In this document: in pieces, positions 1 through 64,000 of the stretch
How positions within the stretch are numbered: the stretch's first letter is position 1
Layout of the letters: each line of letters opens with the position of its first letter
Origin: Bacilli bacterium
GTDB taxonomy: Bacteria > Bacillota_I > Bacilli_A > RFN20 > CAG-826
DNA: 64,000 nt
NCBI GenBank assembly: GCA_022653695.1
Contig: JALCSW010000002.1
Coordinates: 436,320 to 500,319, forward strand
Direction: 5' to 3'
Position numbers and translations under genes: made by a program
The notes under the pieces: model-generated
Database searches by the model: none
What the model was told of the DNA's origin: nothing
Seen by the model: the letters and a program-made list of their open reading frames with translations, nothing else

Positions 1-25
1 TCCTTTCGAAACTGACGCCTCCGTC

Positions 26-892
26 GTGGATCCCGCCCTCATCAAAGCCGCGACGATGGGTTTTCCCTCGGCGGAATGGGCGGTCGGGGACGCCCTCTAT
101 AAAGCGAAACTGTATGGGCAGGCCTTCTTCTGGATCGAACGGGCCGCCAAACATGGGATTAAGGAAGCCCTCAATCCTTTGGGTTACATGTGCCTGCGCG
201 GGCTTGGGACCCTGAGCGACGCCCGGAGGGCTTTCCGTTATTTCGCCATGGCCGCCCACGAAGGGGACGGAAGCGCGATGATGAACCTGTCGCTCCTTTA
301 TTTCCGGGGTCGCGGATGCCGCAAGGACTTCAAAAAGGCCTTTCGGTGGATCGTCCGCTCCATCGACGCCGGATGCCACCAAGGATGCCGGGTGGCCGCT
401 TATTCTTGCCTCCATGGCCTCGGAACGGAGAAAAGCGAGGCTCGGGCTATCGCTTATCTAGAGAAGGGCGCTTCCCAGGGCGAGGCCCGCGCCTTGACGA
501 AACTGGCCGAATGCCACGCGAAAGGCATCGGGGTTCCTCCCGATCCCGAAAAAGCCCGCGGCCTCTTTCACGAAGCCGCCGCGAAGGGCGACCCTCACGC
601 CGAATACTGGCTGGGGATCCTTTGCCTCAACCGCGAAGGGGGCGATCGCGAAAGGGCTCTCGCCCACCTGAAGGCGGCCGCTTGCGCGGGCGATCGCGCG
701 GCCCTTTTGGCCTATGTCGAGCTCTTGATGAAAGAGGGCGGCGACATGATGGCGGCTTATTATTGGTTGAGTTTGGCCGCCGATAGGGGGAGCCGAAAAG
801 CCGAAAGCGACCTGGCCCGTTTCAAAGGCGGCTACACATGGGCCCAAGCCGAAGAGCACATGCGGCGTTCCCTAAGCGCCCCTAAGCGATAA
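26..892 (+). CDS. Sel1-like (SLR/TPR-type) repeat protein, possibly 5'-partial
   Basis: Repeated ~36-aa units, e.g. AFFWIERAAKHGIKEALNPLGYMCLRGLG, AFRYFAMAAHEGDGSAMMNLSLLYFRGRG and ARGLFHEAAAKGDPHAEYWLGILCL, typical of Sel1 repeats. The track start is GTG at 26, but the frame stays open to position 2, so the true start may lie outside the window. Confidence 0.7.
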   Translation: MDPALIKAATMGFPSAEWAVGDALYKAKLYGQAFFWIERAAKHGIKEALNPLGYMCLRGLGTLSDARRAFRYFAMAAHEGDGSAMMNLSLLYFRGRGCRKDFKKAFRWIVRSIDAGCHQGCRVAAYSCLHGLGTEKSEARAIAYLEKGASQGEARALTKLAECHAKGIGVPPDPEKARGLFHEAAAKGDPHAEYWLGILCLNREGGDRERALAHLKAAACAGDRAALLAYVELLMKEGGDMMAAYYWLSLAADRGSRKAESDLARFKGGYTWAQAEEHMRRSLSAPKR

Positions 893-896
893 AAAG

Positions 897-924
897 GCAT
901 CCCTTGAAAGGGGATGCGTTTTTT
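897..924. terminator. Rho-independent terminator between convergent genes
   Basis: GCATCCC (897-903) pairs with GGGATGC (911-917) with a 7-nt loop, followed by GTTTTTT. An A-run precedes the stem, so it could act in both directions. Confidence 0.7.
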
Positions 925-935
925 CGCGCCTCCGA

Positions 936-2126
936 TCAATAGGAATCGAGAAGTTCCTCGACGTCGGAGGCAAAGCGGCCATAGGAAACGACGAGGTGGT
1001 TGCCATAAGGATGAAAGAGGAAATCCGAAATGTCCCCGTCGAATTTGACTTGGATCTGGGTGCGGCAAAGGTCCTCGCGGGCGAGGTTGGCTTCGATCTC
1101 GCCTTCGAGCAAATGATAATCGGCGAGGTTCGGCGAGATTTTGAAGACGGTGACGGGCCCTTCTTTCATTTGGCCCCGAATCCCCACGCCAAGACCCGAC
1201 TCGAAGTGGCTCGTCAGTTCATATTTCCCCACCATGGAGAAAGGGACCGTGCAGTGGGCGAGAACCATGGTGCGGTTCGGCAAATCCATGGCCGAAGGAT
1301 TGCATTGAAAGGAAGCCTTGCTCGTCAAGGCTCGGCAAATATCCATCGAAAGCAAAGAGGCTTCGTCGCCTTCGCAGGCAGAGGTGATGCCTTCTTCATT
1401 AAGAAGGGCAAGGGCCAAGCAGGACGTGTTTTTGTAAATCCCGAGCAAATCGAAGCAGCGGATCGAGAAGGCCGTCAGCTCGTATTTCCTGACGAGCCGC
1501 TTGATGGCCCCATAGATTTCCAAGGCCCCTTTGACGGTCTCGTTCCCCTCGGCTTTCCCCACTAACTCAGGATGCCATTCCGGGGCGCCGTATTCATGCT
1601 TATCGATTTCTTCCTTCAATTCGTCGAAAGGCACGCTAAGGAACGAGCAGCCGAATTTACGCTTCGCCTCCTCAAAGGAGACGCCGGAGGCGATGAGCCA
1701 ATCGCTCGGCTCGCCGAAGAGCCCGTAGCGGGCCTTCCTTAGGTAAGCCCGTGCCTCGCCGATCCGATAGAGCGTCTTGATGCGGGCGTTGAGCGAAAGC
1801 GGGTCGCCGTAAAGGATTTCGCCCTTGATGCCCTTCTTTTGCAAAAAGGAAAGGATCTCCAGGGCCGAGGCCAGGGAGTTGTCGCCCCCCTGAGCCAATA
1901 GGTAATACGGCGGGGAGTAGTTTTCGTAGATTTTCAGAAACGGGGCTTCGCTGCCTCCGCTTTCGATGAGAAAGAGGGTCAGGGGGCAAGCCTCGTCCCG
2001 CAGACGCTGATAGACGAACTCGCTCTCGGGGTCGATGGCCTGCAGGAAAGCGTGGCTGCCCTTGTCGAGGGAGGCCCGCCGCTCGTCGCTAAGAGCGCTT
2101 CGTAAAGTGACCAGTGCGATGTCCAT
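936..2126 (-). CDS. L-fucose/L-arabinose isomerase superfamily-like protein, substrate unknown
   Basis: Track ORF is 936..2378. I trimmed it to the ATG at 2124-2126 (MDIALVTLRS...) because the upstream 84 codons are Arg/Lys-rich and overlap the divergent promoter. It contains an ACEGDE motif and the C-terminal pattern seen in the FucI/AraA-like (COG2407-type) family. Confidence 0.6.
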   Translation of the reverse strand: MDIALVTLRSALSDERRASLDKGSHAFLQAIDPESEFVYQRLRDEACPLTLFLIESGGSEAPFLKIYENYSPPYYLLAQGGDNSLASALEILSFLQKKGIKGEILYGDPLSLNARIKTLYRIGEARAYLRKARYGLFGEPSDWLIASGVSFEEAKRKFGCSFLSVPFDELKEEIDKHEYGAPEWHPELVGKAEGNETVKGALEIYGAIKRLVRKYELTAFSIRCFDLLGIYKNTSCLALALLNEEGITSACEGDEASLLSMDICRALTSKASFQCNPSAMDLPNRTMVLAHCTVPFSMVGKYELTSHFESGLGVGIRGQMKEGPVTVFKISPNLADYHLLEGEIEANLAREDLCRTQIQVKFDGDISDFLFHPYGNHLVVSYGRFASDVEELLDSY

Positions 2127-2292
2127 ATCCGTTTCCGTTGCCTTGATTTGATTATACCAATCCTGGGAACGGGGGGAATAGCGTTTTGGGAACGCTCGGC
2201 ACGATGGGCGTTTTAACGATCGATTCCACTTTTTTAGCCTATTTTTCCCTCTTTTGCGTGCAAACGTTTTCCTTTGTCGTATCATTGTTTTT

Positions 2293-2967
2293 ATGGCAGA
2301 GAAGACAATAGGGCAGTTCATCGCCGAGAGACGAAAGGGATTGGGCTTGCGCCAGATCGACCTTGGCAAGCGCGTCAATTACAGTGTCCAGGCCATTTCC
2401 AAAATGGAGAAAGGCCTGTCCCAGCCGGCCGGAGCCCTGGTCCCCGCCCTTTGCAACGCCCTCGATATTTCCATCGACGAGTTCTTCGCGATGGAACGGA
2501 AACCGGGCAAAAAGAACCCCGTTCCGCCTTTCGACGGCCTGACGTTCGCCGAAAACATCTCCTACCTTCGCCTGAAGGAAGGCCTGTCCCAATACGCCCT
2601 CGCCCTCATCATCAAGGTTTCGAAGCGCTCCATCGCCAACTATGAGCGGGGCGTCTCGGTCCCAAGCTGGGAAGTCGTGGACGCCTACCTAAAGCATTTC
2701 GGCCTGACTCCCGGGGCCCTCTACTTCACGACCCTCGCCCCCAAGGCCGCCGCCAAAACGAAAATCGGCGGCAAAATCGTTTGGGGCTCGATCGGGGCTT
2801 TGGCGATCGCCGCCATAATCGTCGGCGTCACTTCCCCCTTTTGGATGCGCCGGATCGAAAACGCCGCCAAAGGGGCCTATGTGGCCGACACGGCTTGCTC
2901 AAGCCAAGAAACCTCGTCTTCCTCAAGCGAGGGGTCGAGCGTCCAGGTCTCTTCCTTCGACGAGTGA
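2293..2967 (+). CDS. Membrane-tethered XRE-family regulator with two HTH domains, one TM helix and a Ser-rich tail
   Basis: ATG at 2293 (MAEKTIGQFIAERRKGLGLRQIDLGKRV...). A second HTH follows (FAENISYLRLKEGLSQYALALIIKVSKRSIANYERG), then the TM segment IVWGSIGALAIAAIIVGVTSPFW and the tail SSQETSSSSSEGSS. Confidence 0.75.
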   Translation: MAEKTIGQFIAERRKGLGLRQIDLGKRVNYSVQAISKMEKGLSQPAGALVPALCNALDISIDEFFAMERKPGKKNPVPPFDGLTFAENISYLRLKEGLSQYALALIIKVSKRSIANYERGVSVPSWEVVDAYLKHFGLTPGALYFTTLAPKAAAKTKIGGKIVWGSIGALAIAAIIVGVTSPFWMRRIENAAKGAYVADTACSSQETSSSSSEGSSVQVSSFDE

Positions 2968-3040
2968 GGGATTTCCCCAAAACCAACTCGGCCGCGCCTT
3001 GATCGCGCGGCCTTTTATTTCGTTAGCTTATCCTCTTCGC

Positions 3041-4480
3041 CTATTTTTCAGGCGGCAACGCCATGATCGAATCAAGGGAGCCGACGATCGTTTTTTCCTT
3101 CGACTCGTGCCCGTATTTGTCGACCGAAACGGCGTCTCTGACCTCGTGGGTGAGGCAGCATGGGCCGCCGATGCATCCGCCGGGACACGCCATCCCCTCC
3201 AGGAAATTGAAGGAGGCCGACCCGTTTTTCATCTGATTGAGGGCCATCCGGCAACCGTCGAGTCCGGAAGCGGCTTGGACTTTGGCCTCAAAGGAAGAGC
3301 CAAGTTCCTTCAAGCCCTCTTTTATCGCGTCGCCCAAGCCGCCGCTCCGGGCGAAAATGCGCCCGAAATAGGAGGCGTTGTCAAGCGGGGACTCCGCAAG
3401 GGAGGGCAAATCGATCCCTTTGGCGTCGATAAGGGCTTGCAGTTCCTCGAACGTGATGACGCAGTCGACATAGGAGAAACCCTTTCCGCGGGCCATCTCG
3501 TCCTTTTTGGCGATGCAGGGCCCGACGAAGACCACTTTGGCCTTGGGATCGCCTTTCTTGATGAAACGGGCGATGGCCTGCATCGGGGAGAGGCAATCGC
3601 TGACCTTCCCCTTCAACTCCGGAAAGCTTTGCTCGACGTAACGGACGAAAGCCGGGCAGCAACTGGATGTAAGCGTACCGCGCTCGGCGAGCTCCCCCGC
3701 TTCTTCGTATGCCACCATGTCGGCCCCGAGGGCCGCCTCGACGACCGCGTGGAAGCCCAGTTTCTTGATGCCGGTGATGACTTGGCCGAGGCTCGCGTAA
3801 TGGAACTGCGAGGAAACGGAAGGGGCCGCGATCATGTAGGCGTTTGCGGTTCCGCGCTCGTTTTCCTTGCTTATGTCGATGCAGTTCAGGATGAAGCTCT
3901 TGTCCATGATGGCGCCGAAGGGGCAGGCGAAACTGCACGCCCCGCACCGGGTGCATTTGCTTTCGTCGATTTCGCTGATGCCGTCCGCCCGCTCATGGAT
4001 CGCCCCCACCTTGCAGGCCGATTCGCAAGGGCGTTTGTGGTTCACGATAGCCCCGAACTGGCAGGCCTTGAGGCACAGGCCGCAATTAACGCATTTGCTC
4101 TTGTCGATATGGGCCCGCAAACGGGAATCGAAAGAGATGGCGTGCATATGGCAGGCGGAGGCGCAACGATGGGCCAAGCATCCGCGGCAGGCGTCGGTCA
4201 CTTCCATGCCGCCGATGGGACACTGATCGCAAGCCGGCTCGATGATCTCCAGCAGATTGGGGTTGCTTTTGTCGCCGCCCATGGCGAGTTTGACGCGCTC
4301 GGCGGCGATGGCCCGTTCCTTATAGATGCAGCAACGCATCGTGGGTTTGGGCCCCGGGGAGATGATTTTCGGAATATTCGGAAGGTCTTCCTGGAGGGTG
4401 CCGGCATAGTAGCTTTTCGCGACCTCCTTGAGGACGCGGTACTTAAGTTGCTGGACGGTGGTGTCGAATTTCGGTGTCAT
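3041..4480 (-). CDS. hfsD: [FeFe]-hydrogenase-like protein with ferredoxin-type 4Fe-4S domains (HfsD-like)
   Basis: All three H-cluster motifs are visible: TSSCCPAF, VGPCIAKKDE and EGMACPGGCIGGP. The N-terminal half has several CxxCxxCxxxCP clusters. Confidence 0.8.
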   Translation of the reverse strand: MTPKFDTTVQQLKYRVLKEVAKSYYAGTLQEDLPNIPKIISPGPKPTMRCCIYKERAIAAERVKLAMGGDKSNPNLLEIIEPACDQCPIGGMEVTDACRGCLAHRCASACHMHAISFDSRLRAHIDKSKCVNCGLCLKACQFGAIVNHKRPCESACKVGAIHERADGISEIDESKCTRCGACSFACPFGAIMDKSFILNCIDISKENERGTANAYMIAAPSVSSQFHYASLGQVITGIKKLGFHAVVEAALGADMVAYEEAGELAERGTLTSSCCPAFVRYVEQSFPELKGKVSDCLSPMQAIARFIKKGDPKAKVVFVGPCIAKKDEMARGKGFSYVDCVITFEELQALIDAKGIDLPSLAESPLDNASYFGRIFARSGGLGDAIKEGLKELGSSFEAKVQAASGLDGCRMALNQMKNGSASFNFLEGMACPGGCIGGPCCLTHEVRDAVSVDKYGHESKEKTIVGSLDSIMALPPEK

Positions 4481-4496
4481 GGCGGTTGCCCTCCTT

Positions 4497-5669
4497 TTAG
4501 AAATAGGCGACGCGGACGCGCTTGTCCATCGCCTTCAAGATTTTAGTCAATTCGTCGACGATCTGCATCTTCGTTGAGATGGAAATGCTGTAACGGGGGT
4601 CCTGATGGGCCGGGTTGACCGCGCACCCGACGTAGAAACTGACGTCGGTGGCCTCCTCGAAAAGCGCTTTGGCGAGAAGGGAAGCCCCGTCTTGCCGATA
4701 GACCCAATTGAAGTAATCGTCGTCCTGGGCCAAATAGTCTTTGCCGATCTCGTTGAGCCGATTGAGGGTTATGATGCCCTCCGTCACGAGATCGACGCCC
4801 TCGATGGCGCTCGTCGGGGGGATGTCCCTATCGAGATAGGTCAGCGAAGCCTTGATCGGCTTCTTGAGGTAACGCGAGACGATTTTGGCGCTCGTGCCGC
4901 CGCAAACGATGTGCCGGCCGCTCTGGGCGAAATAGGCCGCGAGGACTTTGCCGTCGTCGTCGGGGTTCGTCGGCGGACCCACGAAAACGTTGACCCGGCT
5001 GAGGGGCCGCTTCTTCACGATGAGGGCGGTCGTGTCGTCGCCCGGTTCGCCATTATAAAGGTTCATGCAGCGATCGACGAGGATTTTGGCGACGTTTTTG
5101 GCGCTGACGCTCGGAAGGGCGACCCCTTCGAGGTACCGGGCGATCTCGTTTCGGGTCCATCCGAAGTTGAGGGCTCCGCCCACCCCGGCGTAGACCGCCC
5201 CGTCGCTCACGATCGCGAGCTCGTCGCCCTCCAAAAACGGGAAAGCCGCGAAGCAAACCTTCTTCCCTTCGAGGCTCGCGCTCACCCAATCGATCTTCCG
5301 CTCTTTCTGGTTCCGCAGAAGAATCGGCTCGGGGTTGTCGTAATTGTAGATAAGGAGGCTGTCGTTTCTCGCCCGCACCAAAGTGAAGGTGCTGTACGCC
5401 ACGTTGCCGCGGTCGGTCGCCACGGGCAGCGTCCGGGTCAGGCTTTCGACCGATTCCCTTAACGAAAGGCCGCCGTCGATCATCGTCGAGAGCATCGAGG
5501 AGGTGAGGGTCGAGAGGATGTTGGCCCTGACGCCCGAGCCGAGCCCGTCCGCAAGGACGAGGAGTTGCTCGCCGTTATCCTTGCGCTTGATCTCCACGTG
5601 ATCGCCGCAAAGTTCCTCGCCGCGCTTGTTGACGGAAAGGTATCCGCTTTCGAGGACGCATTCACTCAT
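4497..5669 (-). CDS. hfsC: PP2C/SpoIIE-family serine phosphatase (HfsC-like)
   Basis: N-terminal region VNKRGEELCGDHVEIKR...LLVLADGLGSGVRANILS plus GDELAIVSDG, typical of SpoIIE/PP2C. Overlaps the upstream gene by 8 nt. Confidence 0.8.
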   Translation of the reverse strand: MSECVLESGYLSVNKRGEELCGDHVEIKRKDNGEQLLVLADGLGSGVRANILSTLTSSMLSTMIDGGLSLRESVESLTRTLPVATDRGNVAYSTFTLVRARNDSLLIYNYDNPEPILLRNQKERKIDWVSASLEGKKVCFAAFPFLEGDELAIVSDGAVYAGVGGALNFGWTRNEIARYLEGVALPSVSAKNVAKILVDRCMNLYNGEPGDDTTALIVKKRPLSRVNVFVGPPTNPDDDGKVLAAYFAQSGRHIVCGGTSAKIVSRYLKKPIKASLTYLDRDIPPTSAIEGVDLVTEGIITLNRLNEIGKDYLAQDDDYFNWVYRQDGASLLAKALFEEATDVSFYVGCAVNPAHQDPRYSISISTKMQIVDELTKILKAMDKRVRVAYF

Positions 5670-7353
5670 CGTGGCCTTTGCCTTTGTTAAGCGCCTTCTC
5701 TAAGGCCGTGAGGGCCACCTTCGTCTCGGCGGCGCTTTGCCCGAGAAGCGAGGCGATTTCCTGAACCGCCCGCATGTTCTTTTCGACGACCTCGGCCGTG
5801 ACGCGGCTCGTCTCCTGGGCGGCCGCCTCCTCTTTTTTGCGCTCCTCTTCAAGCCGCGTCACGTCGCGGAAGACCGCGATGACGATGTGGAAGTGGGGGT
5901 CGAAGGAGACCGTCGCCTCGACGTAGGCCCCGTATTGGCCAAGGTAGACTTTCCTGTTCCTGGTCGCCTCCCCGCCTAAGGCGAGGGAAAAAAGCCCACT
6001 GTCGAGATACGTGTCGATCGAGGTGCCGACAAGCCCTTTGGAATCGCCGGTCTTGACCAGGTGGGCGAACGAGGCGTTCGCGAGTTGGATCCTCAACTTT
6101 TCGTCGGTCACGACGATCGCGTTGTCGCTGCCTTCGACGATGTTGTTCGAAAAACTCCTGGCCTTGTCCATGAGATAGGGCAGGCACATCTCAAGCGAGG
6201 CTTTGCCCTTGATGACGGCGATGGCTTTGTCGCGGCAGGTCGCATAGCCGCAGCTGGAGCAATTGAGCTCGTCCTTTTTTTCGGTTTTGCCGATTTGGGC
6301 CAAGACCTTCCTTATCTCCTTTTCGCTCGGCTCAAGCGAAGTGACGCTGAAGGCCGGAAGGCGCTTGCTGAGCTCCGCGGGGGCATAGGAGCGGACCGGG
6401 AAATCCTCGCGCCCGGCCGAACGGCGGATCTCGAGGTTGCTCTCAACTGGGCGATGGGGGGAGGAAAGGGCTGGCCCGTTGATGCAACTGCCCCCGCATG
6501 AGGACATCTCCAGGAAGGCGTGATGGATTTTGCCCGAAAGGATGTCCTTAAGCGCGGCGATGCAATTTTCCATCCCGGAGACGGACAGATACGCGAAATC
6601 GGGGTTGTCCCGCTTCATCGTGAGGAGGATCCCGTCGTCGATCGGGAAGAGCCGGGCCCGGCTCTTCTCTTCCTTTTCCGAGTCTTTTTTGGCGGGCCCC
6701 ACGACGATCCCCTTCTTTTCCAAAAGATTTCTCAGCTCGATGAAAGTCAGCACGCAGTCGACGTAATCGGGATACATCTCGATTTCGCCCTTCTTGCTGA
6801 TGCATGGTCCTAGGAAAACGACCTTGGCGCCGGGATGGCGCCGCTTGATGTCCTGCCCGTGGGCCAGCATCGGCGAAAGGACCGGGGCCAGGTATTTGGC
6901 GGCGTCCGGATAATGCTTCTCCACGAGCAGATTCAGCGAATGGCAGCAGGTTGAGATGACGATGTCGTGCTTTCCGTCGTCGCAGAGGTCGTCGTATTGC
7001 TTTTTGACGATCGTGGCCCCGATGGCCGTCTCTTCGGCGTCGCGGAAGCCGAGTTTCCGTAGAGCCTCCCTGACCGAGGCGAAATCGCAGCCCGGGAAGG
7101 CCGCGAGGAAGGAAGGGGCCACCGAGGCGATGGCGTGCCCCGTGGCGATGAGATCCAAAGCTTTCGAGGTGTCGTCGCGGATGACTTTGCAGGATTGGGG
7201 GCAGGCGAGATAGCACGCCCCGCACATGACGCATTCCCCGGCGATGATCGAGGCTTGGCCGTTGCGGAAGGAAATGCTTTTGGTCGGGCAGACGCGGATG
7301 CACTTGTAGCAGCTGCGGCAGTCGTTCTCCCGGCTCGTGAGGGCCGTGCTCAT
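5662..7353 (-). CDS. hfsB: Sensory (group C, HydS-type) [FeFe]-hydrogenase-like protein with C-terminal PAS domain and coiled-coil tail (HfsB-like)
   Basis: N-terminal 2x 4Fe-4S motifs (CRSCYKCIRVCP, CVMCGACYLACP). H-cluster-like motifs are STCCHS, GPCISKKGE and EMSSCGGSCINGP. These are followed by a CSSCGYATC motif, a PAS-like region (NAIVVTDEKLRIQLANASFAHLV...) and a charged helical tail. Confidence 0.8.
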   Translation of the reverse strand: MSTALTSRENDCRSCYKCIRVCPTKSISFRNGQASIIAGECVMCGACYLACPQSCKVIRDDTSKALDLIATGHAIASVAPSFLAAFPGCDFASVREALRKLGFRDAEETAIGATIVKKQYDDLCDDGKHDIVISTCCHSLNLLVEKHYPDAAKYLAPVLSPMLAHGQDIKRRHPGAKVVFLGPCISKKGEIEMYPDYVDCVLTFIELRNLLEKKGIVVGPAKKDSEKEEKSRARLFPIDDGILLTMKRDNPDFAYLSVSGMENCIAALKDILSGKIHHAFLEMSSCGGSCINGPALSSPHRPVESNLEIRRSAGREDFPVRSYAPAELSKRLPAFSVTSLEPSEKEIRKVLAQIGKTEKKDELNCSSCGYATCRDKAIAVIKGKASLEMCLPYLMDKARSFSNNIVEGSDNAIVVTDEKLRIQLANASFAHLVKTGDSKGLVGTSIDTYLDSGLFSLALGGEATRNRKVYLGQYGAYVEATVSFDPHFHIVIAVFRDVTRLEEERKKEEAAAQETSRVTAEVVEKNMRAVQEIASLLGQSAAETKVALTALEKALNKGKGHDE

Positions 7354-7354
7354 C

Positions 7355-7609
7355 TTAGGCCTCCACGAGGGGGAGGACCTCCGAGGCGAAAACGGAAGGC
7401 AGGTTATCCTTCGTGACGCCGGTGATGATTTTGTCGTTGACCTGGATGGTGACGCCGTCGAAGGCGCATTTGCCTAAGCAAAACGCGGCCTTGAGTTCGA
7501 CCTTCTTCTCCAGATGGCGGTCCGCGACCTCTTTGCGGAACCCTTCGATGACGTCGAAGGATCCCTTGAGGTGACACGAACTGCCGACGCAGATGCTGAC
7601 ATTGACCAT
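7355..7609 (-). CDS. hfsA: Thioredoxin-like [2Fe-2S] ferredoxin (NuoE/HfsA-like)
   Basis: 84 aa with CVGSSCHLKG ... CLGKC cysteine spacing. The ATG at 7607-7609 lies 3 nt downstream of the adhE stop codon. Confidence 0.7.
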   Translation of the reverse strand: MVNVSICVGSSCHLKGSFDVIEGFRKEVADRHLEKKVELKAAFCLGKCAFDGVTIQVNDKIITGVTKDNLPSVFASEVLPLVEA

Positions 7610-7612
7610 AGG

Positions 7613-10243
7613 TTAATTCCCCTTATAGGCTTTTTTGAGGATCCCCTCCATGTCGACGACGAGCGGGACCCGCGGGTTGGCCGGGGTGCACTGGTCCTCA
7701 TAGGCGAGGTAGGAGATCTTTTCGAGGTTATTATCCCATAGTTTCTCGTCGGGGACGAGACTTTGGAAATTCATGTCGATGCCGACTTCCTTGCCGAGGG
7801 CCATGACGGCGTCGGCGAGGACCCCGGCCGCTTCCGTTTTGCTCTTGGCCCCCAAACCGAGAACGTTGCAGATTTCGAGGTATTTTTCGTCGCATTGGTA
7901 TTCCTCGTATTTCGGCCAAACGCTGAGTTTGGTCGGGGCCGTTCCGTTGTAGCGGATGACGTGGGGAAGGAGGATGGCGCAGGTTTGCCCGTGGATGAAA
8001 TGGTATTCGGCGCCGAGCTTATGGGCCAAGCTGTGGCAGAGGCCGAGGAAGGCGTTGGCGAAAGCCATGCCGGCGATCGTCGCCGCGTTATGCATCTTCT
8101 CCCGGGCCTTGAGGTCATGCTTGCCGTCTTTGACGGCGCGCGGCAGATAGGCGAAGACGAGTTTGATCGCCTCGAGCGCGAGGCCGTCGGTGTAGTCGCT
8201 CGCCATGACGGAGGTGTAGGCCTCGATGGCGTGGGTGAGGACGTCCATGCCGGTATAGGCGGTCGACTTGGCGGGCAAATTAGTCGTGAATTCCGGATCG
8301 ACTATGGCGATCGAAGGGGTGAGCGAATAGTCGGTCAGCGGGTATTTTTTGCCATGGGCCTTGTCGCTGATGACGGCGAAAGGCGAGACCTCGCTGCCGG
8401 TCCCGGACGTCGTCGGGATGCAGATGAGCTTGCTCTTGCGGCCAAGTTCCGGGTATTTGAAAGCGCGTTTGCGGATGTCCATGAACTTCTCTTTGAGGTC
8501 GTCGAAATTGACTTCGGGGTGCTCGTAGAAGATCCACATCGCCTTCGCGGCGTCCATCGAGGAGCCGCCGCCGAGGGCGATGATGGTGTCGGGCTTGAAC
8601 GCGTCCATGAGCTCGACGCCGCGCCGAACGGTCGTGATGTCGGGATCCGGTTCGACCTCCGCGAAGAGCTGATAAGTCACGGGGTTGCGACGGAGGTTCA
8701 GCTCATCGATGATTTTGTTGAGAAACCCCAACTCCACCATCGAATGGTCGGTGACGATGAAAACCTTGCCGACCTCCTTGCACGAACGGAGGTATTGGAT
8801 GCTGTTGCGTTCGAAATAGATCTTCTGCGGAACCTTGAACCACTGCATGGTGTTTCTCCTTTTGCCGACTTTCTTGATGTTGAGCAGGTTGACGGCGCTC
8901 ACGTTGCCGCCGACGGAGTTGCGGCCATAGGAGCCGCAGCCCAACGTGAGCGAAGGCAGGAACGAATTGTACACGTTTCCGATTCCGCCGAAAGTGGACG
9001 GGGAATTCCAAATAACGCGAAGGGCTTTGACCTTGTCCCCGTAGGCGTCGGCCATCGCCTGCTCCTTGCAATGGATCGCGGCGCTATGGCCCAAACCGCC
9101 GAACTCCAGCATCCGCTCAGCCATGGCGAAGCCCTCTTCCGGCCCCTTGACCTTGTAGAAGCCCAGCACCGGGGACAGTTTTTCGCGGGAAAGCGGCTCC
9201 TCGGGCCCGACGTCCTTGAGCTCCACCGCGATGATCGCGGTCCTCTCGGGAACGGCGAAACCGCTTTTCTCGGCGATCCAGGCGGGCGACATCCCGGCCA
9301 CGTCGGGGTTGAGCCGCGCCGATTCGACGCCTTTTTCCCCACGGGAGTAACCGAACATGAATTTCTCGAGTTTGGCCTTTTCCTCCTTCGAGGCGAAATA
9401 GACGTGGAAACGGGCGAACTTCTCTTTCATGGGGACGTATATCGCCTCGTCGACGAAGACGGCCGACTCGCTGGCGCAGATCATGCCGTTGTCGAAATTC
9501 TTCGAAAGGACGACGTCGTTGACGGTTTGGTCCTGATCGCACGAGGCGTTGATGTAGCACGGGACGTTGCCGGCGCCGACGCCCAACGCCGGTTTGCCGC
9601 AACTATAGGCGGCCTTGACCATGGAGTTGCCTCCCGTGGCGAGGATGGTGGCGACTCCGGGGTGCTGCATGAGCGCGGTCGTGGCGTCCATCGAAGGGTG
9701 CTCGATCCATTGGATGCAGTTCTCGGGCGCCCCGGCCGCGACGGCGGCATCGCGCATGACGATGGCGGCGGCCTTCGAGCATTCCTGGGCTTTCGGATGG
9801 AAGGCGAAGATGATGGGGTTCCTCGTCTTCAATGAGATAAGCGATTTGAAAATGACGGTCGAAGTCGGGTTCGTGACCGGGGTGATGCCGGCGATGACGC
9901 CGACGGGTTCGGCGATTTCGGTGATGCCGGTGACCGGGTTCTCGGAGATGATGCCCACGGTCTTGAGGTGGCGCATGTTGTTCACGACGTATTCGCAGGC
10001 GAAAAGGTTCTTCGTCGCTTTGTCCTCAAAGACGCCGCGATGGGTCTCCTCGATGGCCTTGCGGGCCAAGAAACCGTGCTTGTCGAGCCCGGCTACGGAC
10101 ATTTTGGCGACGATGTAATCGATCTGCTCCTGATTGAAGGACGCGAATCGGTCAAGGGCCGTCAGCCCTTTCTTGACCAACTCATCCACTTCCGCTTTCG
10201 CGGCCGCGGCCCCGTCGACGGCCGCTTCGTTTTTTTCGCTCAT
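7613..10243 (-). CDS. adhE: Bifunctional acetaldehyde-CoA/alcohol dehydrogenase
   Basis: 876 aa from the ATG at 10241-10243, preceded by AAGGAGAG. It has an N-terminal aldehyde dehydrogenase part and a C-terminal iron-type ADH part (GGGSSMDAAK, histidine-rich metal site region). The track ORF begins 13 codons further upstream without an RBS. Confidence 0.95.
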   Translation of the reverse strand: MSEKNEAAVDGAAAAKAEVDELVKKGLTALDRFASFNQEQIDYIVAKMSVAGLDKHGFLARKAIEETHRGVFEDKATKNLFACEYVVNNMRHLKTVGIISENPVTGITEIAEPVGVIAGITPVTNPTSTVIFKSLISLKTRNPIIFAFHPKAQECSKAAAIVMRDAAVAAGAPENCIQWIEHPSMDATTALMQHPGVATILATGGNSMVKAAYSCGKPALGVGAGNVPCYINASCDQDQTVNDVVLSKNFDNGMICASESAVFVDEAIYVPMKEKFARFHVYFASKEEKAKLEKFMFGYSRGEKGVESARLNPDVAGMSPAWIAEKSGFAVPERTAIIAVELKDVGPEEPLSREKLSPVLGFYKVKGPEEGFAMAERMLEFGGLGHSAAIHCKEQAMADAYGDKVKALRVIWNSPSTFGGIGNVYNSFLPSLTLGCGSYGRNSVGGNVSAVNLLNIKKVGKRRNTMQWFKVPQKIYFERNSIQYLRSCKEVGKVFIVTDHSMVELGFLNKIIDELNLRRNPVTYQLFAEVEPDPDITTVRRGVELMDAFKPDTIIALGGGSSMDAAKAMWIFYEHPEVNFDDLKEKFMDIRKRAFKYPELGRKSKLICIPTTSGTGSEVSPFAVISDKAHGKKYPLTDYSLTPSIAIVDPEFTTNLPAKSTAYTGMDVLTHAIEAYTSVMASDYTDGLALEAIKLVFAYLPRAVKDGKHDLKAREKMHNAATIAGMAFANAFLGLCHSLAHKLGAEYHFIHGQTCAILLPHVIRYNGTAPTKLSVWPKYEEYQCDEKYLEICNVLGLGAKSKTEAAGVLADAVMALGKEVGIDMNFQSLVPDEKLWDNNLEKISYLAYEDQCTPANPRVPLVVDMEGILKKAYKGN

Positions 10244-10258
10244 ATTTCTCTCCTTGTT

Positions 10259-10427
10259 TATCGGTATTCTTTTACCGGACACATTCTATGAACCCCGATC
10301 GATAAAATCAATAGGTTTCAGTACAGTTTTACCGATATGAAATATAATGCCGATGAATCCTGACTATATATCAGTACAATTACCGATAAGTTTATTGAAA
10401 GCGTTTCCATGAAAACCGGTATATCGG
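10259..10427. promoter_or_regulatory. Cluster of TACCGATA-type repeats in the adhE / MFS divergent control region
   Basis: Direct repeats are TCAGTACAGTTTTACCGATA (10318-10337) and TCAGTACAATTACCGATA (10371-10388). An inverted copy TATCGGTA sits at 10259-10266, and a related ACCGGTATATCGGC at 10414-10427. Confidence 0.5.
10283..10311 (-). promoter_or_regulatory. Candidate sigma-70 promoter of adhE
   Basis: On the minus strand: TTGATT (10306-10311), 17-nt spacer, TAGAAT (10283-10288), about 40 nt upstream of the adhE ATG. Confidence 0.4.
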
Positions 10428-10547
10428 CAGAAAATCCGCCCAGGCGTTCCGGCTCCCGAAAAAAAGCTCGTAACCTCAGTCGCCTCCGATTTCGCCTTTC
10501 AAAGGTTTCCGGCGGGTCGTAGACTGATTGAAAAGAGGAATAACCTT

Positions 10548-12023
10548 ATGGGCACTTCCGAAAAGAAAGAACGGCGGCGTTTGGCCGCGGAAGCCAGAAG
10601 AAGGAAACGCGAGGAAGATAAGGAAGGGCACCGCCTTCGGAGCGAGGCCCGCGAAATGGGGCGGCTGGAGAAAGAGAAGGCCCGGCCCAAAGGAAAAGGA
10701 TACTTATGGTACCTTATCTTTTTCCTTTGCCTCGTTTACATCGTCGATGAGGTGGCCACCGGGCTCCATAACGGCATCGTGAACGAAGCCGTTTCCTCCT
10801 TTTTCATCACGAGTTCCGACCCCCGTCTCGCAAGCGAGGAGACCTCGAACGGCTTAGGCACTTTCAGCACCATGGAAATGGTCGCCAACATTTTGTTGGT
10901 CATCGGTTTCTTCTACAAGGCCTTGGCCGACCGCTTCGGCCGCAAGCCGTTCCTCATTGCCAACACGATCGGCATGGTCGGAGGCTTGCTTCTATGCCTA
11001 TGGGGACCCAACCTCGCGGTTTATATCCTCGGTTTTTGCGTCATCCGTTTCTTCGTGACGCCCGACGAGCAGATCGTCTATATCTTCGAGTCGGCCCCGA
11101 AGGAAAAGCGCGGCTCCATCTATAGCGGCGTCAAAGGCGTCGCCGAGCTCGGGCTTCTTCTGATCCCGCTTGGCCGTTACCTCTTCATCGACTCGCTCGG
11201 GAACGGCTGGAGGATGGTCTTCCTGATCCCGGCCTGCATAGGCGCCGCCGTCAGTTTCTTCCTTTGCTTCTTCGCCCGCGAAACCGATCCTTTCATCGAA
11301 TCGCGCCTGAGGTTCCTCAAGCTCTCGCCCGCGGAACGCCTGGCGATCGCCAAAGAGAAAAAGGACCAGTCGAGAAAGCAGGGCGGCTTCTTCGCCGCGG
11401 TCAGGTACGGCTGGGGCGGCAAGCAACTCCGCTGGATTTTCATCGTCACGATCCTTTTCACTTTGTCGCGGTGGATCACGAGCGAGTACTCGCCTATCCT
11501 CGACGCCGCTGGATTCACCGGCGCCCAAACGACGAACGCCCTCTTCATGTATCCGATCACGGCGGCCCTTATCGTTTTCGCCTATGGCTTCCTCAGCGAC
11601 AAAGTCGGGCGCAAAATCACGTCCATAACCCTTTTGGCGATCACCATCGTCTCGCTCAGCCTGTTCGTTCTGGGGGCTTACCTCCGGTGGAACGAATTCG
11701 CCCTCGGCTTGCTCATAGGCCTCTTCTTGGGGGCATACTGGAGCAACGGCGACACGCTCATCCTCATGACCGGCGAAAGCGCCCCGACGAACCTGCGCGC
11801 CTCCATCATGTCGGCTCAAACGATGTTCTATGGCATCGGCATGGTCGTGAGCCAAGGCTTGGGATCCATCGCCCTCAAGGTTTTCAAGATGCCGGCGTCC
11901 TATATCGGCCTCTTCTCGATTTGCCTCGCCATCCCTTGCTTCGTCCTTTCCCTCGTCTTCCTTATGGGCAAAGTCAAGGAAACGAAAGGCGCCGACGTCG
12001 ACAAGGCGGTCACGCAGGAATAG
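10548..12023 (+). CDS. MFS transporter with a ~50-aa highly charged N-terminal extension
   Basis: AAGAGGA RBS upstream. About 12 hydrophobic segments and an MFS loop motif (LADRFGRKP). The N-terminus reads MGTSEKKERRRLAAEARRRKREEDKEGHRLRSEAREMGRLEKEKARPKGKG. Confidence 0.85.
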   Translation: MGTSEKKERRRLAAEARRRKREEDKEGHRLRSEAREMGRLEKEKARPKGKGYLWYLIFFLCLVYIVDEVATGLHNGIVNEAVSSFFITSSDPRLASEETSNGLGTFSTMEMVANILLVIGFFYKALADRFGRKPFLIANTIGMVGGLLLCLWGPNLAVYILGFCVIRFFVTPDEQIVYIFESAPKEKRGSIYSGVKGVAELGLLLIPLGRYLFIDSLGNGWRMVFLIPACIGAAVSFFLCFFARETDPFIESRLRFLKLSPAERLAIAKEKKDQSRKQGGFFAAVRYGWGGKQLRWIFIVTILFTLSRWITSEYSPILDAAGFTGAQTTNALFMYPITAALIVFAYGFLSDKVGRKITSITLLAITIVSLSLFVLGAYLRWNEFALGLLIGLFLGAYWSNGDTLILMTGESAPTNLRASIMSAQTMFYGIGMVVSQGLGSIALKVFKMPASYIGLFSICLAIPCFVLSLVFLMGKVKETKGADVDKAVTQE

Positions 12024-12091
12024 ACGTCTTCTAGAAAACCGATGGCTTTTCCTCCGCCGTTCCCTTTGCGTTCCGTTACAATGGATAGGCA

Positions 12092-12460
12092 ATGAAAAAG
12101 AACGGACCCGACAGACTTCGCATCGATTCCTACAAGAGACACCTTGCGATCAACTTGGCTTGCTTCCTCGTCGACGCCTCCCTCTTCGCCGCCGCTTTCG
12201 CCATCGCCTACGCGGTCGGCTCTTCAGGATGGATGCTGGCTAACATCGCCTTCGCCCTCGTCTCCGTCCTTGGGCTCGCCATCACGGTCGTCGGCATCCT
12301 CAATCCGAACGCGCTGATTTCCACCTCGTCGGTGAAAGGGCCGAAAAATTACGCCGACTTCGATCTCGCCGCCCGTCGCTACTACGTCTCGTCCATGTAT
12401 TCGTTTTGGGGGTTCTTGGGTTTCATCGGCTTGGTTTTCGTGATCGTCTTAGCCGTGTGA
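12092..12460 (+). CDS. Small hypothetical membrane protein
   Basis: 122 aa with three or four hydrophobic helices. I recognised no motif and the RBS is weak. Confidence 0.45.
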   Translation: MKKNGPDRLRIDSYKRHLAINLACFLVDASLFAAAFAIAYAVGSSGWMLANIAFALVSVLGLAITVVGILNPNALISTSSVKGPKNYADFDLAARRYYVSSMYSFWGFLGFIGLVFVIVLAV

Positions 12461-12461
12461 A

Positions 12462-12498
12462 GAAAGCCCCATCGAAACAAGCGTCCAATGGGGCTTCA
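12462..12498. terminator. Weak hairpin between convergent genes
   Basis: AAGCCCCAT (12464-12472) pairs with ATGGGGCTT (12488-12496). The loop is 15 nt and the U-tract is poor. Confidence 0.35.
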
Positions 12499-12508
12499 TG
12501 GGCCGTTT

Positions 12509-13750
12509 TCAGAGAACGATGTCCTCTTTTTTGCGCTTCCCCTGCCGGCCTTTCTTGAATTCGATCTCGCCTTTGCCGATGGCGCCGACCGGGCACACGA
12601 GGGAGCATAGGAGGCAACCGACGCACTTATCGCGATCGCACTTCGGGCGGCGCCTTTCCTTATCCCATTCCATGGCTTGGTGGGCCCCGTCGTAACAAGA
12701 GACGACGCAGCGTCCGCAACCGACGCAACGGTCCTCGTCGATCGCCGGATAGACTTTGTAATCGCGATCGAGTCTCTCAGCCGGGATGATACTCTTATTG
12801 GCTAAGCCGACGAGATCCTCCAAGCGGTCGACGCCTTGCTCCTCCATATAATGCTGAAGGCCATTTTTCATGTCTTCGACGATCCGGTAGCCGTACTCCA
12901 TGACGGAGGTGGTCACCTGCAATGTCTTGGCGCCGAGGAGGATGAATTCCGCCGCGTCGACCCAGGTCTCGATGCCGCCGATCCCCGAAATCTCGAGATT
13001 GGGCATGGCTTCGCGCATCTGCTGGATGAAGCGGAGGGCGATCGGCTTGACCGCCTTGCCGCTGTAACCGCTGATGGACGATTTGCCATTAACGATCGGC
13101 ATGCCGATCTTTTTGTCGAGGTCCACGTTGCAGATGGACTTGACGGTGTTGATGGCGGAAATGCCATCGGCCCCGCCTTCGAGGCAGGCCTTGGCCACCG
13201 GGACCATATCGGTGATGTTCGGGGTCATCTTGGCCATGAACGGAAGTTTGCTGCCGCGGCGGACGGCCGCGCAGTACTTCCTGCACAGTTCCGGATCGCT
13301 GCCGACGTCGCTCCCCATCGCGTGAGAGGTCATCTGGGGGCAGGAGAAATTGAGTTCGAGCATATCGGCTCCGGCTTCGGTGGCAAGGCGGGCGAGGTCC
13401 TCCCATTCCTTTTCGTTGGCCCCCATGATCGAGGCGATAAGGACGTTGCTTGGGTAGTCGCGCTTCAGCGCCCCGATATCGCGAAGGTTGTCCGCAAGGG
13501 GGTGCTCGGCGATCTGCTCCATGTTCTTGAAGCCGACGAACGGGGTGTCCTCCTTGGCGAGTTTGTCGAAACGCGGCGAGACCTCGTCAGCGATGAAAAA
13601 GCCGATGGTCTTGAACACCACGCCGCCCCACCCGGTCTTATAGGCTTTCGCGCACATGTCATAGCAATTGCCGACCGGGGAAGCGCTCAAGCAAAACGGA
13701 TTGGGGAACCTGACCCCCATGAACGTGATCGAAAGATCTTTGTTGGCCAT
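12509..13750 (-). CDS. preA: NAD-dependent dihydropyrimidine dehydrogenase subunit PreA-like (DHOD-like TIM barrel plus C-terminal 2x 4Fe-4S)
   Basis: ATG at 13748-13750 ([25 protein letters not shown]...), 1 nt after the preT stop. The C-terminus carries [11 protein letters not shown] and [12 protein letters not shown]. The track ORF is extended 39 codons into preT. Confidence 0.8.
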
Positions 13751-13751
13751 G

Positions 13752-14963
13752 TTATTTTCCCTCCAGGTAAGCGTCGATCCGGTAGGCGACTTCCTTGCCG
13801 GTTCGGACGCCGTAAACGACCGTTTTGTCGCCATGGGCGATGTCGCCCGCGACGAAGACGTTGCCACTGTCGGCCCCTTCGCCTTTGCTTAGGCGGATGT
13901 CCGTGATGTCGCCGAGGTCGCTAGTCTGGCCGACGGCCAAGACGATGAGATCGGCCTTGACGGAAAGCCGGCTTTCCTTGTAACGGTGCGTGAATTCCAC
14001 TACGCCGCCCTCGAACTTTGTCGGCATATAGCCGTCGAGGATCGAAACGCCGAGTTTTTGGGCGCCCCGAAGCTCCTTTTCGCTGGCCTTGAATTCGGCG
14101 AACGTCTCGTAGACCACGTCGGTGACCTCTTCCACGCCGAGGAGCTTAAGGGTGGTGACGGTATCCATGGCGACGTCGCCTCCGCCGATGACGAGCGCGC
14201 TCTTCGGCAAAGCGATTTTGCCGGCCTTGGTTTTCGTCCTCGCGAGGAAATCGACCGCCGTGACGACGTTTTTGGCGCCCTTGAACATCGGGAGGACTTT
14301 CCCTTGGCTCGCCCCGATGGCAAGAACGACCGCGTCGAAGCGGCCCTTGAGCCCGTCGAGTTCCTTTTGGCCTATTCTGACGTTATGATGGATTTTGACG
14401 CCCAATCCCTCGATGCGCCCAATCTCCTCGTCCACGACTCTATTGGGCAGACGGTATTCCGGAATGCCATAGCGAAGGTAGCCGCCGGCTTCGGGGTTCT
14501 TGTCGAAAACCTCGGCCGCGTAGCCGAGTTTCTCCAGCGTGGCCGCGGCGGTTAGGCCCGCGGGCCCGGCGCCGACGATGGCGACTTTCTTGCCGTTTCT
14601 CTTCCCCTTTGGCAGGAATTTAAAGCCACGAGCTTCTTCGTAATCGGTGACGAACTGTTGGATCTTCCCGATGTCGATCGGGCGGTCGATGCCGCTTCGG
14701 GAGCATCCTTTCTGGCAATAGCGTTCGGTGGGGCAGACCCGGGCGCAGATGGAACCGAGCGGATTGTTCGTGCGTATGGTTTCGGCCGCGCCCACGTAAT
14801 TAAGGAAACGCACGCTCCGGATGAACTTGCCCGGGTCGGTCCCGGCGGGGCAGGCCGCGCTGCAAGGCGCGTCAAGGCATAGAAGGCAACGGTCGGCCTC
14901 TTCGGCGACCGTCTTCAAAGAGAAAGGCTCTTCGAATGGTTGCGCGTATTTACAATTGTCCAT
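13752..14963 (-). CDS. preT: PreT-like / glutamate synthase small-subunit-like NAD(P)H oxidoreductase
   Basis: N-terminal Fe-S motifs ([25 protein letters not shown]) followed by the Rossmann motif [14 protein letters not shown]. Confidence 0.8.
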
Positions 14964-15213
14964 ATAGTTGACCTCATTGCTAAGTTTACGCTATGTAAGC
15001 GCTTCCGTGAAGATATGAAGAAACAAATACCGGTTTATCGCATCTTTTGAAAGGGCGGCGTATAAAATGGAATCGTCAGCCAAACGATCGGACCGGACCG
15101 TTTTCCGTTAAGAAAGATGGCTAGACGGCCGCGGCTCGCCCCACTTCGCTCTTTTTTCAAAGGGCAAAGAAGCGCAAAATGTTAAGTCCGTTATTTCCTG
15201 GCGAGGTGGCATC

Positions 15214-16671
15214 ATGAACGACGAAGCGACGTTGGCGAAACCGGAGGGCCGGATTTCAAAATTCTTCCACCTCCGCGAACGAGGGGGCAAATTCGGCGCC
15301 GAGATCCTAGGCGGCGTCGTCACTTTCCTCGCGATGTCCTATATCCTTCCGGTCAACGCCAGAATCCTTTCCGACGCGGGCATGGATTCCTTGGGCGTCT
15401 TCGGAAGCACCGCTCTCGTGAGCGCCCTCGTCACGCTTATCATGGCCCTCGTGGCCAACTGCCCAATCGCCCTTAGCTCCGGGATGGGCTTGAACGCTTA
15501 TTTGGCCTATACGGTCTGCGGGCAACTTGGCTACAGTTGGCAGGAAGCCATGATCCTGCTCACCGTGACCGGCATCGTCTTCTTCGTTTTCTCCTTGACC
15601 CCCATACGGCGGAAAATCATCGATTCGTTCCCGACCGACCTGAAGGCCATCATCTCGGCCGGCCTCGGCGGATTCATCGCCTTCGTCGGTCTCAAAGGCG
15701 CCGGGATCATCGTCGCCGACAGTTCCACTTTGGTGGCTTTGGGGTCCTTGTCGGACCCGTCCGTCCTTCTCGCGGTCTTTGGCATAATCCTCGTCCTGAT
15801 CCTGATGAACGTGAAGACCAAAAAAGGGCTTATATCGTCTTTATCCGTGCCCATCGGCATGGCGACGGTCGCCATCGTGGGCATCATCATCAGGGCCTGC
15901 GGAGTCGATAACGAGGGCCTGCCGTGGGCGGACTTCTCCGCTCACTGGGGCATGAACGATTACCAAAACGTTTTCGCCTATGGCCTCCTTTCCTCGGGGC
16001 AGGCGGGACTCGTGACCGGAAACGGCTTTTGGGGCCTCGTCGGCGACGTTTTCGCCCAACCGGCCTCCTATGTCGTCATTTTCTCGCTGATGTTCGTCAA
16101 CCTGTTCGACACCACGGCCACTTTAATGGCCATCGGCAGGGAGACCAAACTGTTTGGCGAAGACGGGAAAATGAAAAGCAACCGCGTCATCATGGCCGAT
16201 GCCACGGGCGCCCTCATCTGCGCCCCCCTTGGCACCGCCACCGTCACCTCGTTCGTCGAATCGACGATCGGCGTGAAGATCGGCGCCAAAACGGGGCTGG
16301 CCTCGGTCGTGACCGCTTCCCTTTTCCTTCTTTCGGCTTTCGCCTACCCGCTTTTCCAGGCCTTCACCTACTCTTGCGTCACCTGCCCCGCCCTCGTCGT
16401 CGTGGGCGCCATGATTTTCTCAAGCAATCTCAAAACCATCAAATGGTCCGACACCGAAATCGGCTTCACGGCCTTCGTCACGATTCTCATGATCGTCCTT
16501 ACCTACTCCCTAACCAACGGCATCGGCTTCGGCCTGTTCGTCTACTGCGCCATCATGCTCGCCAAGGGCAAAGGCAAAAACGTGTCGTGGATCCTCTATC
16601 TTATCGCTGGAATCTATGTCCTTGATTTTGCCCTCAGCGCCGTCTTAGCCAAGTTGGGGGCAACCGTATAA
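15214..16671 (+). CDS. NCS2/AzgA-family purine (adenine/guanine/hypoxanthine) permease
   Basis: The N-terminus FHLRERGGKFGAEILGGVVTFLAMSYILPVNARIL is typical of the AzgA/PbuG-like family. Multiple TM segments. Confidence 0.85.
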   Translation: MNDEATLAKPEGRISKFFHLRERGGKFGAEILGGVVTFLAMSYILPVNARILSDAGMDSLGVFGSTALVSALVTLIMALVANCPIALSSGMGLNAYLAYTVCGQLGYSWQEAMILLTVTGIVFFVFSLTPIRRKIIDSFPTDLKAIISAGLGGFIAFVGLKGAGIIVADSSTLVALGSLSDPSVLLAVFGIILVLILMNVKTKKGLISSLSVPIGMATVAIVGIIIRACGVDNEGLPWADFSAHWGMNDYQNVFAYGLLSSGQAGLVTGNGFWGLVGDVFAQPASYVVIFSLMFVNLFDTTATLMAIGRETKLFGEDGKMKSNRVIMADATGALICAPLGTATVTSFVESTIGVKIGAKTGLASVVTASLFLLSAFAYPLFQAFTYSCVTCPALVVVGAMIFSSNLKTIKWSDTEIGFTAFVTILMIVLTYSLTNGIGFGLFVYCAIMLAKGKGKNVSWILYLIAGIYVLDFALSAVLAKLGATV

Positions 16672-16929
16672 CGTCCCTCGCCAACGATCTTTCCATTTTA
16701 CGGAACTCATTAAATTAAACCCTTGGAAACCCAAAGTTTCGCCTTTCGTTTTGGCGCGAATAAGGCCTTTGGGCAATCTCTCGCCCCTCTCTCGGTTAAT
16801 TTTACAATTCGGTTCCTCTTCATTCAGCGATAAAAGCTTTCGTAAAATTTCGTTGGTCGTTTGCTTGTTTTTCGCTTTTGGCGGAGAATGATCTTCGCGC
16901 GAGCGGGCCCATTCGCGCTCACCCCCGCA

Positions 16930-16957
16930 TTGACAATAACCAATCGTTTTATAAAAT
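16930..16957 (+). promoter_or_regulatory. Candidate sigma-70 promoter of the surface-protein operon
   Basis: TTGACA (16930-16935), 16-nt spacer, TAAAAT (16952-16957), about 80 nt upstream of the first ATG. Confidence 0.5.
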
Positions 16958-17039
16958 TAACGTATCAGAAGGGCAAAACCGGCGACGCAAAGCTACAGGG
17001 TCTCGATGAGATAGCCAGTTGTTAGGAACGGCCGAGAAC

Positions 17040-18818
17040 ATGTTTAAGCAACTAGCGGAAAAACTTCACGGACAAGGCAAGACGCCCATTATCGGATCAT
17101 GCCTTGTTTTGTCGATCCTCACGATGAGCATCGCCACCTATGCCTGGTTCACCCAAAGCCTGCCAGGGGCGAATAAGATCGTCATGACGGCCGACGACAG
17201 CTCGGTGATCGTCGATGGATACGCCTATGTCCCCGGATACGCGACGGACGAAAACGGCGACCCCATCGAGGCGGCCCATAGCAACCATGGCGAGAATCCT
17301 TTGCTCGATGCCTCAAAGCAGACGGGGGCGGGATCGGCCACTTACACGGTCACCTTCTCAAGCGCGGCCCTCTCGACGGATTTCTCCTATGCCGAACTCT
17401 ACGGGGACGAGCTTTTCCAGTATGAGCGGTCCTTCCCCCACCTCTACCTCGAATTCCGTTACACCAAGCCGACGTTCGACGGCTTCATTCAGGCGAGGGT
17501 CAAGAACATCGCGTACGCCCCCGACGTCAACGGGTACACGAACCTTAACGGCTCTTTGAGGTTCCAGTACCGCGCCGTCACGGAGCAAAACACCCCCGCC
17601 AAGAAGCGCATCAACGGTTTCACGGCCGCTTATGAGGATAGCGCCTACACCTCAAGCGATTGGACCACGATCACCGAAGAAACGGGGGATTTTGACCTCT
17701 ATAACGAGACGACCGACATGGCGGGGTACAGTTACGGAGCTTCCTACACGGTTCAGAATCAGCTCTACGTTCCCGGCTTCCCCTATATGTACGACGCGAC
17801 GAACTACTATTACTCGAAATCCACTTTCCTGGAGTTCCGCGTCGATCCCCTGAGTTGGATACAATACTTTCGGAATCACGACGGCGCGGACTCCCGGCAA
17901 TACGATTTCGGGGTCTCTTTCGACGTCGGGCTCAATTTCTCGAACACCCCCTATTACGACTCCACCTACTCGAATTCCCCACGTTTGGCCCTAAGCGCCT
18001 CCGCGCTCGCCATGAAACCCTCGAGCGCCGACCGCTCGATCGGCGTCTCGGCCTTCAATTTCTGGAATACGCCCACTTACGCCATCACGTCCACCGAGAA
18101 CGGCCTTCTCCTCTCCGCCCAAGTCGGCGCCGATAACGTTTTGGCGCTAAACTCGGGGCCAACGAGCGGGACCGCCACCCTTACCATAAGGGCCACCAAC
18201 GGCAGCCAATCGGCCGAGGCGACCCTAATCGTGCGCGTATCCGGCCCGAGCCTGAGCCTTTCGGCAAACGCCGTGACGGTGAAAATGGGCAGTTATGCCA
18301 CCGTGACGGCGGAAGCCTGCAACTTCGACGGCGAAGTCACGATCGGAGCCGCTTCAAGCGAGCCCTCCGTCGCATCCGTCTCCATCAACGGAACCTTGAT
18401 CGCCATCGCTCCTGTCGCCATCGGCGAAAGCGTGCTTATGGTGACCGCGACCGATGGTTCCAACGAAAAAACGGCCACCTGCGCCATTTCCGTCGCAAAG
18501 GAAGGCAAGACCCTTGTTTCCATCGCCGTGACCACCCCGCCTGACAAAACGGTCTATCTCAAAGGGGAGGTCTTGGACACGACGGGCCTCGTCGTCACCG
18601 CGACCTGGGACGAAGGCACCCACGCGGTCGTTTCCGGCTCTTGCGGCTTCACGCCGACCGATCTCGATGTCGCCGGGACCCAGCTCATCACCGTTTCCTA
18701 TGGCGGATGCACGACCGCGTTCGCCGTGACGGTAAACGACATCGCCCCTTGCTGGATTTTCACGGGAAAGACCGGAGGCGAGGCCGCGTTTGGCCCTCGC
18801 CTTGATCTTTTGGGGTAA
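17040..18818 (+). CDS. Secreted/surface protein: SipW-class N-terminus, TasA/camelysin-like domain, then Big_2 and Big_3 Ig-like domains
   Basis: ATG at 17040 (track alternative is TTG at 17019). Hydrophobic segment followed by ATYAWFTQS. Big_2-like stretch LSLSANAVTVKMGSYATVTAEA...VASVSINGTLIAIAPVAIGESVLMVTATDG. Big_3-like stretch LVSIAVTTPPDKTVYLKGEVLDTTGLVVTATWDEG...GTQLITVSYGG. Confidence 0.7.
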   Translation: MFKQLAEKLHGQGKTPIIGSCLVLSILTMSIATYAWFTQSLPGANKIVMTADDSSVIVDGYAYVPGYATDENGDPIEAAHSNHGENPLLDASKQTGAGSATYTVTFSSAALSTDFSYAELYGDELFQYERSFPHLYLEFRYTKPTFDGFIQARVKNIAYAPDVNGYTNLNGSLRFQYRAVTEQNTPAKKRINGFTAAYEDSAYTSSDWTTITEETGDFDLYNETTDMAGYSYGASYTVQNQLYVPGFPYMYDATNYYYSKSTFLEFRVDPLSWIQYFRNHDGADSRQYDFGVSFDVGLNFSNTPYYDSTYSNSPRLALSASALAMKPSSADRSIGVSAFNFWNTPTYAITSTENGLLLSAQVGADNVLALNSGPTSGTATLTIRATNGSQSAEATLIVRVSGPSLSLSANAVTVKMGSYATVTAEACNFDGEVTIGAASSEPSVASVSINGTLIAIAPVAIGESVLMVTATDGSNEKTATCAISVAKEGKTLVSIAVTTPPDKTVYLKGEVLDTTGLVVTATWDEGTHAVVSGSCGFTPTDLDVAGTQLITVSYGGCTTAFAVTVNDIAPCWIFTGKTGGEAAFGPRLDLLG

Positions 18819-18821
18819 CCG

Positions 18822-21608
18822 ATGGGAAAGCCGCTGAAAGCGAAAACCAAACGGATCCTAGGCGTCCTTCTCGCGTGCTCGGGCGCGAGCGCCGTCGCCC
18901 TTTCCTCCGTCGCCTCTTTGGCGGCGTATCTCGACGTGGCCACGTTCAGGGCTCCGGTGACCTACGAAACCGAGAACGTCGGCGCGACTTATTTTTCCGG
19001 AGGCGAGGGAACGCCCTCAAATCCTTACCTAATCGGCACGGCCTCGCAGTTGCGCAATTTGCAGAAACTCAATTCCCTAGGCATGTTCGGCCCTTCGACC
19101 GAATTCGATTTAAGCGCGGATATCCTTTGGAGCGGCGAGGCTTTACGGCCGATCGGGAGCGACGACGTTCCCTTTGAGGGGACTTTCGACGGCCGGGGGC
19201 ACACGATCGCGGGGCTTCTCGTCGACGGCTTCCAGACCTGGGACGTCGGCATGTTCGGTTACGTGGCCATCACCGGGACGATCAAGAACCTCATCCTCGA
19301 CGCCCCGACCGTTTGCGTCGGGGCTAACGCCGACGGGGCTAGCGCCGACAGCACGAATCCCCTGCACTCAATCCTCAAAAGGGCCGCCCAAAATCTGCCG
19401 ATACCCAGCCTCACCCAAAGCGGGGAAGGCTACGTTTCCTGGACCGATCGCGACGGCGGCTCCGCCATCTCGGGCCTCGCCTCCTCCCTCGTCGACGCTA
19501 ACGGGGATTCGCACGCGATCGTCTACGAAAGCAGCGATGAAAGCCTGCTGAGCTACGAAAACGGGGCGTGGGTGACCCACGCCACCGCCAGCGCGAACCC
19601 CGACGCGGACCTCTTCCCGGCGATGCTTACCGGCCGCGTCTTCGCCGAAATTGGCGGCAAGATCTCCGCCTATACCGTCGAACGCTACGAAGTCAACGTC
19701 CTCGGAAACGGGACGATCAGCGACGGCCACGTTTCCCTAACCGACGAGGTCACCGGGGTTTCCGTCGATGAGGAAGACGGCGTCTTCAAAACCATTTGGC
19801 CGCTCGACCCAAGCGGGGGCACGAGCGATTATCATGGCGTTTACGTCGGCTTTTTCTGCGGGGATCTCGACGGATCCGCCACGTGCTGCGGCCTCGTTGG
19901 GGGCAACGATTACGGCTCCTCCGCCAACGCCAAAATCATCGTTTCGGGCCGCCCGGCCGCCTCCGCTTCCTCGCTTGTGGGACGTTGCCGCGACGATGAT
20001 GTTCGCGATGGGGCGGGCGGAAGAAGATACACCCACGCGTTCGATTTCGGCAAAAACGTCACCAGCTATAGTTTCGAGGCCCCTGCCAAACCCTATGAAG
20101 GAACGTATTACTATCGCTATAACGATTCCTCTTTGGACTCTTTCGCAAGCGGAAACATCGCCCGCCAAATCGCTGATTCGAACGCTCTGAGCAAAGAATA
20201 CCTGAAGTTGCCCGACGGGACGACCGACGGCGAGGCCTACAAATACATGCGCGTTTACCCTACGGCCAGCAAGAACGAGAACGTATCCTACGCTTACGCA
20301 GACGGAGACGGCAACGTCCACGAAATCACGGGCCGGATCGCGATGCATTTCAGCGAGCCGCTATCCGGGGCGGCCGATACCCTTTGCCGCGACTGGCGTT
20401 ACGACATGGGCGCGATAGGGGACCGCAACGGCGACGGCCTCGTCGACGAAGGCGACATCAGGCAGAGCGACGACTACGACCACGCGATCGATCTTAGCGA
20501 CGACGATCCCGACCTCCGGGGGGAACTCGACCCCTCCCTTTACGCCCTCGACTTAAACGTTCCGGCCGACTATTGCCTCAATAACGGTTTCTGGGTGTCC
20601 ACCGAGCGCGGCGGCGAGGACGTCGTCGACGCCATCGCCGACAAATCATCCTTCAGCCTAACCTTCACGATCGATTACGTCGCGACCACCACCAACCCCA
20701 TCCATAACCAGAACAGTTGGCAAATCATGTATAACGCCAGCAACCAAAGCCTCCACAGGTTCCAACCGGTGCGCAACGACCTTAACGGCGATCCTCAAGG
20801 CTTCTTCTACAAAGACGGGGCTCTGCAGAACCTTCTTTGGTACGACCTTCATCACCCTTATCAATATAGCGACGCCGATCGGTGCTATCGCGAGATCGAC
20901 TCGGAATACGCCCCGGTCCCCATCGTTGACGACGGGACGAGGCAGACGGCGAGGCTCTCGATCGACATCGACCGGAACGACGCCTCGTTTTGGGCGGCCT
21001 ATTACGGCGATTACCCTTCTTCCTCCGCTTGGAGCCCTTGCTTTGCGATCGGGCCGGGGAAAGACGATTCGGCAACCCATTGGAAAGCCGCCTCATTGAC
21101 CGGGGCCAGCCAAATCACCGATGGATCAAGCGGCAATTGGAGCGACTATTACGACGTTTGGCGCGGCCCTTTCGTCTCGGAGGATCCGCAATATCGGAAC
21201 CCTCAGGTCTCCCAGCGGGGCCTTCAAGGCGACGCGGCCCAGTTCTTCAACAGCTTTTTCGCCCTTCAAGGCGACTTATCGCTCGACGTCCTCTCCTTCG
21301 GCTTCCTCGTCGCCGGGGCGAACGGCAACGTCTCCTCGACCATGCGGAACGTCGACTACCTTTATCGGGCCTCCGACGTCGAATTCGATGGGTCCAGCGA
21401 CACCTTCTCCTCCTGGAACCGAGCCTCCGACACCCGGGTTTCCTTCGACGTCACGACGGCCTTAGCCTCCGGGAACGCCACGTATTATTACTATCGCGAG
21501 GCCACCGAAGACGGCTACGGGGCCTCCGTCCACGCCGACTACACGAACTCCGCTTACGAGCCCGTGAACGCGAGGGGTTACGCCAAGGCGAACTTTCTTA
21601 GGAGATAG
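18822..21608 (+). CDS. Large (928 aa) surface protein with GLUG/beta-helix-type N-terminal module and one dockerin/EF-hand-like Ca-binding motif
   Basis: Starts 3 nt after the upstream stop. The signature GTPSNPYLIGTASQLRNL...VPFEGTFDGRGHTIAGLLV is typical of GLUG-type beta-helix adhesins. DRNGDGLVDEGDI is present. The N-terminus has both a possible lipobox (VLLAC) and a long hydrophobic stretch ending SLAAYLDV. Confidence 0.65.
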   Translation: MGKPLKAKTKRILGVLLACSGASAVALSSVASLAAYLDVATFRAPVTYETENVGATYFSGGEGTPSNPYLIGTASQLRNLQKLNSLGMFGPSTEFDLSADILWSGEALRPIGSDDVPFEGTFDGRGHTIAGLLVDGFQTWDVGMFGYVAITGTIKNLILDAPTVCVGANADGASADSTNPLHSILKRAAQNLPIPSLTQSGEGYVSWTDRDGGSAISGLASSLVDANGDSHAIVYESSDESLLSYENGAWVTHATASANPDADLFPAMLTGRVFAEIGGKISAYTVERYEVNVLGNGTISDGHVSLTDEVTGVSVDEEDGVFKTIWPLDPSGGTSDYHGVYVGFFCGDLDGSATCCGLVGGNDYGSSANAKIIVSGRPAASASSLVGRCRDDDVRDGAGGRRYTHAFDFGKNVTSYSFEAPAKPYEGTYYYRYNDSSLDSFASGNIARQIADSNALSKEYLKLPDGTTDGEAYKYMRVYPTASKNENVSYAYADGDGNVHEITGRIAMHFSEPLSGAADTLCRDWRYDMGAIGDRNGDGLVDEGDIRQSDDYDHAIDLSDDDPDLRGELDPSLYALDLNVPADYCLNNGFWVSTERGGEDVVDAIADKSSFSLTFTIDYVATTTNPIHNQNSWQIMYNASNQSLHRFQPVRNDLNGDPQGFFYKDGALQNLLWYDLHHPYQYSDADRCYREIDSEYAPVPIVDDGTRQTARLSIDIDRNDASFWAAYYGDYPSSSAWSPCFAIGPGKDDSATHWKAASLTGASQITDGSSGNWSDYYDVWRGPFVSEDPQYRNPQVSQRGLQGDAAQFFNSFFALQGDLSLDVLSFGFLVAGANGNVSSTMRNVDYLYRASDVEFDGSSDTFSSWNRASDTRVSFDVTTALASGNATYYYYREATEDGYGASVHADYTNSAYEPVNARGYAKANFLRR

Positions 21609-21610
21609 CC

Positions 21611-22504
21611 ATGCGCCGGTTCAAATTCACGAAAAACGTCGCTTTCGAGATGGTGATGGCCCTCCTTACCGTTGCCTCTTTGGCCGCGAGCACGTTCGCC
21701 TGGTTCAACATCAAATCCGGCACCACCATCGCTTTTTGGAGCATGAAGATCTCCGATCCGTCCAACATCAAAGTCCAAATAAAATACTGCGTCCATAACA
21801 AAACGACAACCTACGACGCCGACGGGAAGCCCGTCGTGACCTTCTCGGGTTACAACGACCCCCGACCCCCCACGACGACCGACCCCAGTCAGCGGAAGAC
21901 CTGCTCCGATTATTCCTCGGACTTCATTTCGGTCCCGGGCAACGTCTACCAGGAAAACGGGCCTTTGGACTTAAGGAACCTGGTCCCGGGGCTCGTCCAT
22001 ACTTTCGTTTTCGAAATATACGCCAAGAAGACCGCCGACGTCCGCTTCTATTGCCGAAACTGGTATTCGCCCGGCAACGGGCTTTGCTATCTGGCCGGCC
22101 AGCACGCCTACCCCGTCCCCGTTTGCCTCGCCAGCGCGATCGACATGTACCCCAACAACTACCCCAAGGGCACCAACGCCGAGAACACGGCCCACGCCGC
22201 CCAATACATGACCACCTATATCTGCGAATGGAACGGCCGCGATTACTTCACGTTCTACGACAACACCCAACAGCTGGATCCGAACGGATACCTTATGTGG
22301 TCGGGCACCATCGAAGGCGACCACACCAACCTCGTCTTCTTCACCCTCGGCTTTTCCAACAAAAGCGATTGCTACTACAAGTACAGCTCCACGGACGGGA
22401 CCTACGACTACTATTACCGCGACGGCAGCGGCAGCAACGATTGCTACCGGGGCATGGAATTCAACATCACCGATCTCTATGTCGATTCCGTCCAGTCCTC
22501 ATGA
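21611..22504 (+). CDS. TasA/CalY (camelysin, peptidase M73)-like secreted protein with SipW-class N-terminus
   Basis: AGGAGA RBS; starts 2 nt after the upstream stop. N-terminus LLTVASLAASTFAWFNIKS. Internal LDLRNLVPGLVHTFVFEI resembles the NL-x-PG-D strand motif of TasA/camelysin. The C-terminus has TNLVFFTLGFSN. Confidence 0.6.
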   Translation: MRRFKFTKNVAFEMVMALLTVASLAASTFAWFNIKSGTTIAFWSMKISDPSNIKVQIKYCVHNKTTTYDADGKPVVTFSGYNDPRPPTTTDPSQRKTCSDYSSDFISVPGNVYQENGPLDLRNLVPGLVHTFVFEIYAKKTADVRFYCRNWYSPGNGLCYLAGQHAYPVPVCLASAIDMYPNNYPKGTNAENTAHAAQYMTTYICEWNGRDYFTFYDNTQQLDPNGYLMWSGTIEGDHTNLVFFTLGFSNKSDCYYKYSSTDGTYDYYYRDGSGSNDCYRGMEFNITDLYVDSVQSS

Positions 22505-22524
22505 ATCCGCCTTTTTCCCGGCCT

Positions 22525-23037
22525 TTATAGCGTTTTTCGATAAATAATGACGTTTATCGTCTCGTCTTTTTTGGCGATGTAGCGGCCTTTTTCCTCCCCC
22601 GTCAAGGAAAAGCCCAACCGCTCCAAAAGCCGACGCGAAGAGACGTTTCTTTCATCCGTTTCGGCATAGCAAAAAAGCTTTCCGATTCCTTTCATGTAGG
22701 CTAAGACCGAGGAGAGCGCCTCTTTCATGAAGCCGCGGCCCCAACTCTTTTCGCGAAGGATGCAGCCGATCTCGAAGCCCCCCTCAGGAAGGTCTTTCAC
22801 GATCTCGACTTCGCCGATGGGCTCCCCGTCGAGGGTGAGGGCCCAACTGAGGTTCCGCCTTTTCCTGATCCAGCCGGCAAGGATCCTCTCCGTAGCCGCG
22901 AGGTCGCGATGGGGACGCCAAAAAACGTAACGGGTGCACGAAAGCGAGCCGCACCATTCGTTAATCGCGCGGGCATCGGCGTCCTCAAAAGGCCGCAGCA
23001 ACAACCGTTCGGTTCGGATGAAGGGGGTTTCCTTCAT
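22525..23037 (-). CDS. GNAT-family N-acetyltransferase (RimJ/RimL-like)
   Basis: TERLLLRPFEDADA... and WGRGFMKEALSSVLAYM motifs. Confidence 0.85.
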   Translation of the reverse strand: MKETPFIRTERLLLRPFEDADARAINEWCGSLSCTRYVFWRPHRDLAATERILAGWIRKRRNLSWALTLDGEPIGEVEIVKDLPEGGFEIGCILREKSWGRGFMKEALSSVLAYMKGIGKLFCYAETDERNVSSRRLLERLGFSLTGEEKGRYIAKKDETINVIIYRKTL

Positions 23038-23040
23038 CTT

Positions 23041-23394
23041 TCAGGCTTTCCACAAAACCCGGTCACCGCCCCCCAAAGAGGCGTCCCCGCCCACGATTTT
23101 GCCGAGTTTGGTCATCGTGTCCTTGAACCGCTTGCCGCCACCCGTGCACAAATAGACCTTCGTGAGCGCCACCGCGACCGAGAAGCCGAGCCGATACGAC
23201 GCGGAATCATATTCCCCCGTATCAAAGGCCGAAATGGCCCCTTCGTCCAGAAAATCCATAAGCGCTTTTTGCTGCTTGACGCTCAAAGGCCCATAAGGAA
23301 CGCCGTTGATGACGATGGCCTTGAGGAACTTCTTCCCCTCTTTTGAGCTCGCCTTTTTGCCGGAGCCGTTTTTCTTGTCTTTCTTTTCGTCCAT
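23041..23394 (-). CDS. Hypothetical protein with Lys-rich N-terminus
   Basis: 117 aa, 3 nt upstream of the GNAT gene. I recognised no domain. Confidence 0.5.
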   Translation of the reverse strand: MDEKKDKKNGSGKKASSKEGKKFLKAIVINGVPYGPLSVKQQKALMDFLDEGAISAFDTGEYDSASYRLGFSVAVALTKVYLCTGGGKRFKDTMTKLGKIVGGDASLGGGDRVLWKA

Positions 23395-23502
23395 AAAGGG
23401 CCTCCTTCACTAACTAAGATAGCCTCAAAATCCACGCATGGCGACTATTTCGCCTCGCGAACGGGCCAAAACCGGCCTTTCATGCTAAGATACTTTTGCT
23501 AG

Positions 23503-23883
23503 ATGCTTTTAACAAGAGACCTCATTCGCGAATTCAATCCTTTCCATCCCGCGCTTGACGCGACGGTGCGCAAGGTCGATTGCAAACCCCTAAACGGCTA
23601 TCAGGCCTTGGTGTTCGTCCTCCTTTTTCATAGCGACGGCTCCCAACTCTTCATCGCCCTTGAGGGCAAGTGGAAGAAAGAGACGGTCGATTGCGCCAAA
23701 ACGTTCCTCGGCAAAACGGTCAAGCGTTGCCTCAGCAACCGCAAACGGACCGCCTTCACCCTCGTCACGGTCGAGCAAAACCAAAAGGACGGAAAAGGCG
23801 AGGAGAGCCAATTCTCCCTCACGGGCATCCTCTCCCATTGCATCAATTGCCCCCAAACCCAGCGAATCGACAACGTGCAATGA
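23503..23883 (+). CDS. Hypothetical protein
   Basis: 126-aa ORF in an otherwise uncovered region. No recognisable motif. Confidence 0.4.
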   Translation: MLLTRDLIREFNPFHPALDATVRKVDCKPLNGYQALVFVLLFHSDGSQLFIALEGKWKKETVDCAKTFLGKTVKRCLSNRKRTAFTLVTVEQNQKDGKGEESQFSLTGILSHCINCPQTQRIDNVQ

Positions 23884-23977
23884 ACGTCGGGGCTGGCGCC
23901 TTCGGAAACGATAAGGCCTTCCATTGCCCGCGCATGCGATATTAAAATATTAGAATAGGACACGAAGAGGTCAGATC

Positions 23978-24985
23978 ATGAACGTTGCCGCCGTCATCCT
24001 TCTATTCATCGGATTGATATTATCGATCGCCAGCCTCGTTTTCCTTGGCCTTCCCGCCCTCACGGCGGAAACCGCTTCCGTCGGAGGCAACAACGTCTTT
24101 TCCATTTTCACCGGCGGCTTTGCCGACATCTTCAGGGGGCTGCAGGCGAATTTCAAAAACTATTTTGACTTCGGGAACATGTTCGCCGTGTGCAACTCCA
24201 ACGGCGACATGCCTTTCTTCTATCTCGTCGTGGGGTTCCTCGTTCTCGCGGCCCTGCTCCTGCTCATTCACTTCATCCTCATGTGCGCGCACCGGAAATG
24301 GTACGCCTTCGGCGCCGGGATCCTTTGGGCCGCCATCGCCTTTTTCTCATACATGCTGCTCGTCGTTTTCCTCATTCCGGTGGTTCTGGGGCGTTCCTTC
24401 AACGTTTACGACGCCGCCCTCAACATTTGGAAACCCACCACCGACGCCGACTCCCTGTTCATGAACATAATCGCTTACGTGAAAGAAGGCGGCTATGCCG
24501 ATTATGCGAGCGTCAAGACCAAAACGATGGTTCTCTTGCCGTTCATCCTCGCCTGTTCCGGCATCCTTCTGTCTTTTGTGGGCTGCCTTATATCGATCGT
24601 CGACGCCGGACGCAAGAAAAAATCCGCCCCCGCGGACGCCAAGGCCCAAAAGCCGGCAAGCGAAAGCCCGATTCAGGTCATCGTCCAGAACGTTCCTGGC
24701 AAAGACCGCGTTATCGTGGTCCCCTCGGAAATCAACCAGCCCCCTCGGCAAGCCGGACCCCAAATGGTCCAATACATCACCACCGCCGACGAAGCGGACG
24801 AGGAAGAGAACCTCGCGACCGAAAGCGACGCCCGAAAGGCCGTACGCGCGGCCCTTTATGGAGAGGCGGCCGAGAAGGCCCCCGGCCCCATCGGCCAAAG
24901 GCAAAGCCCTGAGACGGAGGAATATCTGACCCAAGACGAGGCGCGGCGGGCCGTGCGCGAAGCTTTGGCGAACAAAGGCAAGTGA
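23978..24985 (+). CDS. Hypothetical polytopic membrane protein with charged C-terminal tail
   Basis: About 5 TM helices, then a Lys/Ala/Pro/Glu-rich tail with a duplicated DAR(K/R)AVR(A/E)AL motif. Confidence 0.65.
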   Translation: MNVAAVILLFIGLILSIASLVFLGLPALTAETASVGGNNVFSIFTGGFADIFRGLQANFKNYFDFGNMFAVCNSNGDMPFFYLVVGFLVLAALLLLIHFILMCAHRKWYAFGAGILWAAIAFFSYMLLVVFLIPVVLGRSFNVYDAALNIWKPTTDADSLFMNIIAYVKEGGYADYASVKTKTMVLLPFILACSGILLSFVGCLISIVDAGRKKKSAPADAKAQKPASESPIQVIVQNVPGKDRVIVVPSEINQPPRQAGPQMVQYITTADEADEEENLATESDARKAVRAALYGEAAEKAPGPIGQRQSPETEEYLTQDEARRAVREALANKGK

Positions 24986-25087
24986 CAACGGGGCAAAAGG
25001 AAATCAGTTTTTTCGTTTGCGCGCATCCTTATTGACACAATGTTATTAAGCCATTTATAGTAATAGGGGCAGAAGGGTTTCGACCAT

Positions 25088-25960
25088 ATGGGACCAATCG
25101 TTTATTTCACAAGGGATTTGTCGCCCGAAGGCGTGGCCAAGGCGTTTGACCTCATTAAAGCCAACGTGAAGGGGAAAGTCGCCCTCAAACTCCATTCCGG
25201 CGAGGAAGGCAACCAAAATTACCTCGGGCCCGCTTGGTTTAAGCCCATCGTCAAGGAACTCCATGCCACGGTCGTGGAGTGCAACACCGCATACGAGGGG
25301 GCCCGCAACACCACCGAAAAGCATCGGAAGCTTTTGGCCGAACACGGCTGGAGCAAGGCCTTCAAGGTCGATTTGCTCGACGCCGAGGGACCCGATGCCG
25401 TCTTGCGGATCCCTAACGGCCGCATCATCAAAGAAGATTATGTCGGCAAAGACCTCCTCGATTACGATTCCCTCATCGTCGTAAGCCACTTCAAAGGGCA
25501 TCCGATGGGAGGATACGGAGGCGCCCTCAAACAACTCTCGATCGGTTGCGCCTCCAGCTATGGCAAAATGCACATCCACACCGCCGGAAGCGATAAACCC
25601 GAGGAAATGTGGACCGCCGACCACGACCGATTCCTCGAAGCCATGGCCGATGCCGCCTCCGCGGTTTATGGGCGTTTCAAGGCCCATTGCGGCTTCGTCT
25701 CCATCATGAAGAACATGTCCGTCGACTGCGATTGCTGCGCCGTGGCGGAGGACCCCTGCCTCAAAGACGTCGGAGTCTTGGCCTCGCTTGACCCGATCGC
25801 GATCGACCAGGCTTGCCTCGACCTCGTTTACAAAAGCGAGGACCCCGGCAAAGCCCACTTCATCGAACGCGTGGAATCGCGCCATGGGATCCATACGATC
25901 GAGGCCGCCGCCGCGCTTGGCTTCGGGTCGCGCGAATACGAACTCGTCGAAATCAAGTGA
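25088..25960 (+). CDS. DUF362-family protein
   Basis: VYFTRDLSPEGVAKAFDLI...ALKLHSGEEGN...VVSHFKGHPMGGYGGALKQLSIGCAS and the C-terminal CDCC motif match my memory of DUF362. Confidence 0.7.
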   Translation: MGPIVYFTRDLSPEGVAKAFDLIKANVKGKVALKLHSGEEGNQNYLGPAWFKPIVKELHATVVECNTAYEGARNTTEKHRKLLAEHGWSKAFKVDLLDAEGPDAVLRIPNGRIIKEDYVGKDLLDYDSLIVVSHFKGHPMGGYGGALKQLSIGCASSYGKMHIHTAGSDKPEEMWTADHDRFLEAMADAASAVYGRFKAHCGFVSIMKNMSVDCDCCAVAEDPCLKDVGVLASLDPIAIDQACLDLVYKSEDPGKAHFIERVESRHGIHTIEAAAALGFGSREYELVEIK

Positions 25961-25976
25961 TCGCCAATCCGATTTC

Positions 25977-26022
25977 AAAAAGCGCCAACCCCAAACGGGC
26001 AGGCGCTTTTTTCGATTGGCGA
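25977..26022. terminator. Bidirectional Rho-independent terminator
   Basis: AAAAAGCGCC ... GGCGCTTTTTT hairpin, nested inside a longer imperfect inverted repeat (TCGCCAATC...GATTGGCGA), between convergent genes. Confidence 0.7.
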
Positions 26023-26032
26023 AAGCAAAAGG

Positions 26033-27136
26033 TTATTTTACGGGTTTCATGAAGAAGCGACCATAGACGCGCGCCAGACTGACAACCTGGACGAAGGCTC
26101 GCGGATCTTCTTTTCTGACGATTTTCACGACGTCTCTCGTCTCATAACTGGAAACGACCATCGTAATGACGTAACGAGGCTGGCCCGTGAAAACCCCTTC
26201 CCCTTGGACGAGGGTGGCTCCGTGGGGGACGCAGGAGATGAGCACCTGCCCCAAATCCTTGCGATCGGTGACGATTTCGACCTTCATCTTCTTGTTGCGG
26301 ACGTTGATGGCGTCGACAAGGAACATGCCAATGAGCATGTAAAGGGCGGAATAGAAGATACGGCCGAATGTTTCGGCTGTGTATTCGGGATCCCAAGCGG
26401 CGATGAAACCGCTGCCCACGACCGGATTGCCGAGAGCCGAGGCGAAAAGCGAGAAAAGCAAGACCGTGATGCTGTTCATGATGACGGAATACTTGCCGAC
26501 CATCGTCCCTTTCCGCAAAGCGATATAGTAGGCGATGACGTCGATCCCGCCCGACGAGATATCGACTTTGAAAGCCAAAGCGCTTGAAAGGCCGGTGCAG
26601 ACGCCGGCGAAAACGGCCCGGGCGAAAAGACCGCCGTTGTCGTTGATGAAAAGCGCGAGAAAATTGATGCCGGCAACCCGATCGACAGTCAGCAATTTAA
26701 TGAAAAGCGAGACTTCCGCGACATTGATGATCGTAAAAACGGCGAACCGTTTGCCGATTCCGCGCCAGGCTAAAACGAACAAGGGGACGTTGATCGCGAA
26801 ATAAACGATCGAATAGAAAAGGTGCTCGTCGAACGAGCCGCCCATGGCCACGCTTCTCACGCCGCACAGTTCGAGGAAAACGGCGATCGCTTGGCCGACT
26901 CCCGAAACGCCCCCGGCGACGAGCTTGGCCAAAAGGACGGGGGCTCCGCTGTCGTCCTTCAGATTGGCGCCGGGATCCATGAAGGCGTTGAACCCGAAAG
27001 CGAACACCAAAGCCGAAAGGGTGGAAACGAAAAAGGTTAAGCCATAATCGATGATATTCTTCCAAATCGGATGATCGAGCATCCAATCCTTCTGCTTGAG
27101 TTTGATATCGTCAAAGACCCGCTTTTTGAGGACCAT
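26033..27136 (-). CDS. YitT-family membrane protein (DUF2179 C-terminal domain)
   Basis: ATG at 27134-27136 (MVLKKRVFDD...). Five or six TM helices plus a C-terminal domain (VEIVTDRKDLGQVLI...GATLVQGEGVFTG) typical of YitT/DUF2179. Confidence 0.8.
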   Translation of the reverse strand: MVLKKRVFDDIKLKQKDWMLDHPIWKNIIDYGLTFFVSTLSALVFAFGFNAFMDPGANLKDDSGAPVLLAKLVAGGVSGVGQAIAVFLELCGVRSVAMGGSFDEHLFYSIVYFAINVPLFVLAWRGIGKRFAVFTIINVAEVSLFIKLLTVDRVAGINFLALFINDNGGLFARAVFAGVCTGLSSALAFKVDISSGGIDVIAYYIALRKGTMVGKYSVIMNSITVLLFSLFASALGNPVVGSGFIAAWDPEYTAETFGRIFYSALYMLIGMFLVDAINVRNKKMKVEIVTDRKDLGQVLISCVPHGATLVQGEGVFTGQPRYVITMVVSSYETRDVVKIVRKEDPRAFVQVVSLARVYGRFFMKPVK

Positions 27137-27328
27137 TGCGAATAGATTATAGCAACCCCGCGAGTTAAAACAATCGGAGCCGCCAAAGACCCTGTCTTTT
27201 AGGCGAAAATCGCCATGGATTGAAAGGAAAGCAAAACTCGTGCAACCCTTTGTTGCCACCTATGGTGGGCGATGGTATTATTATCACGCTGTTCGCATGA
27301 ACTGACCGCTTTAGTCGGAGGCATCATC

Positions 27329-28225
27329 ATGGTAATCTTAAAGGCAATCGGAGCGTTCTTCGTAAAAATCTGGCGTTGGATCAAGGATACCGCTTGGGTC
27401 CAGCCCCTTCTTATCGTGGGCGCCATTTTCGCGATTATCTTCTCGATTCCTTCCATCACCACCTGGGCCAAATCCATCGGCGGGGACACCGAAGGCGCCT
27501 TTTTCAAAAAATACCAAGTCTCGCTTGAAGGCGAGCAGCGCGTCGAAACCGACGGCTCTTCCTCCTCCAGCGCCGACAAACTGATGACCTCGCTCTACAG
27601 CAACACCACCTTGGCCTATGAGGGCAACGATGGCGACGACGCCAAGTACGAGGAGATCGACACCGCCTCTTACGGCGAGAAGTTCTTCGTCCTCTTCGTC
27701 GGCAGCGACTGCTCAGGATGCAACACTTTGGAGCCGGGCTTCAAAGAACTCCTCGACAACTGGAACGACATCTATGAGCCAACCGACAAAGGCACTTTCA
27801 AGTGCTACACCATCTTCACCGATCAGGATTCGGCCAACGACGACGATTACGACGCTCCGTGGGACGTGGCCTTCCACCGCATGCTGAGCAATTACGTCCC
27901 TTTCTTCAACGACACCGAGGGCTTCCTTGAGACCACCCCTTATTACATCCACGAAAGCCCGACCGAAGAGAACTACAAATACTATGGACAGCCGTCCATC
28001 TCGGAAGGGAAGTTCGTCATCCCGACGATCCTCCTCGTCGATTACACCAAAGCGGCTCAAGAGCAAAACCGCGCCGGCGTGAGCGAGATCCTCTTCGGCG
28101 GGCTCGACAGCCTCTCGAAGAGCCAAGACAAAGCCGAGTATCTCATGAAGATGTGGAACCACACCGACACCGACACGGTCGGCGACGGCTACGACAACAC
28201 GTTCTCAACCTATTACAACCATTGA
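27329..28225 (+). CDS. Membrane-anchored thioredoxin-fold-like protein (CxxC)
   Basis: GGAGG RBS. One N-terminal TM helix, then FFVLFVGSDCSGCNTLEPGFKEL, which resembles a thioredoxin-like CxxC site. Confidence 0.5.
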   Translation: MVILKAIGAFFVKIWRWIKDTAWVQPLLIVGAIFAIIFSIPSITTWAKSIGGDTEGAFFKKYQVSLEGEQRVETDGSSSSSADKLMTSLYSNTTLAYEGNDGDDAKYEEIDTASYGEKFFVLFVGSDCSGCNTLEPGFKELLDNWNDIYEPTDKGTFKCYTIFTDQDSANDDDYDAPWDVAFHRMLSNYVPFFNDTEGFLETTPYYIHESPTEENYKYYGQPSISEGKFVIPTILLVDYTKAAQEQNRAGVSEILFGGLDSLSKSQDKAEYLMKMWNHTDTDTVGDGYDNTFSTYYNH

Positions 28226-28297
28226 TCGACAAGCCAAATGAGCCCCCGCTCCGCTGGGGCTTTTTCTTTCGCCTATTTGGTCTATTATAAAGAGGAT

Positions 28298-28864
28298 ATG
28301 GAAAAAATCGCCTTCGCCGAACTCCCCGAATTCAGGGTCGAAACCTATACGAAGGAGAATTTGGCTTATCCCGAATCCCGAAAGCTGGAACCCTTCCGCG
28401 TCTATAGCGACCATGAGACCCGCTCCTTGCTCTCCGCCGACGAGATCCCCTTCTTTTTCTTCGACCGGAAAACCCATTCCTATGGCGGGGCCGCCCTCTC
28501 GATCGAGGATGTCAAAAACGAGATCGTCCTGAAGAGATTCAAGCCCATCATGGCCCAATACGCTTTCGGCCCAGGCGACATGGTCGTTTACTTAGGCCCG
28601 TCGCTGACCTTCAGCCACATCCTCGTCGAACGGGATTTCATCGTGGATCTCCTCAACCACGGCTACCGGGCCGCCACGAAACGAACGGATGGCGTCGATT
28701 TCTTCGACGCTCGCATGATGGCGGTCGTGATGCTGAGAAAACTCGGGATCCCCTTCGACAACATTTACCTCGATAACCATGACACCTTCGAATGCGAGGA
28801 CCTGCTTTATAGCAAACTTCGGGGCGATGAGGGCAAGAATCCCTCTTATATCACCGTCGCCTGA
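28298..28864 (+). CDS. Divergent YfiH/PgeF (DUF152)-like protein
   Basis: ATG at 28298 with an AAAGAGGA RBS. The C-terminal half (VVYLGPSLTFSHILVERDF...LGIPFDNIYLDNHDTFECEDLLYSKLRGD) follows the PgeF pattern, but the protein is short and the conserved N-terminal residues are not obvious. Confidence 0.4.
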   Translation: MEKIAFAELPEFRVETYTKENLAYPESRKLEPFRVYSDHETRSLLSADEIPFFFFDRKTHSYGGAALSIEDVKNEIVLKRFKPIMAQYAFGPGDMVVYLGPSLTFSHILVERDFIVDLLNHGYRAATKRTDGVDFFDARMMAVVMLRKLGIPFDNIYLDNHDTFECEDLLYSKLRGDEGKNPSYITVA

Positions 28865-28870
28865 ACGCGA

Positions 28871-28905
28871 AAACGGCCACCGCGATGGTGGCCGTTTCTT
28901 TTCTT
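28871..28905. terminator. Bidirectional Rho-independent terminator
   Basis: AAACGGCCACC (28871-28881) pairs with GGTGGCCGTTT (28887-28897) with a 5-nt loop, followed by TCTTTTCTT. Confidence 0.75.
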
Positions 28906-28909
28906 GTCG

Positions 28910-29389
28910 TCATTTTCGCTTCTTCGCTTTGAAAAACTTCACCACGGTGGGCGGGACGAGGGATGAAATATCGATCCCGTTGGCATAAAGCTCCTTGATG
29001 GTGCTTGAGGAAATGAACGTTTCCTCTTTCCGCGACATGAAGAAAACCATGTCGATGTCCGGATCGGCGAATTCGTTGGCCGCGGCGAGCTGAAACTCAT
29101 ATTCGAAATCGGTGACGGCCCGCAACCCCCTGATAAGGTGCTTGGCTTGGTGTTTCCGGCAATAATCGACCGTGAGGCCGGAGTAATGGTCGATCAAGAC
29201 GCCTTTCATCCCAGCCGTGGCCTCCTTCATCATCGTAAGCCGCTCCTGAAGGGTGAAAACGGATTTTTTGGCGGGGTTGACCGCAAGAAGCAAAATCACT
29301 TCATCGAAGACGCCCAAAGCCCGCTTGAGGACGTCCAAGTGGCCATTGGTGATGGGATCGAAGGATCCCGGATAAACGGCGATGCGCAT
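28910..29389 (-). CDS. coaD: Phosphopantetheine adenylyltransferase
   Basis: MRIAVYPGSFDPITNGHLDVLKRA... Confidence 0.95.
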   Translation of the reverse strand: MRIAVYPGSFDPITNGHLDVLKRALGVFDEVILLLAVNPAKKSVFTLQERLTMMKEATAGMKGVLIDHYSGLTVDYCRKHQAKHLIRGLRAVTDFEYEFQLAAANEFADPDIDMVFFMSRKEETFISSSTIKELYANGIDISSLVPPTVVKFFKAKKRK

Positions 29390-29393
29390 GCTC

Positions 29394-29939
29394 TTACCTC
29401 CAGAGGATGGTTAAGTGGCTCCGACCATGATTATACGATTTGACGCGCGAAAAAGCCGCAGTCGGAAGCGAAATCCCCTTTTCGTGTTCGACGACAAGGA
29501 CGCCTTGAGGCCTCAAAAGGGCATGGTTCAAGACAAACTCGATCGAGGATCGATAGAGTTCGATCGAGGAATAGGGCGGATCGATGAAAACGATATCGAA
29601 AGAGTCTTTTTTCGAGGCGAGAACGGACAAGGCCCCGAGCGCTTCGCCATGAAGAACCACGCCCCTATCGCATCCCAATTTCGCCAAATTGCCCTTGATG
29701 GCGGCGACCGCTTCCGTGTTCTCGTCGACGAAAACGCAATGAGAGGCGCCGCGTGAGAGAAGCTCGATGCCGACCGCCCCGCTGCCAGCGAAGAGATCCA
29801 AGACCTCGGCGTCACGGGTCTTCTCGCCCAAAGCGTTCCCGATGGCAAGGCGCACGACCGCTTTGGTCGGCACCTCAAGATAAGAAGGGACCTCGATGAG
29901 GCGCCTATGATAAAGGCCGCTTCCTATGACAAGTCCCAT
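29394..29939 (-). CDS. rsmD: 16S rRNA (guanine966-N2)-methyltransferase RsmD
   Basis: LDLFAGSGAVGIELLSRGA and FIDPPY motifs. The ATG at 29937-29939 overlaps the ylbF stop codon (ATGA-type overlap). Confidence 0.85.
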   Translation of the reverse strand: MGLVIGSGLYHRRLIEVPSYLEVPTKAVVRLAIGNALGEKTRDAEVLDLFAGSGAVGIELLSRGASHCVFVDENTEAVAAIKGNLAKLGCDRGVVLHGEALGALSVLASKKDSFDIVFIDPPYSSIELYRSSIEFVLNHALLRPQGVLVVEHEKGISLPTAAFSRVKSYNHGRSHLTILWR

Positions 29940-30304
29940 CAAGTGCTCTCCCAGTCGAGGCTCCGTTTTCGGAAAGCGGAAAAAAGGGCGTCGTCGACCG
30001 CCATGTAGAGATCCCGCACGGCGACGTAAGCGGAATCGTATTCTTTAACGAGCGGGTAGGAGTCCAGCCTCTCTTTGGCCTCATAAAGGGCTTTTTGGGC
30101 CTTGATGGCCTCTACGTCGCTCGGCTTTTTATAGGCCAGAACGTCCTCATAGCTTTTTTCGAGGGCGTTCATCCGTTTCGAAAGTTCTTTGACTATGGGG
30201 TCGACGCTCACGGATTTCTCCAATTCGTCAAGGCGCTTGACCCTGGGATCGGACGAAAGAGCCTCTTTGAGGCTAACCAGCGATTCCAAGAGCTCTTTTT
30301 CCAT
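29939..30304 (-). CDS. ylbF: YlbF/YmcA-family regulatory protein
   Basis: 121-aa helical protein placed upstream of rsmD-coaD, as in Bacillus (ylbF-ylbH-ylbI neighbourhood). Confidence 0.65.
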   Translation of the reverse strand: MEKELLESLVSLKEALSSDPRVKRLDELEKSVSVDPIVKELSKRMNALEKSYEDVLAYKKPSDVEAIKAQKALYEAKERLDSYPLVKEYDSAYVAVRDLYMAVDDALFSAFRKRSLDWEST

Positions 30305-30349
30305 AGTGCTATTGTAAGTATTTTTCCCGTTTCATGCTACAATAGTCGT

Positions 30350-30904
30350 ATGCTTCGCATCGTCAAGGACAAAGTCAAATCCCTGCATCAGCCATCCGTG
30401 GAGATCGCTCTCCCCCTCGAAGCCCGTTACAAACGGATCCTCGACGCCATGCTCCAATACCTCAAGAACTCCCAGAACCCCGAGTGGCGGGAACGTCACC
30501 CGCGCGTCCGCGAGGGCGTTGGGCTCGCCGCCCCCCAAATCGGCATCAACAAATGCATGCTCGCCATCTATTACGAGGCCGGAACCGAAGAGAAACCGGA
30601 AATCGTTTCCCGCGAACTCGTTAATCCTATAATCGTCGAGGAATCGGTTCGCCTATGTTATCTGCAAGGCGGGGAAGGGTGCCTTTCGGTCGACGAGCCG
30701 CACCCCGGCAAGGTCTATCGCAAAAACAAAATCAAGGTCAAGGCCTACGAAGCGACGCTCGGAAAAGAAGTCGAGATCGAGGCCGAAGGCTTCGACGCCG
30801 TCGTCTTGCAGCACGAAATCGACCATCTCCATGGCATTTTGTTCTATGACCGCATCGACAAATTGGATCCGGATAAAACGATTGTGGATGCCATAGCCAT
30901 CTAA
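30350..30904 (+). CDS. def: Peptide deformylase
   Basis: GLAAPQIG, EGCLSV and QHEIDHLHG motifs. ATG at 30350; the track ORF starts 85 codons earlier, antisense to ylbF. Confidence 0.95.
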   Translation: MLRIVKDKVKSLHQPSVEIALPLEARYKRILDAMLQYLKNSQNPEWRERHPRVREGVGLAAPQIGINKCMLAIYYEAGTEEKPEIVSRELVNPIIVEESVRLCYLQGGEGCLSVDEPHPGKVYRKNKIKVKAYEATLGKEVEIEAEGFDAVVLQHEIDHLHGILFYDRIDKLDPDKTIVDAIAI

Positions 30905-30925
30905 TCCGCGTAAAATAAAGCCGTT

Positions 30926-32059
30926 ATGAAACATAAATTGCTCGTGAGCGCGCTTTTGGTCCCGCTTTTGGCGTCCTGCGGAAACGCCGGCGAAGTGGCC
31001 ATCAGCGACTATTTCGCACTCAATGGCCGTGACGACATCCTTTGGCACGACAATTTCCGCGTCCTTCAGTTGACGGATATCCATTGGTCCGTGAACACCG
31101 ACGCCGAAGCCCAAGCGGCTTACCTTTCCCGCGTCGTCAAGGAAGCTGATCCCGACTTCATCATGATAACCGGGGACAGTTTTATGGGGGGTACCGCCTC
31201 CCTAGGGGAAAAACTCCTCGAAACCATCGAATCCTGGGAAATCCCTTATGCGACCACGTGGGGCAACCACGACCGCGAAGGCGAATACTCGCCGTCTTGG
31301 CTCAGCCAACTTTGGAGCAAGGGGGCCCATTCCTATTACAACGAGGTGAACGACGACGTGTTCGGCCGCTCCAATTACGTGATTCCGCTCGTCGATCCCT
31401 CCACCCGAAAAGCGGTTTGGAACCTTTATTCGATCGACTCCAATTCCTATCCCGAAAGCTTTTCGGGCCTTTATTACGACTATGACGTGATCCATGACGA
31501 CCAAATCGAGTGGTTCAGGAAAGCCGCCGCCTACAGCACCGCGCAAAACGGCGCGGTGGTTCCGGGCATCGCCTATTTCCATATCCCGCTTTACCAGTGG
31601 TATTACGCCTATTGCGACGAGGTCAAAAACGATGAGGAACCGCTGATCGGCGAAATCCTTGAGTCGGGTTCGGTCACCCTTTCCGACCCCAATATCGTCA
31701 AACTTTACGAATCGGTCGGGAAAACGGCCGACGACATTAAGTTCTGGACCGGCTACAAGGACACCGGGTTCTTCGACGCCGGGGTGAAAAACGGGGTCGA
31801 GGGCTTCTTTTGCGGCCACGACCACAGCAACGACTGGGGCGACGTTTACCAAGACGACGCCGGAAAGGCCTTCATCGGCTATGGCGTCAAATCGGGCACG
31901 GAGCTTTATTACGCCCATAGCGAAAAGCGGGGCATCGACATCATCGGCGGGTGCTTGCTCACCCTCAAGGCGGATAAGAGTTACGAAATCGATCACATTT
32001 ACGCGCCCACCGACGGAAACGCGGCCATGAGGCACGAGAAAGTGAGCGTTAGTTTATGA
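30926..32059 (+). CDS. Calcineurin-like metallophosphoesterase, probable lipoprotein
   Basis: Lipobox LLASC. Motifs LTDIHW, ITGDSF, WGNHD and GHDHSND. Confidence 0.85.
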   Translation: MKHKLLVSALLVPLLASCGNAGEVAISDYFALNGRDDILWHDNFRVLQLTDIHWSVNTDAEAQAAYLSRVVKEADPDFIMITGDSFMGGTASLGEKLLETIESWEIPYATTWGNHDREGEYSPSWLSQLWSKGAHSYYNEVNDDVFGRSNYVIPLVDPSTRKAVWNLYSIDSNSYPESFSGLYYDYDVIHDDQIEWFRKAAAYSTAQNGAVVPGIAYFHIPLYQWYYAYCDEVKNDEEPLIGEILESGSVTLSDPNIVKLYESVGKTADDIKFWTGYKDTGFFDAGVKNGVEGFFCGHDHSNDWGDVYQDDAGKAFIGYGVKSGTELYYAHSEKRGIDIIGGCLLTLKADKSYEIDHIYAPTDGNAAMRHEKVSVSL

Positions 32060-33009
32060 AAATCACAGTCAAAACCCTCACGCTTCGGATCCTTGAGGCC
32101 ATTTCTTTCGTCGCCGCTGGGCTTGCTTTCTTCACTCTCGTGTCTTCCCTGGGCAACTGGATCGGCAGTTCCGTCGACGTCAAGAGCCTTATGGCCCCCT
32201 ATTGGCTGAGCGCCGTCCTTTTGATCTATTTCGTTTTCGTGTTCCACCTCGTTCTTTTCCCAGAGAGCGAGAGGAAACTCGCCCTTACGAGAAAGGTCAA
32301 CGGCGTCATTCTCGCCGCCTTCTCCTTCGTCGCGGCGCTCCTGATCGTCATTTACGTCGCGACGGGCCGCTACGGCGGCATCGTCGAAGGCCTCGTCACG
32401 CCCCTTTTCCCGCTCGACTTCCTTATTTCCGATCTGCTGCTATGCGCGATCGGCGTCTATTGGGCCATCCGCGGAAGCAAGGGCAAAGCCGACCCCGAAG
32501 TCCGTTACTACCCCTACCGCTATGGCAAAGCGCGGAAAGTCGTTTCGTCCGTTTTCCGCGGCCTGTGGACCCTTTTCGCCCTTTATTTCACCGCCGCTTT
32601 CCTTTTGTTCGTCTTCATCGCGAACTATGGCTCGCCCTCTTGGTGGAACAGCCTTTTCATGTGGATTCTTATGGGGGTGCCGGCCGGGCTCCTCGTCTAT
32701 CGCGAGTTCTTCTATCGCGACGAAGGGCATACCCTTGCGGGCGACCTCCGTCGCTCCGCCGTGTGCCTCATGGTGGCTTGCCTGGCCACGCTTCTGTTCC
32801 TCGTGGCCCTATTGGCCGACCGCAACTTCATCGTCGAGGACGCGACGGGCCTTTTCTTCCTCGATTTCACGAAATCCTGGAACGCCGCCCCCTACTTCAT
32901 GAGCCTAACGGCCCTTTTGCCGCCGCTCGTGGCCTTCCTCGATTGCCTCATAAAAGCCAAAAAGAGCAAGAAGAAATCCCCTAAAAGCGCGGAAAAAACA
33001 GTTGAGTGA
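32056..33009 (+). CDS. Hypothetical polytopic membrane protein
   Basis: Overlaps the upstream stop by 4 nt. About 8 TM helices and a Lys-rich C-terminus. Confidence 0.65.
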   Translation: MKITVKTLTLRILEAISFVAAGLAFFTLVSSLGNWIGSSVDVKSLMAPYWLSAVLLIYFVFVFHLVLFPESERKLALTRKVNGVILAAFSFVAALLIVIYVATGRYGGIVEGLVTPLFPLDFLISDLLLCAIGVYWAIRGSKGKADPEVRYYPYRYGKARKVVSSVFRGLWTLFALYFTAAFLLFVFIANYGSPSWWNSLFMWILMGVPAGLLVYREFFYRDEGHTLAGDLRRSAVCLMVACLATLLFLVALLADRNFIVEDATGLFFLDFTKSWNAAPYFMSLTALLPPLVAFLDCLIKAKKSKKKSPKSAEKTVE

Positions 33010-33163
33010 AGATGTCTTGCGCCGGCATGGGCCTTTTTGCCAAACGATTCCCCATCAAAGCGGTTACTTCCTGCTATGCGGAAAGAAAAGTGTGATATAG
33101 TATAGGCGCTTGCGATCATCTCACATAGCATAATTCCTATTCAATCTCTTTACGGAGGCCCTT

Positions 33164-34837
33164 ATGGCTAAATTCGATTCACCCGTCAACGTCTTCGCCC
33201 TCGGTGGTTTGGGCGAGGTTGGCAAAAACACTTATTGCATCGAGAACGAGCGTTCGCTCATCCTCCTCGATGCCGGCGTGCGCTTTCCGGAGTCCAACCT
33301 CCCCGGCGTCGACTACGTCATCCCCGATTACACGTATCTCAAAAACAACCGCAACAAAATCAAGGCCCTTTTCATCACCCACGGCCACGAAGACCACATC
33401 GGCGGCATCCCTTTCCTTATTCGGAGCGTCTACGTGCCCGTCATCTACGCCCCGCGCCTCGCCGCCGCGCTTATCCGTCACAAACTCGAGGACGCGCGCA
33501 TCCGCGACGCCGTGAAAATCGTCGAGATCGACTCGAATTCGCACATCAACGTCGGCGATGATTTCAAAGTCTCTTTCTTCCGCGTCACCCACTCCATCCC
33601 CGACGCTTATGGCATCTGCGTCGACACCAAGCAAGGCCGTATCATCGACAGCGGTGACTTCAAGATCGACCTCACCCCGGTCGGCCCCAATTACGAACTC
33701 TCGAAACTCGCCACCTTGGGCACCGAAGGCGTCGATCTCCTCATGAGCGACAGCACGAACGCCGAAATCGAGGGATACACCCCGAGCGAAACCAACGTCC
33801 GCAAAGGCGTCGAGGAGATTTTCGACAAAGCCCAAGGCCGCATCATCGTGAGCACCTTCTCCAGCAACATCAACCGCATCCAGCAGGTCGTTGAGGTCGC
33901 GGTCGAGCATAACCGCAAAATCTGCATTTTGGGGCGCTCGATGGAAAACGTCGTCGGCATCGCCCGCCAATACGGCTACATCAAGATCCCCGACGCCTCG
34001 ATCATCACGGACGACATGGTCCGCAAGTACAAAACGGGCGAGGTCTGCATTCTTTGCACCGGCAGTCAGGGCGAGGCCATGGCGGCCCTTTCCCGCATCG
34101 CCAACGGCGATCACAAAAACATCCACATCATCCCCGGGGACACCATCGTCTTCTCCAGCAACCCGATTCCGGGCAACGGGGCCCTCATCGACCGTTTGGT
34201 CAACAAACTCGTCAAGCAGGGCGCCGACGTGAAGCAGAACAGCATGGCTTTCTCCCTCCACTCCTCTGGCCATCCTTCGCGTCAGGAGCTGCGTCTCATG
34301 ATCAGGTTGGCCAACCCGCGCTTCTTCATGCCCTGCCATGGCGAATACCGGATGCTCAAAATCCACGCGGGGGTCGCCGAGACCCTCGGCATACCCAAAG
34401 ACCATATCTTCGTATGCGACAACGGCGACGTGTTGACCTTAAAGAATCACGCCGTAACCCGCGGCGGGAAAATCCCGGCCGATGACGTTTACATCGACGG
34501 CAATGACCTCGATGGCCTTTCGAGCGCGATCATCCACGATCGCGGGGTCCTTAAGGACGACGGCATGATCGCGGTCCTCGTCACCATTAACAGCAAGACG
34601 AACGCCTTGGTGGTGCCTCCGATCGTGTATGCCCGCGGTTTCGCGGCCGGGGAGGACACACACGTCATCCGACACGCGCAGATGCACGCCGAAGAGGCGA
34701 TTCGGGCGCTCATGAAGAGCAAAGTGACCTTCGGCGAGATCAAAACCACCATCAAGAACGCCGTCAGCAAATACATCTACCGCAAGACCGAGCGCAATCC
34801 GATGATCGTCCCGGTCATCATGAATCAGGCCAACTGA
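33164..34837 (+). CDS. rnj: Ribonuclease J
   Basis: GGLGEVGKNTYCIE, HGHEDHIGG, and beta-CASP/C-terminal domain length typical of RNase J (557 aa). Confidence 0.95.
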   Translation: MAKFDSPVNVFALGGLGEVGKNTYCIENERSLILLDAGVRFPESNLPGVDYVIPDYTYLKNNRNKIKALFITHGHEDHIGGIPFLIRSVYVPVIYAPRLAAALIRHKLEDARIRDAVKIVEIDSNSHINVGDDFKVSFFRVTHSIPDAYGICVDTKQGRIIDSGDFKIDLTPVGPNYELSKLATLGTEGVDLLMSDSTNAEIEGYTPSETNVRKGVEEIFDKAQGRIIVSTFSSNINRIQQVVEVAVEHNRKICILGRSMENVVGIARQYGYIKIPDASIITDDMVRKYKTGEVCILCTGSQGEAMAALSRIANGDHKNIHIIPGDTIVFSSNPIPGNGALIDRLVNKLVKQGADVKQNSMAFSLHSSGHPSRQELRLMIRLANPRFFMPCHGEYRMLKIHAGVAETLGIPKDHIFVCDNGDVLTLKNHAVTRGGKIPADDVYIDGNDLDGLSSAIIHDRGVLKDDGMIAVLVTINSKTNALVVPPIVYARGFAAGEDTHVIRHAQMHAEEAIRALMKSKVTFGEIKTTIKNAVSKYIYRKTERNPMIVPVIMNQAN

Positions 34838-34840
34838 GGA

Positions 34841-35407
34841 ATGCTCATTCTCGCCTCCACTTCGCCGCGCCGGCAGGAGATCATCCGCCGTTTGGGCATC
34901 CCTTTCCTCGTCGAGGATAGCGGAGCCGACGAAGCTCCCATCCAAAAATCCCTCCTCCCCAAGGATATTCCGCTTGAGGAAAGCCGACTTAAAGCCTACG
35001 CGGTCGCTTCGCGCCACCCCGATGACGAAGTGTTGGCCTGCGATACCGTGGTGATCCTCGAGGGGCGGGTCCTCGGAAAGCCGAAGAGCAGGGAAGAGGC
35101 GATCGGCATGCTCCTGATGGAGCAAGGGAAACGCCAAATCGTTCTCACGGGCTACACTTTCCTTTCGCGAAAAAAGGAAATCACCCGTTCCGTCATGAGC
35201 CAGGTCTTTTTTAACCGCCTTAGCCGCGAGGAAATCGAGGCCTACCTAGATAAATACCGGCCCTATGACAAGGCCGGCGCGTATGGGATCCAAGACGAAG
35301 CGGGTCTCATCAACCGCATCGAAGGCAGCTATTGCAACGTGATGGGCTTCCCCCTCGAAGACATCGCCTTTCGCGTTTACGGACGCGATCCGAAAAGCTT
35401 GAAATAG
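34841..35407 (+). CDS. maf: Maf-family nucleoside triphosphate pyrophosphatase
   Basis: LILASTSPRRQEIIRRLGIPF...KAGAYGIQD. Confidence 0.9.
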   Translation: MLILASTSPRRQEIIRRLGIPFLVEDSGADEAPIQKSLLPKDIPLEESRLKAYAVASRHPDDEVLACDTVVILEGRVLGKPKSREEAIGMLLMEQGKRQIVLTGYTFLSRKKEITRSVMSQVFFNRLSREEIEAYLDKYRPYDKAGAYGIQDEAGLINRIEGSYCNVMGFPLEDIAFRVYGRDPKSLK

Positions 35408-35754
35408 ACCCCCTCGGGGTCTTTTTTGACGACCATCACGAGACGGTCGCTCATTTTGAGGAAACCGCTGACCCCATAATCATGAAGTTTGTCCTTATCG
35501 AGCAAATCGTAGTCCTGAAGGCTTACGATGATGCGGGAGCCCTCAAGTTCCTTCCACAAGACGTTGCCTTCCCCGCCCAAGGCTTTGATATAAACCTTCT
35601 CGTCCCTCATCCGCTTTTCCTTAGCCAACTGATAACGGCCGAGGAAACCGTCGATGAGAAAGAAACCGACGACGAAAGCCAAAGCCACGAGAGCGGCGAT
35701 CCAATAGACGTTTTCCAAGAAAAAATCCCGTTCCAGGACAACAAATAGATTCAT
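35377..35754 (-). CDS. Membrane-anchored PTS EIIB(Glc)-like domain protein lacking the phospho-Cys
   Basis: ATG at 35752-35754. One TM helix, then YIKALGGEGNVLWKELEGSRIIVSLQDYDLLDKDKL...GVSGF, which follows the EIIB pattern (LGG.eNI...C.TRLR) but has E-G-S-R where C-A-T-R is expected. Confidence 0.5.
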   Translation of the reverse strand: MNLFVVLERDFFLENVYWIAALVALAFVVGFFLIDGFLGRYQLAKEKRMRDEKVYIKALGGEGNVLWKELEGSRIIVSLQDYDLLDKDKLHDYGVSGFLKMSDRLVMVVKKDPEGVYFKLFGSRP

Positions 35755-35784
35755 GAGGGTATAATAACACACGGAGAGATAACT

Positions 35785-36372
35785 ATGAGCAACGCAATCG
35801 AGATCGAAGCCAAAGCCTTGGTGAGCCAAAGGGATTACGAAAAACTACTTAGGCGCTTCGCGGGCGAAAAGGCCTACGAGCAAACCAACTATTACATCGA
35901 TAACGGAGAGGGGCTTCTAAGGAAAGAGGGGTTCGCCCTCCGCATCCGGGAAAGGGAGGGGCTTTACGAAATGACCCTCAAAACCCCGTTGAGCGAAGGC
36001 CTTTTGGAAAAGAACTGCGCTTGGAGCAAGGATCGGTTCGACGCGTTCATGCAAAAAGGCGTTTTCCCCGAGGGGGATATCAAACGCTTCCTCACGATGC
36101 TTGACATCGACGTGAGCAAACTGAAGGTTCTGACATCGCTCACCACGAAACGCGTCGACGTCGAATACGAAGGCGGCAAACTCTCGCTCGACGAAAACCA
36201 CTACTCGGGCCACGTCGATTACGAAATCGAGCTTGAGCATAACTCCATGGTAGACGCGACCGAGAAACTGCATTCCCTCTTCATCGAGGAGAAAATCCCG
36301 TTCGTCCTGAACCTCAAAACAAAGGTGGCCCGCGCCCTAAACGCCGTCGGCCAGCAAAAACCTTTGAACTAA
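35785..36372 (+). CDS. CYTH-domain (triphosphate tunnel metalloenzyme, YjbK-like) protein
   Basis: The N-terminal IEIEAKALV (ExExK motif) and overall length are typical of CYTH. Confidence 0.8.
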   Translation: MSNAIEIEAKALVSQRDYEKLLRRFAGEKAYEQTNYYIDNGEGLLRKEGFALRIREREGLYEMTLKTPLSEGLLEKNCAWSKDRFDAFMQKGVFPEGDIKRFLTMLDIDVSKLKVLTSLTTKRVDVEYEGGKLSLDENHYSGHVDYEIELEHNSMVDATEKLHSLFIEEKIPFVLNLKTKVARALNAVGQQKPLN

Positions 36373-36828
36373 AGCCAAAAGCAGTCTAATGTTCCGCTAT
36401 GGACGCTCACAAATTCTCGCGTCTTGAGGAAACCGCTTTTTATCGTTGCAATAGCCGGAATTTTTGATATGTTTCTATTACCCAAAACGCATTTAGTCAA
36501 TGGTTTACACGTTCGTCAAATATTGTCAAAAGTTTATGGATAGCCTTTTTTAGATACACAAGATTCTATGTTAATATCCATGTCGACCTTTTAGAGGCAC
36601 CGCATCAAAGCGCCTTGCATCTTCTTACTCTAGAGAATAATAGGAAAGAATTATATTGTTCGTTGTTGTTCAAAAATCAGTCAGTTTTATTGAATAACGT
36701 TTTCTTAGGACGAAAATGACTTTTCGAATTATGGGCGGTTTTGACTTTGTTTTACGTTTTGAACTGCGTCCGCAAAAAGTTCATGCAATCACCAAACGCT
36801 TCCTATGGGTTTCTTTTCAGAAAAGAAT

Positions 36829-36864
36829 GGAGAACATGACGGAGAACATGACGGAGAACATGAT
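36829..36864 (+). repeat. Tandem repeat, 3 x 12 bp (GGAGAACATGAC)
   Basis: Units at 36829-36840, 36841-36852 and 36853-36864 (last base differs), about 30 nt upstream of the AlbA_2 gene start. Confidence 0.95.
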
Positions 36865-36892
36865 AAAATAAAAAGGCAAAAAGGAGCCTGAA

Positions 36893-38293
36893 ATGAAAAT
36901 ACGATCGCTATTCCCTGAGGTTGATTTTGAAAATGAGGAATTTGAATACAAAGCAAAACTAGAGAATGACAAACAATCCGAGAAATGGGGCAAAACTTTG
37001 GTCGGATACGCAAACGAAAACGGTGGCGAAATGTTCGTAGGGGTATCGAACGATGGAGAGGCGTTTGGACTGAGTTTTGAGGAAATTGACAAATACAGGC
37101 AGCAAATATATCGGGAGAACGACAGACGCATTATTCCTCACATCAAAATAGATATTCAGGTCAAAAGCGTGGATTCGTAAGGGAAGTTGTTTGTCATGTT
37201 GGTCAAGGTCCCACCGGCATCATCGATGGTTTCCTATCGCCGTGGGGACTATTCATCGACATTCTACACAAGAAAATCAGGGGCTTCATTGCCCCCTTCC
37301 GCTGACGACCTGCTGAGAATGGCCAAGAGAAAAAGCGAAACTGATGGGGAAATCACCCAGAACATCTATAAAGCGGACGAATTCTCGCAATATCTTTTGC
37401 TTTGCAGAAGAAACCGCAAAGATCGCATTGCCCCGGACGTCGGCTCCCTTATTTCCAACGAACTGATAACTGAGGACAAAAGGATTAAATATGGGTTTTC
37501 CCTTTTCTCAAACCTATCGAACGATGAGGATTCTTTGGTTTGTTGTAGGCTCTGGAGAGGTCTTAACAAAGGGGCTGATGAGGCAATAGACAAAAAAGAA
37601 TTCAAGGGACCGCTTGGGGAGGGATACGCGTTCGCCTCCGCATTCGTCGCAAGGAATACCAAATCAGGCTTCATCAAACAGAAAAACGGAAGCCGACTTG
37701 ACACATTCTCTTACCCTCCAATAGCCATACGCGAAGCTTTGATAAACGCCATCGCCCATCGGGATTACACGATAGGTGGGACCCAAGTCGATGTTGACAT
37801 CTTTTCCAACAGAATTGAGATCGCGTCGCCTGGCTCTTGGCTTTTAAAAATGGATCCGAAGAAATACAGCCTGGACAAAGTGCCTTCAATAAGGCGAAAT
37901 CCAATAATCTGCAACGCTTTTTCTTTGGCGGGTTTGATGGAAAAATCGGGAAGCGGCTTAAAAAAGATAGCAGCTTCCTATTCGTCTTTCGATGCCGATC
38001 TCCAACCGGCGCTGGAAGCCTTCCCCACTTTTTTCGTAATCACTTTGTACGACCTTCTTTACGATGAAAAACAAGATGTTTCGCTTGTCCCATCGGAAAA
38101 CAAGCAAGAATCAATCGTCATCAACCTTTGCTTAATCGCGCCAAGAACCAGAGGAGAACTTCAAAAAGCCTGTGGTTATAAAAGTCGCTCCATGTTTTAC
38201 GTCCACGTTCTAAAGCCGCTTCTGAAATCAGGCAAAATAGTGATGACGGAACCGACCAAATCGAAGAACCAAAGATACAGCGCAATAAAATAG
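36893..38293 (+). pseudogene. AlbA_2 (Schlafen-like) + HATPase_c_4 + C-terminal wHTH putative regulator, interrupted by an in-frame TAA at 37178-37180
   Basis: ORFs 36893..37180 and 37187..38293 are in the same frame. The AlbA_2 pattern continues across the stop (EFEYKAKLEND...GYANENGGEMFVGVSNDGEAFG...IQVKSVDS*GKLFVMLVKVPP...TFYTRKSGASLP). The HATPase_c_4 motif REALINAIAHRDY follows. About 40% GC. Confidence 0.8.
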
Positions 38294-38899
38294 TTGGTTT
38301 CGAGAATTCATAGTTCGTTTGAATCACGCCATTGAATCAAAAAGCCTTAATGAAAAAGGCCGTTTTCATAAAGCCATGGAGCCTTCTTCGATAAATTACG
38401 AGACTCCGTGCTTTTGGTCAATTGCTTATTACCAGCGATCTTCCCGACCGGCGTTTGCATAGAAAGCGATTCTTGTTTGCCCATAATGCTTTAGAATGCT
38501 AGAATCAGTCAACATAACGATCGTTTTATCCGCAATACTTCTCTTTTTCATTTTTCGGACACTTCTGGCTCATGAATGGTCATCTCGTTTCGTTCTATTG
38601 GTTTCTTCAAAATCTAACTGATATCGAGCCTTTTCAGTTAACAGAATTTTATAATATGCTTCGAAATGGCGTTTATGCCTTCGATTGGCAAACGCGAATT
38701 TGAGATTGTCGCTTAACATCGGATTTTGGCCGTTTGCATTGATTCGCAAAACAATCATAAGAGACGCTTCAGACTTTTACGAGACGCGAGGTTTAGGGAG
38801 CATCCTTCAATTTGGCAATTTCCGCTCACGATCTTAAAATGGCTTACCCACACAAGCACAACGCGCACGAAATGATGCGCGTTGTGCTTTTAGGGAAGC

Positions 38900-39688
38900 T
38901 CAGCGGCGTATCTCGTCGGCTTTCGCCTTGAAATCCTTTTCGTCGATGACGCCCTTTTCGAAAAGCTCTTCGTACGCCAATAGAGTTTCGGCTTTCCGTT
39001 GCTCTTTCTTAATAGAGGGGCGATCGGGGCCAACGATGAGGACAAGTCCCAAGACGAACGTGGCGGCGCTCGCGAGGAGGAAAACCAAATCGTTGACGAA
39101 CACGACCAAATCCAAAGCCAGAACCGCGATGATGGCCCCGAGGCGAAGCGCAATGACAGCCAAACTCAACGAGCAGGACAAGACCTCAAAGATACGCTCA
39201 CGGCCTTGAAGGCAACGCGGATGCAGAAGGGAAGTGGTTCCCAAGGCCAAAACCGAAACGGACAAAAGGATCAGCAAAATCCCATAAGCGATAAAAAACG
39301 CCGAATTGGCAAGGCAAATGGAGGCGATGCCAACAAAGGAAGAGACGCCGCCCGTCACGAGGGCGGAGACGGGGAAGAGGGCCCGTGGGTTGAATTTGCC
39401 ATTGTAAAGATGGATTAAGTTGAAAACGCCGAACGTTATCAGCGCCCCCGCGCCGAAAAGAGAAACCAAACCGACCATTATTCCGATCGGGGAGTTCAGG
39501 GAATCGGTGGCGGAAAAGCACAAAATGGCGAACATGAGAAGGGCTAGTCCGGCGCCGATCGCCGTTATGGCGCTCGCGAGGACAAGGCCGCGTCGCTTGA
39601 AGAGACAGACGCTCTTTTTGCCGGCCGGCTTCTCTTTTTTCGTCGAAACGCCCTTTTCTTCCTTCGGCTCTTTTTTCTTTTCTTCCAT
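38900..39688 (-). CDS. Polytopic membrane protein with C-terminal SHOCT domain
   Basis: ATG at 39686-39688 (MEEKKKEPKEEK...). About 6 TM helices. The C-terminus LLAYEELFEKGVIDEKDFKAKADEIRR matches the SHOCT pattern. Confidence 0.7.
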   Translation of the reverse strand: MEEKKKEPKEEKGVSTKKEKPAGKKSVCLFKRRGLVLASAITAIGAGLALLMFAILCFSATDSLNSPIGIMVGLVSLFGAGALITFGVFNLIHLYNGKFNPRALFPVSALVTGGVSSFVGIASICLANSAFFIAYGILLILLSVSVLALGTTSLLHPRCLQGRERIFEVLSCSLSLAVIALRLGAIIAVLALDLVVFVNDLVFLLASAATFVLGLVLIVGPDRPSIKKEQRKAETLLAYEELFEKGVIDEKDFKAKADEIRR

Positions 39689-39798
39689 TTGCAACAAGCC
39701 CCTTTTCAATGATTTTAGCATCAGAAAGACGAAATGGGCAACGAGAGTCGCGACGCGACGAAAAAGCGCGCCTTTCGGCGCGCCCATCGGTCGTTTTT

Positions 39799-40251
39799 TC
39801 AGCGTTTGATCTTCAGTTCGCCTTTGATATCAAGGCTCGGGGCGCATTTGCCGAAAGTTGGGCAATTCTCCGCGGTGCAGGCCATCTCGGCGATACGGTA
39901 GGCCCGCGGGATGAAGGTTCGGATTTCCTCTTTGTTGTAACCGACTTGGATCCGATGGTCGTCAACGATAATCGGGCGACGCAAAACCGAGGGGTTCTTG
40001 CGGATAAAATCGATCAGCTGACTCACGGTCATGTCATCGAAGTCAATATTGTTCTCCGACACGATTTTACTGCGTGGGGAGATGATGTCATCGGTCCCGT
40101 TCTCCGACTTGGAAATGACTTCCTTGATGTCCTCGACCGAGAGGCCGTTGGAGAAGATATCCTTCTGCTCATACGGGATTTTCTGCTCATCGAACCATTT
40201 TTTGACTTTGCGGCAGCTCGTGCAGCTGGGGGAATAATATATTTTGATCAT
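39799..40251 (-). CDS. spx: Spx/ArsC-family redox regulator with ~20-aa Cys-containing C-terminal extension
   Basis: MIKIYYSPSCTSCRKVKKWFDEQKIPYEQKDIF...LRRPIIVDDHRIQVGYNKEEIRTFIPR. The tail reads AYRIAEMACTAENCPTFGKCAPSLDIKGELKIKR. Confidence 0.85.
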   Translation of the reverse strand: MIKIYYSPSCTSCRKVKKWFDEQKIPYEQKDIFSNGLSVEDIKEVISKSENGTDDIISPRSKIVSENNIDFDDMTVSQLIDFIRKNPSVLRRPIIVDDHRIQVGYNKEEIRTFIPRAYRIAEMACTAENCPTFGKCAPSLDIKGELKIKR

Positions 40252-40359
40252 ATACACGAATTGTAGCACGAAGACGGCTTCCGCTATATCGCCAATTGGG
40301 CTCGAGACCAATTGAACAAAACGAGCGAGGCTTTATAATGGACTTTCGAGGAAAAAACC

Positions 40360-41349
40360 ATGGAACGCATCTTATCCGGCATCAAACCGACGGGAGAGCT
40401 CACTCTCGGCAATTACATCGGGGCCCTTCGCCATTTCAAGGACTTTCAGAATCGCGGCGACGTCTACATTTTCATCGCCGATCTCCATGCTTTGACAATG
40501 CCAATCGAGGCCGAGACCCTTAGAAACAATTCGCGCGACATCGCCGCGTTCTATCTCGCGAGCGGCCTCGACCCGAAACGATGCACCATTTTCCTTCAGC
40601 ACACCGTCTCCGCCCACGCGGAACTCAACGCCATCCTTCAAAACTACCTCTACATGGGCGAACTTAAGCGCATGACCCAGTTCAAGGACAAATGCTCGAA
40701 GATGAACGACAATCAGATCGGCTTGGGCATCTTCGCCTACCCGGTCCTCATGGCCGCCGACATTTTGCTTTACGACGCCACCATCGTCCCGGTCGGCGAA
40801 GATCAGGTTCAGCACGTCGAGATCACCCGCGACCTCGTCCACCGCTTCAATTCCCGTTATGGCGAGGTTCTGGTCATGCCCCGGGCCGAGGTCACCAAGG
40901 TCGGGGCCCGCATCATGTCGCTATGCGATCCCAGCAAGAAAATGTCGAAATCCGACCCGAAGGGCGATATTTTCCTCAAGGATCCCTTGAGCGTCTCCCG
41001 CAAGAAGATCATGTCCGCGGTCACCGACAGCGGTTCGGAAGTTAGATTCGACCCCGCGGCCAAGCCCGGCATCTCGAATTTGCTGACCATCTATGCGGCC
41101 TTAAAGGACATAACGCCGCAGGAGGCCGAGAAGCGATTCACGGGATTCCGCTACGGGGATTTCAAGAAAGCCGTCGCCGAAGCGGTCGAAGAGGAACTGG
41201 GCCCCTTCAAGGCCCGATACGAGAAAATCATCGCCGACCGTTCCTATCTCAGCGTGCTCCAGGACGGCGCCAAAAAAGCGTCTCTCGTCGCCGCCAAAAC
41301 GCTTCGGCGCGTCCAAAAGGCGGTTGGGTTGCTTAGCGTCGATGAATAA
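40360..41349 (+). CDS. trpS: Tryptophan--tRNA ligase
   Basis: GIKPTGELTLGNYIGAL and KMSKS motifs; 329 aa. Confidence 0.95.
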   Translation: MERILSGIKPTGELTLGNYIGALRHFKDFQNRGDVYIFIADLHALTMPIEAETLRNNSRDIAAFYLASGLDPKRCTIFLQHTVSAHAELNAILQNYLYMGELKRMTQFKDKCSKMNDNQIGLGIFAYPVLMAADILLYDATIVPVGEDQVQHVEITRDLVHRFNSRYGEVLVMPRAEVTKVGARIMSLCDPSKKMSKSDPKGDIFLKDPLSVSRKKIMSAVTDSGSEVRFDPAAKPGISNLLTIYAALKDITPQEAEKRFTGFRYGDFKKAVAEAVEEELGPFKARYEKIIADRSYLSVLQDGAKKASLVAAKTLRRVQKAVGLLSVDE

Positions 41350-42142
41350 GCCCCATCTGATCGCCATTGACGTCGATGGCACCCTCCTCACCAAAGAGGG
41401 TCGGCTTTCGAAACGCACCAAAGACGTTTTGCTGTCCTGCCAAAGGCAAGGCGACGCGATCCTCCTTTCAAGCGGGCGACCATGGCGGAGTTTAAGGGGA
41501 TTCTATGAGCAGCTGGGCCTTACTGGCCCCGTCGTTTGCTATAACGGGGCTCTCGTTTTCGACCCCCATGACCCTTCGTTCAAACGCCTAGAGAAGCGTT
41601 TGGATCGCAAAGCCGTCGTCTCGATCTACGAAGCCTTCGCCCCCAGCCTCATGGGCTTCATGTGCGAAAGCGAGACTTCGATCTATATCGACCATCCTAA
41701 CGATTATCTTGGGCGCTTCTTCCCCTACGAGGGGATGAAAATCGAAAAAGGGCCATTGAGTCGCACCCTAAAAGATAATCCCTTCACCGCCATCTTCGAG
41801 GTGAAGGAACGGGACGGCGAACGTCTGCGCGAAGCCGTCGAGAAACGGGCCCCGCTAAGGTTCCGCCCCTGGCACGGCGTTCCTTATGGCGAAGCCTATC
41901 TTTCCGGCGTCGACAAGGGATCGGCCCTCCGTTACGTTATGGCGGAACTGGGCATAGGAAAAGAAAACGTCATCGCTTTCGGCGACAGCGACAACGATTA
42001 CGAAATGCTGCTGCTCGCCGGGCGCCCCTTCGTGATGGAAGGCTGCCATTCGCCGCTTTTGCTGCAGGCGTTCCCACACACGAAAAAAGGCAACGACCAA
42101 GACGGGTTGGCCCTCGCCCTTGAGGACTTACTTGACGCCTAA
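41342..42142 (+). CDS. Cof-type HAD-IIB phosphatase
   Basis: ATG at 41342 overlaps the trpS stop codon. Motifs IAIDVDGTLL and GDSDNDYEML. Confidence 0.85.
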   Translation: MNKPHLIAIDVDGTLLTKEGRLSKRTKDVLLSCQRQGDAILLSSGRPWRSLRGFYEQLGLTGPVVCYNGALVFDPHDPSFKRLEKRLDRKAVVSIYEAFAPSLMGFMCESETSIYIDHPNDYLGRFFPYEGMKIEKGPLSRTLKDNPFTAIFEVKERDGERLREAVEKRAPLRFRPWHGVPYGEAYLSGVDKGSALRYVMAELGIGKENVIAFGDSDNDYEMLLLAGRPFVMEGCHSPLLLQAFPHTKKGNDQDGLALALEDLLDA

Positions 42143-43840
42143 GGACCGGCGAAGGGCTTTCGACAACGCCACGGCCCGCTCACGCAGGCCTTCTTTATTC
42201 GCGCCGAGAGCCTCGACGTAGAACTTGCACTTCGGTTCGGTTCCGCTCGGGCGGATCGCGATCCACGAACCATCCTCGAGCAGGAGTTTGACCACTTCCG
42301 CCTTCGGAAGCGAGGTCTTTTCGGAAGAGCCGTCGTCTTTCGTGATGACGCCCTCCTCATAGTCCTGAACCTCGACGACCTTGGCTCTCATGACTTCTTT
42401 CGGCGGGTTGGCGTGAAGCCCGTCCATGATGGCTTTCATCTCGCTGGCCCCTTCGCTTCCGGCGAACTCGACCGACTCGGTGAAGGCCTCGTGATACCCG
42501 AAGCGCTTCTCGAGGTTCTCGAAGGCGACGTCGAGGGGGATGCCTTGGCGGAAATACCAAAGGGCCATCTCGCAATACAGCAGAATCGCCTGAATGCCGT
42601 CCTTATCGCGGACGAAAGGCTTGATGAGGCAACCGTAACTCTCCTCGTAGCCAAACTCGAAATGCGGGCCTTTCCCCAATTCCTCGTAATGGTGGATCCG
42701 TTCGCCGATGTATTTGAAACCCGTGAGGAACGATTCCACGCGGAGGCCGTAGCTCTTCGCGATTTTGCGACCCAGATCGCTCGTCACGATCGTGTCGTAA
42801 AGGACGCCGTCGTCCGAAAGAAGGCCCAAACGTTTCCGTTCGCGGAGAACGTAATCCAAAAGCAGGGCCCCGGACTGGTTTCCCGTGAACCTCTCGTAAG
42901 TTCCTTTGCTCGAGAGATAGGCCACGCCGCAGCGGTCGCCGTCGGGATCGGTCATGACGATGAGGTTGGCGTTATATTGCTTGGCCAGTTTGAGCGGCTC
43001 GATGTAGGCCTCGGCCATCTCGGGATTGGGCGAAAGGGTACCGCCGAAATCGGGATCGTGGGTGCATTGGCTCATGACGGGGATGACCTCGTATCCGCAG
43101 GTCTCGAAAACCCGCATCGCGTTCTCGTAGGAGGTGCCGTGCTGCGGGGTGTAGATGATCTTGAAGCCCTTTTTCAAGAGATCGGGGTTGATTTGGACGG
43201 AAAGGACATCCTTGACGTAAGCGTCGTCGATTTCCTCGTCCAGTTGGACGGTCTCGCCTTTAGCCACCGCGCTGAGCGGCTTGACGATGAGCTCGTCCGG
43301 TAACGAGGCGATGATGTCGAGAAGGGGCTTTATTTTTGAAGGGACGAGCTGACAGCCGGTGTCGTCGTAGACTTTGTAACCGTTGTATTGCTTCGGGTTG
43401 TGGCTGGCGGTGATCATGATGCCTCCGACGGCCTTCAGGTAGCGCACGGCGTAGGACAGTTCCGGGGTCGGGCGAAGCGAATCGAAGATATAGGCCTTGA
43501 GGCCTTCCTCGTTCAGAAGCCGGGCGCACTCAAGGGTGAACTCGCGCGAGAAATGGCGGTTGTCGTGGCTGATCACGACGCCGCGAGAGGCGGCGTCGGG
43601 GTATTCCTTAAGAAGGTATTCGCCAAAAGCGATGGTCGCCTTTTTGACGGTGAAGGAATTCATCCGATTCGTGCCGGGGCCGATGATTCCGCGCATGCCG
43701 GCCGTGCCGAACTCGATGTCGCGGAAAAACGCGTCGTCGCGTTCCTCTTTGCCCATTTTCCTAAGGGCGGCCTTGTCGGCGGCGTCGACTTCCTCAGAGG
43801 CCAGCCATCTCTCGTAATTAGCTTCCACCACATCATCCAT
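42128..43840 (-). CDS. pgcA: Alpha-phosphoglucomutase (PgcA-like)
   Basis: FGTAGMRG, TASHNPKQYNGYK and DPDGDR motifs. The length and N-terminus resemble Bacillus PgcA. Confidence 0.9.
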   Translation of the reverse strand: MDDVVEANYERWLASEEVDAADKAALRKMGKEERDDAFFRDIEFGTAGMRGIIGPGTNRMNSFTVKKATIAFGEYLLKEYPDAASRGVVISHDNRHFSREFTLECARLLNEEGLKAYIFDSLRPTPELSYAVRYLKAVGGIMITASHNPKQYNGYKVYDDTGCQLVPSKIKPLLDIIASLPDELIVKPLSAVAKGETVQLDEEIDDAYVKDVLSVQINPDLLKKGFKIIYTPQHGTSYENAMRVFETCGYEVIPVMSQCTHDPDFGGTLSPNPEMAEAYIEPLKLAKQYNANLIVMTDPDGDRCGVAYLSSKGTYERFTGNQSGALLLDYVLRERKRLGLLSDDGVLYDTIVTSDLGRKIAKSYGLRVESFLTGFKYIGERIHHYEELGKGPHFEFGYEESYGCLIKPFVRDKDGIQAILLYCEMALWYFRQGIPLDVAFENLEKRFGYHEAFTESVEFAGSEGASEMKAIMDGLHANPPKEVMRAKVVEVQDYEEGVITKDDGSSEKTSLPKAEVVKLLLEDGSWIAIRPSGTEPKCKFYVEALGANKEGLRERAVALSKALRRSLGVK

Positions 43841-43842
43841 AA

Positions 43843-44817
43843 CTAACGGCTCTCCTTTGCCAACTTTCCGATTATACCCTCTTCCTCTTCGTCAAGAGAG
43901 GACAGAAACGTTTTCCCGCTTAGGGGCGCGAGGACGCCCCCAAGCCGGCCAAAGGTTATCTCGTGGGCCCGAAGGAACTGACGGTCAAGCCCATACAAAG
44001 AACGGAACTTCCGATTGTCGAGGTAATTGCCGTATTTACCATCCCCGAGGATGGGGTGGCCGATTGAGGCCAAATGGACGCGGATCTGATGGGTTCTCCC
44101 GGTGTAAAGGGTGCATTCCAGCAAAGTGCACCCATCGAATGCCCTGATGGGCTCATAACCCGTTTTGGCCGTTTTCCCACCTTCGCTGAGGGGCGTGAGG
44201 GCGACGAGGCCCGTTTCGGCGTTTTTCTTCAGGGGTTTCTCGATGAGTCCGGCCTCCTTGACCTCCCCGTCGACGAGCGCCCAATATTTTTTGCTGATGC
44301 CCTCGCGACCCTTGAAAAGCTCCTCAAGGGCCTTTAAGGCCGCGTCGGTCTTCGCGAAAACGACGAGCCCGGCGGTGTTTCTGTCCAAGCGATGGGCCGG
44401 AGAGGGGGCAAACGCATGATCCTCGGGATCGAACTCGCCTTTGTAAAAAAGGTAATCCAGAACCTTCTGCGTGAGCGTGTTCCGTTTCTCCTTGGCGTCG
44501 CCGTAAACCAATAGTCCCGATGGCTTGTCGACGATCAGGACGTTAGCGTCCTCGTAGGCGATCGCGTAGGGGAATGGCTTTTTCTCCGCCAAACGGGGAC
44601 GCTTGAAATCCTCGAGTTGCCGGTCTGTCACGTAGAGGCGCACGACGTCGCCTTCTTTGAGGGCGTAGTCCTTATGGATCCAATGGCCATTGGCTTTGAT
44701 GTTTTTCTTGCGAAAGGCCTTGTATATAAAACCCAAGGGGGCGTCGCTAAGGTACTTGCGGACGAACTTTTCGGCTTTTTGCCCCGCGTCGCGGGCGGAA
44801 ACGACTATTTCTTTCAT
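43843..44817 (-). CDS. RluA/RluD-family pseudouridine synthase with S4 domain (YjbO-like)
   Basis: ATG at 44815-44817. Motifs HRLDRNTAGLVVFAK and GRTHQIRVH. Confidence 0.9.
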   Translation of the reverse strand: MKEIVVSARDAGQKAEKFVRKYLSDAPLGFIYKAFRKKNIKANGHWIHKDYALKEGDVVRLYVTDRQLEDFKRPRLAEKKPFPYAIAYEDANVLIVDKPSGLLVYGDAKEKRNTLTQKVLDYLFYKGEFDPEDHAFAPSPAHRLDRNTAGLVVFAKTDAALKALEELFKGREGISKKYWALVDGEVKEAGLIEKPLKKNAETGLVALTPLSEGGKTAKTGYEPIRAFDGCTLLECTLYTGRTHQIRVHLASIGHPILGDGKYGNYLDNRKFRSLYGLDRQFLRAHEITFGRLGGVLAPLSGKTFLSSLDEEEEGIIGKLAKESR

Positions 44818-44895
44818 AGCGGCTAGATTATACCATAACGGAACATTGAAAAAGGGGGCGAACCCCTCTATAATTTCCGTTGCCACGCAACACGT

Positions 44896-44986
44896 GGAGG
44901 AATACCCAAGTGGCTGAAGGGGCGGGCTTGGAAAGCTCGTAGGCTCTTAACCGGGCGCAAGGGTTCGACTCCCTTTTCCTCCGCCA
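44896..44986 (+). tRNA. tRNA-Ser (anticodon GGA), CCA encoded
   Basis: Acceptor stem GGAGGAA/TTCCTCC is perfect. Anticodon arm is CGGGC-TTGGAAA-GCTCG. There is a long variable arm, a T arm AAGGG-TTCGACT-CCCTT, discriminator G and CCA. Confidence 0.85.
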
Positions 44987-45230
44987 GTGGCTTCGCATAC
45001 GAACACTCTACGCATACCGTATTGGGTTTGTAATCATAGCCGAGTTACCCACGAAGGGCCACTCAGCCAAAAAAGATCAGGCCGGCGAAGAATCATCTTG
45101 ATGGTTCTTGCGGCCCTTTCTTTTTCCTGTCATGTGGGTATCCCACTAGCGCAAAAGCGAAGGAGAAAAGTGGAGAAAAAGCACCACTTTTCTTTATCAT
45201 GTTGGCTGGGATGGGGGTGTTTTGCAGTAG

Positions 45231-46154
45231 TCAACGATAAGTGGACACAACAATCGGCAATCGGAGGCACGTCGAATCCGCAATGGAGACGACGTGGCTC
45301 TTTTCGTGCCCAAGCCTGTATTGCTTCGGCTTCAGACACCCCAGGCAGCGCATGGGCCTTGATTCGTTGAAATGGCCTATGCAGGACTTAACGGAAGCCG
45401 GGACGTCGCCGGAATCGCCGATGCCGAAATCCATGAACATCCCCGTCTTGGCCCATCCGTTTATGGCCTCCGTCGCGCCGTTGCCGGTCGGGGTCCCGGG
45501 ACGTGGCACGCTCCTTGCGATGCCATATGGCTGAAGGGCGTCGTTGCATGCCTTCGAGGAGCGCGCGGAGCCCTGATCCGCGTGGAGCACGGCCTCAAGG
45601 CCCATGCGCTTCTCTTTTTTCTTCTCCAGGAATTCCGCCAGCCCTTCGCAATACGTGGAGGCGTCGCCCTTTCCGGGCGACAGGGGCCATCCGACGGTCT
45701 CGCCGTTCCGGAGATCCATGCAAAGCGCCGGTTCCCAATATCCGCCCGACGCCCGGAAGGCCGTCACGCCGCTCACGACGGCCTGATGAGGTCCGCCCAC
45801 GTCGAGCGAGGCGGGCACCATGCTCGGACAGGCCCTCCTCGGCTCGCCGGGCTTCCTGTGCCTGTAACGTCGGCGCTCGGCGGCGATGCCGAGGCGCCTG
45901 CGGCGTCTCCTCGCGCGCTCATCGCTGACGATGGGGCCGGCGTCGAGCCTGATCTTCGCGTTAAGCCACCCGTATCCGTGGCCGCGGCGCTCGCTGCGAT
46001 ACGCGGGGAACAACGCGATGTCGCCGGATCTCCTCTTCGCTTTCTCGGAAGGGCGGATACGCCTATGCGCCCATTTGCAGTAGCTGCTTCGGTTGACGGA
46101 CGTCTCGTCGCATAGGGCGAGGACGCTCCGTTTCCCGGAAAGCTCCGAGACCAC
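45231..46154 (-). CDS. IS3 orfB (rve/DDE integrase core), degenerate
   Basis: SVNRSSYCKW...GYGWLNAKIRL..., LHADQGS and NGATEAINGWAK follow the IS3 OrfB pattern. The expected W..D.T motif reads VVSGVTAF. The reading frame is open back to the heptamer. Confidence 0.7.
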   Translation of the reverse strand: MVSELSGKRSVLALCDETSVNRSSYCKWAHRRIRPSEKAKRRSGDIALFPAYRSERRGHGYGWLNAKIRLDAGPIVSDERARRRRRRLGIAAERRRYRHRKPGEPRRACPSMVPASLDVGGPHQAVVSGVTAFRASGGYWEPALCMDLRNGETVGWPLSPGKGDASTYCEGLAEFLEKKKEKRMGLEAVLHADQGSARSSKACNDALQPYGIARSVPRPGTPTGNGATEAINGWAKTGMFMDFGIGDSGDVPASVKSCIGHFNESRPMRCLGCLKPKQYRLGHEKSHVVSIADSTCLRLPIVVSTYR

Positions 46155-46464
46155 TTGGCGTTCCTCCCGCTTGTGGAAACGAATCCCTTTTCCGTGCCAC
46201 CCCCTTTCGCCGCATACCCTTTTTTAGCCGGGCGTCCTCGATGCCATTCCTCACGGGCTCTTTGAGCAACCGCTCCTTGGCCATGGCCGAATACTCAGGA
46301 TTCTGATCCAGCTTGGCTTTGGGCTTCGGCCTTTCGAGCCCCGCAGAGACCTCGTGCTGCCTCTGCCAGTCGACGCCGCACTTGTCCATGCAGTCGAGCG
46401 CGGAGAGGCTCTTGCCGTGCAAAGCTTCGCCGGCTTCGAGCCTCTCCTCCTTCGCTGCCTTCAT
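46063..46464 (-). CDS. IS3 orfA (transposase N-terminal/leucine-zipper part)
   Basis: ATG at 46462-46464 with a GGAGG RBS. The protein ends with ...AKERLLKEPVRNGIEDARLKKG..., and the LKK codons (CTA AAA AAG) carry the slippery heptamer. Confidence 0.7.
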   Translation of the reverse strand: MKAAKEERLEAGEALHGKSLSALDCMDKCGVDWQRQHEVSAGLERPKPKAKLDQNPEYSAMAKERLLKEPVRNGIEDARLKKGMRRKGVARKRDSFPQAGGTPSGLGAFRETERPRPMRRDVRQPKQLLQMGA

Positions 46465-47170
46465 AGAAAAACCTCCTTGTCTGCAACCATCCTTCCGATT
46501 GGGCATTCAGGGAAGCATGACTGTCCACTTAGAGGTTAGCAGTTCAGATCGACTTTATTGTGATGATGGAACTTGGCTTTGATGATATTCCAAGAATCGT
46601 CGACAGGGAGGTGGGCGACAGAAGTGTTTTTTCGGCGCCGTCTATGCAAAAAGGCTAAAGAATTGTGGAAAACCGGCGCCTGTAAACTCTATGCCTCATC
46701 ATCAGCCAGGTTTGGGAACCTAGATGTTTTGGCGTCTTATCTCGAAACCATAAGCGCCATTTAGGGTCTCATAAAGGAACGCGACGAGAAAGAAGGCAAA
46801 CCAGAAAACAAGGTTGCCCTTCCGGATGCTCTGGTCATTTTAACCGGCAGGACTTTGGCCCACAAAGACGGCAACGGGGTTTTCATCGTTCCCATCGGAT
46901 CGTTGCGATAGCGATTGCCGAAAAACGTTCGAACAGGCAATCCGCCGCTCCGAAAAAGAATCTTCGAGCGACGTCTATATGTGTGCTGATGGAGTGCGTA
47001 GTTAATGGCGACAGGCGCAAGCAAGTATCCAAGAAAAATTGGTTTTTGATGATTGATGACATCCTCTTTTCCCTTAAATGAGAAATTTCACGCACCCTCC
47101 GGCGTTTGCGAGGTTAGTCCTTGTCACTGATAAAAGGTTGCATTACAATTGTAGTGCAGGAGGAACCTTT

Positions 47171-47392
47171 ATGTGCGTTTATTCAATCAGACTGACCGAC
47201 AACGAGAAAATCGCGTTAGAAGCCTATTCCAAAGCCAACGGGATCACGATGTCGGAGGCCCTCAAAGGCGCCTTCTTCGATATGCTCGAGGATGAATACG
47301 ACATCAAAGCGGCCGACAAGGCCCTGGCCAAATATCGAGAGAACCCCAAGATTATCCCATCGGATGAAATCTACAAGAAATATGGCGTATAA
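47171..47392 (+). CDS. RelB/DinJ-like (RHH) type II antitoxin
   Basis: GGAGG RBS. 73 aa: MCVYSIRLTDNEKIALEAYSKANGITMSEALKGAFFDMLEDEYDIKAADKAL... Overlaps the toxin gene by 11 nt. Confidence 0.75.
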   Translation: MCVYSIRLTDNEKIALEAYSKANGITMSEALKGAFFDMLEDEYDIKAADKALAKYRENPKIIPSDEIYKKYGV

Positions 47393-47648
47393 GCTTTTTT
47401 TCACGCCAGAAGTCGACAAGAAACTCGAAAAGATGGACGCCGGGGTGCGGAAGATAATCCTAAAATGGCTCAAGAAAAACGTGGACGGATGCAATAACCC
47501 AAAAGCCCATGGAAGAGCATTGAGCGCCAACAGGGCCGGCCAATGGAGATACCGCGTCGGCGACTACCGCGTAATTTGCCTCATCGACGAAGGAAAACTC
47601 ATAGTCACAGCGATAGACATAGGCCATCGAAGAGAAATCTACAAGTAG
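47382..47648 (+). CDS. relE: RelE/ParE-family type II toxin
   Basis: 88 aa: MAYKLFFTPEVDKKLEKMD...LSANRAGQWRYRVGDYRVICLIDEGKLIVTAIDIGHRREIY, the canonical RelE pattern. Confidence 0.85.
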   Translation: MAYKLFFTPEVDKKLEKMDAGVRKIILKWLKKNVDGCNNPKAHGRALSANRAGQWRYRVGDYRVICLIDEGKLIVTAIDIGHRREIYK

Positions 47649-48005
47649 GATCTTTTGACAGGATAAGGCCTCTCATTTCGAACAAAACCGTCGCAGGCCA
47701 AAAACCATGGAGAGGAAAACGGATAAAAGCCAAGTTCCCTCCAAACAACGTTCGATTGAAAATCCTTTCCCTCCGTCATTCGAACGTTGCGTTGACTCCT
47801 TACTCATGCCGAAGGCTTCGCCTCATTTATGAGAGGAATTGCGCTTTTTGTCTAAATATTCGATGGCGAATAAGCTAAAATGAACGCAGGTTCGCGCATC
47901 GCCGATTCGGGAAACGCCGCACGTTTCCGAAGAAAGAACGATTCGCATAATCCCTCCAAGCCGTCAAAATAAGAGAAGCGGCGCTGGAATAACGGGTTCC
48001 CATCC

Positions 48006-48908
48006 ATGAAAATTAATCGGAAAAACAAGTTCGTCGGTTTGCTCGCCCTGCTTTTGGTTTATCTGGCGGCGATCGCGATCGGCGTTTTCGTTTTCCTTGC
48101 CTTGCCTCGCTTAGAGGTGTACGCCCGGGTTCTTCTGGCGGACATCGCCTCGACCGTTTTCGTTTATCTTTTCGGCGTCGTTCTTAGGAGCGCCTCCGTC
48201 TACGACCCCTATTGGTCGGTTCAGCCTCCCCTCATCGTGTGGGGTCTCATGGCATTTTGCCACAGATTCGATCCCGTTTGCGTCACGATCGCCATCGCAA
48301 CCACTTTGTGGTCGATAAGGCTGACGGCCAATTTCGCCATCGGTTTCAGCGGACTGGGCTATGAGGATTGGCGTTATCGGGACCTGCGGGAAAAGACGGG
48401 AAAACTTTTCCAGCTCGTGAACCTGTTGGGAATTTGCCTCTTTCCCACGCTTATAGTGTATCTAGGGTGCTTGCCTTTCCTTTTCCTCGTCACCTCGAGC
48501 GTCGCCTCTTCCTTCCTCGCTCTTCCAGGGGTTTTTGTGATGCTTGGAGGGACGGCGTTGGAACTGATCGCGGACGCCCAACTGAAACGTTTCGCGAAGC
48601 GGAGAAGCTCCCGCTCGATGATCCTAAAAAGCGGATTGTTCCGTTACGCAAGGCACCCCAACTACCTCGGGGAGATCCTCTTTTGGGTCGGGATGGCGGC
48701 TTCTTGCCTCTACGCCTGCCCGGCGAACCCGTGGATGTACGTCGGGGCGGCCGCCATTTTCCTGATGTTCCGTTTCATCTCGGTCCCAATGGCCGAAAAC
48801 CATCAGAAAACCTATAAAGATGATTATGGCGATTATCTCGGAGCCACCCATGTTTTCGTCCCCTTGCCGCGTTTGACTCGTCATAAAAGCGAAAAGCGCC
48901 CTTCCTAA
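48006..48908 (+). CDS. DUF1295 / steroid 5-alpha-reductase-like membrane protein
   Basis: Polytopic, with a C-terminal GLFRYARHPNYLGEILFWVGMA motif. Confidence 0.8.
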   Translation: MKINRKNKFVGLLALLLVYLAAIAIGVFVFLALPRLEVYARVLLADIASTVFVYLFGVVLRSASVYDPYWSVQPPLIVWGLMAFCHRFDPVCVTIAIATTLWSIRLTANFAIGFSGLGYEDWRYRDLREKTGKLFQLVNLLGICLFPTLIVYLGCLPFLFLVTSSVASSFLALPGVFVMLGGTALELIADAQLKRFAKRRSSRSMILKSGLFRYARHPNYLGEILFWVGMAASCLYACPANPWMYVGAAAIFLMFRFISVPMAENHQKTYKDDYGDYLGATHVFVPLPRLTRHKSEKRPS

Positions 48909-49059
48909 AAGAAGCGAAAACGGAAACCGCTCCGCTAATCGAAAAAGCCGCGTCTCTCGACGGTGGCTTTTCCTTCATTCGGTTGCGGTTCGCCAAAACT
49001 ATAGCGGTGACCGCGTTCTCGCGCGACGGCGAAAGCGCTTGTCGAATTGAAACCGGTTA

Positions 49060-50412
49060 TCAGCCCCTTTGATAGACCACGCTTTTTGAAAGCGCATATC
49101 CCTCGGGCACGGCGTTGACTCGGACTATATCGGACATTTGGAATTCCCCGTCTTCGTCCTTGACGGCATAAAAGCGGTAGATCGTCTCGCCGCCGTCAAA
49201 ACTGAAATAACTCGTCTCCTGACGCGAGTAGAAGTCGAAAACGTCGAGGTTCCCGTCTTTGTTGAGACGAACGATGTAATGATGGTCGCCGTTATCGCAG
49301 CAAATATCGTAAGCGTCCAGGAAGTCTTGCTGGTAAAAATAATCGCAAGCCAAGGGGTTCCCGTTATATTCCCCTGAGCAACTGGCGCCCGCGAGCTCAT
49401 CTAGCGTCAGCGTATCCTCGCCGTTTTTGAAGGTCCCTTCATAAGAGGCGGGAACGAAGAAAACGGTGTGGTAGTAAACGCCGGAATAGTCGCCGAAATC
49501 CTGGCAGGAAATATCGGTATAAGAAAGCAAGGAGGCCGCGACCACGACCGGTTCGGCGTAGGCTTCGCCCGTCAAAACCGAATTCGGAAAGGAAGTGACG
49601 ACGCTTTCGACGTAGGAGGACACGACCCCATCACTCACGCCGATGGTGGCGATTTGCGAAACCGAGGCCGAAAAGCCGATTTTCCAATCGTCTTCCGGAA
49701 AAATATCGTAATCATCGAAGAAATCGCTGTAGGAAACCTCTGTTTCAAGATCGAAAGAGAAGGTGAAGGAGGACTCGAAATCCCCCTCCGCTTTTAGCGG
49801 CGCGTCAAGGTAGGGTCCATCCGAAAACAACGACAACGCGAGATCGTTGAAATCCTTGTCTTTGAAATAATGGGAAAGATCGCTTTGGTCGACGTCATCG
49901 TCCACGATACTGCCATAGTACGAATCGCCGTTCAAATGATCGACGCCGACCTCGTAATAATTGTACTCATCATCGTAATAATGAAGTTCCGTGGAGTTTT
50001 CCGTCGCTTCCGTTTTGCCGGAATCGGCGTCGACTTCGGTCGAGGCGATCTCCGAGGAGGACACATAATTGTCGTATATGGTTTTTCGCTCCGTCATCGT
50101 TTTGTCGTAATCGTACCCATCGATATCCTGACCGATGATGGAACCGTAGAAAGAAGAGGAGCCATTGGATTCGTTGACGTAATAAGACGCGAGATGGCTC
50201 GCCTTTGAATCGATATGACTTTTGATTTCCTCGGCGAGCGAGGGTTGGCTTTGGGAAGAGGAGGAAGAGGCCGATTGCATAGAGGAGTCCCCAGCCGAGG
50301 AAGAAGAGGCTGGTTGCATAGAGGAACTCTCCGCTAGGGAAGAGGCCGGATCGCAGGCGCTAAGAACGAACAAAGGGGCGGATAGAAGCAGGATCGAAGC
50401 GATTTTTTTCAT
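49060..50412 (-). CDS. Hypothetical lipoprotein with Ser-rich linker
   Basis: Signal MKKIASILLLSAPLFVLSAC (lipobox LSAC). The linker has the repeated SSMQ(P/S)ASSSS unit. The mature part is acidic and Tyr/Asp-rich. Confidence 0.75.
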   Translation of the reverse strand: MKKIASILLLSAPLFVLSACDPASSLAESSSMQPASSSSAGDSSMQSASSSSSQSQPSLAEEIKSHIDSKASHLASYYVNESNGSSSFYGSIIGQDIDGYDYDKTMTERKTIYDNYVSSSEIASTEVDADSGKTEATENSTELHYYDDEYNYYEVGVDHLNGDSYYGSIVDDDVDQSDLSHYFKDKDFNDLALSLFSDGPYLDAPLKAEGDFESSFTFSFDLETEVSYSDFFDDYDIFPEDDWKIGFSASVSQIATIGVSDGVVSSYVESVVTSFPNSVLTGEAYAEPVVVAASLLSYTDISCQDFGDYSGVYYHTVFFVPASYEGTFKNGEDTLTLDELAGASCSGEYNGNPLACDYFYQQDFLDAYDICCDNGDHHYIVRLNKDGNLDVFDFYSRQETSYFSFDGGETIYRFYAVKDEDGEFQMSDIVRVNAVPEGYALSKSVVYQRG

Positions 50413-50428
50413 GGGTGAACTCCTTATT

Positions 50429-50457
50429 AAATGGTTGCATTATAGAGGCAAGGAACG
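50429..50457 (-). promoter_or_regulatory. Candidate sigma-70 promoter of the 49060..50412 lipoprotein gene
   Basis: On the minus strand: TTGAAC (50452-50457), 17-nt spacer, TATAAT (50429-50434). An AAGGAG RBS lies before the ATG. Confidence 0.55.
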
Positions 50458-50666
50458 GAACGTTCAATGGTTATGTCGAGATTGGAAAAAATCAGCGAAA
50501 ATGAGATTTAAAACCTGATTTTTCACCAAAGCATATGAACGATGGACACACTCAAAAAAGCGGTACCCTCGCTCTTCCAGCAGGTTGCCTTCGCCCTTGA
50601 GAAAACACTCGCGCATGCTTTATTTCGCCACCGATTGCCTCGGCGATGAAATCATATGTCTGCGTT

Positions 50667-51185
50667 TCAGTATATGATCCCGGTTTTGTTCGTCGTTAAT
50701 GCGCTGATGGAAATCTTGTCGCTTCCGAAACGAAAACTGACGTTGCCTTTGCCAAACGATAACGTGGTTTCGTCCTGTTTCGCGAAGCCTTCCCCGACCA
50801 TGGTGCCTTCGATTGCTTCTTCTTCCGATTCCAAACTCAGTCCGTATACGAAGATGGCGGGATCGGTTATTTCGATTTTGGTCACCGCCGGGTCGTCCTT
50901 CAAATCCGGATATCCGCTCACGAGATAAGTGACGTGCCTTTCCGGAACGCGCGCGGGGCCGCCAAGGACCGCGTACCTCGAATCCAAATACTCGCTGGCG
51001 CCGAACCATCCCGGAAGATAAGCGCAGTCCTCTAAATCGGCGGCGGAAACCCTCTGCGTGATCCATAGCTCGAGATTGGTGTCGTCGGGCCTGTCGAGGC
51101 GCTGGCCCTGACTGGAGCACCCTCCGAGCGAAAATAGAAGCGCGGACGCCGCTAGGCTAGCCAAAAGCCGCTTTCCGGACGTCAT
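50667..51185 (-). CDS. Hypothetical lipoprotein, third gene of the ECF sigma operon
   Basis: ATG at 51183-51185. Signal MTSGKRLLASLAASALLFSLGGC (lipobox LGGC). Starts 4 nt after the upstream stop. Confidence 0.7.
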   Translation of the reverse strand: MTSGKRLLASLAASALLFSLGGCSSQGQRLDRPDDTNLELWITQRVSAADLEDCAYLPGWFGASEYLDSRYAVLGGPARVPERHVTYLVSGYPDLKDDPAVTKIEITDPAIFVYGLSLESEEEAIEGTMVGEGFAKQDETTLSFGKGNVSFRFGSDKISISALTTNKTGIIY

Positions 51186-51189
51186 AACC

Positions 51190-52707
51190 TTAGGCCCCCG
51201 CATATCCCGGATCGACGATCTCGCCGATGGTCAAAGGAACCGAAACGGAAGAGGAGCCGACCTTGACGAACGGCTGCTCGACGCTGAACAAATAAGGGTG
51301 CGAAAGGCTGAAATCGTAAGGTTTTCCCGGAGGAGTGGGCGCCCCAGGTTCCCCGCCGACGATCGTGGCCGAGCAAGAATGGAACCCGTTGTAGTCGAAG
51401 CTCATAAGGGAATCCTGAATGAGGTATGAGAGGCGAATGGGGCCGATGATCCCCTGCGCCATTTTCTCGTTCAGCCCTCTGCTTGTGGCGTTAGGAAAGG
51501 CCTTCGCGAGGGCTTCGCCATCGAGGGAAATGTCGTTTTCGAGCTTAAAATAAGGAGCCAGGATGGAAACTTCGTATTTCGACGAGGGCTCCCCCGTATC
51601 CTCGTCGACATAACTCATCGGCTCATAGGAGCCGGACAAGGCCGCGCCGAGAATCCCGCTTGGGAGCCCCTCTTCCTCGTCGGGAAGGTAATACGACATG
51701 TCGAGGTTCCTGATCCTCATCTTGGCCATGGTGAAGCCATCGCCCTCATAGACCTTATGGTCGACCGAAACGTCGGCGATGTAATCGACATCGCGTTCGA
51801 CCCCACCTTCAAAATAGGCCATCTTATGCGTCCCCGAATCGTATTGGCTCTTCAAATTTTCTTTCTCGGCGAACCCGTCGACGCAGTAATAGACCGACAT
51901 CGCGGCGGACGCCAAAGGATCCTCATCATTGAGGGCCAAGCGAGGGGTCGGAAAGCCTTTCAGGCCTTCGGAGGCGAGGTAAGCGTTCCCGGAATCGCTG
52001 GTCAGCGCCTCGTTGTATATGGACGCGTCAAAAACGCGGCCAAGCAAGGAATATAGATCCTCGTCCTTTGGGAGCAGATTCACTTTCTTCGGATTGAACC
52101 ACAGGGAGTTCAGGTTGTATCCGCCGGAAAGGTCGCCGTTTTCCTCTTCCTTCAAAGTGCAAAGGGAGGAAACGACCTCGGAAGCCGCCTCCTTAAGCTC
52201 GCTTTCGCCATTTAACCCCATGAAGGAAAGGAAATCCCCCTCGGCCTCGGAAGTCGAGGTGATGGCGGCCAGGGCGAAGCACATGTAGGCGTCGGGGATC
52301 GATACGCCCAGGCTCCTCTCACCGTTCGTTTTAATCGAATTGTCGAAAGCCAAGGCCACGAAGTTCCTAGCGAACGTCCGATAAGAGGCGTAAGTCGTCT
52401 CGGACATCTCCCTTTTCGGGGAGGCGAGGACCTTCTCGGTCGTCGGGGCGACCAGGCGCGATGCCCTTAGGGCCTCGGAAGAAGGCCCGCTTAGCGGGAA
52501 AACGCCGCCTTCATATAAGGAAAGAGCCACTACTCCGACCGCGACCAGCGATCCGACCGGAATGCCGATTTTGACCCATAACGACTTCGGCTTGGCGGAT
52601 GGTTTTTCGAATTTCTCGTAGTTTATTCTTCCTTCGATGTCGGAGAAAGGCAGCCTTTTTTTGGCCCTTTTCTCGATTTCCTTCTCAAATACGTCCTTAT
52701 TTACCAT
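51190..52707 (-). CDS. Single-pass membrane protein with extracytoplasmic serpin-like domain; positional anti-sigma factor
   Basis: ATG at 52705-52707 with an AAGAGGAAA RBS, overlapping the sigma gene stop by 11 nt. About 45 cytoplasmic residues, then TM segment WVKIGIPVGSLVAVGVVALSLY. The remaining ~430 aa follow the serpin pattern (SLGVSIPDAYMCFALAAITSTSEAEGDFLSFMGL, MAKMRIRNLDMSYYLPDEE, YEVSILAPYFKLE, and the C-terminal DFSLSHPYLFSVEQ...PLTIGEIVDP). Confidence 0.6.
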   Translation of the reverse strand: MVNKDVFEKEIEKRAKKRLPFSDIEGRINYEKFEKPSAKPKSLWVKIGIPVGSLVAVGVVALSLYEGGVFPLSGPSSEALRASRLVAPTTEKVLASPKREMSETTYASYRTFARNFVALAFDNSIKTNGERSLGVSIPDAYMCFALAAITSTSEAEGDFLSFMGLNGESELKEAASEVVSSLCTLKEEENGDLSGGYNLNSLWFNPKKVNLLPKDEDLYSLLGRVFDASIYNEALTSDSGNAYLASEGLKGFPTPRLALNDEDPLASAAMSVYYCVDGFAEKENLKSQYDSGTHKMAYFEGGVERDVDYIADVSVDHKVYEGDGFTMAKMRIRNLDMSYYLPDEEEGLPSGILGAALSGSYEPMSYVDEDTGEPSSKYEVSILAPYFKLENDISLDGEALAKAFPNATSRGLNEKMAQGIIGPIRLSYLIQDSLMSFDYNGFHSCSATIVGGEPGAPTPPGKPYDFSLSHPYLFSVEQPFVKVGSSSVSVPLTIGEIVDPGYAGA

Positions 52708-53239
52708 ACCGTTTTCCTCTTTTCGATTGCCTGAATTTCCTTTTGGCCCTTTGGTAGACCATCCTCGCGGCGTCCTCCGTGATGCTGAGTTTCTTTCCGA
52801 TTTCGGCAAAGGCAAGGCCCTCGACGGCGCGAAGAAGCACGATGCGCGTCGCTTCTTCGGAAAGGACGGCCCGGAGATCGTTCACAAACTCATGGTAGAT
52901 AAGGGACCCATCTTGAGGCGACGCGTCTCCGTATTCCTCAATTGAATCGGTGAAAGCGATCCTTCTGTCCTTGCCTAGACGGTTTAAGGCCATGTTCTTA
53001 GCCGTTGAGACGAGATAATACTTGATTGAGCCCCTCACTTCTTCGGCATGGGAGAAGAAGGCCAAAAAAGCATCGTTGGTGACGTCTTTCATGTCCTCCT
53101 CGTCTTTGAGGTAACGCGAGACGCTGAAAAAGACGAGTTTCGCGTAGGCGCCGTAAATTTCCCCAAAAACCGCTTTGATTTTCTCCTGGTCCCCGCTCTG
53201 GAGCGCCTTGGAGAGAAGCGCCTCATAGCTTTGACCCAT
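52697..53239 (-). CDS. ECF-type sigma-70 family RNA polymerase sigma factor
   Basis: ATG at 53237-53239 with an AAGGAGAA RBS. Region 2 reads YAKLVFFSVSRYLKDEEDMKDVTNDAFLAFF. The region 4 HTH reads EGLAFAEIGKKLSITEDAARMVYQRAKRKF. Confidence 0.85.
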   Translation of the reverse strand: MGQSYEALLSKALQSGDQEKIKAVFGEIYGAYAKLVFFSVSRYLKDEEDMKDVTNDAFLAFFSHAEEVRGSIKYYLVSTAKNMALNRLGKDRRIAFTDSIEEYGDASPQDGSLIYHEFVNDLRAVLSEEATRIVLLRAVEGLAFAEIGKKLSITEDAARMVYQRAKRKFRQSKRGKRYGK

Positions 53240-53404
53240 GAGAAGTTCTCCTTTCTTCTCGCCTACATTCAATAAGACAATCGAAACGCGCGAAAGCGAA
53301 CAATTATTATTAATAATCGAGCAAAGTCATGGCAAATGGAAGCCTTCGCCGCAAAAAACCGCCGCTCATCGACGGCTTTCGTCTCCCGTAGAGAAGAATC
53401 GGCT

Positions 53405-53665
53405 TCAGCGTTTCCTTAAAAACGAGAACGGGCCTTTTCTCGCGTATTCCCGTTTTTCCACGTCAAGCACGCGATACCCTTCCTTTTCCACCGTTTCTTT
53501 GAGCTGAGCCAGATCGACGCCGTCTTCCGCGATGACGGTCGCCTCGTTCTTATAATGGTCGGCTTTGGCCTTCTTGACCTTCGCGACTTTCGAAAGCGAT
53601 TCCTCGACATGGCACTCGCACATGCCGCATTTCATCCCTTCGATCGATAGATGTATTTCCAACAT
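53405..53665 (-). CDS. Heavy-metal-associated (HMA) domain metallochaperone, CopZ-like
   Basis: 86 aa with a GMKCGMCECHV (MxCxxC) motif and ferredoxin-like fold length. Confidence 0.8.
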   Translation of the reverse strand: MLEIHLSIEGMKCGMCECHVEESLSKVAKVKKAKADHYKNEATVIAEDGVDLAQLKETVEKEGYRVLDVEKREYARKGPFSFLRKR

Positions 53666-53688
53666 AGGGCAACTCCTTTGGCTTAACT

Positions 53689-53706
53689 GGTTAGTTCTGC
53701 CTAACC
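53689..53706. promoter_or_regulatory. GGTTAG-N6-CTAACC palindrome (copy 1), upstream of the HMA gene
   Basis: GGTTAGttctgcCTAACC, a perfect 6+6 inverted repeat 24 nt upstream of the HMA gene ATG. Confidence 0.6.
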
Positions 53707-53790
53707 ATTATTATTCTATTCTGACCAAAGCCTTCTTTTCAACCCAAAAGAAAAAGTGGGCCTCTCGGTCCGTCCCAACCATAAACGCCC

Positions 53791-54168
53791 TCACTTGACC
53801 TTTTCGTCGAAATGCTTTTTGAGGGCGGCGTAGGTCTCGGGGCTAAGGATATGCTCGATGTGGCAGGCGTCCTTGAAAGCGATGTCCTTAGGAACCCCAA
53901 GCGCCACGAACAAATCCCCAACCAAATTGTGCCGCTCATAGATTTCGCTCGCCTTTTTCCGCCCCGCTTCCGTCAGCACCAATTCGTCGCGAGGCCCGAA
54001 AGAAAGGTAACCGCCTTCCTTAAGTTTCTTCATCGCCACCGAAATGCTGGGTTTGCTGTAGCCAAAGGAGTTGGCCAAGTCAACCGAATGGACCAAGTCC
54101 CGGCCCTTTTCGCCTTCGAGCATCAGGATCCTCTCGAGATAATCTTCGCTGCTTTCGTTCGATTCCAT
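53791..54168 (-). CDS. DtxR/MntR-family metal-dependent transcriptional regulator
   Basis: SEDYLERILMLEGEKGRDLVHSVDLANSFGYSKPSISVAMKKLKEGGYL...IYERHNLVGDLF...HIEH. Confidence 0.85.
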   Translation of the reverse strand: MESNESSEDYLERILMLEGEKGRDLVHSVDLANSFGYSKPSISVAMKKLKEGGYLSFGPRDELVLTEAGRKKASEIYERHNLVGDLFVALGVPKDIAFKDACHIEHILSPETYAALKKHFDEKVK

Positions 54169-54230
54169 AAAGCGCCTCTTTGCGTGCCTTTATTATTATA
54201 GTCCGTCTTTAGGGGCTTGACCATAAACGC

Positions 54231-54248
54231 GGTTATCTATAACTAACC
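54231..54248. promoter_or_regulatory. GGTTAT-N6-CTAACC palindrome (copy 2, one mismatch), upstream of the DtxR-family gene
   Basis: GGTTATctataaCTAACC in the dtxR-like / feoA divergent region. Confidence 0.5.
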
Positions 54249-54288
54249 AAAAAGAAAGGAACGGACCGCGGGCGATTCCAAAATGTTG

Positions 54289-54340
54289 TTGACATTAAAG
54301 TTAGTCACGTCTAACATCAACACGGTTAGTTAATGCTAAC
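54289..54340 (+). promoter_or_regulatory. Candidate feoA promoter overlapped by two GTTAG-N6-CTAAC palindromes (copies 3 and 4)
   Basis: TTGACA (54289-54294), 17-nt spacer, TAACAT (54312-54317). Palindromes are GTTAGtcacgtCTAAC (54300-54315) and GTTAGttaatgCTAAC (54325-54340). An AGGAGG RBS follows. Confidence 0.6.
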
Positions 54341-54353
54341 AGGAGGATAAACG

Positions 54354-54569
54354 ATGCCACTGCCAGTAGCGCCGCAAGGCCAGACGTTCACCATCAGAAA
54401 GCTCCTCGTCCGGGATCTCAAAACCAAAAAGCACTTGGAAAGCCTTGGGTTGGTCGCGCATCAGCCCATCAAGGTGATGAGCCAAGGGAAAGAGGGGACG
54501 GTGATTTTGGTCAACGAAACGCGGCTCGCGCTCGACATAAGCACCGCCTCCTCGGTTTTCGTCGAATGA
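54354..54569 (+). CDS. feoA: FeoA-family protein
   Basis: 71-aa SH3-like FeoA pattern (FTIRKLLVRD...LESLGLVAHQPIKVMSQ...VILVNETRLAL). Confidence 0.85.
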   Translation: MPLPVAPQGQTFTIRKLLVRDLKTKKHLESLGLVAHQPIKVMSQGKEGTVILVNETRLALDISTASSVFVE

Positions 54570-54589
54570 AAGGAAAGGCATAAAACGTC

Positions 54590-54886
54590 ATGAAAGAAAA
54601 AGACGATGCGACCGAATGCGTCTCGCCGGGCGGGGAAATCGCTCTGGGCGAGGCCGCGATCGGCTCAAGCGGGACGATCGTTCGGGTCCGCGGGGAAGGC
54701 AAGCTCAGGAGACGGCTCTTCGACATGGGCCTGACCCCCGGGGCCGACCTCTATCTGAGAAAGAGGGCTCCGCTAGGCGACCCCCTCGAAATCACCATCA
54801 GGGGCTATGAGCTCACGCTCCGGCGCAGCGAGGCGATGAACGTCCTCGTCAGGATCTCCGCCAAGGAAAGCGAGAACGGAAAATGA
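54590..54886 (+). CDS. feoA: Second FeoA-family protein
   Basis: GTIVRVRGEGKLRRRLFDMGLTPGADLYLRKRAPLGDPLEITIRGYELTLRRSEA. Confidence 0.85.
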   Translation: MKEKDDATECVSPGGEIALGEAAIGSSGTIVRVRGEGKLRRRLFDMGLTPGADLYLRKRAPLGDPLEITIRGYELTLRRSEAMNVLVRISAKESENGK

Positions 54887-57153
54887 AAAAGGAAAACGGA
54901 ATCACCATCGCGTTGGCCGGAAACCCCAATTCCGGGAAAACGACCCTCTTCAATTCTCTGACGGGCAGCACCGCCTACGTCGGCAACTGGCCGGGCGTAA
55001 CCGTCGAAAAACGAGAAGGGGTCTACAGAAACAAACGCATCGGCGAAGCGAGGATCGTCGATCTGCCGGGTATCTATTCGCTATCGCCATACAGTCCCGA
55101 AGAAGTCATTTCTCGGAACTATATCCTTCAAAGCCATCCCGACGTCGTCATCGACGTCATCGACGCGACGAACCTTGAGCGCAACCTCTATATGACGACT
55201 CAGATCCTTGAGATGGATGTCCCGGTCGTCCTCGCCCTTAACATGAGCGACGCCTTGGAGGCAAGCGGCCAGTCGATCGACGCCAAGGCCCTCGGCAGGA
55301 AGCTGGGGGTCCCGGTCGTTTTGGTTTCCGCTTTGCGGGAACGCAACCTCGACAATCTCATGGCGGAGGCTTTCATTGCCTCAAGAAAGCCGCGCAAAGG
55401 CGTCTCGCTATGGGACCAAGGCCCCCTGAAACCCATCATCGAGAAAGCGGAGGCGATATACGGGAAGTCGCTGAAAGAAAACGCCCTTTTCCACGCCATC
55501 AAGGCCCTAGAGGGCGACGAAATCGAGCTGAAGGAGAATAACCGCGAATGCCAAGAGGCCCAAACCCTTTACGAAGATAAAGAGGGTTTTGAAGCCACAA
55601 GCGCGGACGAGCGGTACAAATACATCGTGAGCCAGTTGGCGCCTTGCCGCAAAGGCCAAACGAAAAGCGAGGCCAAAAAGCTTACCAAAAGCGACAAGAT
55701 CGACAAAGTGCTGACCAGCAAAATCTGGGGAATCCCCATCATGCTGGCTTTGCTCTTCATCATTTTCCACGTGACTTTCGCCGGTGATCTGTTCTATCTG
55801 AAAGCCATGGGCGTCAACTTCGGAGACGGATACCAAGGCCTCATTCACTTCAAGGTGGACGGCGAGGAGTTCTATCCCTTCGCCGGCCTGTTCTACGACA
55901 GCGATGGCATCGCCTCGATAGGCGAATTCTTCCACCGCCTGTTCGGCGACGACGGATCCGGCCTCTTCGGCTGCATAACCCAAGGCATTCACGTTGGGCT
56001 CGTCGGCGCCGGCGCTCCCGCCTGGGTCGACGGCATTATCTGCAGCGGCATCTGCTCCGGCGTCTTCGCCGTCCTCGGATTCGTTCCGCAAATCATGATC
56101 CTCTTCTTGTTCTTCGCCATTCTGGAGGACTCCGGCTATATGGCGCGCATCGCCTTCATGCTCGATCGCATCTTCAGGAGATTCGGCGTGTCCGGACGGG
56201 CTTTCATTCCTATGATCATGGGTTTCGGATGCGGGATCCCCGCCATGATCAACACCCGCACCCTCTCCAGCGACAAAGAGAGGACCAAGACGATCCGCGT
56301 CATCCCCTTCTTCGCCTGCGGGGCCAAAGCCACTTTCTTGGCCGTCGTCGCCGACGCGGTCGCCCATGCGGCCGGAATGGACGGCGGACTCTTCACTTTC
56401 TCCATGTACCTGCTCGGGATCGTCGTGGCCATCGCCGCCGTCATCGTCATGAACAAGACAAGCCAACGAGAGAAAGTCCCGCCTTTCGTCATGGAACTGC
56501 CGGCCTATCACATGCCGCAACCTAGCGCCCTGGCGATCCACGTTTGGGACAAAGGCAAGCACTTCATCAAAAAAGCCTCGACCATCATCTTGGCTTCCAC
56601 GATCATCATTTGGTTCCTCGCCAGTTTCAACTGGGACTGGCAGATGGTCGACGAGACGGGAACGAGCATCCTAAACGATTTGGGAAAACTCATCCAGCCT
56701 CTCTTCACCCCCATGGGCTTCGGCGTTCAGGCCGGCACGAACGGCTGGACTCTCGCCGTCGCCTCCATCCAAGGCATGGTAGCCAAGGAAAACGTGACTT
56801 CGACAGTCGAGGCTCTGGCCGCCATCATCGGCGCGGATTCCTTCGAGGCCATCATCCAGTCGTGCGGGGTTTCCACGGGAGGCGTCGTGGCCTTCGCGGT
56901 GTTCAACCTCATGACGATCCCCTGCTTCGCCTCGGTGGCGACCGCCAAAGCCGAGCTCCCGAACCGCAAATCCTACGTTTGGACGATCCTCTTCTGGCTC
57001 GGCCTCAGTTATGTCCTTGGCTGTCTGACCTACATCACGATCGACTACGTCTGGACCTTGGGCATCACGTTGCCTCTCTTAGGGTTGGGGGTTCTCGCCC
57101 TTTATCTCTACGACCGCAAAAAGAGCGGGCGGGAAGCCAAGGCAGTCGCTTAA
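54883..57153 (+). CDS. feoB: Ferrous iron transporter FeoB
   Basis: G-domain GNPNSGKTTLFNSLTG, then a polytopic membrane domain. 756 aa; overlaps the upstream stop by 4 nt. Confidence 0.95.
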   Translation: MKKENGITIALAGNPNSGKTTLFNSLTGSTAYVGNWPGVTVEKREGVYRNKRIGEARIVDLPGIYSLSPYSPEEVISRNYILQSHPDVVIDVIDATNLERNLYMTTQILEMDVPVVLALNMSDALEASGQSIDAKALGRKLGVPVVLVSALRERNLDNLMAEAFIASRKPRKGVSLWDQGPLKPIIEKAEAIYGKSLKENALFHAIKALEGDEIELKENNRECQEAQTLYEDKEGFEATSADERYKYIVSQLAPCRKGQTKSEAKKLTKSDKIDKVLTSKIWGIPIMLALLFIIFHVTFAGDLFYLKAMGVNFGDGYQGLIHFKVDGEEFYPFAGLFYDSDGIASIGEFFHRLFGDDGSGLFGCITQGIHVGLVGAGAPAWVDGIICSGICSGVFAVLGFVPQIMILFLFFAILEDSGYMARIAFMLDRIFRRFGVSGRAFIPMIMGFGCGIPAMINTRTLSSDKERTKTIRVIPFFACGAKATFLAVVADAVAHAAGMDGGLFTFSMYLLGIVVAIAAVIVMNKTSQREKVPPFVMELPAYHMPQPSALAIHVWDKGKHFIKKASTIILASTIIIWFLASFNWDWQMVDETGTSILNDLGKLIQPLFTPMGFGVQAGTNGWTLAVASIQGMVAKENVTSTVEALAAIIGADSFEAIIQSCGVSTGGVVAFAVFNLMTIPCFASVATAKAELPNRKSYVWTILFWLGLSYVLGCLTYITIDYVWTLGITLPLLGLGVLALYLYDRKKSGREAKAVA

Positions 57154-57172
57154 ATGAAAGGAGAGATAGGCG

Positions 57173-57391
57173 ATGCACTGGACCGAAATCGTGACCATCG
57201 CGCTTCTAACGGGATACGCGGCCTTTATGCTCGCCTATCTCGTGAGGCGAAGGAAAAAAGGCGAAAGCCTTGAGGAACTGAACTGCCCCTTCGCCTCCAG
57301 CGATGCCAAAAGGCTGGTCAAAGAATTCAGAAAAGCGAAAAGAAGAGAGGAGAAAAAACGTGCCCGCGCAAAACGCAAGCGAGTCCTCTAA
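57173..57391 (+). CDS. Small FeoB-associated membrane protein (divergent, only one Cys) with basic tail
   Basis: AAGGAGAG RBS. One TM helix, then RRRKKGESLEELNCPF and a KRREEKKRARAKRKR tail. The position matches FeoB-associated Cys-rich proteins, but the Cys cluster is missing. Confidence 0.55.
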   Translation: MHWTEIVTIALLTGYAAFMLAYLVRRRKKGESLEELNCPFASSDAKRLVKEFRKAKRREEKKRARAKRKRVL

Positions 57392-57401
57392 GCGAGGCTA
57401 C

Positions 57402-57728
57402 ATGCTCTCTATCGGGGAGTGCGCCGCCGCGGACGACTCCTTTCTGGAGAAGGATCTGGCCCGCGAAATCGGCAAAAGCCGCCCCTTCGCCTCCATGATA
57501 ATAAAGAAACTGAGGAAAGAAGGGCTCGTCGTCGGAAAAACGTATGGGCCCTTCCGGATAAGCGAAGAGGGACTTGGCTTCCTCCGCGATCTCCAGAAGG
57601 CGAGAAAACGGCTCCTTCGCCTGTTCGCCCCTTTGCGCGGCTTCTCGAAAGAGGAAAAGGAGAGTTTGGCTCTCTACGTCCTCGTGAGCGGGCGCTTTCC
57701 CGCCGCCGAGGGCCTTCTGGCCCCTTAA
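57402..57728 (+). CDS. Small winged-helix (DtxR-N/MarR-like) DNA-binding protein downstream of feoB
   Basis: ATG at 57402 (GAGG upstream). LEKDLAREIGKSRPFASMIIKKLRKEGLVVGK...ISEEGLGFL follows the wHTH pattern. Confidence 0.55.
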   Translation: MLSIGECAAADDSFLEKDLAREIGKSRPFASMIIKKLRKEGLVVGKTYGPFRISEEGLGFLRDLQKARKRLLRLFAPLRGFSKEEKESLALYVLVSGRFPAAEGLLAP

Positions 57729-57772
57729 CGAGGCTTTTTAATTCAACGGCCGGAAAGGATATAATCAAAGCA

Positions 57773-58480
57773 ATGATCAAATTGGTATTGCTTCGACACG
57801 GCCAATCGCTCTGGAACCTGGAAAACAGATTCACGGGCTGGACCGACGTCGGGCTCTCGGCGCAAGGGATCGAGGAAGCCAAGGCGGCGGGCCGCCTTCT
57901 GAAGGAAAAGGGCTACGTTTTCGACGAAGCCTATTCCTCCATCCTCAAAAGGGCCACCGAAACTCTCGGTCTGGTACTTTCCGAAATGGGGGAAAGCGGA
58001 ATCCCGAAGCGTTTTTCATGGCGGCTGAACGAACGGCACTACGGCGCTTTGCAAGGCCTTAACAAATGCGACAGCGCACGCAAATGGGGCGCGGAGCAAA
58101 TCCACGTTTGGCGAAGAAGCGCCGACGTGCCGCCCCCGCCCCTATCGAAAGAGGATCCGCGCTACCCCGGCAACCAGCAAATCTACCGCGACCTGATAAG
58201 GAAGGGGCTTATGGAAGAGAAGGATCTGCCCCTATCCGAATGCCTGCTCGACACGGCCAAACGGGTCAAGCTCTATTTCATGAAGGAAATAGCCCCTTCC
58301 ATCCGGGAAGGCAGGCGCGCCCTCGTCGTCGCCCACGGCAACAGCCTTCGGGCCCTCGTGATGGAACTGGAGAACCTGAGCCCGGAAGCGATCGCCTCGG
58401 TCGAAATCCCGACCGGAAAACCCCTCGTTTACGAACTGAATGAGGAAAACCTGAGCGTCATCGGAAAATACTACTTATGA
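57773..58480 (+). CDS. gpmA: 2,3-bisphosphoglycerate-dependent phosphoglycerate mutase
   Basis: MIKLVLLRHGQSLWNLENRFTGWTDV...RHYG...AHGNSLRAL. The track ORF is extended 118 codons upstream. Confidence 0.95.
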   Translation: MIKLVLLRHGQSLWNLENRFTGWTDVGLSAQGIEEAKAAGRLLKEKGYVFDEAYSSILKRATETLGLVLSEMGESGIPKRFSWRLNERHYGALQGLNKCDSARKWGAEQIHVWRRSADVPPPPLSKEDPRYPGNQQIYRDLIRKGLMEEKDLPLSECLLDTAKRVKLYFMKEIAPSIREGRRALVVAHGNSLRALVMELENLSPEAIASVEIPTGKPLVYELNEENLSVIGKYYL

Positions 58481-58503
58481 GGGGGGCGCCCGCCTGATCC
58501 TTT

Positions 58504-61068
58504 TCAATCCGATTGTTCTTTTTCGGCCCTATACCCGGCTTTCCTGACGGCGGAGACGGCTTTTTTGACGGCTTTGGGGTCGGAAACGAAGCGGGCTTCC
58601 TTTTTCTCGAGGCTAACCTGAACATCAGATAAACCCGGCACGCCCATGAGGGCGGAACGGACCCGCTCCGCGCAGTGCTCGCACATCATCCCTTCGACGC
58701 GCAAAACGACCGCTTCTCCTAGGGGCGCCGCCCTTTCGCCCGCCTCTTTCTTTCGCCCCAAAACCGCTTTATGGGTTTTGCCAAGGCGGTAGAGGTTGAT
58801 CCGCAAAGCGTTGAGGGCGACGGTCAAAGACGATAGGGCCATCGCCGCCGAGCCGTACCATGGCCGGAGTTTGTAGACCCCGGCGAAAGAAAGGGCCCCC
58901 GCGGCGATCGGGATCATGACGATGTTGTAAAAGAAAGCCCAGAACAGGTTCTCCTTGACGATCCGAAAGACGATCCGCGAGAGATTGACCGCCCGATAGG
59001 CGTCCATGAGCGAGGAATTCACGAGGACCACGTCGGCCGAATCGATGGCGATGTCCGAACCGGCCCCGATGGCGATGCCGATGTCGGCCTGGGTGAGGGA
59101 GGGGGCGTCGTTGATGCCGTCGCCGACCATGATCGTCTTGCCGCTTCTTTGCAGTTCCGCGATCGCCTCCCGTTTTTTTATGGGGTCAGCCTCGGCGACG
59201 AAACGGCCGATCCCAGCGTCCCTAGCGATCGAGGCGGCCGTCGCCCGGTTGTCGCCGCTAAGAAGGATCGGGGTCAGCCCCATTCCCTTGAAAGCCCGCA
59301 CCGCCTCCACGGAATCGTCCCTGAGGACGTCGCGGAGGGCGACGATGCCGATTATTTTCCCGTCCTTGGCGAAATACAGGGCGGTTTTCCCGCCTTGGGA
59401 GAGCCTCTCCCCCTCTTTGCGGGCCGCTTCGTCGGCGATGCCGGCCTTTTCCATAAAAGCGTAATTGCCCCCATAGGCGCGATGCCCCTCGATCGTTCCT
59501 TCGGCCCCGGATCCCGAAACGGCCCGAAAAGAGGAACACGCCTTCCTTTCGAGGCCTTTTGTCGCCGCCTCATCCACGATGGCCTTGCCCAAAGGATGCT
59601 CCGAAAGGCTTTCCAGACTCGCGGCGAATTCCAAAAGGTTATCGGAGGAATAGGAGACGAGGTCGGTGACCTTCATCCGCCCTTTCGTCAGAGTGCCCGT
59701 TTTGTCGAAGACGACGAACCTGGCCTTCCCCGCCTCCTCGAGGGCGGAGGCCGTTTTGAAGAGAATGCCGCTCCGGGCCCCCTTGCCGCCCCCGACCATG
59801 ATGGCGACCGGGGTCGCGAGGCCTAGGGCGCACGGGCAGGCCACCACCAGCACGGACACGCCCCGCTCAAGGGAATAGGAAAGAAGGTCCGAATACCCGC
59901 CGAGCGAGGAGACGAAGTCCCCGCCGAAAATGAGCCAGAAAACGAAGACGACGAGAGAGGCGGCCATGATCGTCGGGACGAAGACGCCGCTCACCTTGTC
60001 GGCCAAAGCCATGGCCTTAGTTTTCCCAAGGCTCGCCTCTTTCACCGTTTTCACGATCTGGCTGAGCGTCATGTCGGCCCCGACCTTCTCCACGCGGACC
60101 CTAAGGGCCCCGCTTTGGTTGATGGTCGCGCAAAAAACGGGACTGCCGGGGCTTTTCTCGACCGGGACGGATTCGCCGCTGAGCGAGGACTCGTCAACGG
60201 CCGATTCGCCGTCATCGACCGTCCCGTCGGCGGGGAAGGATTCGCCCGGCCTCACGAGCACGAGATCGCCTTTCTTCAAGGAATCGGAACGGACCGCGGT
60301 CTCTTTCCCCTCATCCAAGAGGGTCGCTTTCTTCGGGGCCAGATCGATGAGCCCCCTCAAGGATGAGGTCGTTTTCCCCTTGGCGTAGGATTCCAGCGTT
60401 TTCCCGATCGCGATAAGGGCCGGGACCATCCCCGCGGTCTCAAAGGAGAGGGATTTCGAGAGGCTCGCGAGGCGGGCGAGGTCCCCGAGCGAGGCGAAAT
60501 GCGCCATCTCGAAATAAAGGACAAGGGAATAGAGGAAGGCAACCGAGGAGCCAAGGGCCACCAGGGTGTCCATGTTGGGGGCGCGGTGCCAAAGGGCTTT
60601 GGACCCGGAGACGAAGAAGCGCCCATTGACGAGCATGATGGCCAAAGAGAGGAGCATCGCGACGAGCCCATAACTCAGATGGTCTTCGCCCAGGATCCCG
60701 ATCGGCCAGCCGACGGCGTGGCCCATCGAAAGGTAGAACAGCGGGATCAAAAGAACGAAGGAAACGATGAGCCGCTTGACGAGGCGAGGGGTTTCCCTGT
60801 CGGTGAAGAACTCCTTTTCCCTTGCCAAGGTCTCGTCGTTCGCCTCTTGGAGCAAAGGCGAGGCCCCGTATCCGGCCGCGCGCACCGCCTTGACGATATC
60901 CTCTTGGTTGCAGGAGGCGTCGAAAGAAACCTCCATCGAGTTGGTCAGGAGGCTGACCGCGACGCCTTTGACGCCGGGGACTTCCTTGACCGCTTTCTCG
61001 ACGTGCGCCGAACAGGCCGCGCACGACATGCCGGAGACCGAAAAGCGTTCGTTTTTTTCCTTTTCCAT
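58504..61068 (-). CDS. copA: Copper-translocating P1B-type ATPase with N-terminal and C-terminal HMA domains
   Basis: ATG at 61066-61068. GMSCAACSAHV (N-terminal HMA), CPC (VVACPCALGLATP), DKTGTLT, GDGINDAP, and a C-terminal second HMA (VEGMMCEHCAERV). Confidence 0.9.
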   Translation of the reverse strand: MEKEKNERFSVSGMSCAACSAHVEKAVKEVPGVKGVAVSLLTNSMEVSFDASCNQEDIVKAVRAAGYGASPLLQEANDETLAREKEFFTDRETPRLVKRLIVSFVLLIPLFYLSMGHAVGWPIGILGEDHLSYGLVAMLLSLAIMLVNGRFFVSGSKALWHRAPNMDTLVALGSSVAFLYSLVLYFEMAHFASLGDLARLASLSKSLSFETAGMVPALIAIGKTLESYAKGKTTSSLRGLIDLAPKKATLLDEGKETAVRSDSLKKGDLVLVRPGESFPADGTVDDGESAVDESSLSGESVPVEKSPGSPVFCATINQSGALRVRVEKVGADMTLSQIVKTVKEASLGKTKAMALADKVSGVFVPTIMAASLVVFVFWLIFGGDFVSSLGGYSDLLSYSLERGVSVLVVACPCALGLATPVAIMVGGGKGARSGILFKTASALEEAGKARFVVFDKTGTLTKGRMKVTDLVSYSSDNLLEFAASLESLSEHPLGKAIVDEAATKGLERKACSSFRAVSGSGAEGTIEGHRAYGGNYAFMEKAGIADEAARKEGERLSQGGKTALYFAKDGKIIGIVALRDVLRDDSVEAVRAFKGMGLTPILLSGDNRATAASIARDAGIGRFVAEADPIKKREAIAELQRSGKTIMVGDGINDAPSLTQADIGIAIGAGSDIAIDSADVVLVNSSLMDAYRAVNLSRIVFRIVKENLFWAFFYNIVMIPIAAGALSFAGVYKLRPWYGSAAMALSSLTVALNALRINLYRLGKTHKAVLGRKKEAGERAAPLGEAVVLRVEGMMCEHCAERVRSALMGVPGLSDVQVSLEKKEARFVSDPKAVKKAVSAVRKAGYRAEKEQSD

Positions 61069-61082
61069 AAATTCCCTATATA

Positions 61083-61892
61083 TTATCCTACCGCGATTTC
61101 GAGGACCATCATGAGGGCGAAGCCCACCATGAAGCTCCACATGGCGTGATGGGTAAAGCCGTTCTCCCGGGATTCGGGCAAAATCTCGTCGAGCGTGACG
61201 TATATCATCGCCCCCGCGGCGAAGGCGAGGAGCCATGGGGCGACGACCGAAAGTTGGGCCAAGAACAAAGCCATTATGGCGAAGACAGGCTCCACCGCCC
61301 CGGAGGCGGCGCCGAAAAGGAACGCCTTGCCCTTCTTCATGCCGTCGCCGAACATCGGGATGGAGACCGCGGCCCCTTCGGGGACGTTCTGAATGGCGAT
61401 CCCGATCGCCAAGGAAAGCGCGGACATGCTGGCCGCCGTCGCGGCCTCGCCATCCAAGGCGAGGGCCAAGCCGCAGGCGAAGCCGACCGAAAGGCCCTCC
61501 GGGATGTTGTGGATCGTGACGGCCAAAAAGAATTTGAAATTCTTCGACAGGGATTTGGCCTCGGGGCCCTCTTCCACATTCTGCAGCTTATGGAAATGCG
61601 GAACGAGGCGATCGAGGGCGAAAAGCATGAGGCCGCCGAGCATGAATCCGACGAGGGGCGGCACGAAACTCCACGAGGCGTAAACGGGATTCGACCGGCT
61701 TTCCTCGATGGCGGGCATGATGAGGCCGAAGAAAGAGGCGGCCACCATGATGCCGCCGGCAAAGCCAAGGATGACCGATTTCACGCGCTGGCTCAGGCTT
61801 TTTCTGAAAAAGAACACGAAAGCGGACCCCGCCGTCGTGGCGGCGAAGATGGTGGCTATCGATATTATGGCGATCAATACTGGGAAACTCAT
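61083..61892 (-). CDS. ZIP-family divalent metal transporter (ZupT-like)
   Basis: HNIPEGLSVG and QNVPEGAAVS motifs with 8 TM helices. The stop lies 14 nt upstream of the copA ATG. Confidence 0.85.
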   Translation of the reverse strand: MSFPVLIAIISIATIFAATTAGSAFVFFFRKSLSQRVKSVILGFAGGIMVAASFFGLIMPAIEESRSNPVYASWSFVPPLVGFMLGGLMLFALDRLVPHFHKLQNVEEGPEAKSLSKNFKFFLAVTIHNIPEGLSVGFACGLALALDGEAATAASMSALSLAIGIAIQNVPEGAAVSIPMFGDGMKKGKAFLFGAASGAVEPVFAIMALFLAQLSVVAPWLLAFAAGAMIYVTLDEILPESRENGFTHHAMWSFMVGFALMMVLEIAVG

Positions 61893-61904
61893 GATTCAGT
61901 CTTT

Positions 61905-61922
61905 GGTTAGATTAAACTAACC
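61905..61922. promoter_or_regulatory. GGTTAG-N6-CTAACC palindrome (copy 5), upstream of ZIP-copA
   Basis: GGTTAGattaaaCTAACC, perfect, 13 nt upstream of the ZIP gene ATG. Confidence 0.6.
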
Positions 61923-62027
61923 ACGCAAAGTATACCACCGCGACCTGGCGATGCGAAGAAAGAAGAACCGAGGAATCAGCCAAAGTTCAGCAAAAACCAG
62001 AAAAGGCCCTCCCGCCAAACGCATATA

Positions 62028-62735
62028 ATGAACAAGGGGATTGACCGCAAGGGAAAAATGGCTATCTGCGAAAAACTGAAGAGGATGGTCGACCGTCTGA
62101 ACAGGGCCGAAACCAAAAAGGAAATCGTCGAAGCGATCCAAGGGATAAACGCCGCCATTCTCCGCGAGTGCCTCATTAAGATCGGCGGTTGCTTCGTGAA
62201 GCCAGTGTGGGTGGAGTGTTACTACTATCGCGGCGGGTCAATGAAAAAGGACGGCTTGGACGAATCCTTCAAAAACGATTTCGGCAGCGATCCGTTTCTT
62301 TGGAAGGATGGCTCGTGCCACAAAAAACCTGAGCAACGGAACCGGTTCGGGATGCTGTATTTCCATAGCGGAGGCAACTTGAACCCTCGTAGAGGCGGGG
62401 TCGACCTCGTTTTGTCGGACAAAGACGATTTTTGCCTTTCCTTCCTCGTTCGCCGATCCTTCCTTAATCGGGGAGGCGGAAACGAAAAGTCGAAAATCAT
62501 CGGACTCGAAGAAACCCTTTGCCCCCTGATGAAGGGAAAACCGAACATGGTCGTTTTGACGGAGAAAAAACCAGAGAGCGGCGCCGAAGAAATCGAATAC
62601 GTGAGGCGCGTGAACGTCAATAAAGGCGATTTCGCCGCCGAATTATTGGGCGCGTACGACAAAAGGTTCTGCTGCGGCTCCGGATTCAGAAAAAAGCCCC
62701 TCCTAATAAGCGGCGCCGAAGAAAAGGGGCGCTGA
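62028..62735 (+). CDS. Hypothetical protein
   Basis: 235-aa ORF; the start is uncertain (alternative ATG at 62058 has a better purine-rich upstream). VWVECYYY...DGSCHKK..QRNRFGMLYFHSGG faintly recalls the 3-methyladenine DNA glycosylase (AAG/Mpg) pattern, but I cannot verify this. Confidence 0.45.
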   Translation: MNKGIDRKGKMAICEKLKRMVDRLNRAETKKEIVEAIQGINAAILRECLIKIGGCFVKPVWVECYYYRGGSMKKDGLDESFKNDFGSDPFLWKDGSCHKKPEQRNRFGMLYFHSGGNLNPRRGGVDLVLSDKDDFCLSFLVRRSFLNRGGGNEKSKIIGLEETLCPLMKGKPNMVVLTEKKPESGAEEIEYVRRVNVNKGDFAAELLGAYDKRFCCGSGFRKKPLLISGAEEKGR

Positions 62736-62823
62736 AAAGCGAAACTTCCGCCGATAAACGGAAAAACGCCGTTAGTCCGAGCCACCGCCGTCGGAAAATG
62801 ATACCATTAGGCGTTATAGGGTC

Positions 62824-63921
62824 ATGAGCATCAGCGAATTTTTCTCCCTTTGCGGGGCGCATCCTTGGGCTATCGTCGCGATCGTCATGAACGCCATCGT
62901 CATTTTCATCAACGGCTGGACCGATGGGCCCAACGCCATCGCCACCTGCGTCACCACCCGCGCGATGCGCCCGAGAACGGCGGTCGCGATGGCGGCCGTC
63001 TGCAATCTTATCGGCGTCCTTTGCATCGGCTTTTTGGCCAGTTACCTGTCCTTTGGCGACGTGGCCCAAACCATCGCCAACCTGATCGAGTGGCCTCAGG
63101 GGATTTCCATCGACCAAGTCATGGTCGCCATCTCGAGCGGGCTCTTCGCGATCGTCGTTTGGAGCCTTGGCAGCACCTATTATGGCTTCCCTTCGAGCGA
63201 GAGCAACGAACTCGTCGGCGGCATCATCGGCAGCGGCATGGCGCTCACGCTCCTTTCAGGCGAGGGTAACGTCTTCGCCCATATCGGCTGGAAATCGTTT
63301 TCCCTTGTCGTCGGCGGCTTCTTCGGATCCCTGGTTCTGGGATTCTTGCTCGGGTATGGGGTCACGAAGCTGATCGAATCCATTTGCCGCAAGATGAGGC
63401 GCGGGAAGACCACCCGTTTCTTCACGAAGGGGCAAATCGTCTCGGGCGGGATCATGTCCTTTGTCCACGGCGTTCAGGACGGGGCCAAATTCATCGGCGT
63501 CTTCATCATGATCGTCGCGATGCTCAGTACCGCGACGGACGCTTCCCTCGAGGCCTCGTCGCTTTCGGGCGTGTGGTGGATGTACGTCCCCGTCGCCATC
63601 GTCATGGGCGCCGGCACCTGCATGGGGGGCTATTCGATCATCAAAACGCTGGGCGGGGAAATGGCCAAACTCCAAAAATACCAGGCTTTCGCGACCGACA
63701 TCGCCGCGACGATCGGGTTGCTTCTCGCCACCTTTTTGGCGATACCGGTCTCCACGGGGACCGTCAAATCCACCGCCATCCTGGGCGGAGGGGCCACGAG
63801 GAGCCTCAAGCGCGTCCACTGGGACGTCGCGGGGAAAATGGTCGGAAGCTGGATCGCGATCTTCCCGCTGACGGCCCTCATCGGATTCGTTTTCGTGATG
63901 ATATTCGTTTGGACCTGCTAA
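62824..63921 (+). CDS. pit: Inorganic phosphate transporter, PiT (PHO4) family
   Basis: GWTDGPNAIATCVTTRAM and a second GVQDGAKFIG motif. About 10 TM helices. Confidence 0.9.
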   Translation: MSISEFFSLCGAHPWAIVAIVMNAIVIFINGWTDGPNAIATCVTTRAMRPRTAVAMAAVCNLIGVLCIGFLASYLSFGDVAQTIANLIEWPQGISIDQVMVAISSGLFAIVVWSLGSTYYGFPSSESNELVGGIIGSGMALTLLSGEGNVFAHIGWKSFSLVVGGFFGSLVLGFLLGYGVTKLIESICRKMRRGKTTRFFTKGQIVSGGIMSFVHGVQDGAKFIGVFIMIVAMLSTATDASLEASSLSGVWWMYVPVAIVMGAGTCMGGYSIIKTLGGEMAKLQKYQAFATDIAATIGLLLATFLAIPVSTGTVKSTAILGGGATRSLKRVHWDVAGKMVGSWIAIFPLTALIGFVFVMIFVWTC

Positions 63922-63934
63922 GGAGGCATCCGTT

Positions 63935-64000
63935 ATGTTTGGCAAGAAAAAGAAAGCGAAGTCGAATTACTACTACGACAGTTTCCCGGCGCTATGCCAC
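63935..64000 (+). CDS. Probable DUF47 (PhoU-like, Pit accessory) protein, 3'-truncated by window end
   Basis: AGGAGG RBS at 63921-63926. MFGKKKKAKSNYYYDSFPALC resembles DUF47 N-termini, and the position next to pit fits. Confidence 0.45.
   Translation, partial: MFGKKKKAKSNYYYDSFPALCH

Follow-up and report, generated by a model that had tools for sequence, protein, structure and literature searches.

The locus examined here raises a simple question: why should a gene for ethanol formation and the genes of a putative hydrogen sensor lie end to end, and do they work as a unit? The window, by which we mean the whole stretch of 64,000 nucleotides analysed from a Bacilli bacterium, holds five open reading frames on the minus strand between positions 3041 and 10243, encoding an AdhE, a 2Fe-2S protein, a PAS-containing hydrogenase, a PP2C phosphatase and a group-B hydrogenase. 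A first-pass annotation had described them as tightly packed genes of one strand, and its coordinates were reproduced together with the spacing: from adhE to the last gene, there are gaps of 3 nt and 1 nt, then an overlap of 8 nt, and finally a gap of 16 nt. The genes and the end of the unit are as follows.

7613..10243, minus strand: adhE, bifunctional acetaldehyde-CoA/alcohol dehydrogenase, 876 aa (NF010378; Pfam Aldedh and Fe-ADH)
7355..7609, minus strand: hfsA-like gene for a thioredoxin-like [2Fe-2S] protein, 84 aa (PF01257)
5662..7353, minus strand: hydS/hfsB-like gene for a putative sensory [FeFe] hydrogenase, 563 aa (Pfam; orthology to Ruminococcus albus HydS)
4497..5669, minus strand: hfsC-like gene for a PP2C phosphatase of SpoIIE/RsbU type (PF07228)
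3041..4480, minus strand: hfsD/hydA2-like gene for a monomeric ferredoxin-dependent [FeFe] hydrogenase of group B type, 479 aa (TIGR04105)
2990..3012, minus strand: intrinsic terminator hairpin at the operon end, bidirectional, with 8 GC pairs and a T-rich tail (z = -3.2)

The same annotation had seen no hairpin terminator between the genes. Indeed, no terminator-like hairpin was found on the minus strand within 3041-10243, and the strong one (3012..2990) sits 3′ of the last stop codon. There is no unusual structure at the adhE/hfsA junction (z = -0.07), and the Shine-Dalgarno sequence of hfsA, AAGGGG, is located within the coding end of adhE. A consensus scan, which weak or non-sigma-70 promoters can escape, gave no internal promoter-like match, the sole one in 2300-10700 being found ahead of adhE. 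The stretch is thus read as one operon, adhE-hfsA-hydS(hfsB)-hfsC-hfsD, whose five genes are probably co-transcribed.

Since the gene order is shared by 11 relatives of the same taxonomic order and recurs at 30 of the 80 HydS loci examined further afield, it is not a matter of chance. A survey of the adjacency, which had been suggested as a check, found adhE immediately 5′ of the module in 11 of the 13 same-order relatives that have both, and in 30 of the 62 loci that were decidable among the 80 more distant ones, which come from Clostridia and Bacilli. The junction between adhE and the module is tight in all relatives (5-14 nt), and in two of them, L017 and L020, rex-adhE pairs occur without hfs genes. 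The proposal that a sensor is here coupled to its metabolic target is backed by this conserved adjacency, although the idea itself had been published before (Greening et al. 2019, PMC6776011).

The adhE start is an ATG with the ribosome binding site AAGGAGAG, while the longest ORF would begin at a GTG at 10282. Its product scores 1349.7 bits against NF010378 (cut-off 951) and consists of an aldehyde dehydrogenase and an iron alcohol dehydrogenase half fused to each other. The small protein encoded next matches PF01257 with 33.7 bits. The claim of an hfs-type gene content was borne out by comparison with the proteins of R. albus 7, to which the window proteins are identical over their full length at 45% (2Fe-2S protein, against the second one of the R. 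albus cluster), 44% (HydS), 47% (PP2C) and 59% (HydA2).

HydS comprises two [4Fe-4S] clusters, an H-domain, a Cx2Cx4Cx16C cluster, a PAS domain and a C-terminal helical hairpin. The H-domain matches PF02906 with 146.9 bits, and all 30 orthologs compared keep the H-cluster cysteines C137, C184, C286 and C290. They likewise keep the motif C365-x2-C368-x4-C373-x16-C390 past the H-domain, which PF04060 matches and which is the C-terminal cluster motif of group C [FeFe] hydrogenases (PMC8163306). The PAS match of the window protein is only 16.4 bits (E = 0.009), under the Pfam cut-off; PF00989 was matched by 28 of the 30 orthologs (best E = 6e-8), and in the AlphaFold model (pLDDT 84) residues 412-497 form a PAS-like sheet of five strands, followed by helices at 499-559. 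No solved structure was found for this HydS or for that of Thermotoga maritima. Aligned by eye with the motifs described in PMC8163306, GPCISKK and EMSSCGGSC correspond to M353→G and M497→S. Loss of the proton-transfer cysteine (C299 of CpI) was not seen in the window HydS, where STCCHS retains both cysteines; the R. albus protein also keeps both (SSCCHS) and one relative has STACPS, so that this loss appears to vary within the HydS-PP2C clade. Assignment of HydS to group C (putative sensory, M2f) is supported, the protein being placed there through its identity to R. albus HydS, itself classed as group C by Greening et al. 2019 (PMC6776011).

The second hydrogenase, HfsD, scores 528.2 bits with TIGR04105 (FeFe_hydrog_B1; cut-off 450) and 166.5 bits with the group A model, whose cut-off is 406. 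It carries the motifs TSSCCPAF, FVGPCIAKKDE and EGMACPGGCIGGP, and its six-residue motif TSSCCP and its F-x-G-P-C pair are similar to those of CpIII (PMC12138974). HfsD is accordingly predicted to be a catalytic hydrogenase of group B type; its R. albus ortholog was called group A1 by Greening et al. 2019 (PMC6776011). The first-pass annotation had stated that a place in catalytic group A for both hydrogenases would count against its reading, but HfsD belongs to group B by TIGR04105 and the HfsB-like protein has the hallmarks of group C.

HfsC consists of a PP2C domain (1-222) and an uncharacterised alpha/beta C-terminal domain (225-390) to which family searches assigned no family. Its model (pLDDT 87) has 3pu9, SpoIIE and RsbU as best folds, and all 28 orthologs compared retain the metal-binding Asp motifs. 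It is the sole SpoIIE-type PP2C in its own genome. The phosphoprotein partner that one would expect to find with it, a STAS or anti-sigma antagonist protein or a kinase, did not turn up: the genome, 79% complete, gave no match to STAS (PF01740) or RsbW-type (PF13581) families, and a kinase of the R. albus type is missing from both the operon and that genome. One Hanks-type kinase-like ORF is the only candidate partner kinase.

Upstream of adhE, the following elements were found.

10283..10311, minus strand: sigma-70-like promoter TTGATT-17-TAGAAT, the promoter-like match mentioned above
10261..10278, minus strand: proximal operator box CCGGTAAAAGAATACCGA, a palindrome of 7-4-7 form located past the -10 and before the ribosome binding site (PWM 23.6 bits)
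10318..10335, minus strand: distal operator box TCGGTAAAACTGTACTGA, just upstream of the -35 (PWM 19.1 bits)
10371..10388, minus strand: degenerate third copy of the operator repeat, with a perfect left half, TCGGTAA, and a right half shifted by 2 nt
10396..10409, minus strand: cre-like box TGGAAACGCTTTCA, a candidate CcpA site read from the sequence, upstream of the promoter

Two copies of the box consensus TCGGTAA-N4-TTACCGA thus flank the promoter. They are the best (proximal) and second-best (distal) PWM matches in the whole 1.29-Mb genome, with shuffled genomes peaking at 16.7-18.6 bits; the third copy, which appears as direct repeats D3/D4, scores below 12 bits. The proximal box recurs in 14 relatives between the -10 and the start codon of rex, the distal box aligns with the relatives' distal box, and the position of the promoter relative to the boxes is kept in 7 relatives. 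The cre-like box appears to match the cre consensus, and its element GGAAACGCTTTCA is also present ahead of the rex gene of two relatives, L026 and L027.

The promoter and box architecture is therefore a conserved one in which the first gene is rex in the relatives and adhE here. The Rex ortholog of this genome, 64-66% identical to the operon rex of the relatives, is encoded on another contig (G000 C3:17234-17872), so that rex has moved away while its promoter and operator boxes have stayed in front of adhE. In Firmicutes, adhE and hydrogenase genes come under Rex control. This locus resembles that system in that 7-4-7 palindromes lie on either side of the promoter and that, in the relatives of this bacterium, a Rex-family gene comes first in the operon. 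However, the Firmicutes Rex box is TTGTKAA-N4-TTMACAA, and the operon-linked Rex has the wing VS/C-x-x-G(K/R)P(K/R)xG, as against FGxxGxxGxGY in the Rex of Firmicutes. No match to the canonical operator TTGTGAA/TTGTTAA-N4-TTCACAA/TTAACAA was found in 10244-10547 at up to 3 mismatches. Because the boxes are not canonical, and because TCGGTAA-type boxes co-occur in Clostridia with canonical Rex boxes, the protein that binds them is uncertain. A Rex subfamily that is tied to the operon and has an operator of its own would offer a testable transcriptional output for an H2-sensor system, and may matter more than the gene layout.

We favor, with a probability of about 0.7, the view that this five-gene operon is a counterpart of the R. 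albus cluster which pairs an ethanol and an H2 route with a HydS/HfsC sensor under Rex-like control. The operon would package two ways of disposing of reducing equivalents when H2 accumulates, ethanol through AdhE and ferredoxin-to-H2 through the group-B HfsD, and carry along with both a sensor made of HydS and the PP2C HfsC. Transcription would start at the one promoter flanked by two 7-4-7 boxes, from which a rise in NADH/NAD+ would release a Rex-like repressor. The H-cluster of HydS would read H2 or the redox state; the signal would then run by way of the protein's C-terminal [4Fe-4S] cluster, PAS domain and hairpin of helices to HfsC, which would dephosphorylate some target that sets the expression or activity of AdhE and HfsD. 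In this scheme, we infer the identity of the box-binding protein as well as the signalling path and its sign.

Other readings must be weighed against this one, and the maturation of the hydrogenases bears on the first of them. Of the 41 genomes analysed from this order (the bacterium's own and those of 40 relatives), 30 have hydrogenases in which the H-cluster motifs are strictly conserved. Even so, HydE, HydF and HydG turned up in none of the 41, of which 27 are 90% complete or better, in a search whose controls, B. thetaiotaomicron and T. maritima, responded correctly; as a cross-check, the radical-SAM ORFs of the own genome all belong to other families. It is therefore not assured that HydS and HfsD contain an H-cluster, and H2 sensing itself is only putative here. 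HydS and HfsD could then be real, co-expressed proteins with iron-sulfur clusters only, and the module, instead of sensing or making H2, would respond to the ferredoxin/redox pool or serve as an electron shuttle. We consider this improbable, though not negligible, as the residues that bind and surround the [2Fe] subcluster (TSSCCP, FxGPCxxKKxE and ExMxCxxGC) stay strictly conserved where overall identity goes down to 45-58%. The bifurcating-type HydABC is also retained in this lineage, and archaea and some eukaryotes without the maturases still yield active [FeFe] hydrogenases (PMC11216029).

The hfs genes could also be expressed separately from adhE, whether from an internal promoter or by way of RNA processing or partial termination; the adjacency would then amount to shared regulation at most. 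AdhE is usually required in far greater amounts than a sensor, weak or non-sigma-70 promoters are possible despite the scan, and the rex-adhE pairs of L017 and L020 make the hfs genes look like an add-on module; yet the 3-nt gap with the hfsA Shine-Dalgarno inside adhE, the junction free of hairpins and of promoter- or terminator-like matches, its tightness in all relatives and the concerted change of the whole R. albus cluster (PMC6776011) make this quite unlikely. Least credible to us is that HfsABCD is a multisubunit catalytic hydrogenase, the sense in which it was originally named in T. saccharolyticum, and in which the PP2C-like and HydS-like proteins are structural or electron-transfer subunits without signalling. 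Deletion of all hfs genes in Thermoanaerobacterium saccharolyticum does lower hydrogenase activity and H2, but deletion of hfsB alone raises hydrogenase activity and ethanol (PMC5707799), and expression of hfsD alone is enough for the phenotype (PMC11837493). The invariant metal-binding Asp of the PP2C also speaks against it, as do the PAS domain and altered H-cluster pocket, which fit the low-activity sensory class (PMC8163306).

The linkage of adhE to an H2-sensor module supports direct H2 sensing as the switch of fermenters between acetate plus H2 and ethanol, a switch of relevance to hydrogen transfer between species, to methane from the rumen and to the engineering of ethanol production. 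More tentatively, at odds somewhat short of even, this whole order of small-genome gut or digester Bacilli may use up to three conserved [FeFe] hydrogenases (HydABC, HfsD and HydS) whose H-cluster is built by a novel, HydEFG-independent route or whose cofactor is taken up from the surroundings. For archaea and some protists, a route of this kind has already been suggested; the literature searched contained none for a bacterial lineage. The absence of the maturases across the order provides a bacterial setting for this question and may likewise matter more than the layout.

The layout is not new, being published for R. albus and widespread, and the present copy extends its range to small-genome Bacilli. 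Plasmid pRUMAL01 of R. albus 7 carries rex-adhE-kinase-fd-fd-hydS-PP2C-hydA2 (Zheng et al. 2014; Greening et al. 2019, PMC6776011), a cluster that is co-transcribed, 111-fold H2-responsive and possibly part of a feedback loop (Greening et al. 2019, PMC6776011). Both loci have the order adhE ... 2Fe-2S - hydS - PP2C - hydA2 and the 8-nt hydS/PP2C overlap, and both organisms the same hydrogenase trio (bifurcating HydABC, ferredoxin-only and sensory types). However, R. albus, a member of the Clostridia, has an APH/RIO-like kinase gene, two 2Fe-2S genes and an adjacent rex, whereas the window operon, in a small-genome Bacilli without HydEFG, has no kinase, one 2Fe-2S gene and its rex on another contig, and the two AdhE are only 45% identical. 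Judging from sequence, the operon is best described as a pared-down, kinase-free counterpart of the R. albus cluster.

The hfsABCD genes of T. saccharolyticum (Shaw 2009; Eminoglu 2017, PMC5707799) form the same four-gene module, likewise without a kinase in the operon. HfsB, HfsC and HfsD are equated with R. albus HydS, phosphatase and HydA2 (PMC5707799, PMC11837493); the equivalence to the window rests on these papers' statement, and for HfsA on position only. The module is genetically linked to adhE expression and ethanol yield, and deletion of hfsB raises adhE transcripts 2-3 fold (PMC5707799). The sign of regulation thus differs between the published models, R. albus showing induction when H2 is high, and T. 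saccharolyticum a rise of adhE upon loss of hfsB. In the latter adhE lies apart from the module (Tsac_0416, against Tsac_1550-1553 for hfs), whereas here it adjoins it.

The HydS of T. maritima, a group C M2f enzyme (Chongdar 2018; PMC8163306), shares the two N-terminal [4Fe-4S] clusters, the H-domain with M353→G/M497→S, the Cx2Cx4Cx16C motif and the PAS domain, but the window HydS differs in keeping the Cys-Cys pair of motif 1, with the proton-transfer cysteine, and in being linked to a PP2C and not to a histidine kinase. In Cupriavidus necator, HoxBC-HoxJ-HoxA (PMC5707799) is similar in principle, with a low-activity hydrogenase, a PAS-type domain and a phosphorylation step that sets the expression of H2-metabolism genes; HoxBC, however, is a [NiFe] enzyme unrelated to the [FeFe] proteins here, and it acts through a histidine kinase and response regulator where the present operon has a PP2C.

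The five genes adhE, hfsA, hydS (hfsB), hfsC and hfsD follow one another on the minus strand, and the ORF list bears out the coordinates and gaps that the first-pass annotation had read from the sequence. The features are as follows.

10318-10335: distal palindromic box of the adhE promoter, 19.1 bits with the box weight matrix (PWM)
10311..10283, minus strand: promoter-like site TTGATT-17-TAGAAT, the single match in a consensus scan of 2300-10700
10261-10278: proximal palindromic box, TCGGTAA-N4-TTACCGA, PWM 23.6 bits
7613-10282, minus strand: adhE, longest frame, from GTG (ORF list); likely start ATG at 10243, preceded by AAGGAGAG
7355-7609, minus strand: 2Fe-2S gene, hfsA-like (ORF list)
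5662-7353, minus strand: hydS/hfsB-like gene (ORF list)
4497-5669, minus strand: hfsC-like gene (ORF list)
3041-4480, minus strand: hfsD-like gene (ORF list)
2990-3012, minus strand: terminator hairpin from the scan, 8 GC pairs and a T-rich tail, 30 nt past the last stop (z = -3.2)

Going from adhE to hfsD, the first two gaps measure 3 nt and 1 nt, the third junction is an 8-nt overlap and the last gap measures 16 nt. Since adhE ends in ...AAG GGG AAT TAA, followed by the CCT ATG of the next gene, the Shine-Dalgarno sequence of the 2Fe-2S gene lies within adhE. The annotation had seen no hairpin terminator between the genes, and indeed the consensus scan of 2300-10700 found no terminator-like hairpin between them on the minus strand, while the adhE/2Fe-2S junction is no more prone to folding than shuffled sequence (z = -0.07). 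A single transcript would start at the promoter (10283-10311) and end at the terminator (2990-3012).

When the products were compared with Pfam and NCBIfam models, the first was identified as AdhE (NF010378, 1350 bits) and the 84-aa product as a thioredoxin-like 2Fe-2S protein, while the 390-aa product (HfsC) contains a SpoIIE-type PP2C domain. The 479-aa hydrogenase (HfsD) scores above the cut-off of TIGR04105, 'monomeric [FeFe] hydrogenase, FeFe_hydrog_B1' (528 vs 450 bits), and below the cut-off of the NCBIfam group A models. The 563-aa HydS-like product carries two N-terminal [4Fe-4S] motifs, a [FeFe]-hydrogenase H-domain and a PF04060 Fe-S motif. Its H-domain motifs, STCCHS, GPCISKK and EMSSCGGSC, share with T. 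maritima HydS, as described in PMC8163306 (the source of the motif definitions), the substitutions M353->Gly and M497->Ser, and are followed by an exact Cx2Cx4Cx16C as defined in that paper. However, the proton-transfer Cys that is lost in T. maritima HydS is kept in the window protein. No close solved structure was found for either operon hydrogenase.

The PAS domain of the window HydS is weak (E = 0.009), but it was detected in 28 of 30 orthologs, and in the AlphaFold model (pLDDT 84) it forms a five-stranded sheet at residues 412-497. At the C-terminal end of the model is a long helical hairpin that is highly conserved and likely to be a contact surface for the phosphatase. This stretch past the PAS domain (residues 499-559, window 5662-5860), with the motif MRxVQEIASLLGExxAETKxAL, is among the best conserved in the alignments. 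The HfsC model (pLDDT 87) resembles the SpoIIE, RsbU and RsbX phosphatases, and its metal-binding Asp motifs are invariant across 28 orthologs. Its residues 225-390 (window 4497-5000) make up an alpha/beta C-terminal domain that is highly conserved (77% mean column identity), matches no Pfam family and gave a sole PDB match, weak and SIS-like (3trj, E = 0.018); this domain could be ligand- or partner-binding. Matches to the PP2C half dominated the fold search. An hfsC-hfsD fusion, suggested by long open frames that surround hfsD in two relatives, was rejected because the two genes lie in different frames.

The annotation had proposed a survey of related genomes for adhE-hfs adjacency, and the arrangement does recur. 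Both a HydS ortholog and adhE were found in 13 of 40 relatives of the same order, and adhE lies directly upstream of the module in 11 of these 13 (nine of the same genus, two of other families). In a wider scan limited to one genome per species, adhE was directly upstream in the same orientation at 30 of the 62 HydS loci, out of 80, with enough upstream sequence to decide, and rex preceded adhE at 17 of these 30. The hosts are Oscillospiraceae, Christensenellaceae, Lachnospiraceae, other Clostridia and several Bacilli or Anaeroplasmatales MAGs. With A to D standing for hfsA to hfsD and kin for a kinase of the R. albus type, the most frequent forms were rex-adhE-kin-A-A-B-C-D and A-A-B-C-D, and the kinase-less rex-adhE-A-B-C-D is the usual arrangement in the clade to which the window belongs. 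As rex-adhE pairs without downstream hfs genes exist in two relatives (L017 in G011 and L020 in G028), the hfs module appears to be an optional cassette added behind adhE; at a third rex-adhE pair (L032 in G019) a contig end leaves the downstream genes undecidable. In one close relative (locus L031:2353-4982, G010:C1) adhE is split into two overlapping frames covering residues 4-233 and 202-876, a frameshift or assembly error in a MAG that is 54% complete.

In all nine module-bearing relatives of the genus, as well as in the two other families, adhE is preceded by a Rex-family gene at a distance of 28-120 nt; in the window, a divergent MFS transporter takes that place. The window's genome (G000) has a single Rex homolog, at C3:17234-17872, which shares 64-66% identity with the operon rex of the relatives, and the relatives rank as they do for HydS. 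Thus rex is gone from the operon in this genome, while the boxes and promoter have been retained. Indeed, when the 100 nt leading up to the first start codon were aligned, the window and seven relatives shared a common series of distal box, -35, -10, proximal box and RBS. With a weight matrix derived from the boxes of 14 relatives, the proximal and distal boxes, two 7-4-7 palindromes, rank first and second across the 1.29-Mb genome (against maxima of 16.7-18.6 bits in shuffled genomes), and in the whole-genome regulon search the adhE promoter alone exceeded the shuffled controls. A 3-mismatch box site upstream of hydABC, the genes of a third hydrogenase, and an ACCGGT element at window 15028 were dropped, both scoring below 12 bits with this matrix.

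No canonical Rex operator was found in the adhE promoter at up to 3 mismatches. At Clostridial loci, similar palindromes (ATCGATAA/TCAGTAA) are found ahead of rex alongside canonical TGTTAA-N4-TTAACA boxes, and the wing of the operon-linked Rex reads VS/C-x-x-G(K/R)P(K/R)xG, as opposed to FGxxGxxGxGY in solved Rex proteins. Because the canonical box is absent, palindromes lie upstream of rex and the Rex wing is changed, we assign the boxes, from sequence, as the putative site of the operon-linked Rex subfamily. The relocated Rex-like protein would repress at both boxes and be relieved by NADH. The altered-wing subfamily co-occurs with a non-canonical 7-4-7 palindrome, either TCGGTAA-N4-TTACCGA or, in Clostridia, one of the ATCGATAA type. 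A cre-like TGGAAACGCTTTCA is also present at 10396-10409 (minus strand), upstream of the adhE promoter, and again upstream of rex at two relatives' loci (L026 and L027), which suggests candidate catabolite control of the operon.

The HydS H-cluster would read H2 or redox state, and the signal would pass from the C-terminal cluster through the PAS domain and helical hairpin to the PP2C domain, which would act on some phosphoprotein that tunes AdhE and HfsD. A phosphoprotein partner of the STAS/anti-sigma antagonist type, which the annotation had suggested seeking, did not emerge from G000, which is 79% complete: neither a STAS domain nor an RsbW-type ATPase was found there, nor any SpoIIE-type PP2C besides HfsC. 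Classical partner switching is unlikely for HfsC. The R. albus kinase has no tblastn match in G000 at E < 0.01, and two APH-family ORFs elsewhere on the contig were rejected as its counterparts, as their sizes differ and they are not homologous by BLAST. One Hanks-type Ser/Thr kinase-like ORF (HRDIKPDN...DFG), the single one found by motif in the genome, lies at C2:344569-345648 near a gene that is RlmN-like by motif reading; judged from its motifs, it could be the kinase that opposes HfsC.

The maturases HydE, HydF and HydG, which assemble the H-cluster, were found in none of the 41 genomes of the order (G000 and 40 relatives), 27 of which are at least 90% complete, some in 3-10 contigs; the search controls gave the expected responses. 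The seven radical-SAM-type ORFs of G000 are RlmN-like, HemW, MiaB/RimO-like (a motif reading) or SPASM peptide maturases. One to three intact H-domain genes are nevertheless present in 30 of the 41 genomes, and neither HfsD nor HydS varies in its H-cluster motifs although overall identity drops to 45-58%. The third hydrogenase of G000 (C1:311432-315624) has a HydC(NuoE-like)-HydB(NuoF-like)-HydA arrangement and looks like a bifurcating type matching the R. albus trio; no maturase-like genes were found among its neighbours. Active [FeFe] hydrogenases without maturases have been reported in archaea and some protists, for which an alternative pathway was proposed (PMC11216029). Izemoplasma, another Bacilli lineage, possesses hydEFG (PMC8397711), and a paper that describes what it terms RF39/RFN20 as hydrogen producers leaves the maturases unmentioned (PMC7301438). 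The absence of HydE, HydF and HydG weakens any firm claim of H2 sensing by HydS here.

The operon is similar to one annotated on plasmid pRUMAL01 of R. albus 7, in the order rex, adhE, 'phosphotransferase' (249 aa, APH/RIO-like), 2Fe-2S, 2Fe-2S, [FeFe] hydrogenase (558 aa), SpoIIE phosphatase (389 aa) and a 4Fe-4S protein, which is HydA2. The window proteins are orthologous, with full-length identities of 44% to HydS, 47% to the phosphatase, 59% to HydA2 and 45% to the second ferredoxin, and the R. albus phosphatase gene has an 8-nt overlap identical to that between hydS and hfsC. Greening et al. 2019 described this R. albus set as a putative eight-gene cluster that was 111-fold down-regulated in the presence of an H2 consumer (PMC6776011), while Eminoglu et al. 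2017 equated T. saccharolyticum hfsB with hydS and found that deletion of hfsA or hfsB raised adhE transcripts two- to threefold (PMC5707799). The two data sets point in different directions as to the sign of the effect. Together with the orthology, they support the first-pass reading of an adhE-linked H2-sensor module, an interpretation that is sound yet already in print. The adhE-hfs architecture is confirmed here and is of a published, widespread kind; beside it, the lack of HydE, HydF and HydG and the Rex subfamily specific to the operon stand out.

Follow-up and report, generated by a model that had tools for sequence, protein, structure and literature searches.

A conserved three-gene operon for putative surface proteins with SipW-type N-termini behind a degenerate c-di-GMP-I riboswitch in an uncultured Bacilli bacterium

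The 64-kb stretch analysed here (the window), derived from an uncultured gut/digester Bacilli bacterium, contained a three-gene operon preceded by a promoter and a leader (Table 1). The evidence supported the view that the three genes, designated g1, g2 and g3, form an operon-like trio conserved as a unit in related genomes, where it was preceded by a bona fide c-di-GMP-I riboswitch; their products are probably surface or fibre proteins of a c-di-GMP regulon, processed in trans by a SipW-type peptidase. The ORF listing gave three forward-strand ORFs in tandem, separated by 3 nt (g1/g2) and 2 nt (g2/g3), as an earlier note on this DNA had described. The near-consensus promoter proposed in that note was borne out as well, since both hexamers were conserved in the orthologous leaders of loci L013 and L001; promoter-like sites in the region as a whole (2 found vs 1.7 expected from shuffles) were not above expectation.

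Table 1. Positions in the window of the features discussed in the text
Feature	Position	Strand	Description
Promoter	16930..16957	+	Sigma-70-like, TTGACA-16 nt-TAAAAT; 11/12 positions matched
Riboswitch aptamer	16962..17026	+	Degenerate c-di-GMP-I (GEMM-I); core and P1b kept, P1a GNRA hairpin gone
g1, 592 aa	17040..18818	+	ORF opens at TTG 17019 (599 aa); signal/anchor, Ig-like repeats, Big_3
Big_3 (PF07523) Ig-like domain of g1	18537..18734	+	Residues 507-572 of the 599-aa ORF; Pfam E 8.3e-9, 36 bits vs cutoff 21.2
g2, 928 aa	18822..21608	+	ORF; signal/anchor and large domain of unknown fold
GLUG-like N-terminal motif of g2	18990..19214	+	Residues 57-131; match to PDB 3n6z
g3, 297 aa	21611..22504	+	ORF; signal/anchor and AF2-modelled domain

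The true start of g1 was assigned to the ATG at 17040, with AGGAA 13 nt upstream, because the N-termini of orthologues and the leader alignment place it there. The trio was conserved and syntenic in the uncultured Bacilli loci L001, L006, L007/L014, L013, L015, L008/L016, L018, L019 and L024, and the gene order g2-g1-g3 was observed in L009/L010/L017/L021/L023; the comparison of related genomes proposed in the earlier note thus found the three genes kept together.

In alignments, the aptamer in the leader of the window retained the GCAAA, GACGCAAAGC and AGCCAGUUG core and the P1b stem, the latter with compensatory changes between window/L013 and L001. The P1a hairpin, which is capped by a GNRA tetraloop and had all 5 pairs covarying among 20 relatives, was removed by a 10-nt deletion that was also present in two independent assemblies. 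The best match in clan CL00126 was to RF03168 (36.4 bits, E 1e-6 to 3e-6), below the gathering score of 65.9; RF01051 gave no match to the window aptamer at its gathering score, and on the home-built model R1 this aptamer scored 50.7 bits, the lowest among 96 matches. The orthologous leaders of L013 and L001 scored 52.4 and 56.1 bits, respectively, on RF01051 (gathering score 35), and scores of 52-68 bits were obtained upstream of g1 in L013, L001, L008, L018, L019, L084 and L095. In nearly all trio loci, R1 had a match 9-47 nt ahead of the first gene, and most of the CoCoPALM operons considered below likewise began with one. Because the riboswitch of the window is damaged, the c-di-GMP link of its trio was drawn from the orthologues, and with the P1a hairpin lost, trio expression in this strain is probably not, or weakly, responsive to c-di-GMP. 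The earlier note had mentioned neither the riboswitch remnant nor the SipW-type signal of g2 nor the link to CoCoPALM.

The N-termini of the three proteins were alike, with a basic stretch followed by about 20 hydrophobic residues and then by T/S-aromatic-A and W/A-F/Y. The signal or anchor ended in ...SIATYA|WF in g1, ...VASLA|AYLD in g2 and ...AASTFA|WF in g3, with cleavage predicted after the codons at 17142-17144, 18921-18923 and 21698-21700, respectively. The motifs SIATYAWFTQS (g1), AASTFAWFNIKS (g3) and GPLDLRNLVPG (g3 residues 117-127), which the earlier note had picked out, were all found in the translations. Its assignment of SipW-type N-termini to the outer two proteins was sound, but these are not limited to the outer proteins, since g2 starts likewise (VASLAAYLD). 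The P1' Trp was invariant in g1 and g3, whose first ~60 residues were homologous to each other (hhalign 95.5%, E 1.5e-8), while in 30 homologues of g2 residues A34 and A35 were invariant and the site followed the pattern S/T/A-x-A|A-Y/F.

A logo of 249 distinct family windows, collected with a regex that partly constrained P1, P1' and P2' and left P3 and P2 unconstrained, had T (82%) or S (11%) at P3 (93% T/S), where the choice was confined to the small residues T/S/G/A/V/C, an aromatic or aliphatic residue (Y/F/L/I/V/M) at P2, A at P1 (96%, else S), and F (84%) or Y (12%) at P2' (96% F/Y). This logo follows the -3/-1 rule with TasA-like P2 and P2' residues, that is, the TasA-like cleavage-site pattern of small P3, bulky P2, A at P1 and aromatic P2'. 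In hhalign, the family motif lay in the register of TasA GGT-W-A|A-F, the mature TasA start, AFNDIK, having been checked against 8aur; together, pattern and register uphold the SipW-type look of the N-termini. After the hydrophobic segment, [AS]W[FYLIMV] was present in 279 of 293 family sequences. At the TasA site, which SipW cuts, LepB is hindered by the Trp at P2 and the Phe at P2' (PMC10269814). At ORF N-termini within the 64-kb window, [GSAT][TS]xA[WA][FY] occurred only in the three trio genes and one spurious 89-aa ORF; among 298 control ORFs no shorter than 200 aa, a related regex matched four, namely two trio genes and one unrelated DUF362 protein twice, and the background rate of the motif was about 1 in 150-300 ORFs. 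TIGR04088 matched none of the three window proteins, even at E <= 1; it was the sole recurrent NCBIfam match among g3 relatives (11/86, weak, best E 0.0057) and matched 0/30 relatives of g2 and 0/17 of g1.

Behind its signal, g1 possessed a ~300-aa 'g1-type' AWF domain, two Ig-like repeats and one Big_3 domain, the last of which scored above the gathering score in the HMM check suggested in the earlier note; its orthologues (963-1485 aa) carried additional C-terminal Ig-like and other modules. The mature part of g3 was modelled by AF2 as a beta-sandwich domain with one long helix (pLDDT 91.5, pTM 0.83), residues 2-36 being drawn as a single continuous helix that passes through the motif. Neither PDB nor BFVD contained a structure significantly similar to this confident model, and g3 is the founder of an unannotated family.

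The earlier note had taken the mature parts of the outer proteins to be TasA/camelysin-like as well, a claim that the searches did not sustain. PF12389 matched neither g1 nor g3, even at E <= 1, and was the sole recurrent Pfam match among g3 relatives (4/86, weak, best E 0.0099); in Pfam and NCBIfam, no TasA/camelysin match was found for the mature domains of the trio. The hhalign comparison of the family profile with TasA covered the signal region only, at a probability of 2.4%, and the same profile found nothing relevant among PDB sequences. In the Foldseek comparison that the note had proposed, the confident g3 model matched nothing in PDB at E <= 1e-3, with TasA (5of1, 8aur) outside the top 50; the archaeal bundling pilin AbpA (7ueg), the top but non-significant match of a first, low-confidence model, fell to rank 43 (TM 0.23-0.35). 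The PF12389 and TIGR04088 nulls, the hhalign value and the Foldseek null with the g3 model argue against membership of the outer proteins in TasA/camelysin. Neither fold nor sequence evidence for a donor-strand (fibre-forming) domain was found by Foldseek and hhalign. Since HMM, hhalign and Foldseek comparisons with TasA were all null, LDLRNLVPG in g3, read earlier as a TasA/camelysin strand, is no evidence of such a strand.

In g2, residues 57-131 (YFsGG.GT..nPYlI....QLRNLQKL...PIGSDD.PFeGTFDG.GHTI) matched PDB 3n6z, a 'putative IgA1 protease' (E 1.1e-5 with the single sequence, 8.5e-6 with the profile), and the signature NPYxI...LRNL...FxGxFDGxGHxI was strongly conserved among the 30 homologues. 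Remote database matches of g2, which covered 11-17% of the query, bear PF07581 GLUG or PF05342. The PF07581 HMM itself matched neither g2 nor any of its homologues (0/30), so that of the 'GLUG/beta-helix' label given previously the ~75-residue N-terminal signature stood (3n6z, E 1e-5), but not the Pfam GLUG domain. Beyond this motif, ~800 residues had no Pfam, NCBIfam or PDB match. Inspection of the sequence and Pfam/NCBIfam searches revealed no HExxH motif or catalytic domain, and weak domain matches were observed in two homologues, one to a pectate-lyase-like domain and another to a phage depolymerase domain.

Searches of the window confirmed that it contains no SipW, TapA or sortase gene. 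Signal peptidase, McrB-like and DUF2357 genes were likewise absent from it and, in its own lineage, from the 10 kb on either side of the trio. In several related lineages, an archaeal/SipW-type peptidase (TIGR02228, above cutoff) was located within 10 kb of the trio, namely in L009/L010/L017/L022, L021/L023, L015, L018 and 12 g2-containing CoCoPALM-seeded loci. The peptidase at L017:6743-7528 scored 61.4 bits on TIGR02228 (cutoff 51.85), and matches of the peptidases to NF046067 SipW had E values of 1e-13 to 1e-17; S52, H96 and the GDN box were invariant in 51 sequences, the Ser/His catalytic residues being intact. The linked operon of these relatives encoded further AWF-type proteins, a membrane/coiled-coil NxD McrB-like GTPase, a DUF2357 McrC-like protein and the peptidase, and was itself riboswitch-led in several lineages. 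The GTPase had a TM segment and GTANNDD, that is, NxD followed by D, and the GTPase/DUF2357 pair matched Pfam AAA_5 and DUF2357. In the L017 lineage, EAL phosphodiesterases flanked or were embedded in the module. Of the McrB-like loci, all 52 that extended at least 4 kb downstream had the peptidase gene, all 34 that extended at least 5 kb upstream had one or more AWF-motif ORFs, and 12 had a g2 homologue.

These components fit CoCoPALM, an McrBC-like system named in 2024 with a pilus-assembly role predicted by its authors (PMC11090510). Its described core comprises an NxD McrB-like GTPase with TM and coiled-coil segments, a McrC/DUF2357 homologue and a signal-peptidase-family protein (PMC11090510), exactly the three parts borne by loci related to the window trio. 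That report gives the name without analysing the system, and no follow-up study was found in the literature searched. AWF-type exported proteins, the g1-g2-g3 trio and riboswitch control, in contrast, are not described in PMC11090510, and the window carries the cargo-like trio only. Because the window has no CoCoPALM gene and relatives have all three beside the trio, the window trio is at most an unlinked partner of CoCoPALM. The sole hint of such genes in the genome of the window came from L043, a CoCoPALM contig that shares its metagenome with the window-lineage trio L003 and has a very similar tetranucleotide profile (r = 0.962).

In the mechanism that we consider probable, Sec would export the three proteins, and a SipW-type (S26B) peptidase whose gene lies elsewhere in the genome would cleave them between A and W/A; the aromatic P2' and bulky P2 are presumably the reason why ordinary signal peptidase I processes TasA poorly. 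The cleaved proteins would then work jointly at the cell surface within a c-di-GMP (sessile/adhesive) regulon, most likely as a fibre, a pilus-like structure or a surface complex, in which assembly may proceed through the N-terminal module common to g1 and g3, the exposed, adhesive parts may be the Ig-like stalk of g1 and the large domain of g2, and the CoCoPALM GTPase/McrC pair may act as assembly or control machinery. A tentative extension, held with clearly less confidence, is an undescribed extracellular filament of monoderm bacteria whose subunits and tip would be g2 together with the AWF-type proteins, namely g1, g3 and the commoner 'x-type' paralogues, with SipW-type processing, assembly driven or gated by CoCoPALM and switching by c-di-GMP-I riboswitches.

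It is rather unlikely that the N-termini are instead uncleaved signal-anchors of a membrane-tethered surface complex, with T-x-A-W-F as an interfacial aromatic belt or helix-helix contact. W, F and Y are typical membrane-interface residues, the window and the flanks of its lineage have no peptidase gene, and the AF2 helix of g3 runs unbroken across the motif. Membrane-anchored oligomers are also known for BsaA of C. perfringens (PMC11580942). However, the restriction of -3/-1 to residues permitted by peptidases (T/S/G/A/V/C, then A/S), the constant linkage in relatives to a SipW-type peptidase with intact catalytic residues (52/52) and a register equal to the experimentally cleaved TasA site argue for cleavage. 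The literal model of the earlier note, in which divergent TasA/camelysin-fold subunits, g1 and g3, build a TasA-like fibre through donor-strand exchange and g2 is displayed on it, appears improbable: the TasA-like signals, the weak PF12389 matches in four of 86 relatives, the top rank of 7ueg with the low-confidence model and the high divergence of TasA-family sequences (PMC11580942) speak for it, but the confident model had no PDB match at E <= 1e-3 and placed TasA outside the top 50 and 7ueg at rank 43, the TasA alignment was confined to the signal region, the family profile found nothing relevant among PDB sequences, and the window proteins did not match PF12389.

Little credence is given to g2 being a secreted enzyme (a protease, glycan lyase or hydrolase with a beta-helix-like N-terminus) that degrades a host or environmental polymer with g1 and g3 as accessory or anchoring proteins. 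The 3n6z match, the M26 N-terminal or GLUG domains of distant matches and the pectate-lyase-like and depolymerase matches of two homologues would fit such an enzyme, yet neither a catalytic domain nor HExxH was found, ~800 residues match no family, and riboswitch control and Ig-like stalks suit adhesion better. Least probable, and very much so, is that trio and CoCoPALM constitute an envelope-associated conflict or defence system derived from McrBC rather than a lifestyle or adhesion system; in its favour, the GTPase and DUF2357 proteins linked to the trio are of the McrBC family, known from Type IV restriction systems (PMC11090510). Against it, the GTPase is membrane-anchored, the cluster holds a signal peptidase and exported proteins, c-di-GMP riboswitches lead both operons, EAL phosphodiesterases are embedded, and the namers of CoCoPALM predicted pilus assembly (PMC11090510).

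Compared with tapA-sipW-tasA of B. subtilis, the trio has signals in the same register (T at P3, aromatic P2, A at P1 and F/Y at P2'), several substrates per operon, a dedicated archaeal-type S26B peptidase linked in trio relatives and a putative extracellular, biofilm-type role. It differs in that the mature domains have no detectable similarity to TasA in sequence or fold (g3 model), the P1' Trp is invariant in g1 and g3, TapA is absent, and the peptidase lies outside the trio operon and the window, in relatives beside the McrB-like GTPase and DUF2357. SinR regulates tapA-sipW-tasA, whereas control by a c-di-GMP-I riboswitch is predicted for the trio. In sipW-bsaA-bsaB-bsaC of C. perfringens (PMC11580942), BsaA and BsaB are remote TasA homologues with an isopeptide 'exchange and lock' and BsaC is a large vWA protein of ~70 kDa. 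This system resembles the trio in having two small secreted matrix-type proteins and a large one in association with SipW, and oligomers held at the membrane without attachment by sortase. In the trio, however, no TasA homology is detectable for g1 and g3, a vWA domain is missing from g2, and the link is to CoCoPALM, whereas Bsa secretion is linked to type IV pilus genes. Archaeal bundling pili of AbpA and TasA-like donor-strand fibres (PMC9245690) likewise have beta-sandwich subunits and a signal cut by an archaeal-type peptidase, but the Foldseek match of AbpA to g3 was non-significant.

If the reading of the trio as surface or fibre proteins processed by a SipW-type peptidase is true, CoCoPALM, so far a name only, would gain concrete content: candidate substrates or cargo in three or more unannotated families with a diagnostic T-x-A|W-F signal, a SipW-type peptidase catalytically intact by its residues, and c-di-GMP as regulatory input via GEMM-I riboswitches on cargo and machinery operons alike. 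The filament extension would further imply that an ATPase of restriction systems had been recruited into a pilus-assembly pathway of a new kind. SipW-type signals would also extend beyond the TasA fold, to beta-sandwich proteins and a 900-residue protein with no detectable TasA homology, and the trio would point to a c-di-GMP-controlled adhesion apparatus of uncultured gut and digester Bacilli. Pili and adhesins of Clostridioides difficile are under c-di-GMP control, and the orthologous leaders, bona fide members of RF01051, a class that controls adhesins or pili in Bacillota, fit such control. The window copy, in contrast, is a sub-gathering match without the P1a hairpin, and the genes behind it belong to unannotated families; this naturally damaged aptamer provides a ready comparison for the riboswitch.

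The three putative exported surface proteins, g1, g2 and g3, were encoded by plus-strand ORFs with intergenic gaps of only 3 nt and 2 nt, downstream of a near-consensus promoter both hexamers of which were kept in the leaders of orthologues; the tight spacing, the promoter and every motif quoted in the earlier note were found present. From the orthologue N-termini (MF.W.KKK..KGK...) and the leader alignment, the start of g1 was placed at the ATG at 17040, giving a protein of 592 aa. The public gene calls (P0007 and P0008) begin at an internal Met (MSIATYAWF...) and thus lack the basic and the hydrophobic segment of the signal peptide. In related loci, some of them gathered with the g2 alignment as query, the trio was kept as a unit, mostly in the order g1-g2-g3 but as g2-g1-g3 in a Ca. 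Alloenteromonas-like lineage, so that the co-occurrence raised in the earlier note was borne out with gene order varying. Two paralogous trios were carried by MAG UW_MP_BACIL4_1, L013 (89% identity) and L014 (43% identity; JALCDB01). The window's own MAG probably also carries a second, riboswitch-led trio (L007, nt 7433–13509; g2 43% identical), because L007 shares its IMG submission prefix with the window contig and shows a tetranucleotide correlation of 0.98. About 4 kb downstream of the paralogous trio (L007/L014), a T2SSE-ATPase operon (com/type IV pilus-like) was located on the opposite strand.

The g1 protein consisted of an N-terminal domain of about 300 aa, Ig-like repeats and one Big_3 domain, the only match obtained in Pfam and NCBIfam scans of g1, g2 and g3; its orthologues have a longer C-terminal part and total 963–1485 aa. 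For g2, 37 relatives were found, GLUG or M26-N Pfam domains being present in remote ones only, and full-length relatives among species-representative genomes were limited to about a dozen uncultured Bacilli/Bacillota MAGs. A word-indexed search returned only six relatives of g3; searching 1.84 billion representatives with a profile returned 161 clusters, almost all of 250–330 aa.

The N-termini of all three proteins were alike, a K/R-rich start being followed by about 20 hydrophobic residues and then by T/S-aromatic-A-W-F (the AWF motif) in g1 and g3 or S/T-L-A-A-Y in g2. In a logo built from 249 distinct family windows, P3 was T (82%) or S (11%) with a small remainder and P2 was Y/F/L/I/V/M, both unconstrained by the search pattern, while P1 (A 96%, or S), P1' (W) and P2' (F 84%, Y 12%) were partly set by it; the logo satisfied the -3/-1 rule for a predicted cut between A and W. 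Alignment with hhalign placed the family motif in register with TasA GGT-W-A|A-F, the mature TasA N-terminus (AFNDIK...) having been checked against PDB 8aur. In TasA, a bulky P2 and an aromatic P2' hinder ordinary signal peptidase I, and the site is cut by the archaeal-like SipW (PMC10269814). TIGR04088, the SipW-dependent-type signal, was the sole repeated NCBIfam match of g3 relatives (11 of 86, best E 0.006) and PF12389 their sole recurrent Pfam family (4 of 86); neither model matched the window proteins or relatives of g1 or g2. The SipW-class N-termini proposed earlier for the two outer proteins thus agreed with both the TasA register and the logo, and g2 has a signal of the same kind. 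Profile similarity between g1 and g3 covered the first ~60 residues, that is, signal, AWF motif and first hairpin (95.5%, E 1.5e-8), with none beyond. We rejected a type IV prepilin (class III) signal: no G/F-x-x-x-E site precedes the hydrophobic segment, which the conserved motif follows.

The AlphaFold2 model of g3 from 86 sequences (pLDDT 91.5, pTM 0.83) predicted a helix at residues 2–36 joined by a short linker to a beta-sandwich that includes one long helix. Foldseek returned nothing at E ≤ 1e-3 for it in PDB or among the viral structures of BFVD; TasA was not among the top 50 PDB matches, in which the TasA-like AbpA ranked 43rd. AbpA had been the top match (E 9e-3) of a first, poor model (7 sequences, pLDDT 58.6) and was discarded because it lost that place with the 86-sequence model. 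Neither hhalign against TasA nor the search of PDB sequences with profiles showed any similarity outside the signal. As judged by sequence comparison and, for g3, the predicted fold, the mature domains of g1 and g3 are not TasA. The designation of the outer proteins as TasA/camelysin-like was therefore not upheld by HMM or fold, and the likeness of LDLRNLVPG to a TasA/camelysin strand is not evidence of homology. Searches of PDB sequences with single sequences and three family profiles (A3, A4 and A6) matched only g2, residues 57–131 of which correspond to the solved structure 3n6z (E 1e-5), the rest of g2 having no match there. Of the GLUG/beta-helix assignment of g2, the 3n6z match stood, but none of 30 g2 homologues matched Pfam GLUG.

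In four separate lineages (L009/L010/L017/L022, L021/L023, L015 and L018), the trio adjoined a conserved cluster that fits the named system CoCoPALM. The cluster encoded small proteins (~127 and ~310 aa) and one of ~325–370 aa whose N-terminus was of the T-A-T-Y-A-F-F type. It further encoded a 517-aa protein in which an N-terminal TM segment and a coiled-coil accompany an AAA_5/McrB-like domain containing GTANNDD (NxD then D), a ~700-aa DUF2357 (McrC-like) protein and an archaeal-type signal peptidase I of 261–271 aa (TIGR02228, 61.4 bits versus a cutoff of 51.85). The peptidase matched the SipW model NF046067 (E 1e-13 to 1e-17), and all 51 sequences compared kept its Ser (in T-D-S-M), its His (in T-H-R) and the GDN residues. 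A metagenome scan seeded with the McrB-like protein gave 381 relatives, and 80 loci were kept. Among these, all 52 with 4 kb or more downstream had the peptidase, all 34 with 5 kb or more upstream had one or more AWF-motif ORFs, and 12 had a g2 homologue, one of them (P0026) 40% identical to window g2. In control ORFs the background rate of the motif was very low. The commonest AWF protein beside the cluster belonged to a fourth, "x-type" family (for example, L008: 13533–14402). These GTxAWF proteins of ~290 aa and the T-Y-A-F-F proteins, encoded immediately upstream of the McrB-like gene (L017: 2078–3055), belong to unannotated exported families, carry the same signal type and are commoner beside CoCoPALM than the trio; they may be major subunits. 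Ten proteins of the x-type and the AFF-type had no Pfam match. The authors who named CoCoPALM left its analysis to a later paper (PMC11090510), and no follow-up was found in the literature searched.

A sub-threshold c-di-GMP-I clan match was detected exactly between the promoter and the g1 start codon, and orthologous leaders (L013, L001, L008, L018, L019, L084 and L095) carried bona fide RF01051 riboswitches (52–68 bits versus a gathering score of 35). When run over the related loci, a covariance model made from 20 examples of this kind found 96 elements, the window copy scoring lowest. The element lay 9–47 nt upstream of the first trio gene in nearly every trio, except in the L044/46/47 lineage, and also headed most CoCoPALM operons, so that trio and CoCoPALM belong to one c-di-GMP regulon even where unlinked. 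In one lineage the cluster also contained EAL phosphodiesterases. The leaders, on MFE folding, gave z-scores near 0. The window aptamer has lost its P1a GNRA hairpin to a 10-nt deletion between direct repeats (ACCGGCG); all five pairs of this hairpin show compensatory changes in relatives. The deletion is real, being shared with two independent assemblies (SRR16377041 and SRR35197852), and is thus fixed in three assemblies of this strain. To judge from its sequence, the c-di-GMP sensor of the window strain is probably disabled.

No genes for a signal peptidase, a sortase, TapA, McrB-like or DUF2357 proteins were found in the window, in agreement with the earlier note as regards SipW, TapA and sortase. 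A GSMxP regular expression returned no signal peptidase, the pattern being too strict, as the linked peptidases read T-D-S-M. In L008/L016 (nt 15062–16586), a second c-di-GMP-I riboswitch lay downstream of the trio. Immediately after it came an ISL3 transposase, in the very place that the CoCoPALM operon occupies in relatives; the same second riboswitch leads that operon in L095, L084 and L113. This suggests that rearrangement separates trio from CoCoPALM, and the IS may have separated or removed the machinery.

We consider it probable that the trio encodes SipW-processed, co-assembled surface proteins in which CoCoPALM has a role. After Sec export, a SipW-type peptidase with its gene elsewhere in the genome would cut g1 and g3 at A|W and g2 at A|A; the proteins would then assemble jointly on the surface via the N-terminal module that g1 and g3 share, with the variable Ig-like stalk of g1 and the large g2 domain as exposed adhesive parts; the McrB-like GTPase and the McrC-like protein would act in assembly or its control. 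That CoCoPALM builds a true filament is a stronger claim and a doubtful one. The main weakness of this model is that HMM and BLAST searches found no peptidase in the window or the flanks of its lineage. The sole hint that this lineage owns one is only suggestive, namely that in metagenome Ga0183099 the tetranucleotide profiles of a contig with CoCoPALM (L043) and a contig with a window-lineage trio (L003) correlate at 0.962. The same absence would suit uncleaved signal-anchors forming a membrane complex; set beside the cleavage-site logo and the catalytically intact linked peptidases, this seems unlikely.

A genuine but very divergent TasA-fold fibre would share the TasA register of the signal and is, with the fold and profile results for the mature domains, very improbable. 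That g2 is a secreted enzyme is hardly to be expected; a zinc-protease role was rejected because g2 has no HExxH motif. A defence function inherited from McrBC, to which the McrB-like and McrC-like genes might point, is most improbable in loci that also encode the peptidase and AWF proteins. Under the favoured reading of SipW-processed surface proteins, the locus works like the SipW-substrate operons tapA-sipW-tasA and C. perfringens sipW-bsaABC (PMC11580942). The overall interpretation in the earlier note was thus partly supported: the trio resembles a SipW-substrate operon, but membership failed for TasA/camelysin (HMM and fold) and for Pfam GLUG. The trio families are best filed as unannotated proteins with signals of the TasA type that share their regulation, and often their location, with the uncharacterised CoCoPALM.

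By Pfam labels of called genes and our own scans, the window neighbours were ordinary housekeeping and anaerobic-metabolism genes. The region from tRNA-Ser(GGA) to the toxin-antitoxin pair looks like the remnant of an integrated element, and a low-GC island (0.445–0.484 versus ~0.56 for the whole window) may be a mobile or defence islet. On the minus strand, an ECF sigma factor gene was followed by three genes for proteins of 505, 172 and 406 aa with no Pfam match, probably an anti-sigma or envelope-stress module. A metal/phosphate homeostasis cluster included an Fe-dependent repressor and an HMA protein. Two [FeFe]-hydrogenase-like proteins flanked a phosphatase, with AdhE adjoining, an arrangement which we take to resemble the hfs sensory-hydrogenase regulatory clusters of thermophilic Clostridia.

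Features of the window, with positions in nt
Feature	Position	Strand	Remark
[FeFe]-hydrogenase-like protein	3041–4480	-	
SpoIIE/PP2C phosphatase	4497–5669	-	
[FeFe]-hydrogenase-like protein	5662–7353	-	
AdhE (bifunctional)	7613–10282	-	
Promoter TTGACA-16-TAAAAT	16930–16957		11/12 consensus positions
c-di-GMP-I aptamer remnant	16962–17026		Rfam match at 16963–17027, 36.4 bits, E ~1e-6, sub-threshold
g1 ORF	17019–18818	+	
Region of differing g1 start calls	17019–17144		
g2 ORF	18822–21608	+	
g3 ORF	21611–22504	+	
Low-GC island	~36000–40000		
AlbA_2/Schlafen-like gene	36893–37180		in low-GC island
HATPase_c_4 gene	37196–38293		in low-GC island
Unknown protein, 295 aa	38900–39787	-	in low-GC island
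tRNA-Ser(GGA)	44896–44986		
Integrase-like fragment	45231–46013	-	rve, weak
DUF6290/ParE toxin-antitoxin pair	~47171–47648		
ECF sigma factor region	49060–53272		
ECF sigma factor	52697–53272	-	
Metal/phosphate cluster	53400–63921		
FeoA/FeoB	54590–57153		metal/phosphate cluster
HMA P-type ATPase	58504–61236	-	metal/phosphate cluster
ZIP transporter	61083–61892	-	metal/phosphate cluster
PHO4	62824–63921		metal/phosphate cluster

Follow-up and report, generated by a model that had tools for sequence, protein, structure and literature searches.

A sigma factor gene of the ECF family overlapping a gene for a putative anti-sigma factor with a serpin-fold ectodomain

The window analysed here (the whole 64-kb stretch of DNA) comes from a gut or rumen bacterium that pairs a stress-type sigma factor with a serpin-bearing membrane partner. 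This arrangement raises the question of whether a serpin on the outside of the cell can serve as the sensor of an anti-sigma factor, and, if so, whether the signal that frees the sigma factor is a protease.

Layout of the sigma operon

The operon and its flanks contain the following features:

53361..53376, minus strand: terminator-like hairpin with a T-run (consensus scan only)
53273..53302, minus strand: candidate ECF-type promoter, TGTTCG-N18-GTCTTA (single match in the 64-kb window)
52697..53239, minus strand: gene for an ECF (group 4) sigma-70 family factor, 180 aa (Pfam and NCBIfam matches)
51190..52707, minus strand: gene for a putative anti-sigma factor with a serpin ectodomain, 505 aa (start overlapping the sigma stop by 11 nt)
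50667..51185, minus strand: lipoprotein gene, 172 aa, or 178 aa if the alternative ATG (51203) is the start, lipobox LFSLGGC

The sigma gene extends from its ATG at 53239 to the TAA at 52699-52697 and is preceded by the ribosome-binding site AAAGGAG. Its product was matched in Pfam by Sigma70_r2 (2.3e-9), Sigma70_r4_2 (1.9e-6) and Sigma70_ECF (3.6e-6) and by TIGR02937 with 57.5 bits, above the cut-off, and no region 3 match was found in the 180-aa protein with Pfam or NCBIfam. Membership of the ECF group (group 4) is defined by the presence of regions 2 and 4, the absence of regions 3 and 1.1 and a length of about 160-200 aa, and by domains and length the protein belongs to this group. The 505-aa gene starts with the ATG at 52707-52705, just 3' of AAGAGGAAA, and ends at 51190. 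The 11-nt overlap with the sigma stop and the separate ribosome-binding site, both described in the original prediction, proved exact when the coordinates were re-read, and the two genes are translationally coupled.

In the candidate promoter, a -10-like GTCTTAT lies about 35 nt 5' of the sigma ATG. The complete pattern, expected 0.03 times by chance, occurs once in the 64-kb window, and no further convincing copy of the ECF-type promoter was found there. At every related locus a homologous block, T[GT]AGC[AG]-N16-19-GTC[AT]TA, is located 22-24 nt 5' of the sigma ATG, and within 435 kb of loci it was found only 5' of the sigma gene or of an adjacent lipoprotein gene. This conserved two-block motif is a candidate promoter through which the sigma factor may regulate its own synthesis. 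The terminator-like hairpin may close the upstream HMA-domain gene and so separate it from the operon.

The lipoprotein gene begins (ATG 51185) 4 nt past the stop of the 505-aa gene, as first read, or overlaps it by 14 nt if the alternative ATG at 51203 is used. Its 172-aa product had no family match in Pfam, NCBIfam or the PDB, and its single-sequence AlphaFold2 (AF2) model was unusable (pLDDT 34.5). With a homologue in only two of the 17 genome loci (L001 and L003), it was rejected as a core component and regarded as an accessory gene. A 450-aa lipoprotein (49060-50412), which has its own sigma-70-like promoter and no family match and occurs at L001 only, was also rejected as a part of the system. 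In rumen loci, lipoprotein paralogues of about 310 aa have the same promoter as the sigma gene; they matched no Pfam family and showed no similarity to the lipoproteins of the window.

The cytoplasmic head and its linkage to the sigma gene

The N-terminal part of the 505-aa protein was divided into two features:

52579..52707, minus strand: cytoplasmic head, residues 1-43, putative sigma-binding module (K/R-rich, predicted helical)
52510..52578, minus strand: single transmembrane helix, residues ~44-66, WVKIGIPVGSLVAVGVVALSLY (hydropathy and model)

These boundaries, taken from hydropathy and AF2, agree with the short cytoplasmic N-terminus and one transmembrane helix that had been predicted. 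The head is lysine-rich, with 12 K/R among its 43 residues, and the hydropathy maximum (2.07) falls at residues 47-65. In the AF2 model a helix spans residues 53-66, and two further helices, both of low confidence, are placed in the head (2-15 and 21-26). These predictions strongly support a protein that crosses the membrane once, N-in, with a positive-inside head and a serpin-fold ectodomain, and the predicted order of an N-terminal cytoplasmic domain followed by one helix is the topology of an anti-sigma factor. No known anti-sigma domain (class I, zinc-binding or not, RskA, FecR or DUF4179) was matched in the whole protein at E<=1 in Pfam or NCBIfam, and alignment with the heads of partners that accompany the same sigma family and bear other ectodomains identified the head as a family-specific module.

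Gene neighbourhoods were compared from both sides of the pair. A sigma gene lies directly 5' at 24 of 24 loci whose serpin-fold relatives are membrane-anchored by head and helix. It was found upstream of none of the lipoprotein-form relatives, which lack the cytoplasmic head (0/5 loci with at least 1.4 kb upstream and 0/2 more with about 400 nt). On the sigma side, a single-sequence search gave only five relatives and profile A3 retrieved 459 proteins; wherever the neighbours of the latter were looked up, the sigma gene was followed by a partner with the same head, in an overlapping or abutting frame. The ectodomains carried on this head include an A1-type serpin (L052), Pfam-positive serpins at L050 (1.4e-8) and L055 (7e-31, with the hinge KGVEAAATTV) and, beside the same sigma family, non-serpin domains (L054, L056, L057 and L058). 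In these comparisons the ~43-aa head and the helix form a module that always accompanies this sigma family, regardless of which ectodomain it bears. The head thus behaves as a sigma-linked module, and sigma binding is its putative function.

The same evidence bears on a plainer explanation, namely that the 505-aa protein is an ordinary membrane-anchored protease inhibitor in a sigma-controlled operon, with the head and helix as its anchor and the sigma factor regulated otherwise. The head is just ~43 aa long and Pfam and NCBIfam detected no known anti-sigma domain, as this explanation would have it. An anchor, however, does not account for the conservation of the head across partners with unrelated ectodomains, nor for its position: the adjacency expected of an anti-sigma gene is found here as the 11-nt overlap, and head genes overlap or abut the sigma gene at all 24 loci and in every sigma-first look-up, while the lipoprotein-anchored paralogues never occur with one. 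Moreover, one-helix proteins encoded beside the sigma gene are the commonest type of putative anti-sigma factor (82 ECF groups; PMC7826278). We therefore regard the plain inhibitor as highly improbable.

The serpin fold and its reactive-centre loop

Three features were placed in the extracytoplasmic part of the protein:

51208..52407, minus strand: extracytoplasmic serpin-fold domain, residues ~101-500 (AF2, Foldseek, family profile)
51358..51387, minus strand: reactive-centre loop hinge, residues 441-450, GFHSCSATIV, positions P15-P6 (near-invariant columns)
51319..51357, minus strand: exposed hypervariable stretch of the same loop, residues 451-463, GGEPGAPTPPGKP (column entropy, pLDDT)

An outside domain of ~430 aa following the serpin pattern had been predicted, and a PF00079 search and a fold prediction had been proposed as checks. 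The two checks gave different answers: the serpin assignment held by family profile, AF2 and Foldseek, but at the sequence level the resemblance is weak. PF00079 did not match the 505-aa protein even at E<=1 in Pfam, NCBIfam gave no serpin match either, and the sole PDB sequence match was Serpin48 (E 0.7) over the loop region. A PF00079 search taken alone would thus have wrongly refuted the assignment, because the window protein has no Pfam match. Among its 47 homologues, 12 matched PF00079 (best 1.6e-7), and the family profile matched AtSerpin1 with E 2e-5 over residues 42-391 of 393. The hhalign comparison of A1 with the PF00079-positive partner of L055 gave a probability of 98.6%, with the head/helix module within the alignment. 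The AF2 model reached a pLDDT of 83.9 (mostly >90 across the serpin domain) and a pTM of 0.81, and when it was searched against the PDB with Foldseek the top 50 matches were all serpins (best E 4.6e-19, TM ~0.64-0.73 on target); miropin (5ncs) was among the best structural and profile matches. The serpin fold is characterised by three sheets and some 8-9 helices, with the reactive-centre loop exposed between s5A and s1C, and the ectodomain as modelled is a divergent serpin.

The protein ends with NGFHSCSATIVGGEPGAPTPPGKPYDFSLSHPYLFSVEQ...PLTIGEIVDPGYAGA, and the reading of this end as hinge and reactive-centre loop was borne out, both in its letters and in the alignment of its columns with the AtSerpin1 hinge (GTEAAAAS). 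The hinge columns are nearly invariant (entropy ~0-1.3 bits over the 47 homologues). They are followed by 13 hypervariable residues (451-463), with column entropies of 1.9-3.4 bits (the mean over the domain is 1.6), and then by a conserved F.L.LDHPY.FEV block. Residues 446-457, between strands 429-438 and 462-467, have pLDDT <50 and are predicted to be exposed and disordered. Since no proline occurs between P15 and P3, insertion of the loop as a strand would be sterically possible. From P17 to P9 the inhibitory hinge consensus reads E-x-G-T-E-A-A-A-A, its P14 and P12-P9 residues being small (PMC8233489). The corresponding window residues, Y-N-G-F-H-S-C-S-A, keep the P15 Gly and small residues at P12, P10 and P9 and deviate at P17, P14 (Phe) and P13. 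Insertion of the loop might be slowed or prevented by the bulky Phe at P14 and by Tyr/His at P13. The predicted P1 residue is Gly, which is unusual for a specificity residue, and a near-invariant Cys occupies P11 of this extracytoplasmic loop. The lipoprotein-anchored paralogues have the same hinge as the window subfamily, and the canonical consensus was found in the sigma-coupled relatives L055, P0250 and P0272.

Serpins without inhibitory activity, such as the hormone carriers and the collagen chaperone HSP47, bind ligands. It is accordingly conceivable that the sigma/anti-sigma pair is genuine and its serpin-fold ectodomain non-inhibitory, sensing the redox state or a ligand such as a peptide, glycan or small molecule. 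The atypical hinge residues P17, P14 and P13, the lack of a PF00079 match in the window protein and the P11 Cys, with its possible redox or covalent role, all speak for this alternative. A hypervariable post-hinge stretch between conserved strands is, however, the pattern of a protease bait and not of a ligand pocket, and small residues are retained at the inward-facing positions P12, P10 and P8 (S, S and T). Furthermore, close relatives within the sigma family carry a canonical hinge on the same head (L055), and the lipoprotein paralogues retain the hinge, as is expected of free-standing inhibitors such as miropin. A non-inhibitory sensor was thus judged unlikely.

The pairing is not confined to this head. 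Serpin relatives were drawn from a library of 1.8 billion proteins, and the closest were mostly N-in membrane forms: the 150 best family hits included 123 full-length representatives, 82 of them of this form. Every N-in serpin that could be examined in its context has an ECF sigma gene next to it. Where the N-in head is of another type, the gene for a canonical serpin overlaps a preceding gene for a different ECF sigma factor by 4-17 nt; these cases include clostridial cases (L060/L061 and L063), with hinges such as EEGTEAAAYT or EEGVAAAAYT, and P0191 in L064 with a third type of head. The gene order at L062 is serpin-sigma-serpin. The pairing is real and recurs in many Firmicutes, and these comparisons indicate that serpins were recruited to ECF sigma lineages at least twice. 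The original prediction knew of no described serpin-type anti-sigma factor, and our literature search likewise found no paper on such a protein or on a sigma-serpin arrangement. The main text of the ECF classification paper, where serpin-fused partners were to be looked up, does not mention serpins. The architecture is thus apparently new to the literature.

Proposed circuit and known systems

Our main reading is that the locus encodes an ECF sigma/anti-sigma pair that regulates its own expression, that the anti-sigma factor senses the outside through a serpin, and that the circuit runs from protease through loop to release; as a whole it is given a probability of about 0.6. Its parts are not equally secure. 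A sigma/anti-sigma pair with a serpin sensor is very probable, a protease is somewhat favoured as the signal, and cleavage of the loop itself as the trigger is put forward tentatively. Release of the sigma factor by protease attack on the bait loop, which was the inference first drawn from this locus, is plausible.

In the proposed circuit, the head would hold the sigma factor inactive at the membrane until a protease outside the cell, of host origin or made by other gut or rumen microbes, engages the exposed hypervariable loop. Cleavage of the loop, together with the shift of the serpin from stressed to relaxed or its covalent trapping of the protease, would open the anti-sigma factor to regulated proteolysis; as with other anti-sigma factors of Firmicutes, a site-1 cut would come first and a site-2 protease would then act within the membrane. 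The freed sigma factor would then transcribe its own operon, and the circuit may also turn on a few neighbouring surface lipoprotein genes. Because the serpin would be spent in a single encounter, the inhibitor would be replaced at the rate at which it is consumed.

The protease might instead be sensed in the disordered juxtamembrane linker, where a cut by any external protease would set off degradation of the anti-sigma factor, with the serpin as a local shield, so that the sigma factor is let out only when the protease load exceeds the capacity of the inhibitor. The linker between helix and serpin is indeed predicted to be disordered (pLDDT <50 at residues 64-72 and ~62 overall for 71-80), and in the 550-aa relatives it grows to about 60-100 low-complexity residues rich in P/G/S/T. 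For RseA and RsiW, site-2 proteases usually gain access once the bulky ectodomain has been removed. However, the non-serpin partners of the same sigma family share such linkers, so the linker alone fails to explain why serpins were recruited at least twice; it is also compatible with our main reading and not exclusive of it. Sensing by the linker in place of the loop was judged improbable.

In its boldest form, the main reading makes the reactive loop a covalent bait receptor: an external protease that is captured by it or cleaves it would drive the serpin irreversibly from stressed to relaxed, and this change would license intramembrane proteolysis of the anti-sigma factor, in at least two ECF lineages. 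This form is possible but doubtful. If it is true, a suicide inhibitor would double as effector and sensor, a new class of bacterial transmembrane signalling, and would provide a self-replenishing anti-protease shield widespread in gut and rumen Firmicutes. The role of bacterial serpins has been called "enigmatic", and prokaryotes have been said to lack the proteolytic signalling networks of eukaryotic serpins (PMC8233489). The sigma-serpin pairing, which is not an isolated case, ties serpins directly to a transcription switch and adds a new type of sensor domain to the ECF family. It also gives a testable hypothesis for the sensing of host or microbial proteases by Firmicutes of gut and rumen, and genetic switches that respond to proteases might be built from it. 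It further suggests that a fresh look for sigma coupling is worthwhile in characterised gut serpins under consideration for inflammatory bowel disease, the siropins among them.

Several known systems resemble parts of this circuit. In the RsiV/sigma-V system of Bacillus subtilis, Enterococcus faecalis and Clostridioides difficile, lysozyme binds the ectodomain and induces stepwise proteolysis of the anti-sigma factor, and the output protects against lysozyme. As proposed here, a Firmicutes ECF sigma factor shares its transcript with an anti-sigma factor that crosses the membrane once and begins with a short cytoplasmic head. The ectodomain of RsiV, however, is DUF4179/DUF3298 and binds lysozyme non-covalently, whereas a serpin is found here, with a protease as the proposed ligand and a suicide-substrate receptor as its proposed mode; no RsiV-type similarity was detected in the 505-aa protein with Pfam or NCBIfam. 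RseA/sigma-E and RsiW/sigma-W likewise have single-pass anti-sigma factors, from which the ectodomain is removed before site-2 and cytoplasmic proteases free the sigma factor, and by analogy a cascade of this type is the likely downstream route. They differ in their dedicated site-1 proteases, which answer misfolded proteins or membrane stress, and in their cytoplasmic class I anti-sigma domains of ~80-90 aa, which were not detected in the 505-aa protein. BlaR1 and MecR1 are transmembrane sensors in which a covalent acyl-enzyme event outside the cell is reported to the cytoplasm and the matching resistance gene is induced. The proposed circuit would be analogous in signalling an outside covalent event across the membrane to induce a matching resistance, but there is no homology and the proposed roles are reversed, since BlaR1 itself acts as the enzyme and its ligand as the suicide substrate.

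Among serpins, miropin of Tannerella forsythia, the Bifidobacterium longum serpin and the siropins of Eubacterium siraeum are likewise serpin-fold proteins located outside the cells of gut or oral anaerobes, and the lipoprotein-anchored paralogues of the window protein recall surface-anchored bacterial serpins. These known serpins have canonical hinges, whereas the window protein has the hinge GFHSCSAT together with a cytoplasmic head and a transmembrane helix; sigma coupling was not mentioned for them in the literature examined. The closest circuit logic is that of Bifidobacterium breve, whose serpin operon is induced by proteases via a two-component system, according to the citing article (Alvarez-Martin 2012, cited in PMC8012564). 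As summarised there, external proteases raise serpin expression, which is the same logic as the autoregulation proposed here. In B. breve, on that account, a separate histidine kinase and response regulator carry the signal, whereas in our locus the inhibitor itself is the proposed receptor and the ECF sigma factor the transducer.

Operon layout and neighbouring genes

All genes of the operon were located on the minus strand, with the following features in and around it:

53376-53361, minus: terminator-like hairpin, which closes the HMA-domain gene upstream of the sigma gene
53239-52697, minus: ECF-type sigma factor gene (180 aa; ATG 53239, stop 52699-52697; RBS AAAGGAG)
52707-51190, minus: gene of the 505-aa protein (ATG at 52707, preceded by AAGAGGAAA)
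51185-50667, minus: lipoprotein gene (172 aa; ATG 51185; lipobox LFSLGGC)
49060-50412, minus: 450-aa lipoprotein gene, with a sigma-70-like promoter at 50467-50439
53405-57153: metal-homeostasis cluster adjoining the operon (HMA-domain and DtxR-type iron-dependent repressor genes, minus; FeoA/FeoB, plus)
47168-47648, plus: DUF6290 antitoxin-like gene (E 2e-19) overlapping a ParE-family toxin gene (E 2e-14)

The 180-aa product matched Sigma70_r2, Sigma70_r4_2 and Sigma70_ECF in Pfam and TIGR02937 above cut-off, and by sequence is an ECF-type sigma factor. Both predicted junctions were found as described: the sigma stop overlaps the next gene, which has its own RBS, by 11 nt, and the lipoprotein gene starts 4 nt past the stop of the 505-aa gene (an alternative ATG at 51203 would give an overlap of 14 nt). 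The UW_MP_BACIL4_1 contig ('MAG: Bacilli bacterium isolate') is 99% identical to the window at the protein level.

Several neighbours were considered as parts of the system and rejected. The 172-aa lipoprotein, which has no recognisable family in Pfam, NCBIfam or the PDB, is conserved in only two of the compared loci (L001 and L003). The 450-aa lipoprotein has its own promoter and was found only in L001; it combines a Ser-rich repeated N-terminal region (SSMQPASSSSAGDSSMQSASSSS) with an acidic, aromatic-rich body, and a Pfam and NCBIfam scan gave no match. The flanking genes (HMA-domain, DtxR-type repressor, FeoA/FeoB, DUF1295, DUF6290/ParE) are unrelated; the DUF6290/ParE genes, some 3.5 kb away from the operon, make up a type II toxin-antitoxin pair. 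A second small ORF (54354-54569) lies just upstream of FeoA/FeoB. The G+C content drops to 0.445-0.484 at 36001-40000, compared with about 0.55-0.60 in the rest of the window, so this segment may have been acquired.

Serpin fold and reactive-centre loop of the 505-aa protein

Residues 1-43 of the 505-aa protein (the head) contain 12 Lys/Arg, and residues about 44-66 (WVKIGIPVGSLVAVGVVALSLY) are its sole strongly hydrophobic stretch. An N-in topology with about 440 residues outside is therefore predicted, in agreement with the short cytoplasmic N-terminus and single TM helix proposed originally.

On its own sequence, the serpin call for this protein is weak: the Pfam scan returned no family even at E<=1, and the sole PDB sequence match was Serpin48 (E 0.7, in the right region). 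The PF00079 search suggested in the original prediction thus failed for the protein itself but succeeded for 12 of its 47 homologues, every one of which came from metagenomes or MAGs. The profile of the 47 homologues (A1) matched Arabidopsis AtSerpin1 in the PDB (E 2e-5, residues 42-391 of 393) as far as the C-terminal G-x-V-x-P motif. Fold prediction bore out the proposed serpin ectodomain. The AlphaFold2 model built with A1 as input reached pLDDT 83.9 and pTM 0.81 (above pLDDT 90 for most of residues 80-440 and 460-500), and its best 50 Foldseek matches in the PDB were all serpins (TM 0.64-0.73 on the target), including tengpin (4.6e-19), Serpin48, alpha-1-antitrypsin, miropin and antithrombin. 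Once relatives are included, the serpin call is firm.

In the model, a strand at 429-438 (s5A) is followed by residues 446-457 with pLDDT <50 and by strands at 462-467, 472-483 and 486-497; this predicted order is what a native serpin shows when its loop is exposed. Over the 47 homologues, the hinge F-D/N-Y-D/N-G-F-Y-S-C-S-V/A-T-I is near-invariant (column entropy about 0), the 13 positions after it are the most variable of the domain (1.9-3.4 bits; domain mean 1.6), and the following F.L.L(D/N)HPY.FEV block is again conserved. A constant hinge with a hypervariable bait behind it is the classical hallmark of serpins. Cys445 (51373-51375), at P11 of the hinge (GFYSCS) in the extracytoplasmic loop, is strongly conserved, with Ala, Ser or Gly in a few family members; the protein has three further cysteines (143, 183, 275).

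The hinge of the window protein is atypical. Compared with the inhibitory consensus ExGTEAAAA at P17-P9 (PMC8233489), it reads Y-N-G-F-H-S-C-S-A, retaining Gly at P15 and small side chains at P12, P10 and P8, which face inward, with Phe at P14 and, where most relatives carry Tyr, His at P13. This odd hinge favours an alternative in which the serpin fold is non-inhibitory and senses another ligand, a reading that still stands. Numbered from P15, the loop has no proline until P2, and its proline-rich part (APTPPGKP) occupies primed positions, similar to alpha-1-antitrypsin; this leaves strand insertion possible, yet not assured. Paralogues anchored by a lipoprotein signal peptide share the hinge and loop pattern of the head-bearing forms, which shows that the domain also serves a purpose other than signalling, most simply protease binding.

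Head module and spread of the serpin-sigma pairing

Members of the family carry either the cytoplasmic head plus helix, as in the window, or the lipoprotein signal peptide. Among 49 loci drawn from genome and metagenome collections, a sigma homologue lies directly upstream, with frames overlapping or abutting, in 24/24 head-plus-helix loci. It was found in none of the five lipoprotein-form loci that have 1.4 kb or more of sequence upstream, nor in two further ones with only about 400 nt. A search with the sigma-factor profile (A3) gave 459 relatives, seven of which were inspected in context:

L052: partner is an A1-type serpin
L050: partner is a Pfam-positive serpin (1.4e-8)
L055: partner is a Pfam-positive serpin (7e-31) with the canonical hinge KGVEAAATTV
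L054, L056, L057, L058: partners have unrelated ectodomains (239-599 aa)

The head and helix (M.F.KKMKKRI..L..VKNPY.K..FPLWAK.AIP) are common to all seven partners, and the head of the window protein aligns to this motif; hhalign of A1 against the L055 partner gave a probability of 98.6% (E 1e-15) with the head within the alignment. The head and helix are thus the sole constant companion of this sigma family, with an exchangeable outside domain, which is how modular anti-sigma factors behave. A Pfam and NCBIfam scan of the 505-aa protein found no known anti-sigma domain family; the most frequent putative anti-sigma factors in the ECF classification are one-helix proteins encoded beside the sigma gene (82 groups; PMC7826278). 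The 505-aa protein could still be a plain anchored inhibitor within a sigma-controlled operon, although the modular head speaks against this.

In the non-serpin branch (L054:3992-7495, L056:846-3849, L057:1855-4858), where the partners (239-333 aa) carry this head and helix too, the partner gene is consistently followed by DAGK_cat/YegS, acyltransferase and choline-kinase genes, a hint of a lipid- or choline-related output there.

When A1 was run with HMMER against the full set of 1.84 billion representative proteins, it retrieved 591 relatives at E<=1e-3, including 52 at E<=1e-30. The N-termini of the 123 full-length proteins among the best 150 were typed.

N-terminal types of the 123 full-length proteins
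A4-type head: 22
Another cytoplasmic head (at least 25 aa) plus helix: 60
Signal peptide or lipoprotein form: 37
N-terminal hydrophobic segment not detected: 4

About half of the 60 other-head proteins have a clostridial head motif (…A[IL]G.IDD..IEEA…), and canonical hinges (EEGTEAAAYT and EEGCEAAAYT, for example) are common among the 60; two of the clostridial type are annotated at NCBI as 'serpin family protein' in Oscillospiraceae/Ruminococcaceae MAGs. Five proteins were inspected in context, one on a contig too short to show neighbours (L059). An ECF sigma gene lies directly upstream of the serpin, overlapping by 4-17 nt, in three cases (L060/L061, L063 and L064). In the clostridial locus L062 (1015-4570), the gene of a 179-aa ECF sigma stands between those of a 497-aa serpin, which comes first, and a 500-aa serpin; one sigma gene is thus flanked by two serpin partners, both with an N-in head and a canonical hinge. 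Identity between the clostridial sigma factors and that of the window is only about 26%; serpins have therefore become coupled to at least two ECF lineages.

Promoter, proposed circuit and known systems

The motif T[GT]AGC[AG]-N16-19-GTC[AT]TA sits 22-24 nt before the ATG of every sigma gene in the family. Its strict form occurs in only two kinds of place on both strands of 435 kb of loci: upstream of the sigma gene and, in four rumen loci, upstream of the adjacent ~310-aa lipoprotein gene. The window carries a variant:

53302-53273, minus: TGTTCG-N18-GTCTTA, the sole match in 64 kb (0.03 expected by chance)

With its GTC, the -10 block is similar to the CGTC-type -10 element of many ECF promoters, and we infer that this sigma factor uses the promoter. 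The conserved motif before the sigma gene and adjacent lipoprotein genes suggests autoregulation, together with a small regulon made up of surface proteins. In the rumen clade, the sigma gene is immediately preceded by two to three tandem paralogous ~310-aa lipoprotein genes without a Pfam family (L011:1965-5001, L012:3369-5372, L014:2010-4996, L016:3389-5372). In each of these loci, one or more of them has TGAGCG-N-GTCTTA ahead of it, the same promoter as that of the sigma gene, and they are therefore probable regulon members.

The analysis establishes a translationally coupled gene pair, a conserved promoter, a sigma-linked head module, a partner predicted to cross the membrane once (N-in) whose ectodomain has the serpin fold, and a loop that is hypervariable and exposed. 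In the proposed circuit, the head would sequester the sigma factor until a protease engages the reactive loop; cleavage, the stressed-to-relaxed change or a covalent complex would then open the anti-sigma factor to stepwise proteolysis, and the sigma factor would transcribe its own operon. Since one encounter consumes a serpin, the circuit would tie consumption to resynthesis. Another reading that stands is that a disordered linker does the sensing, with the serpin as a threshold-setting shield. If the bait-loop mechanism is true, it would be a new signalling principle.

The original prediction knew of no described serpin-type anti-sigma factor, and full-text searches of the open-access literature likewise found no paper linking serpins to anti-sigma or ECF factors. 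Serpins are unmentioned in the main text of the ECF reclassification paper, as is any connection to sigma factors in the siropin paper. The serpin would thus be a new sensor domain on an ECF anti-sigma factor, with an earlier description outside the open-access literature possible. Bifidobacterium breve has a serpin operon that is induced by proteases (PMC8012564), a precedent for the proposed logic, although the transducer there is a two-component system. The functionally nearest system is RsiV/sigma-V, in which the anti-sigma ectodomain binds a host enzyme, and structurally the 505-aa protein is nearest to miropin-like surface-anchored bacterial serpins.
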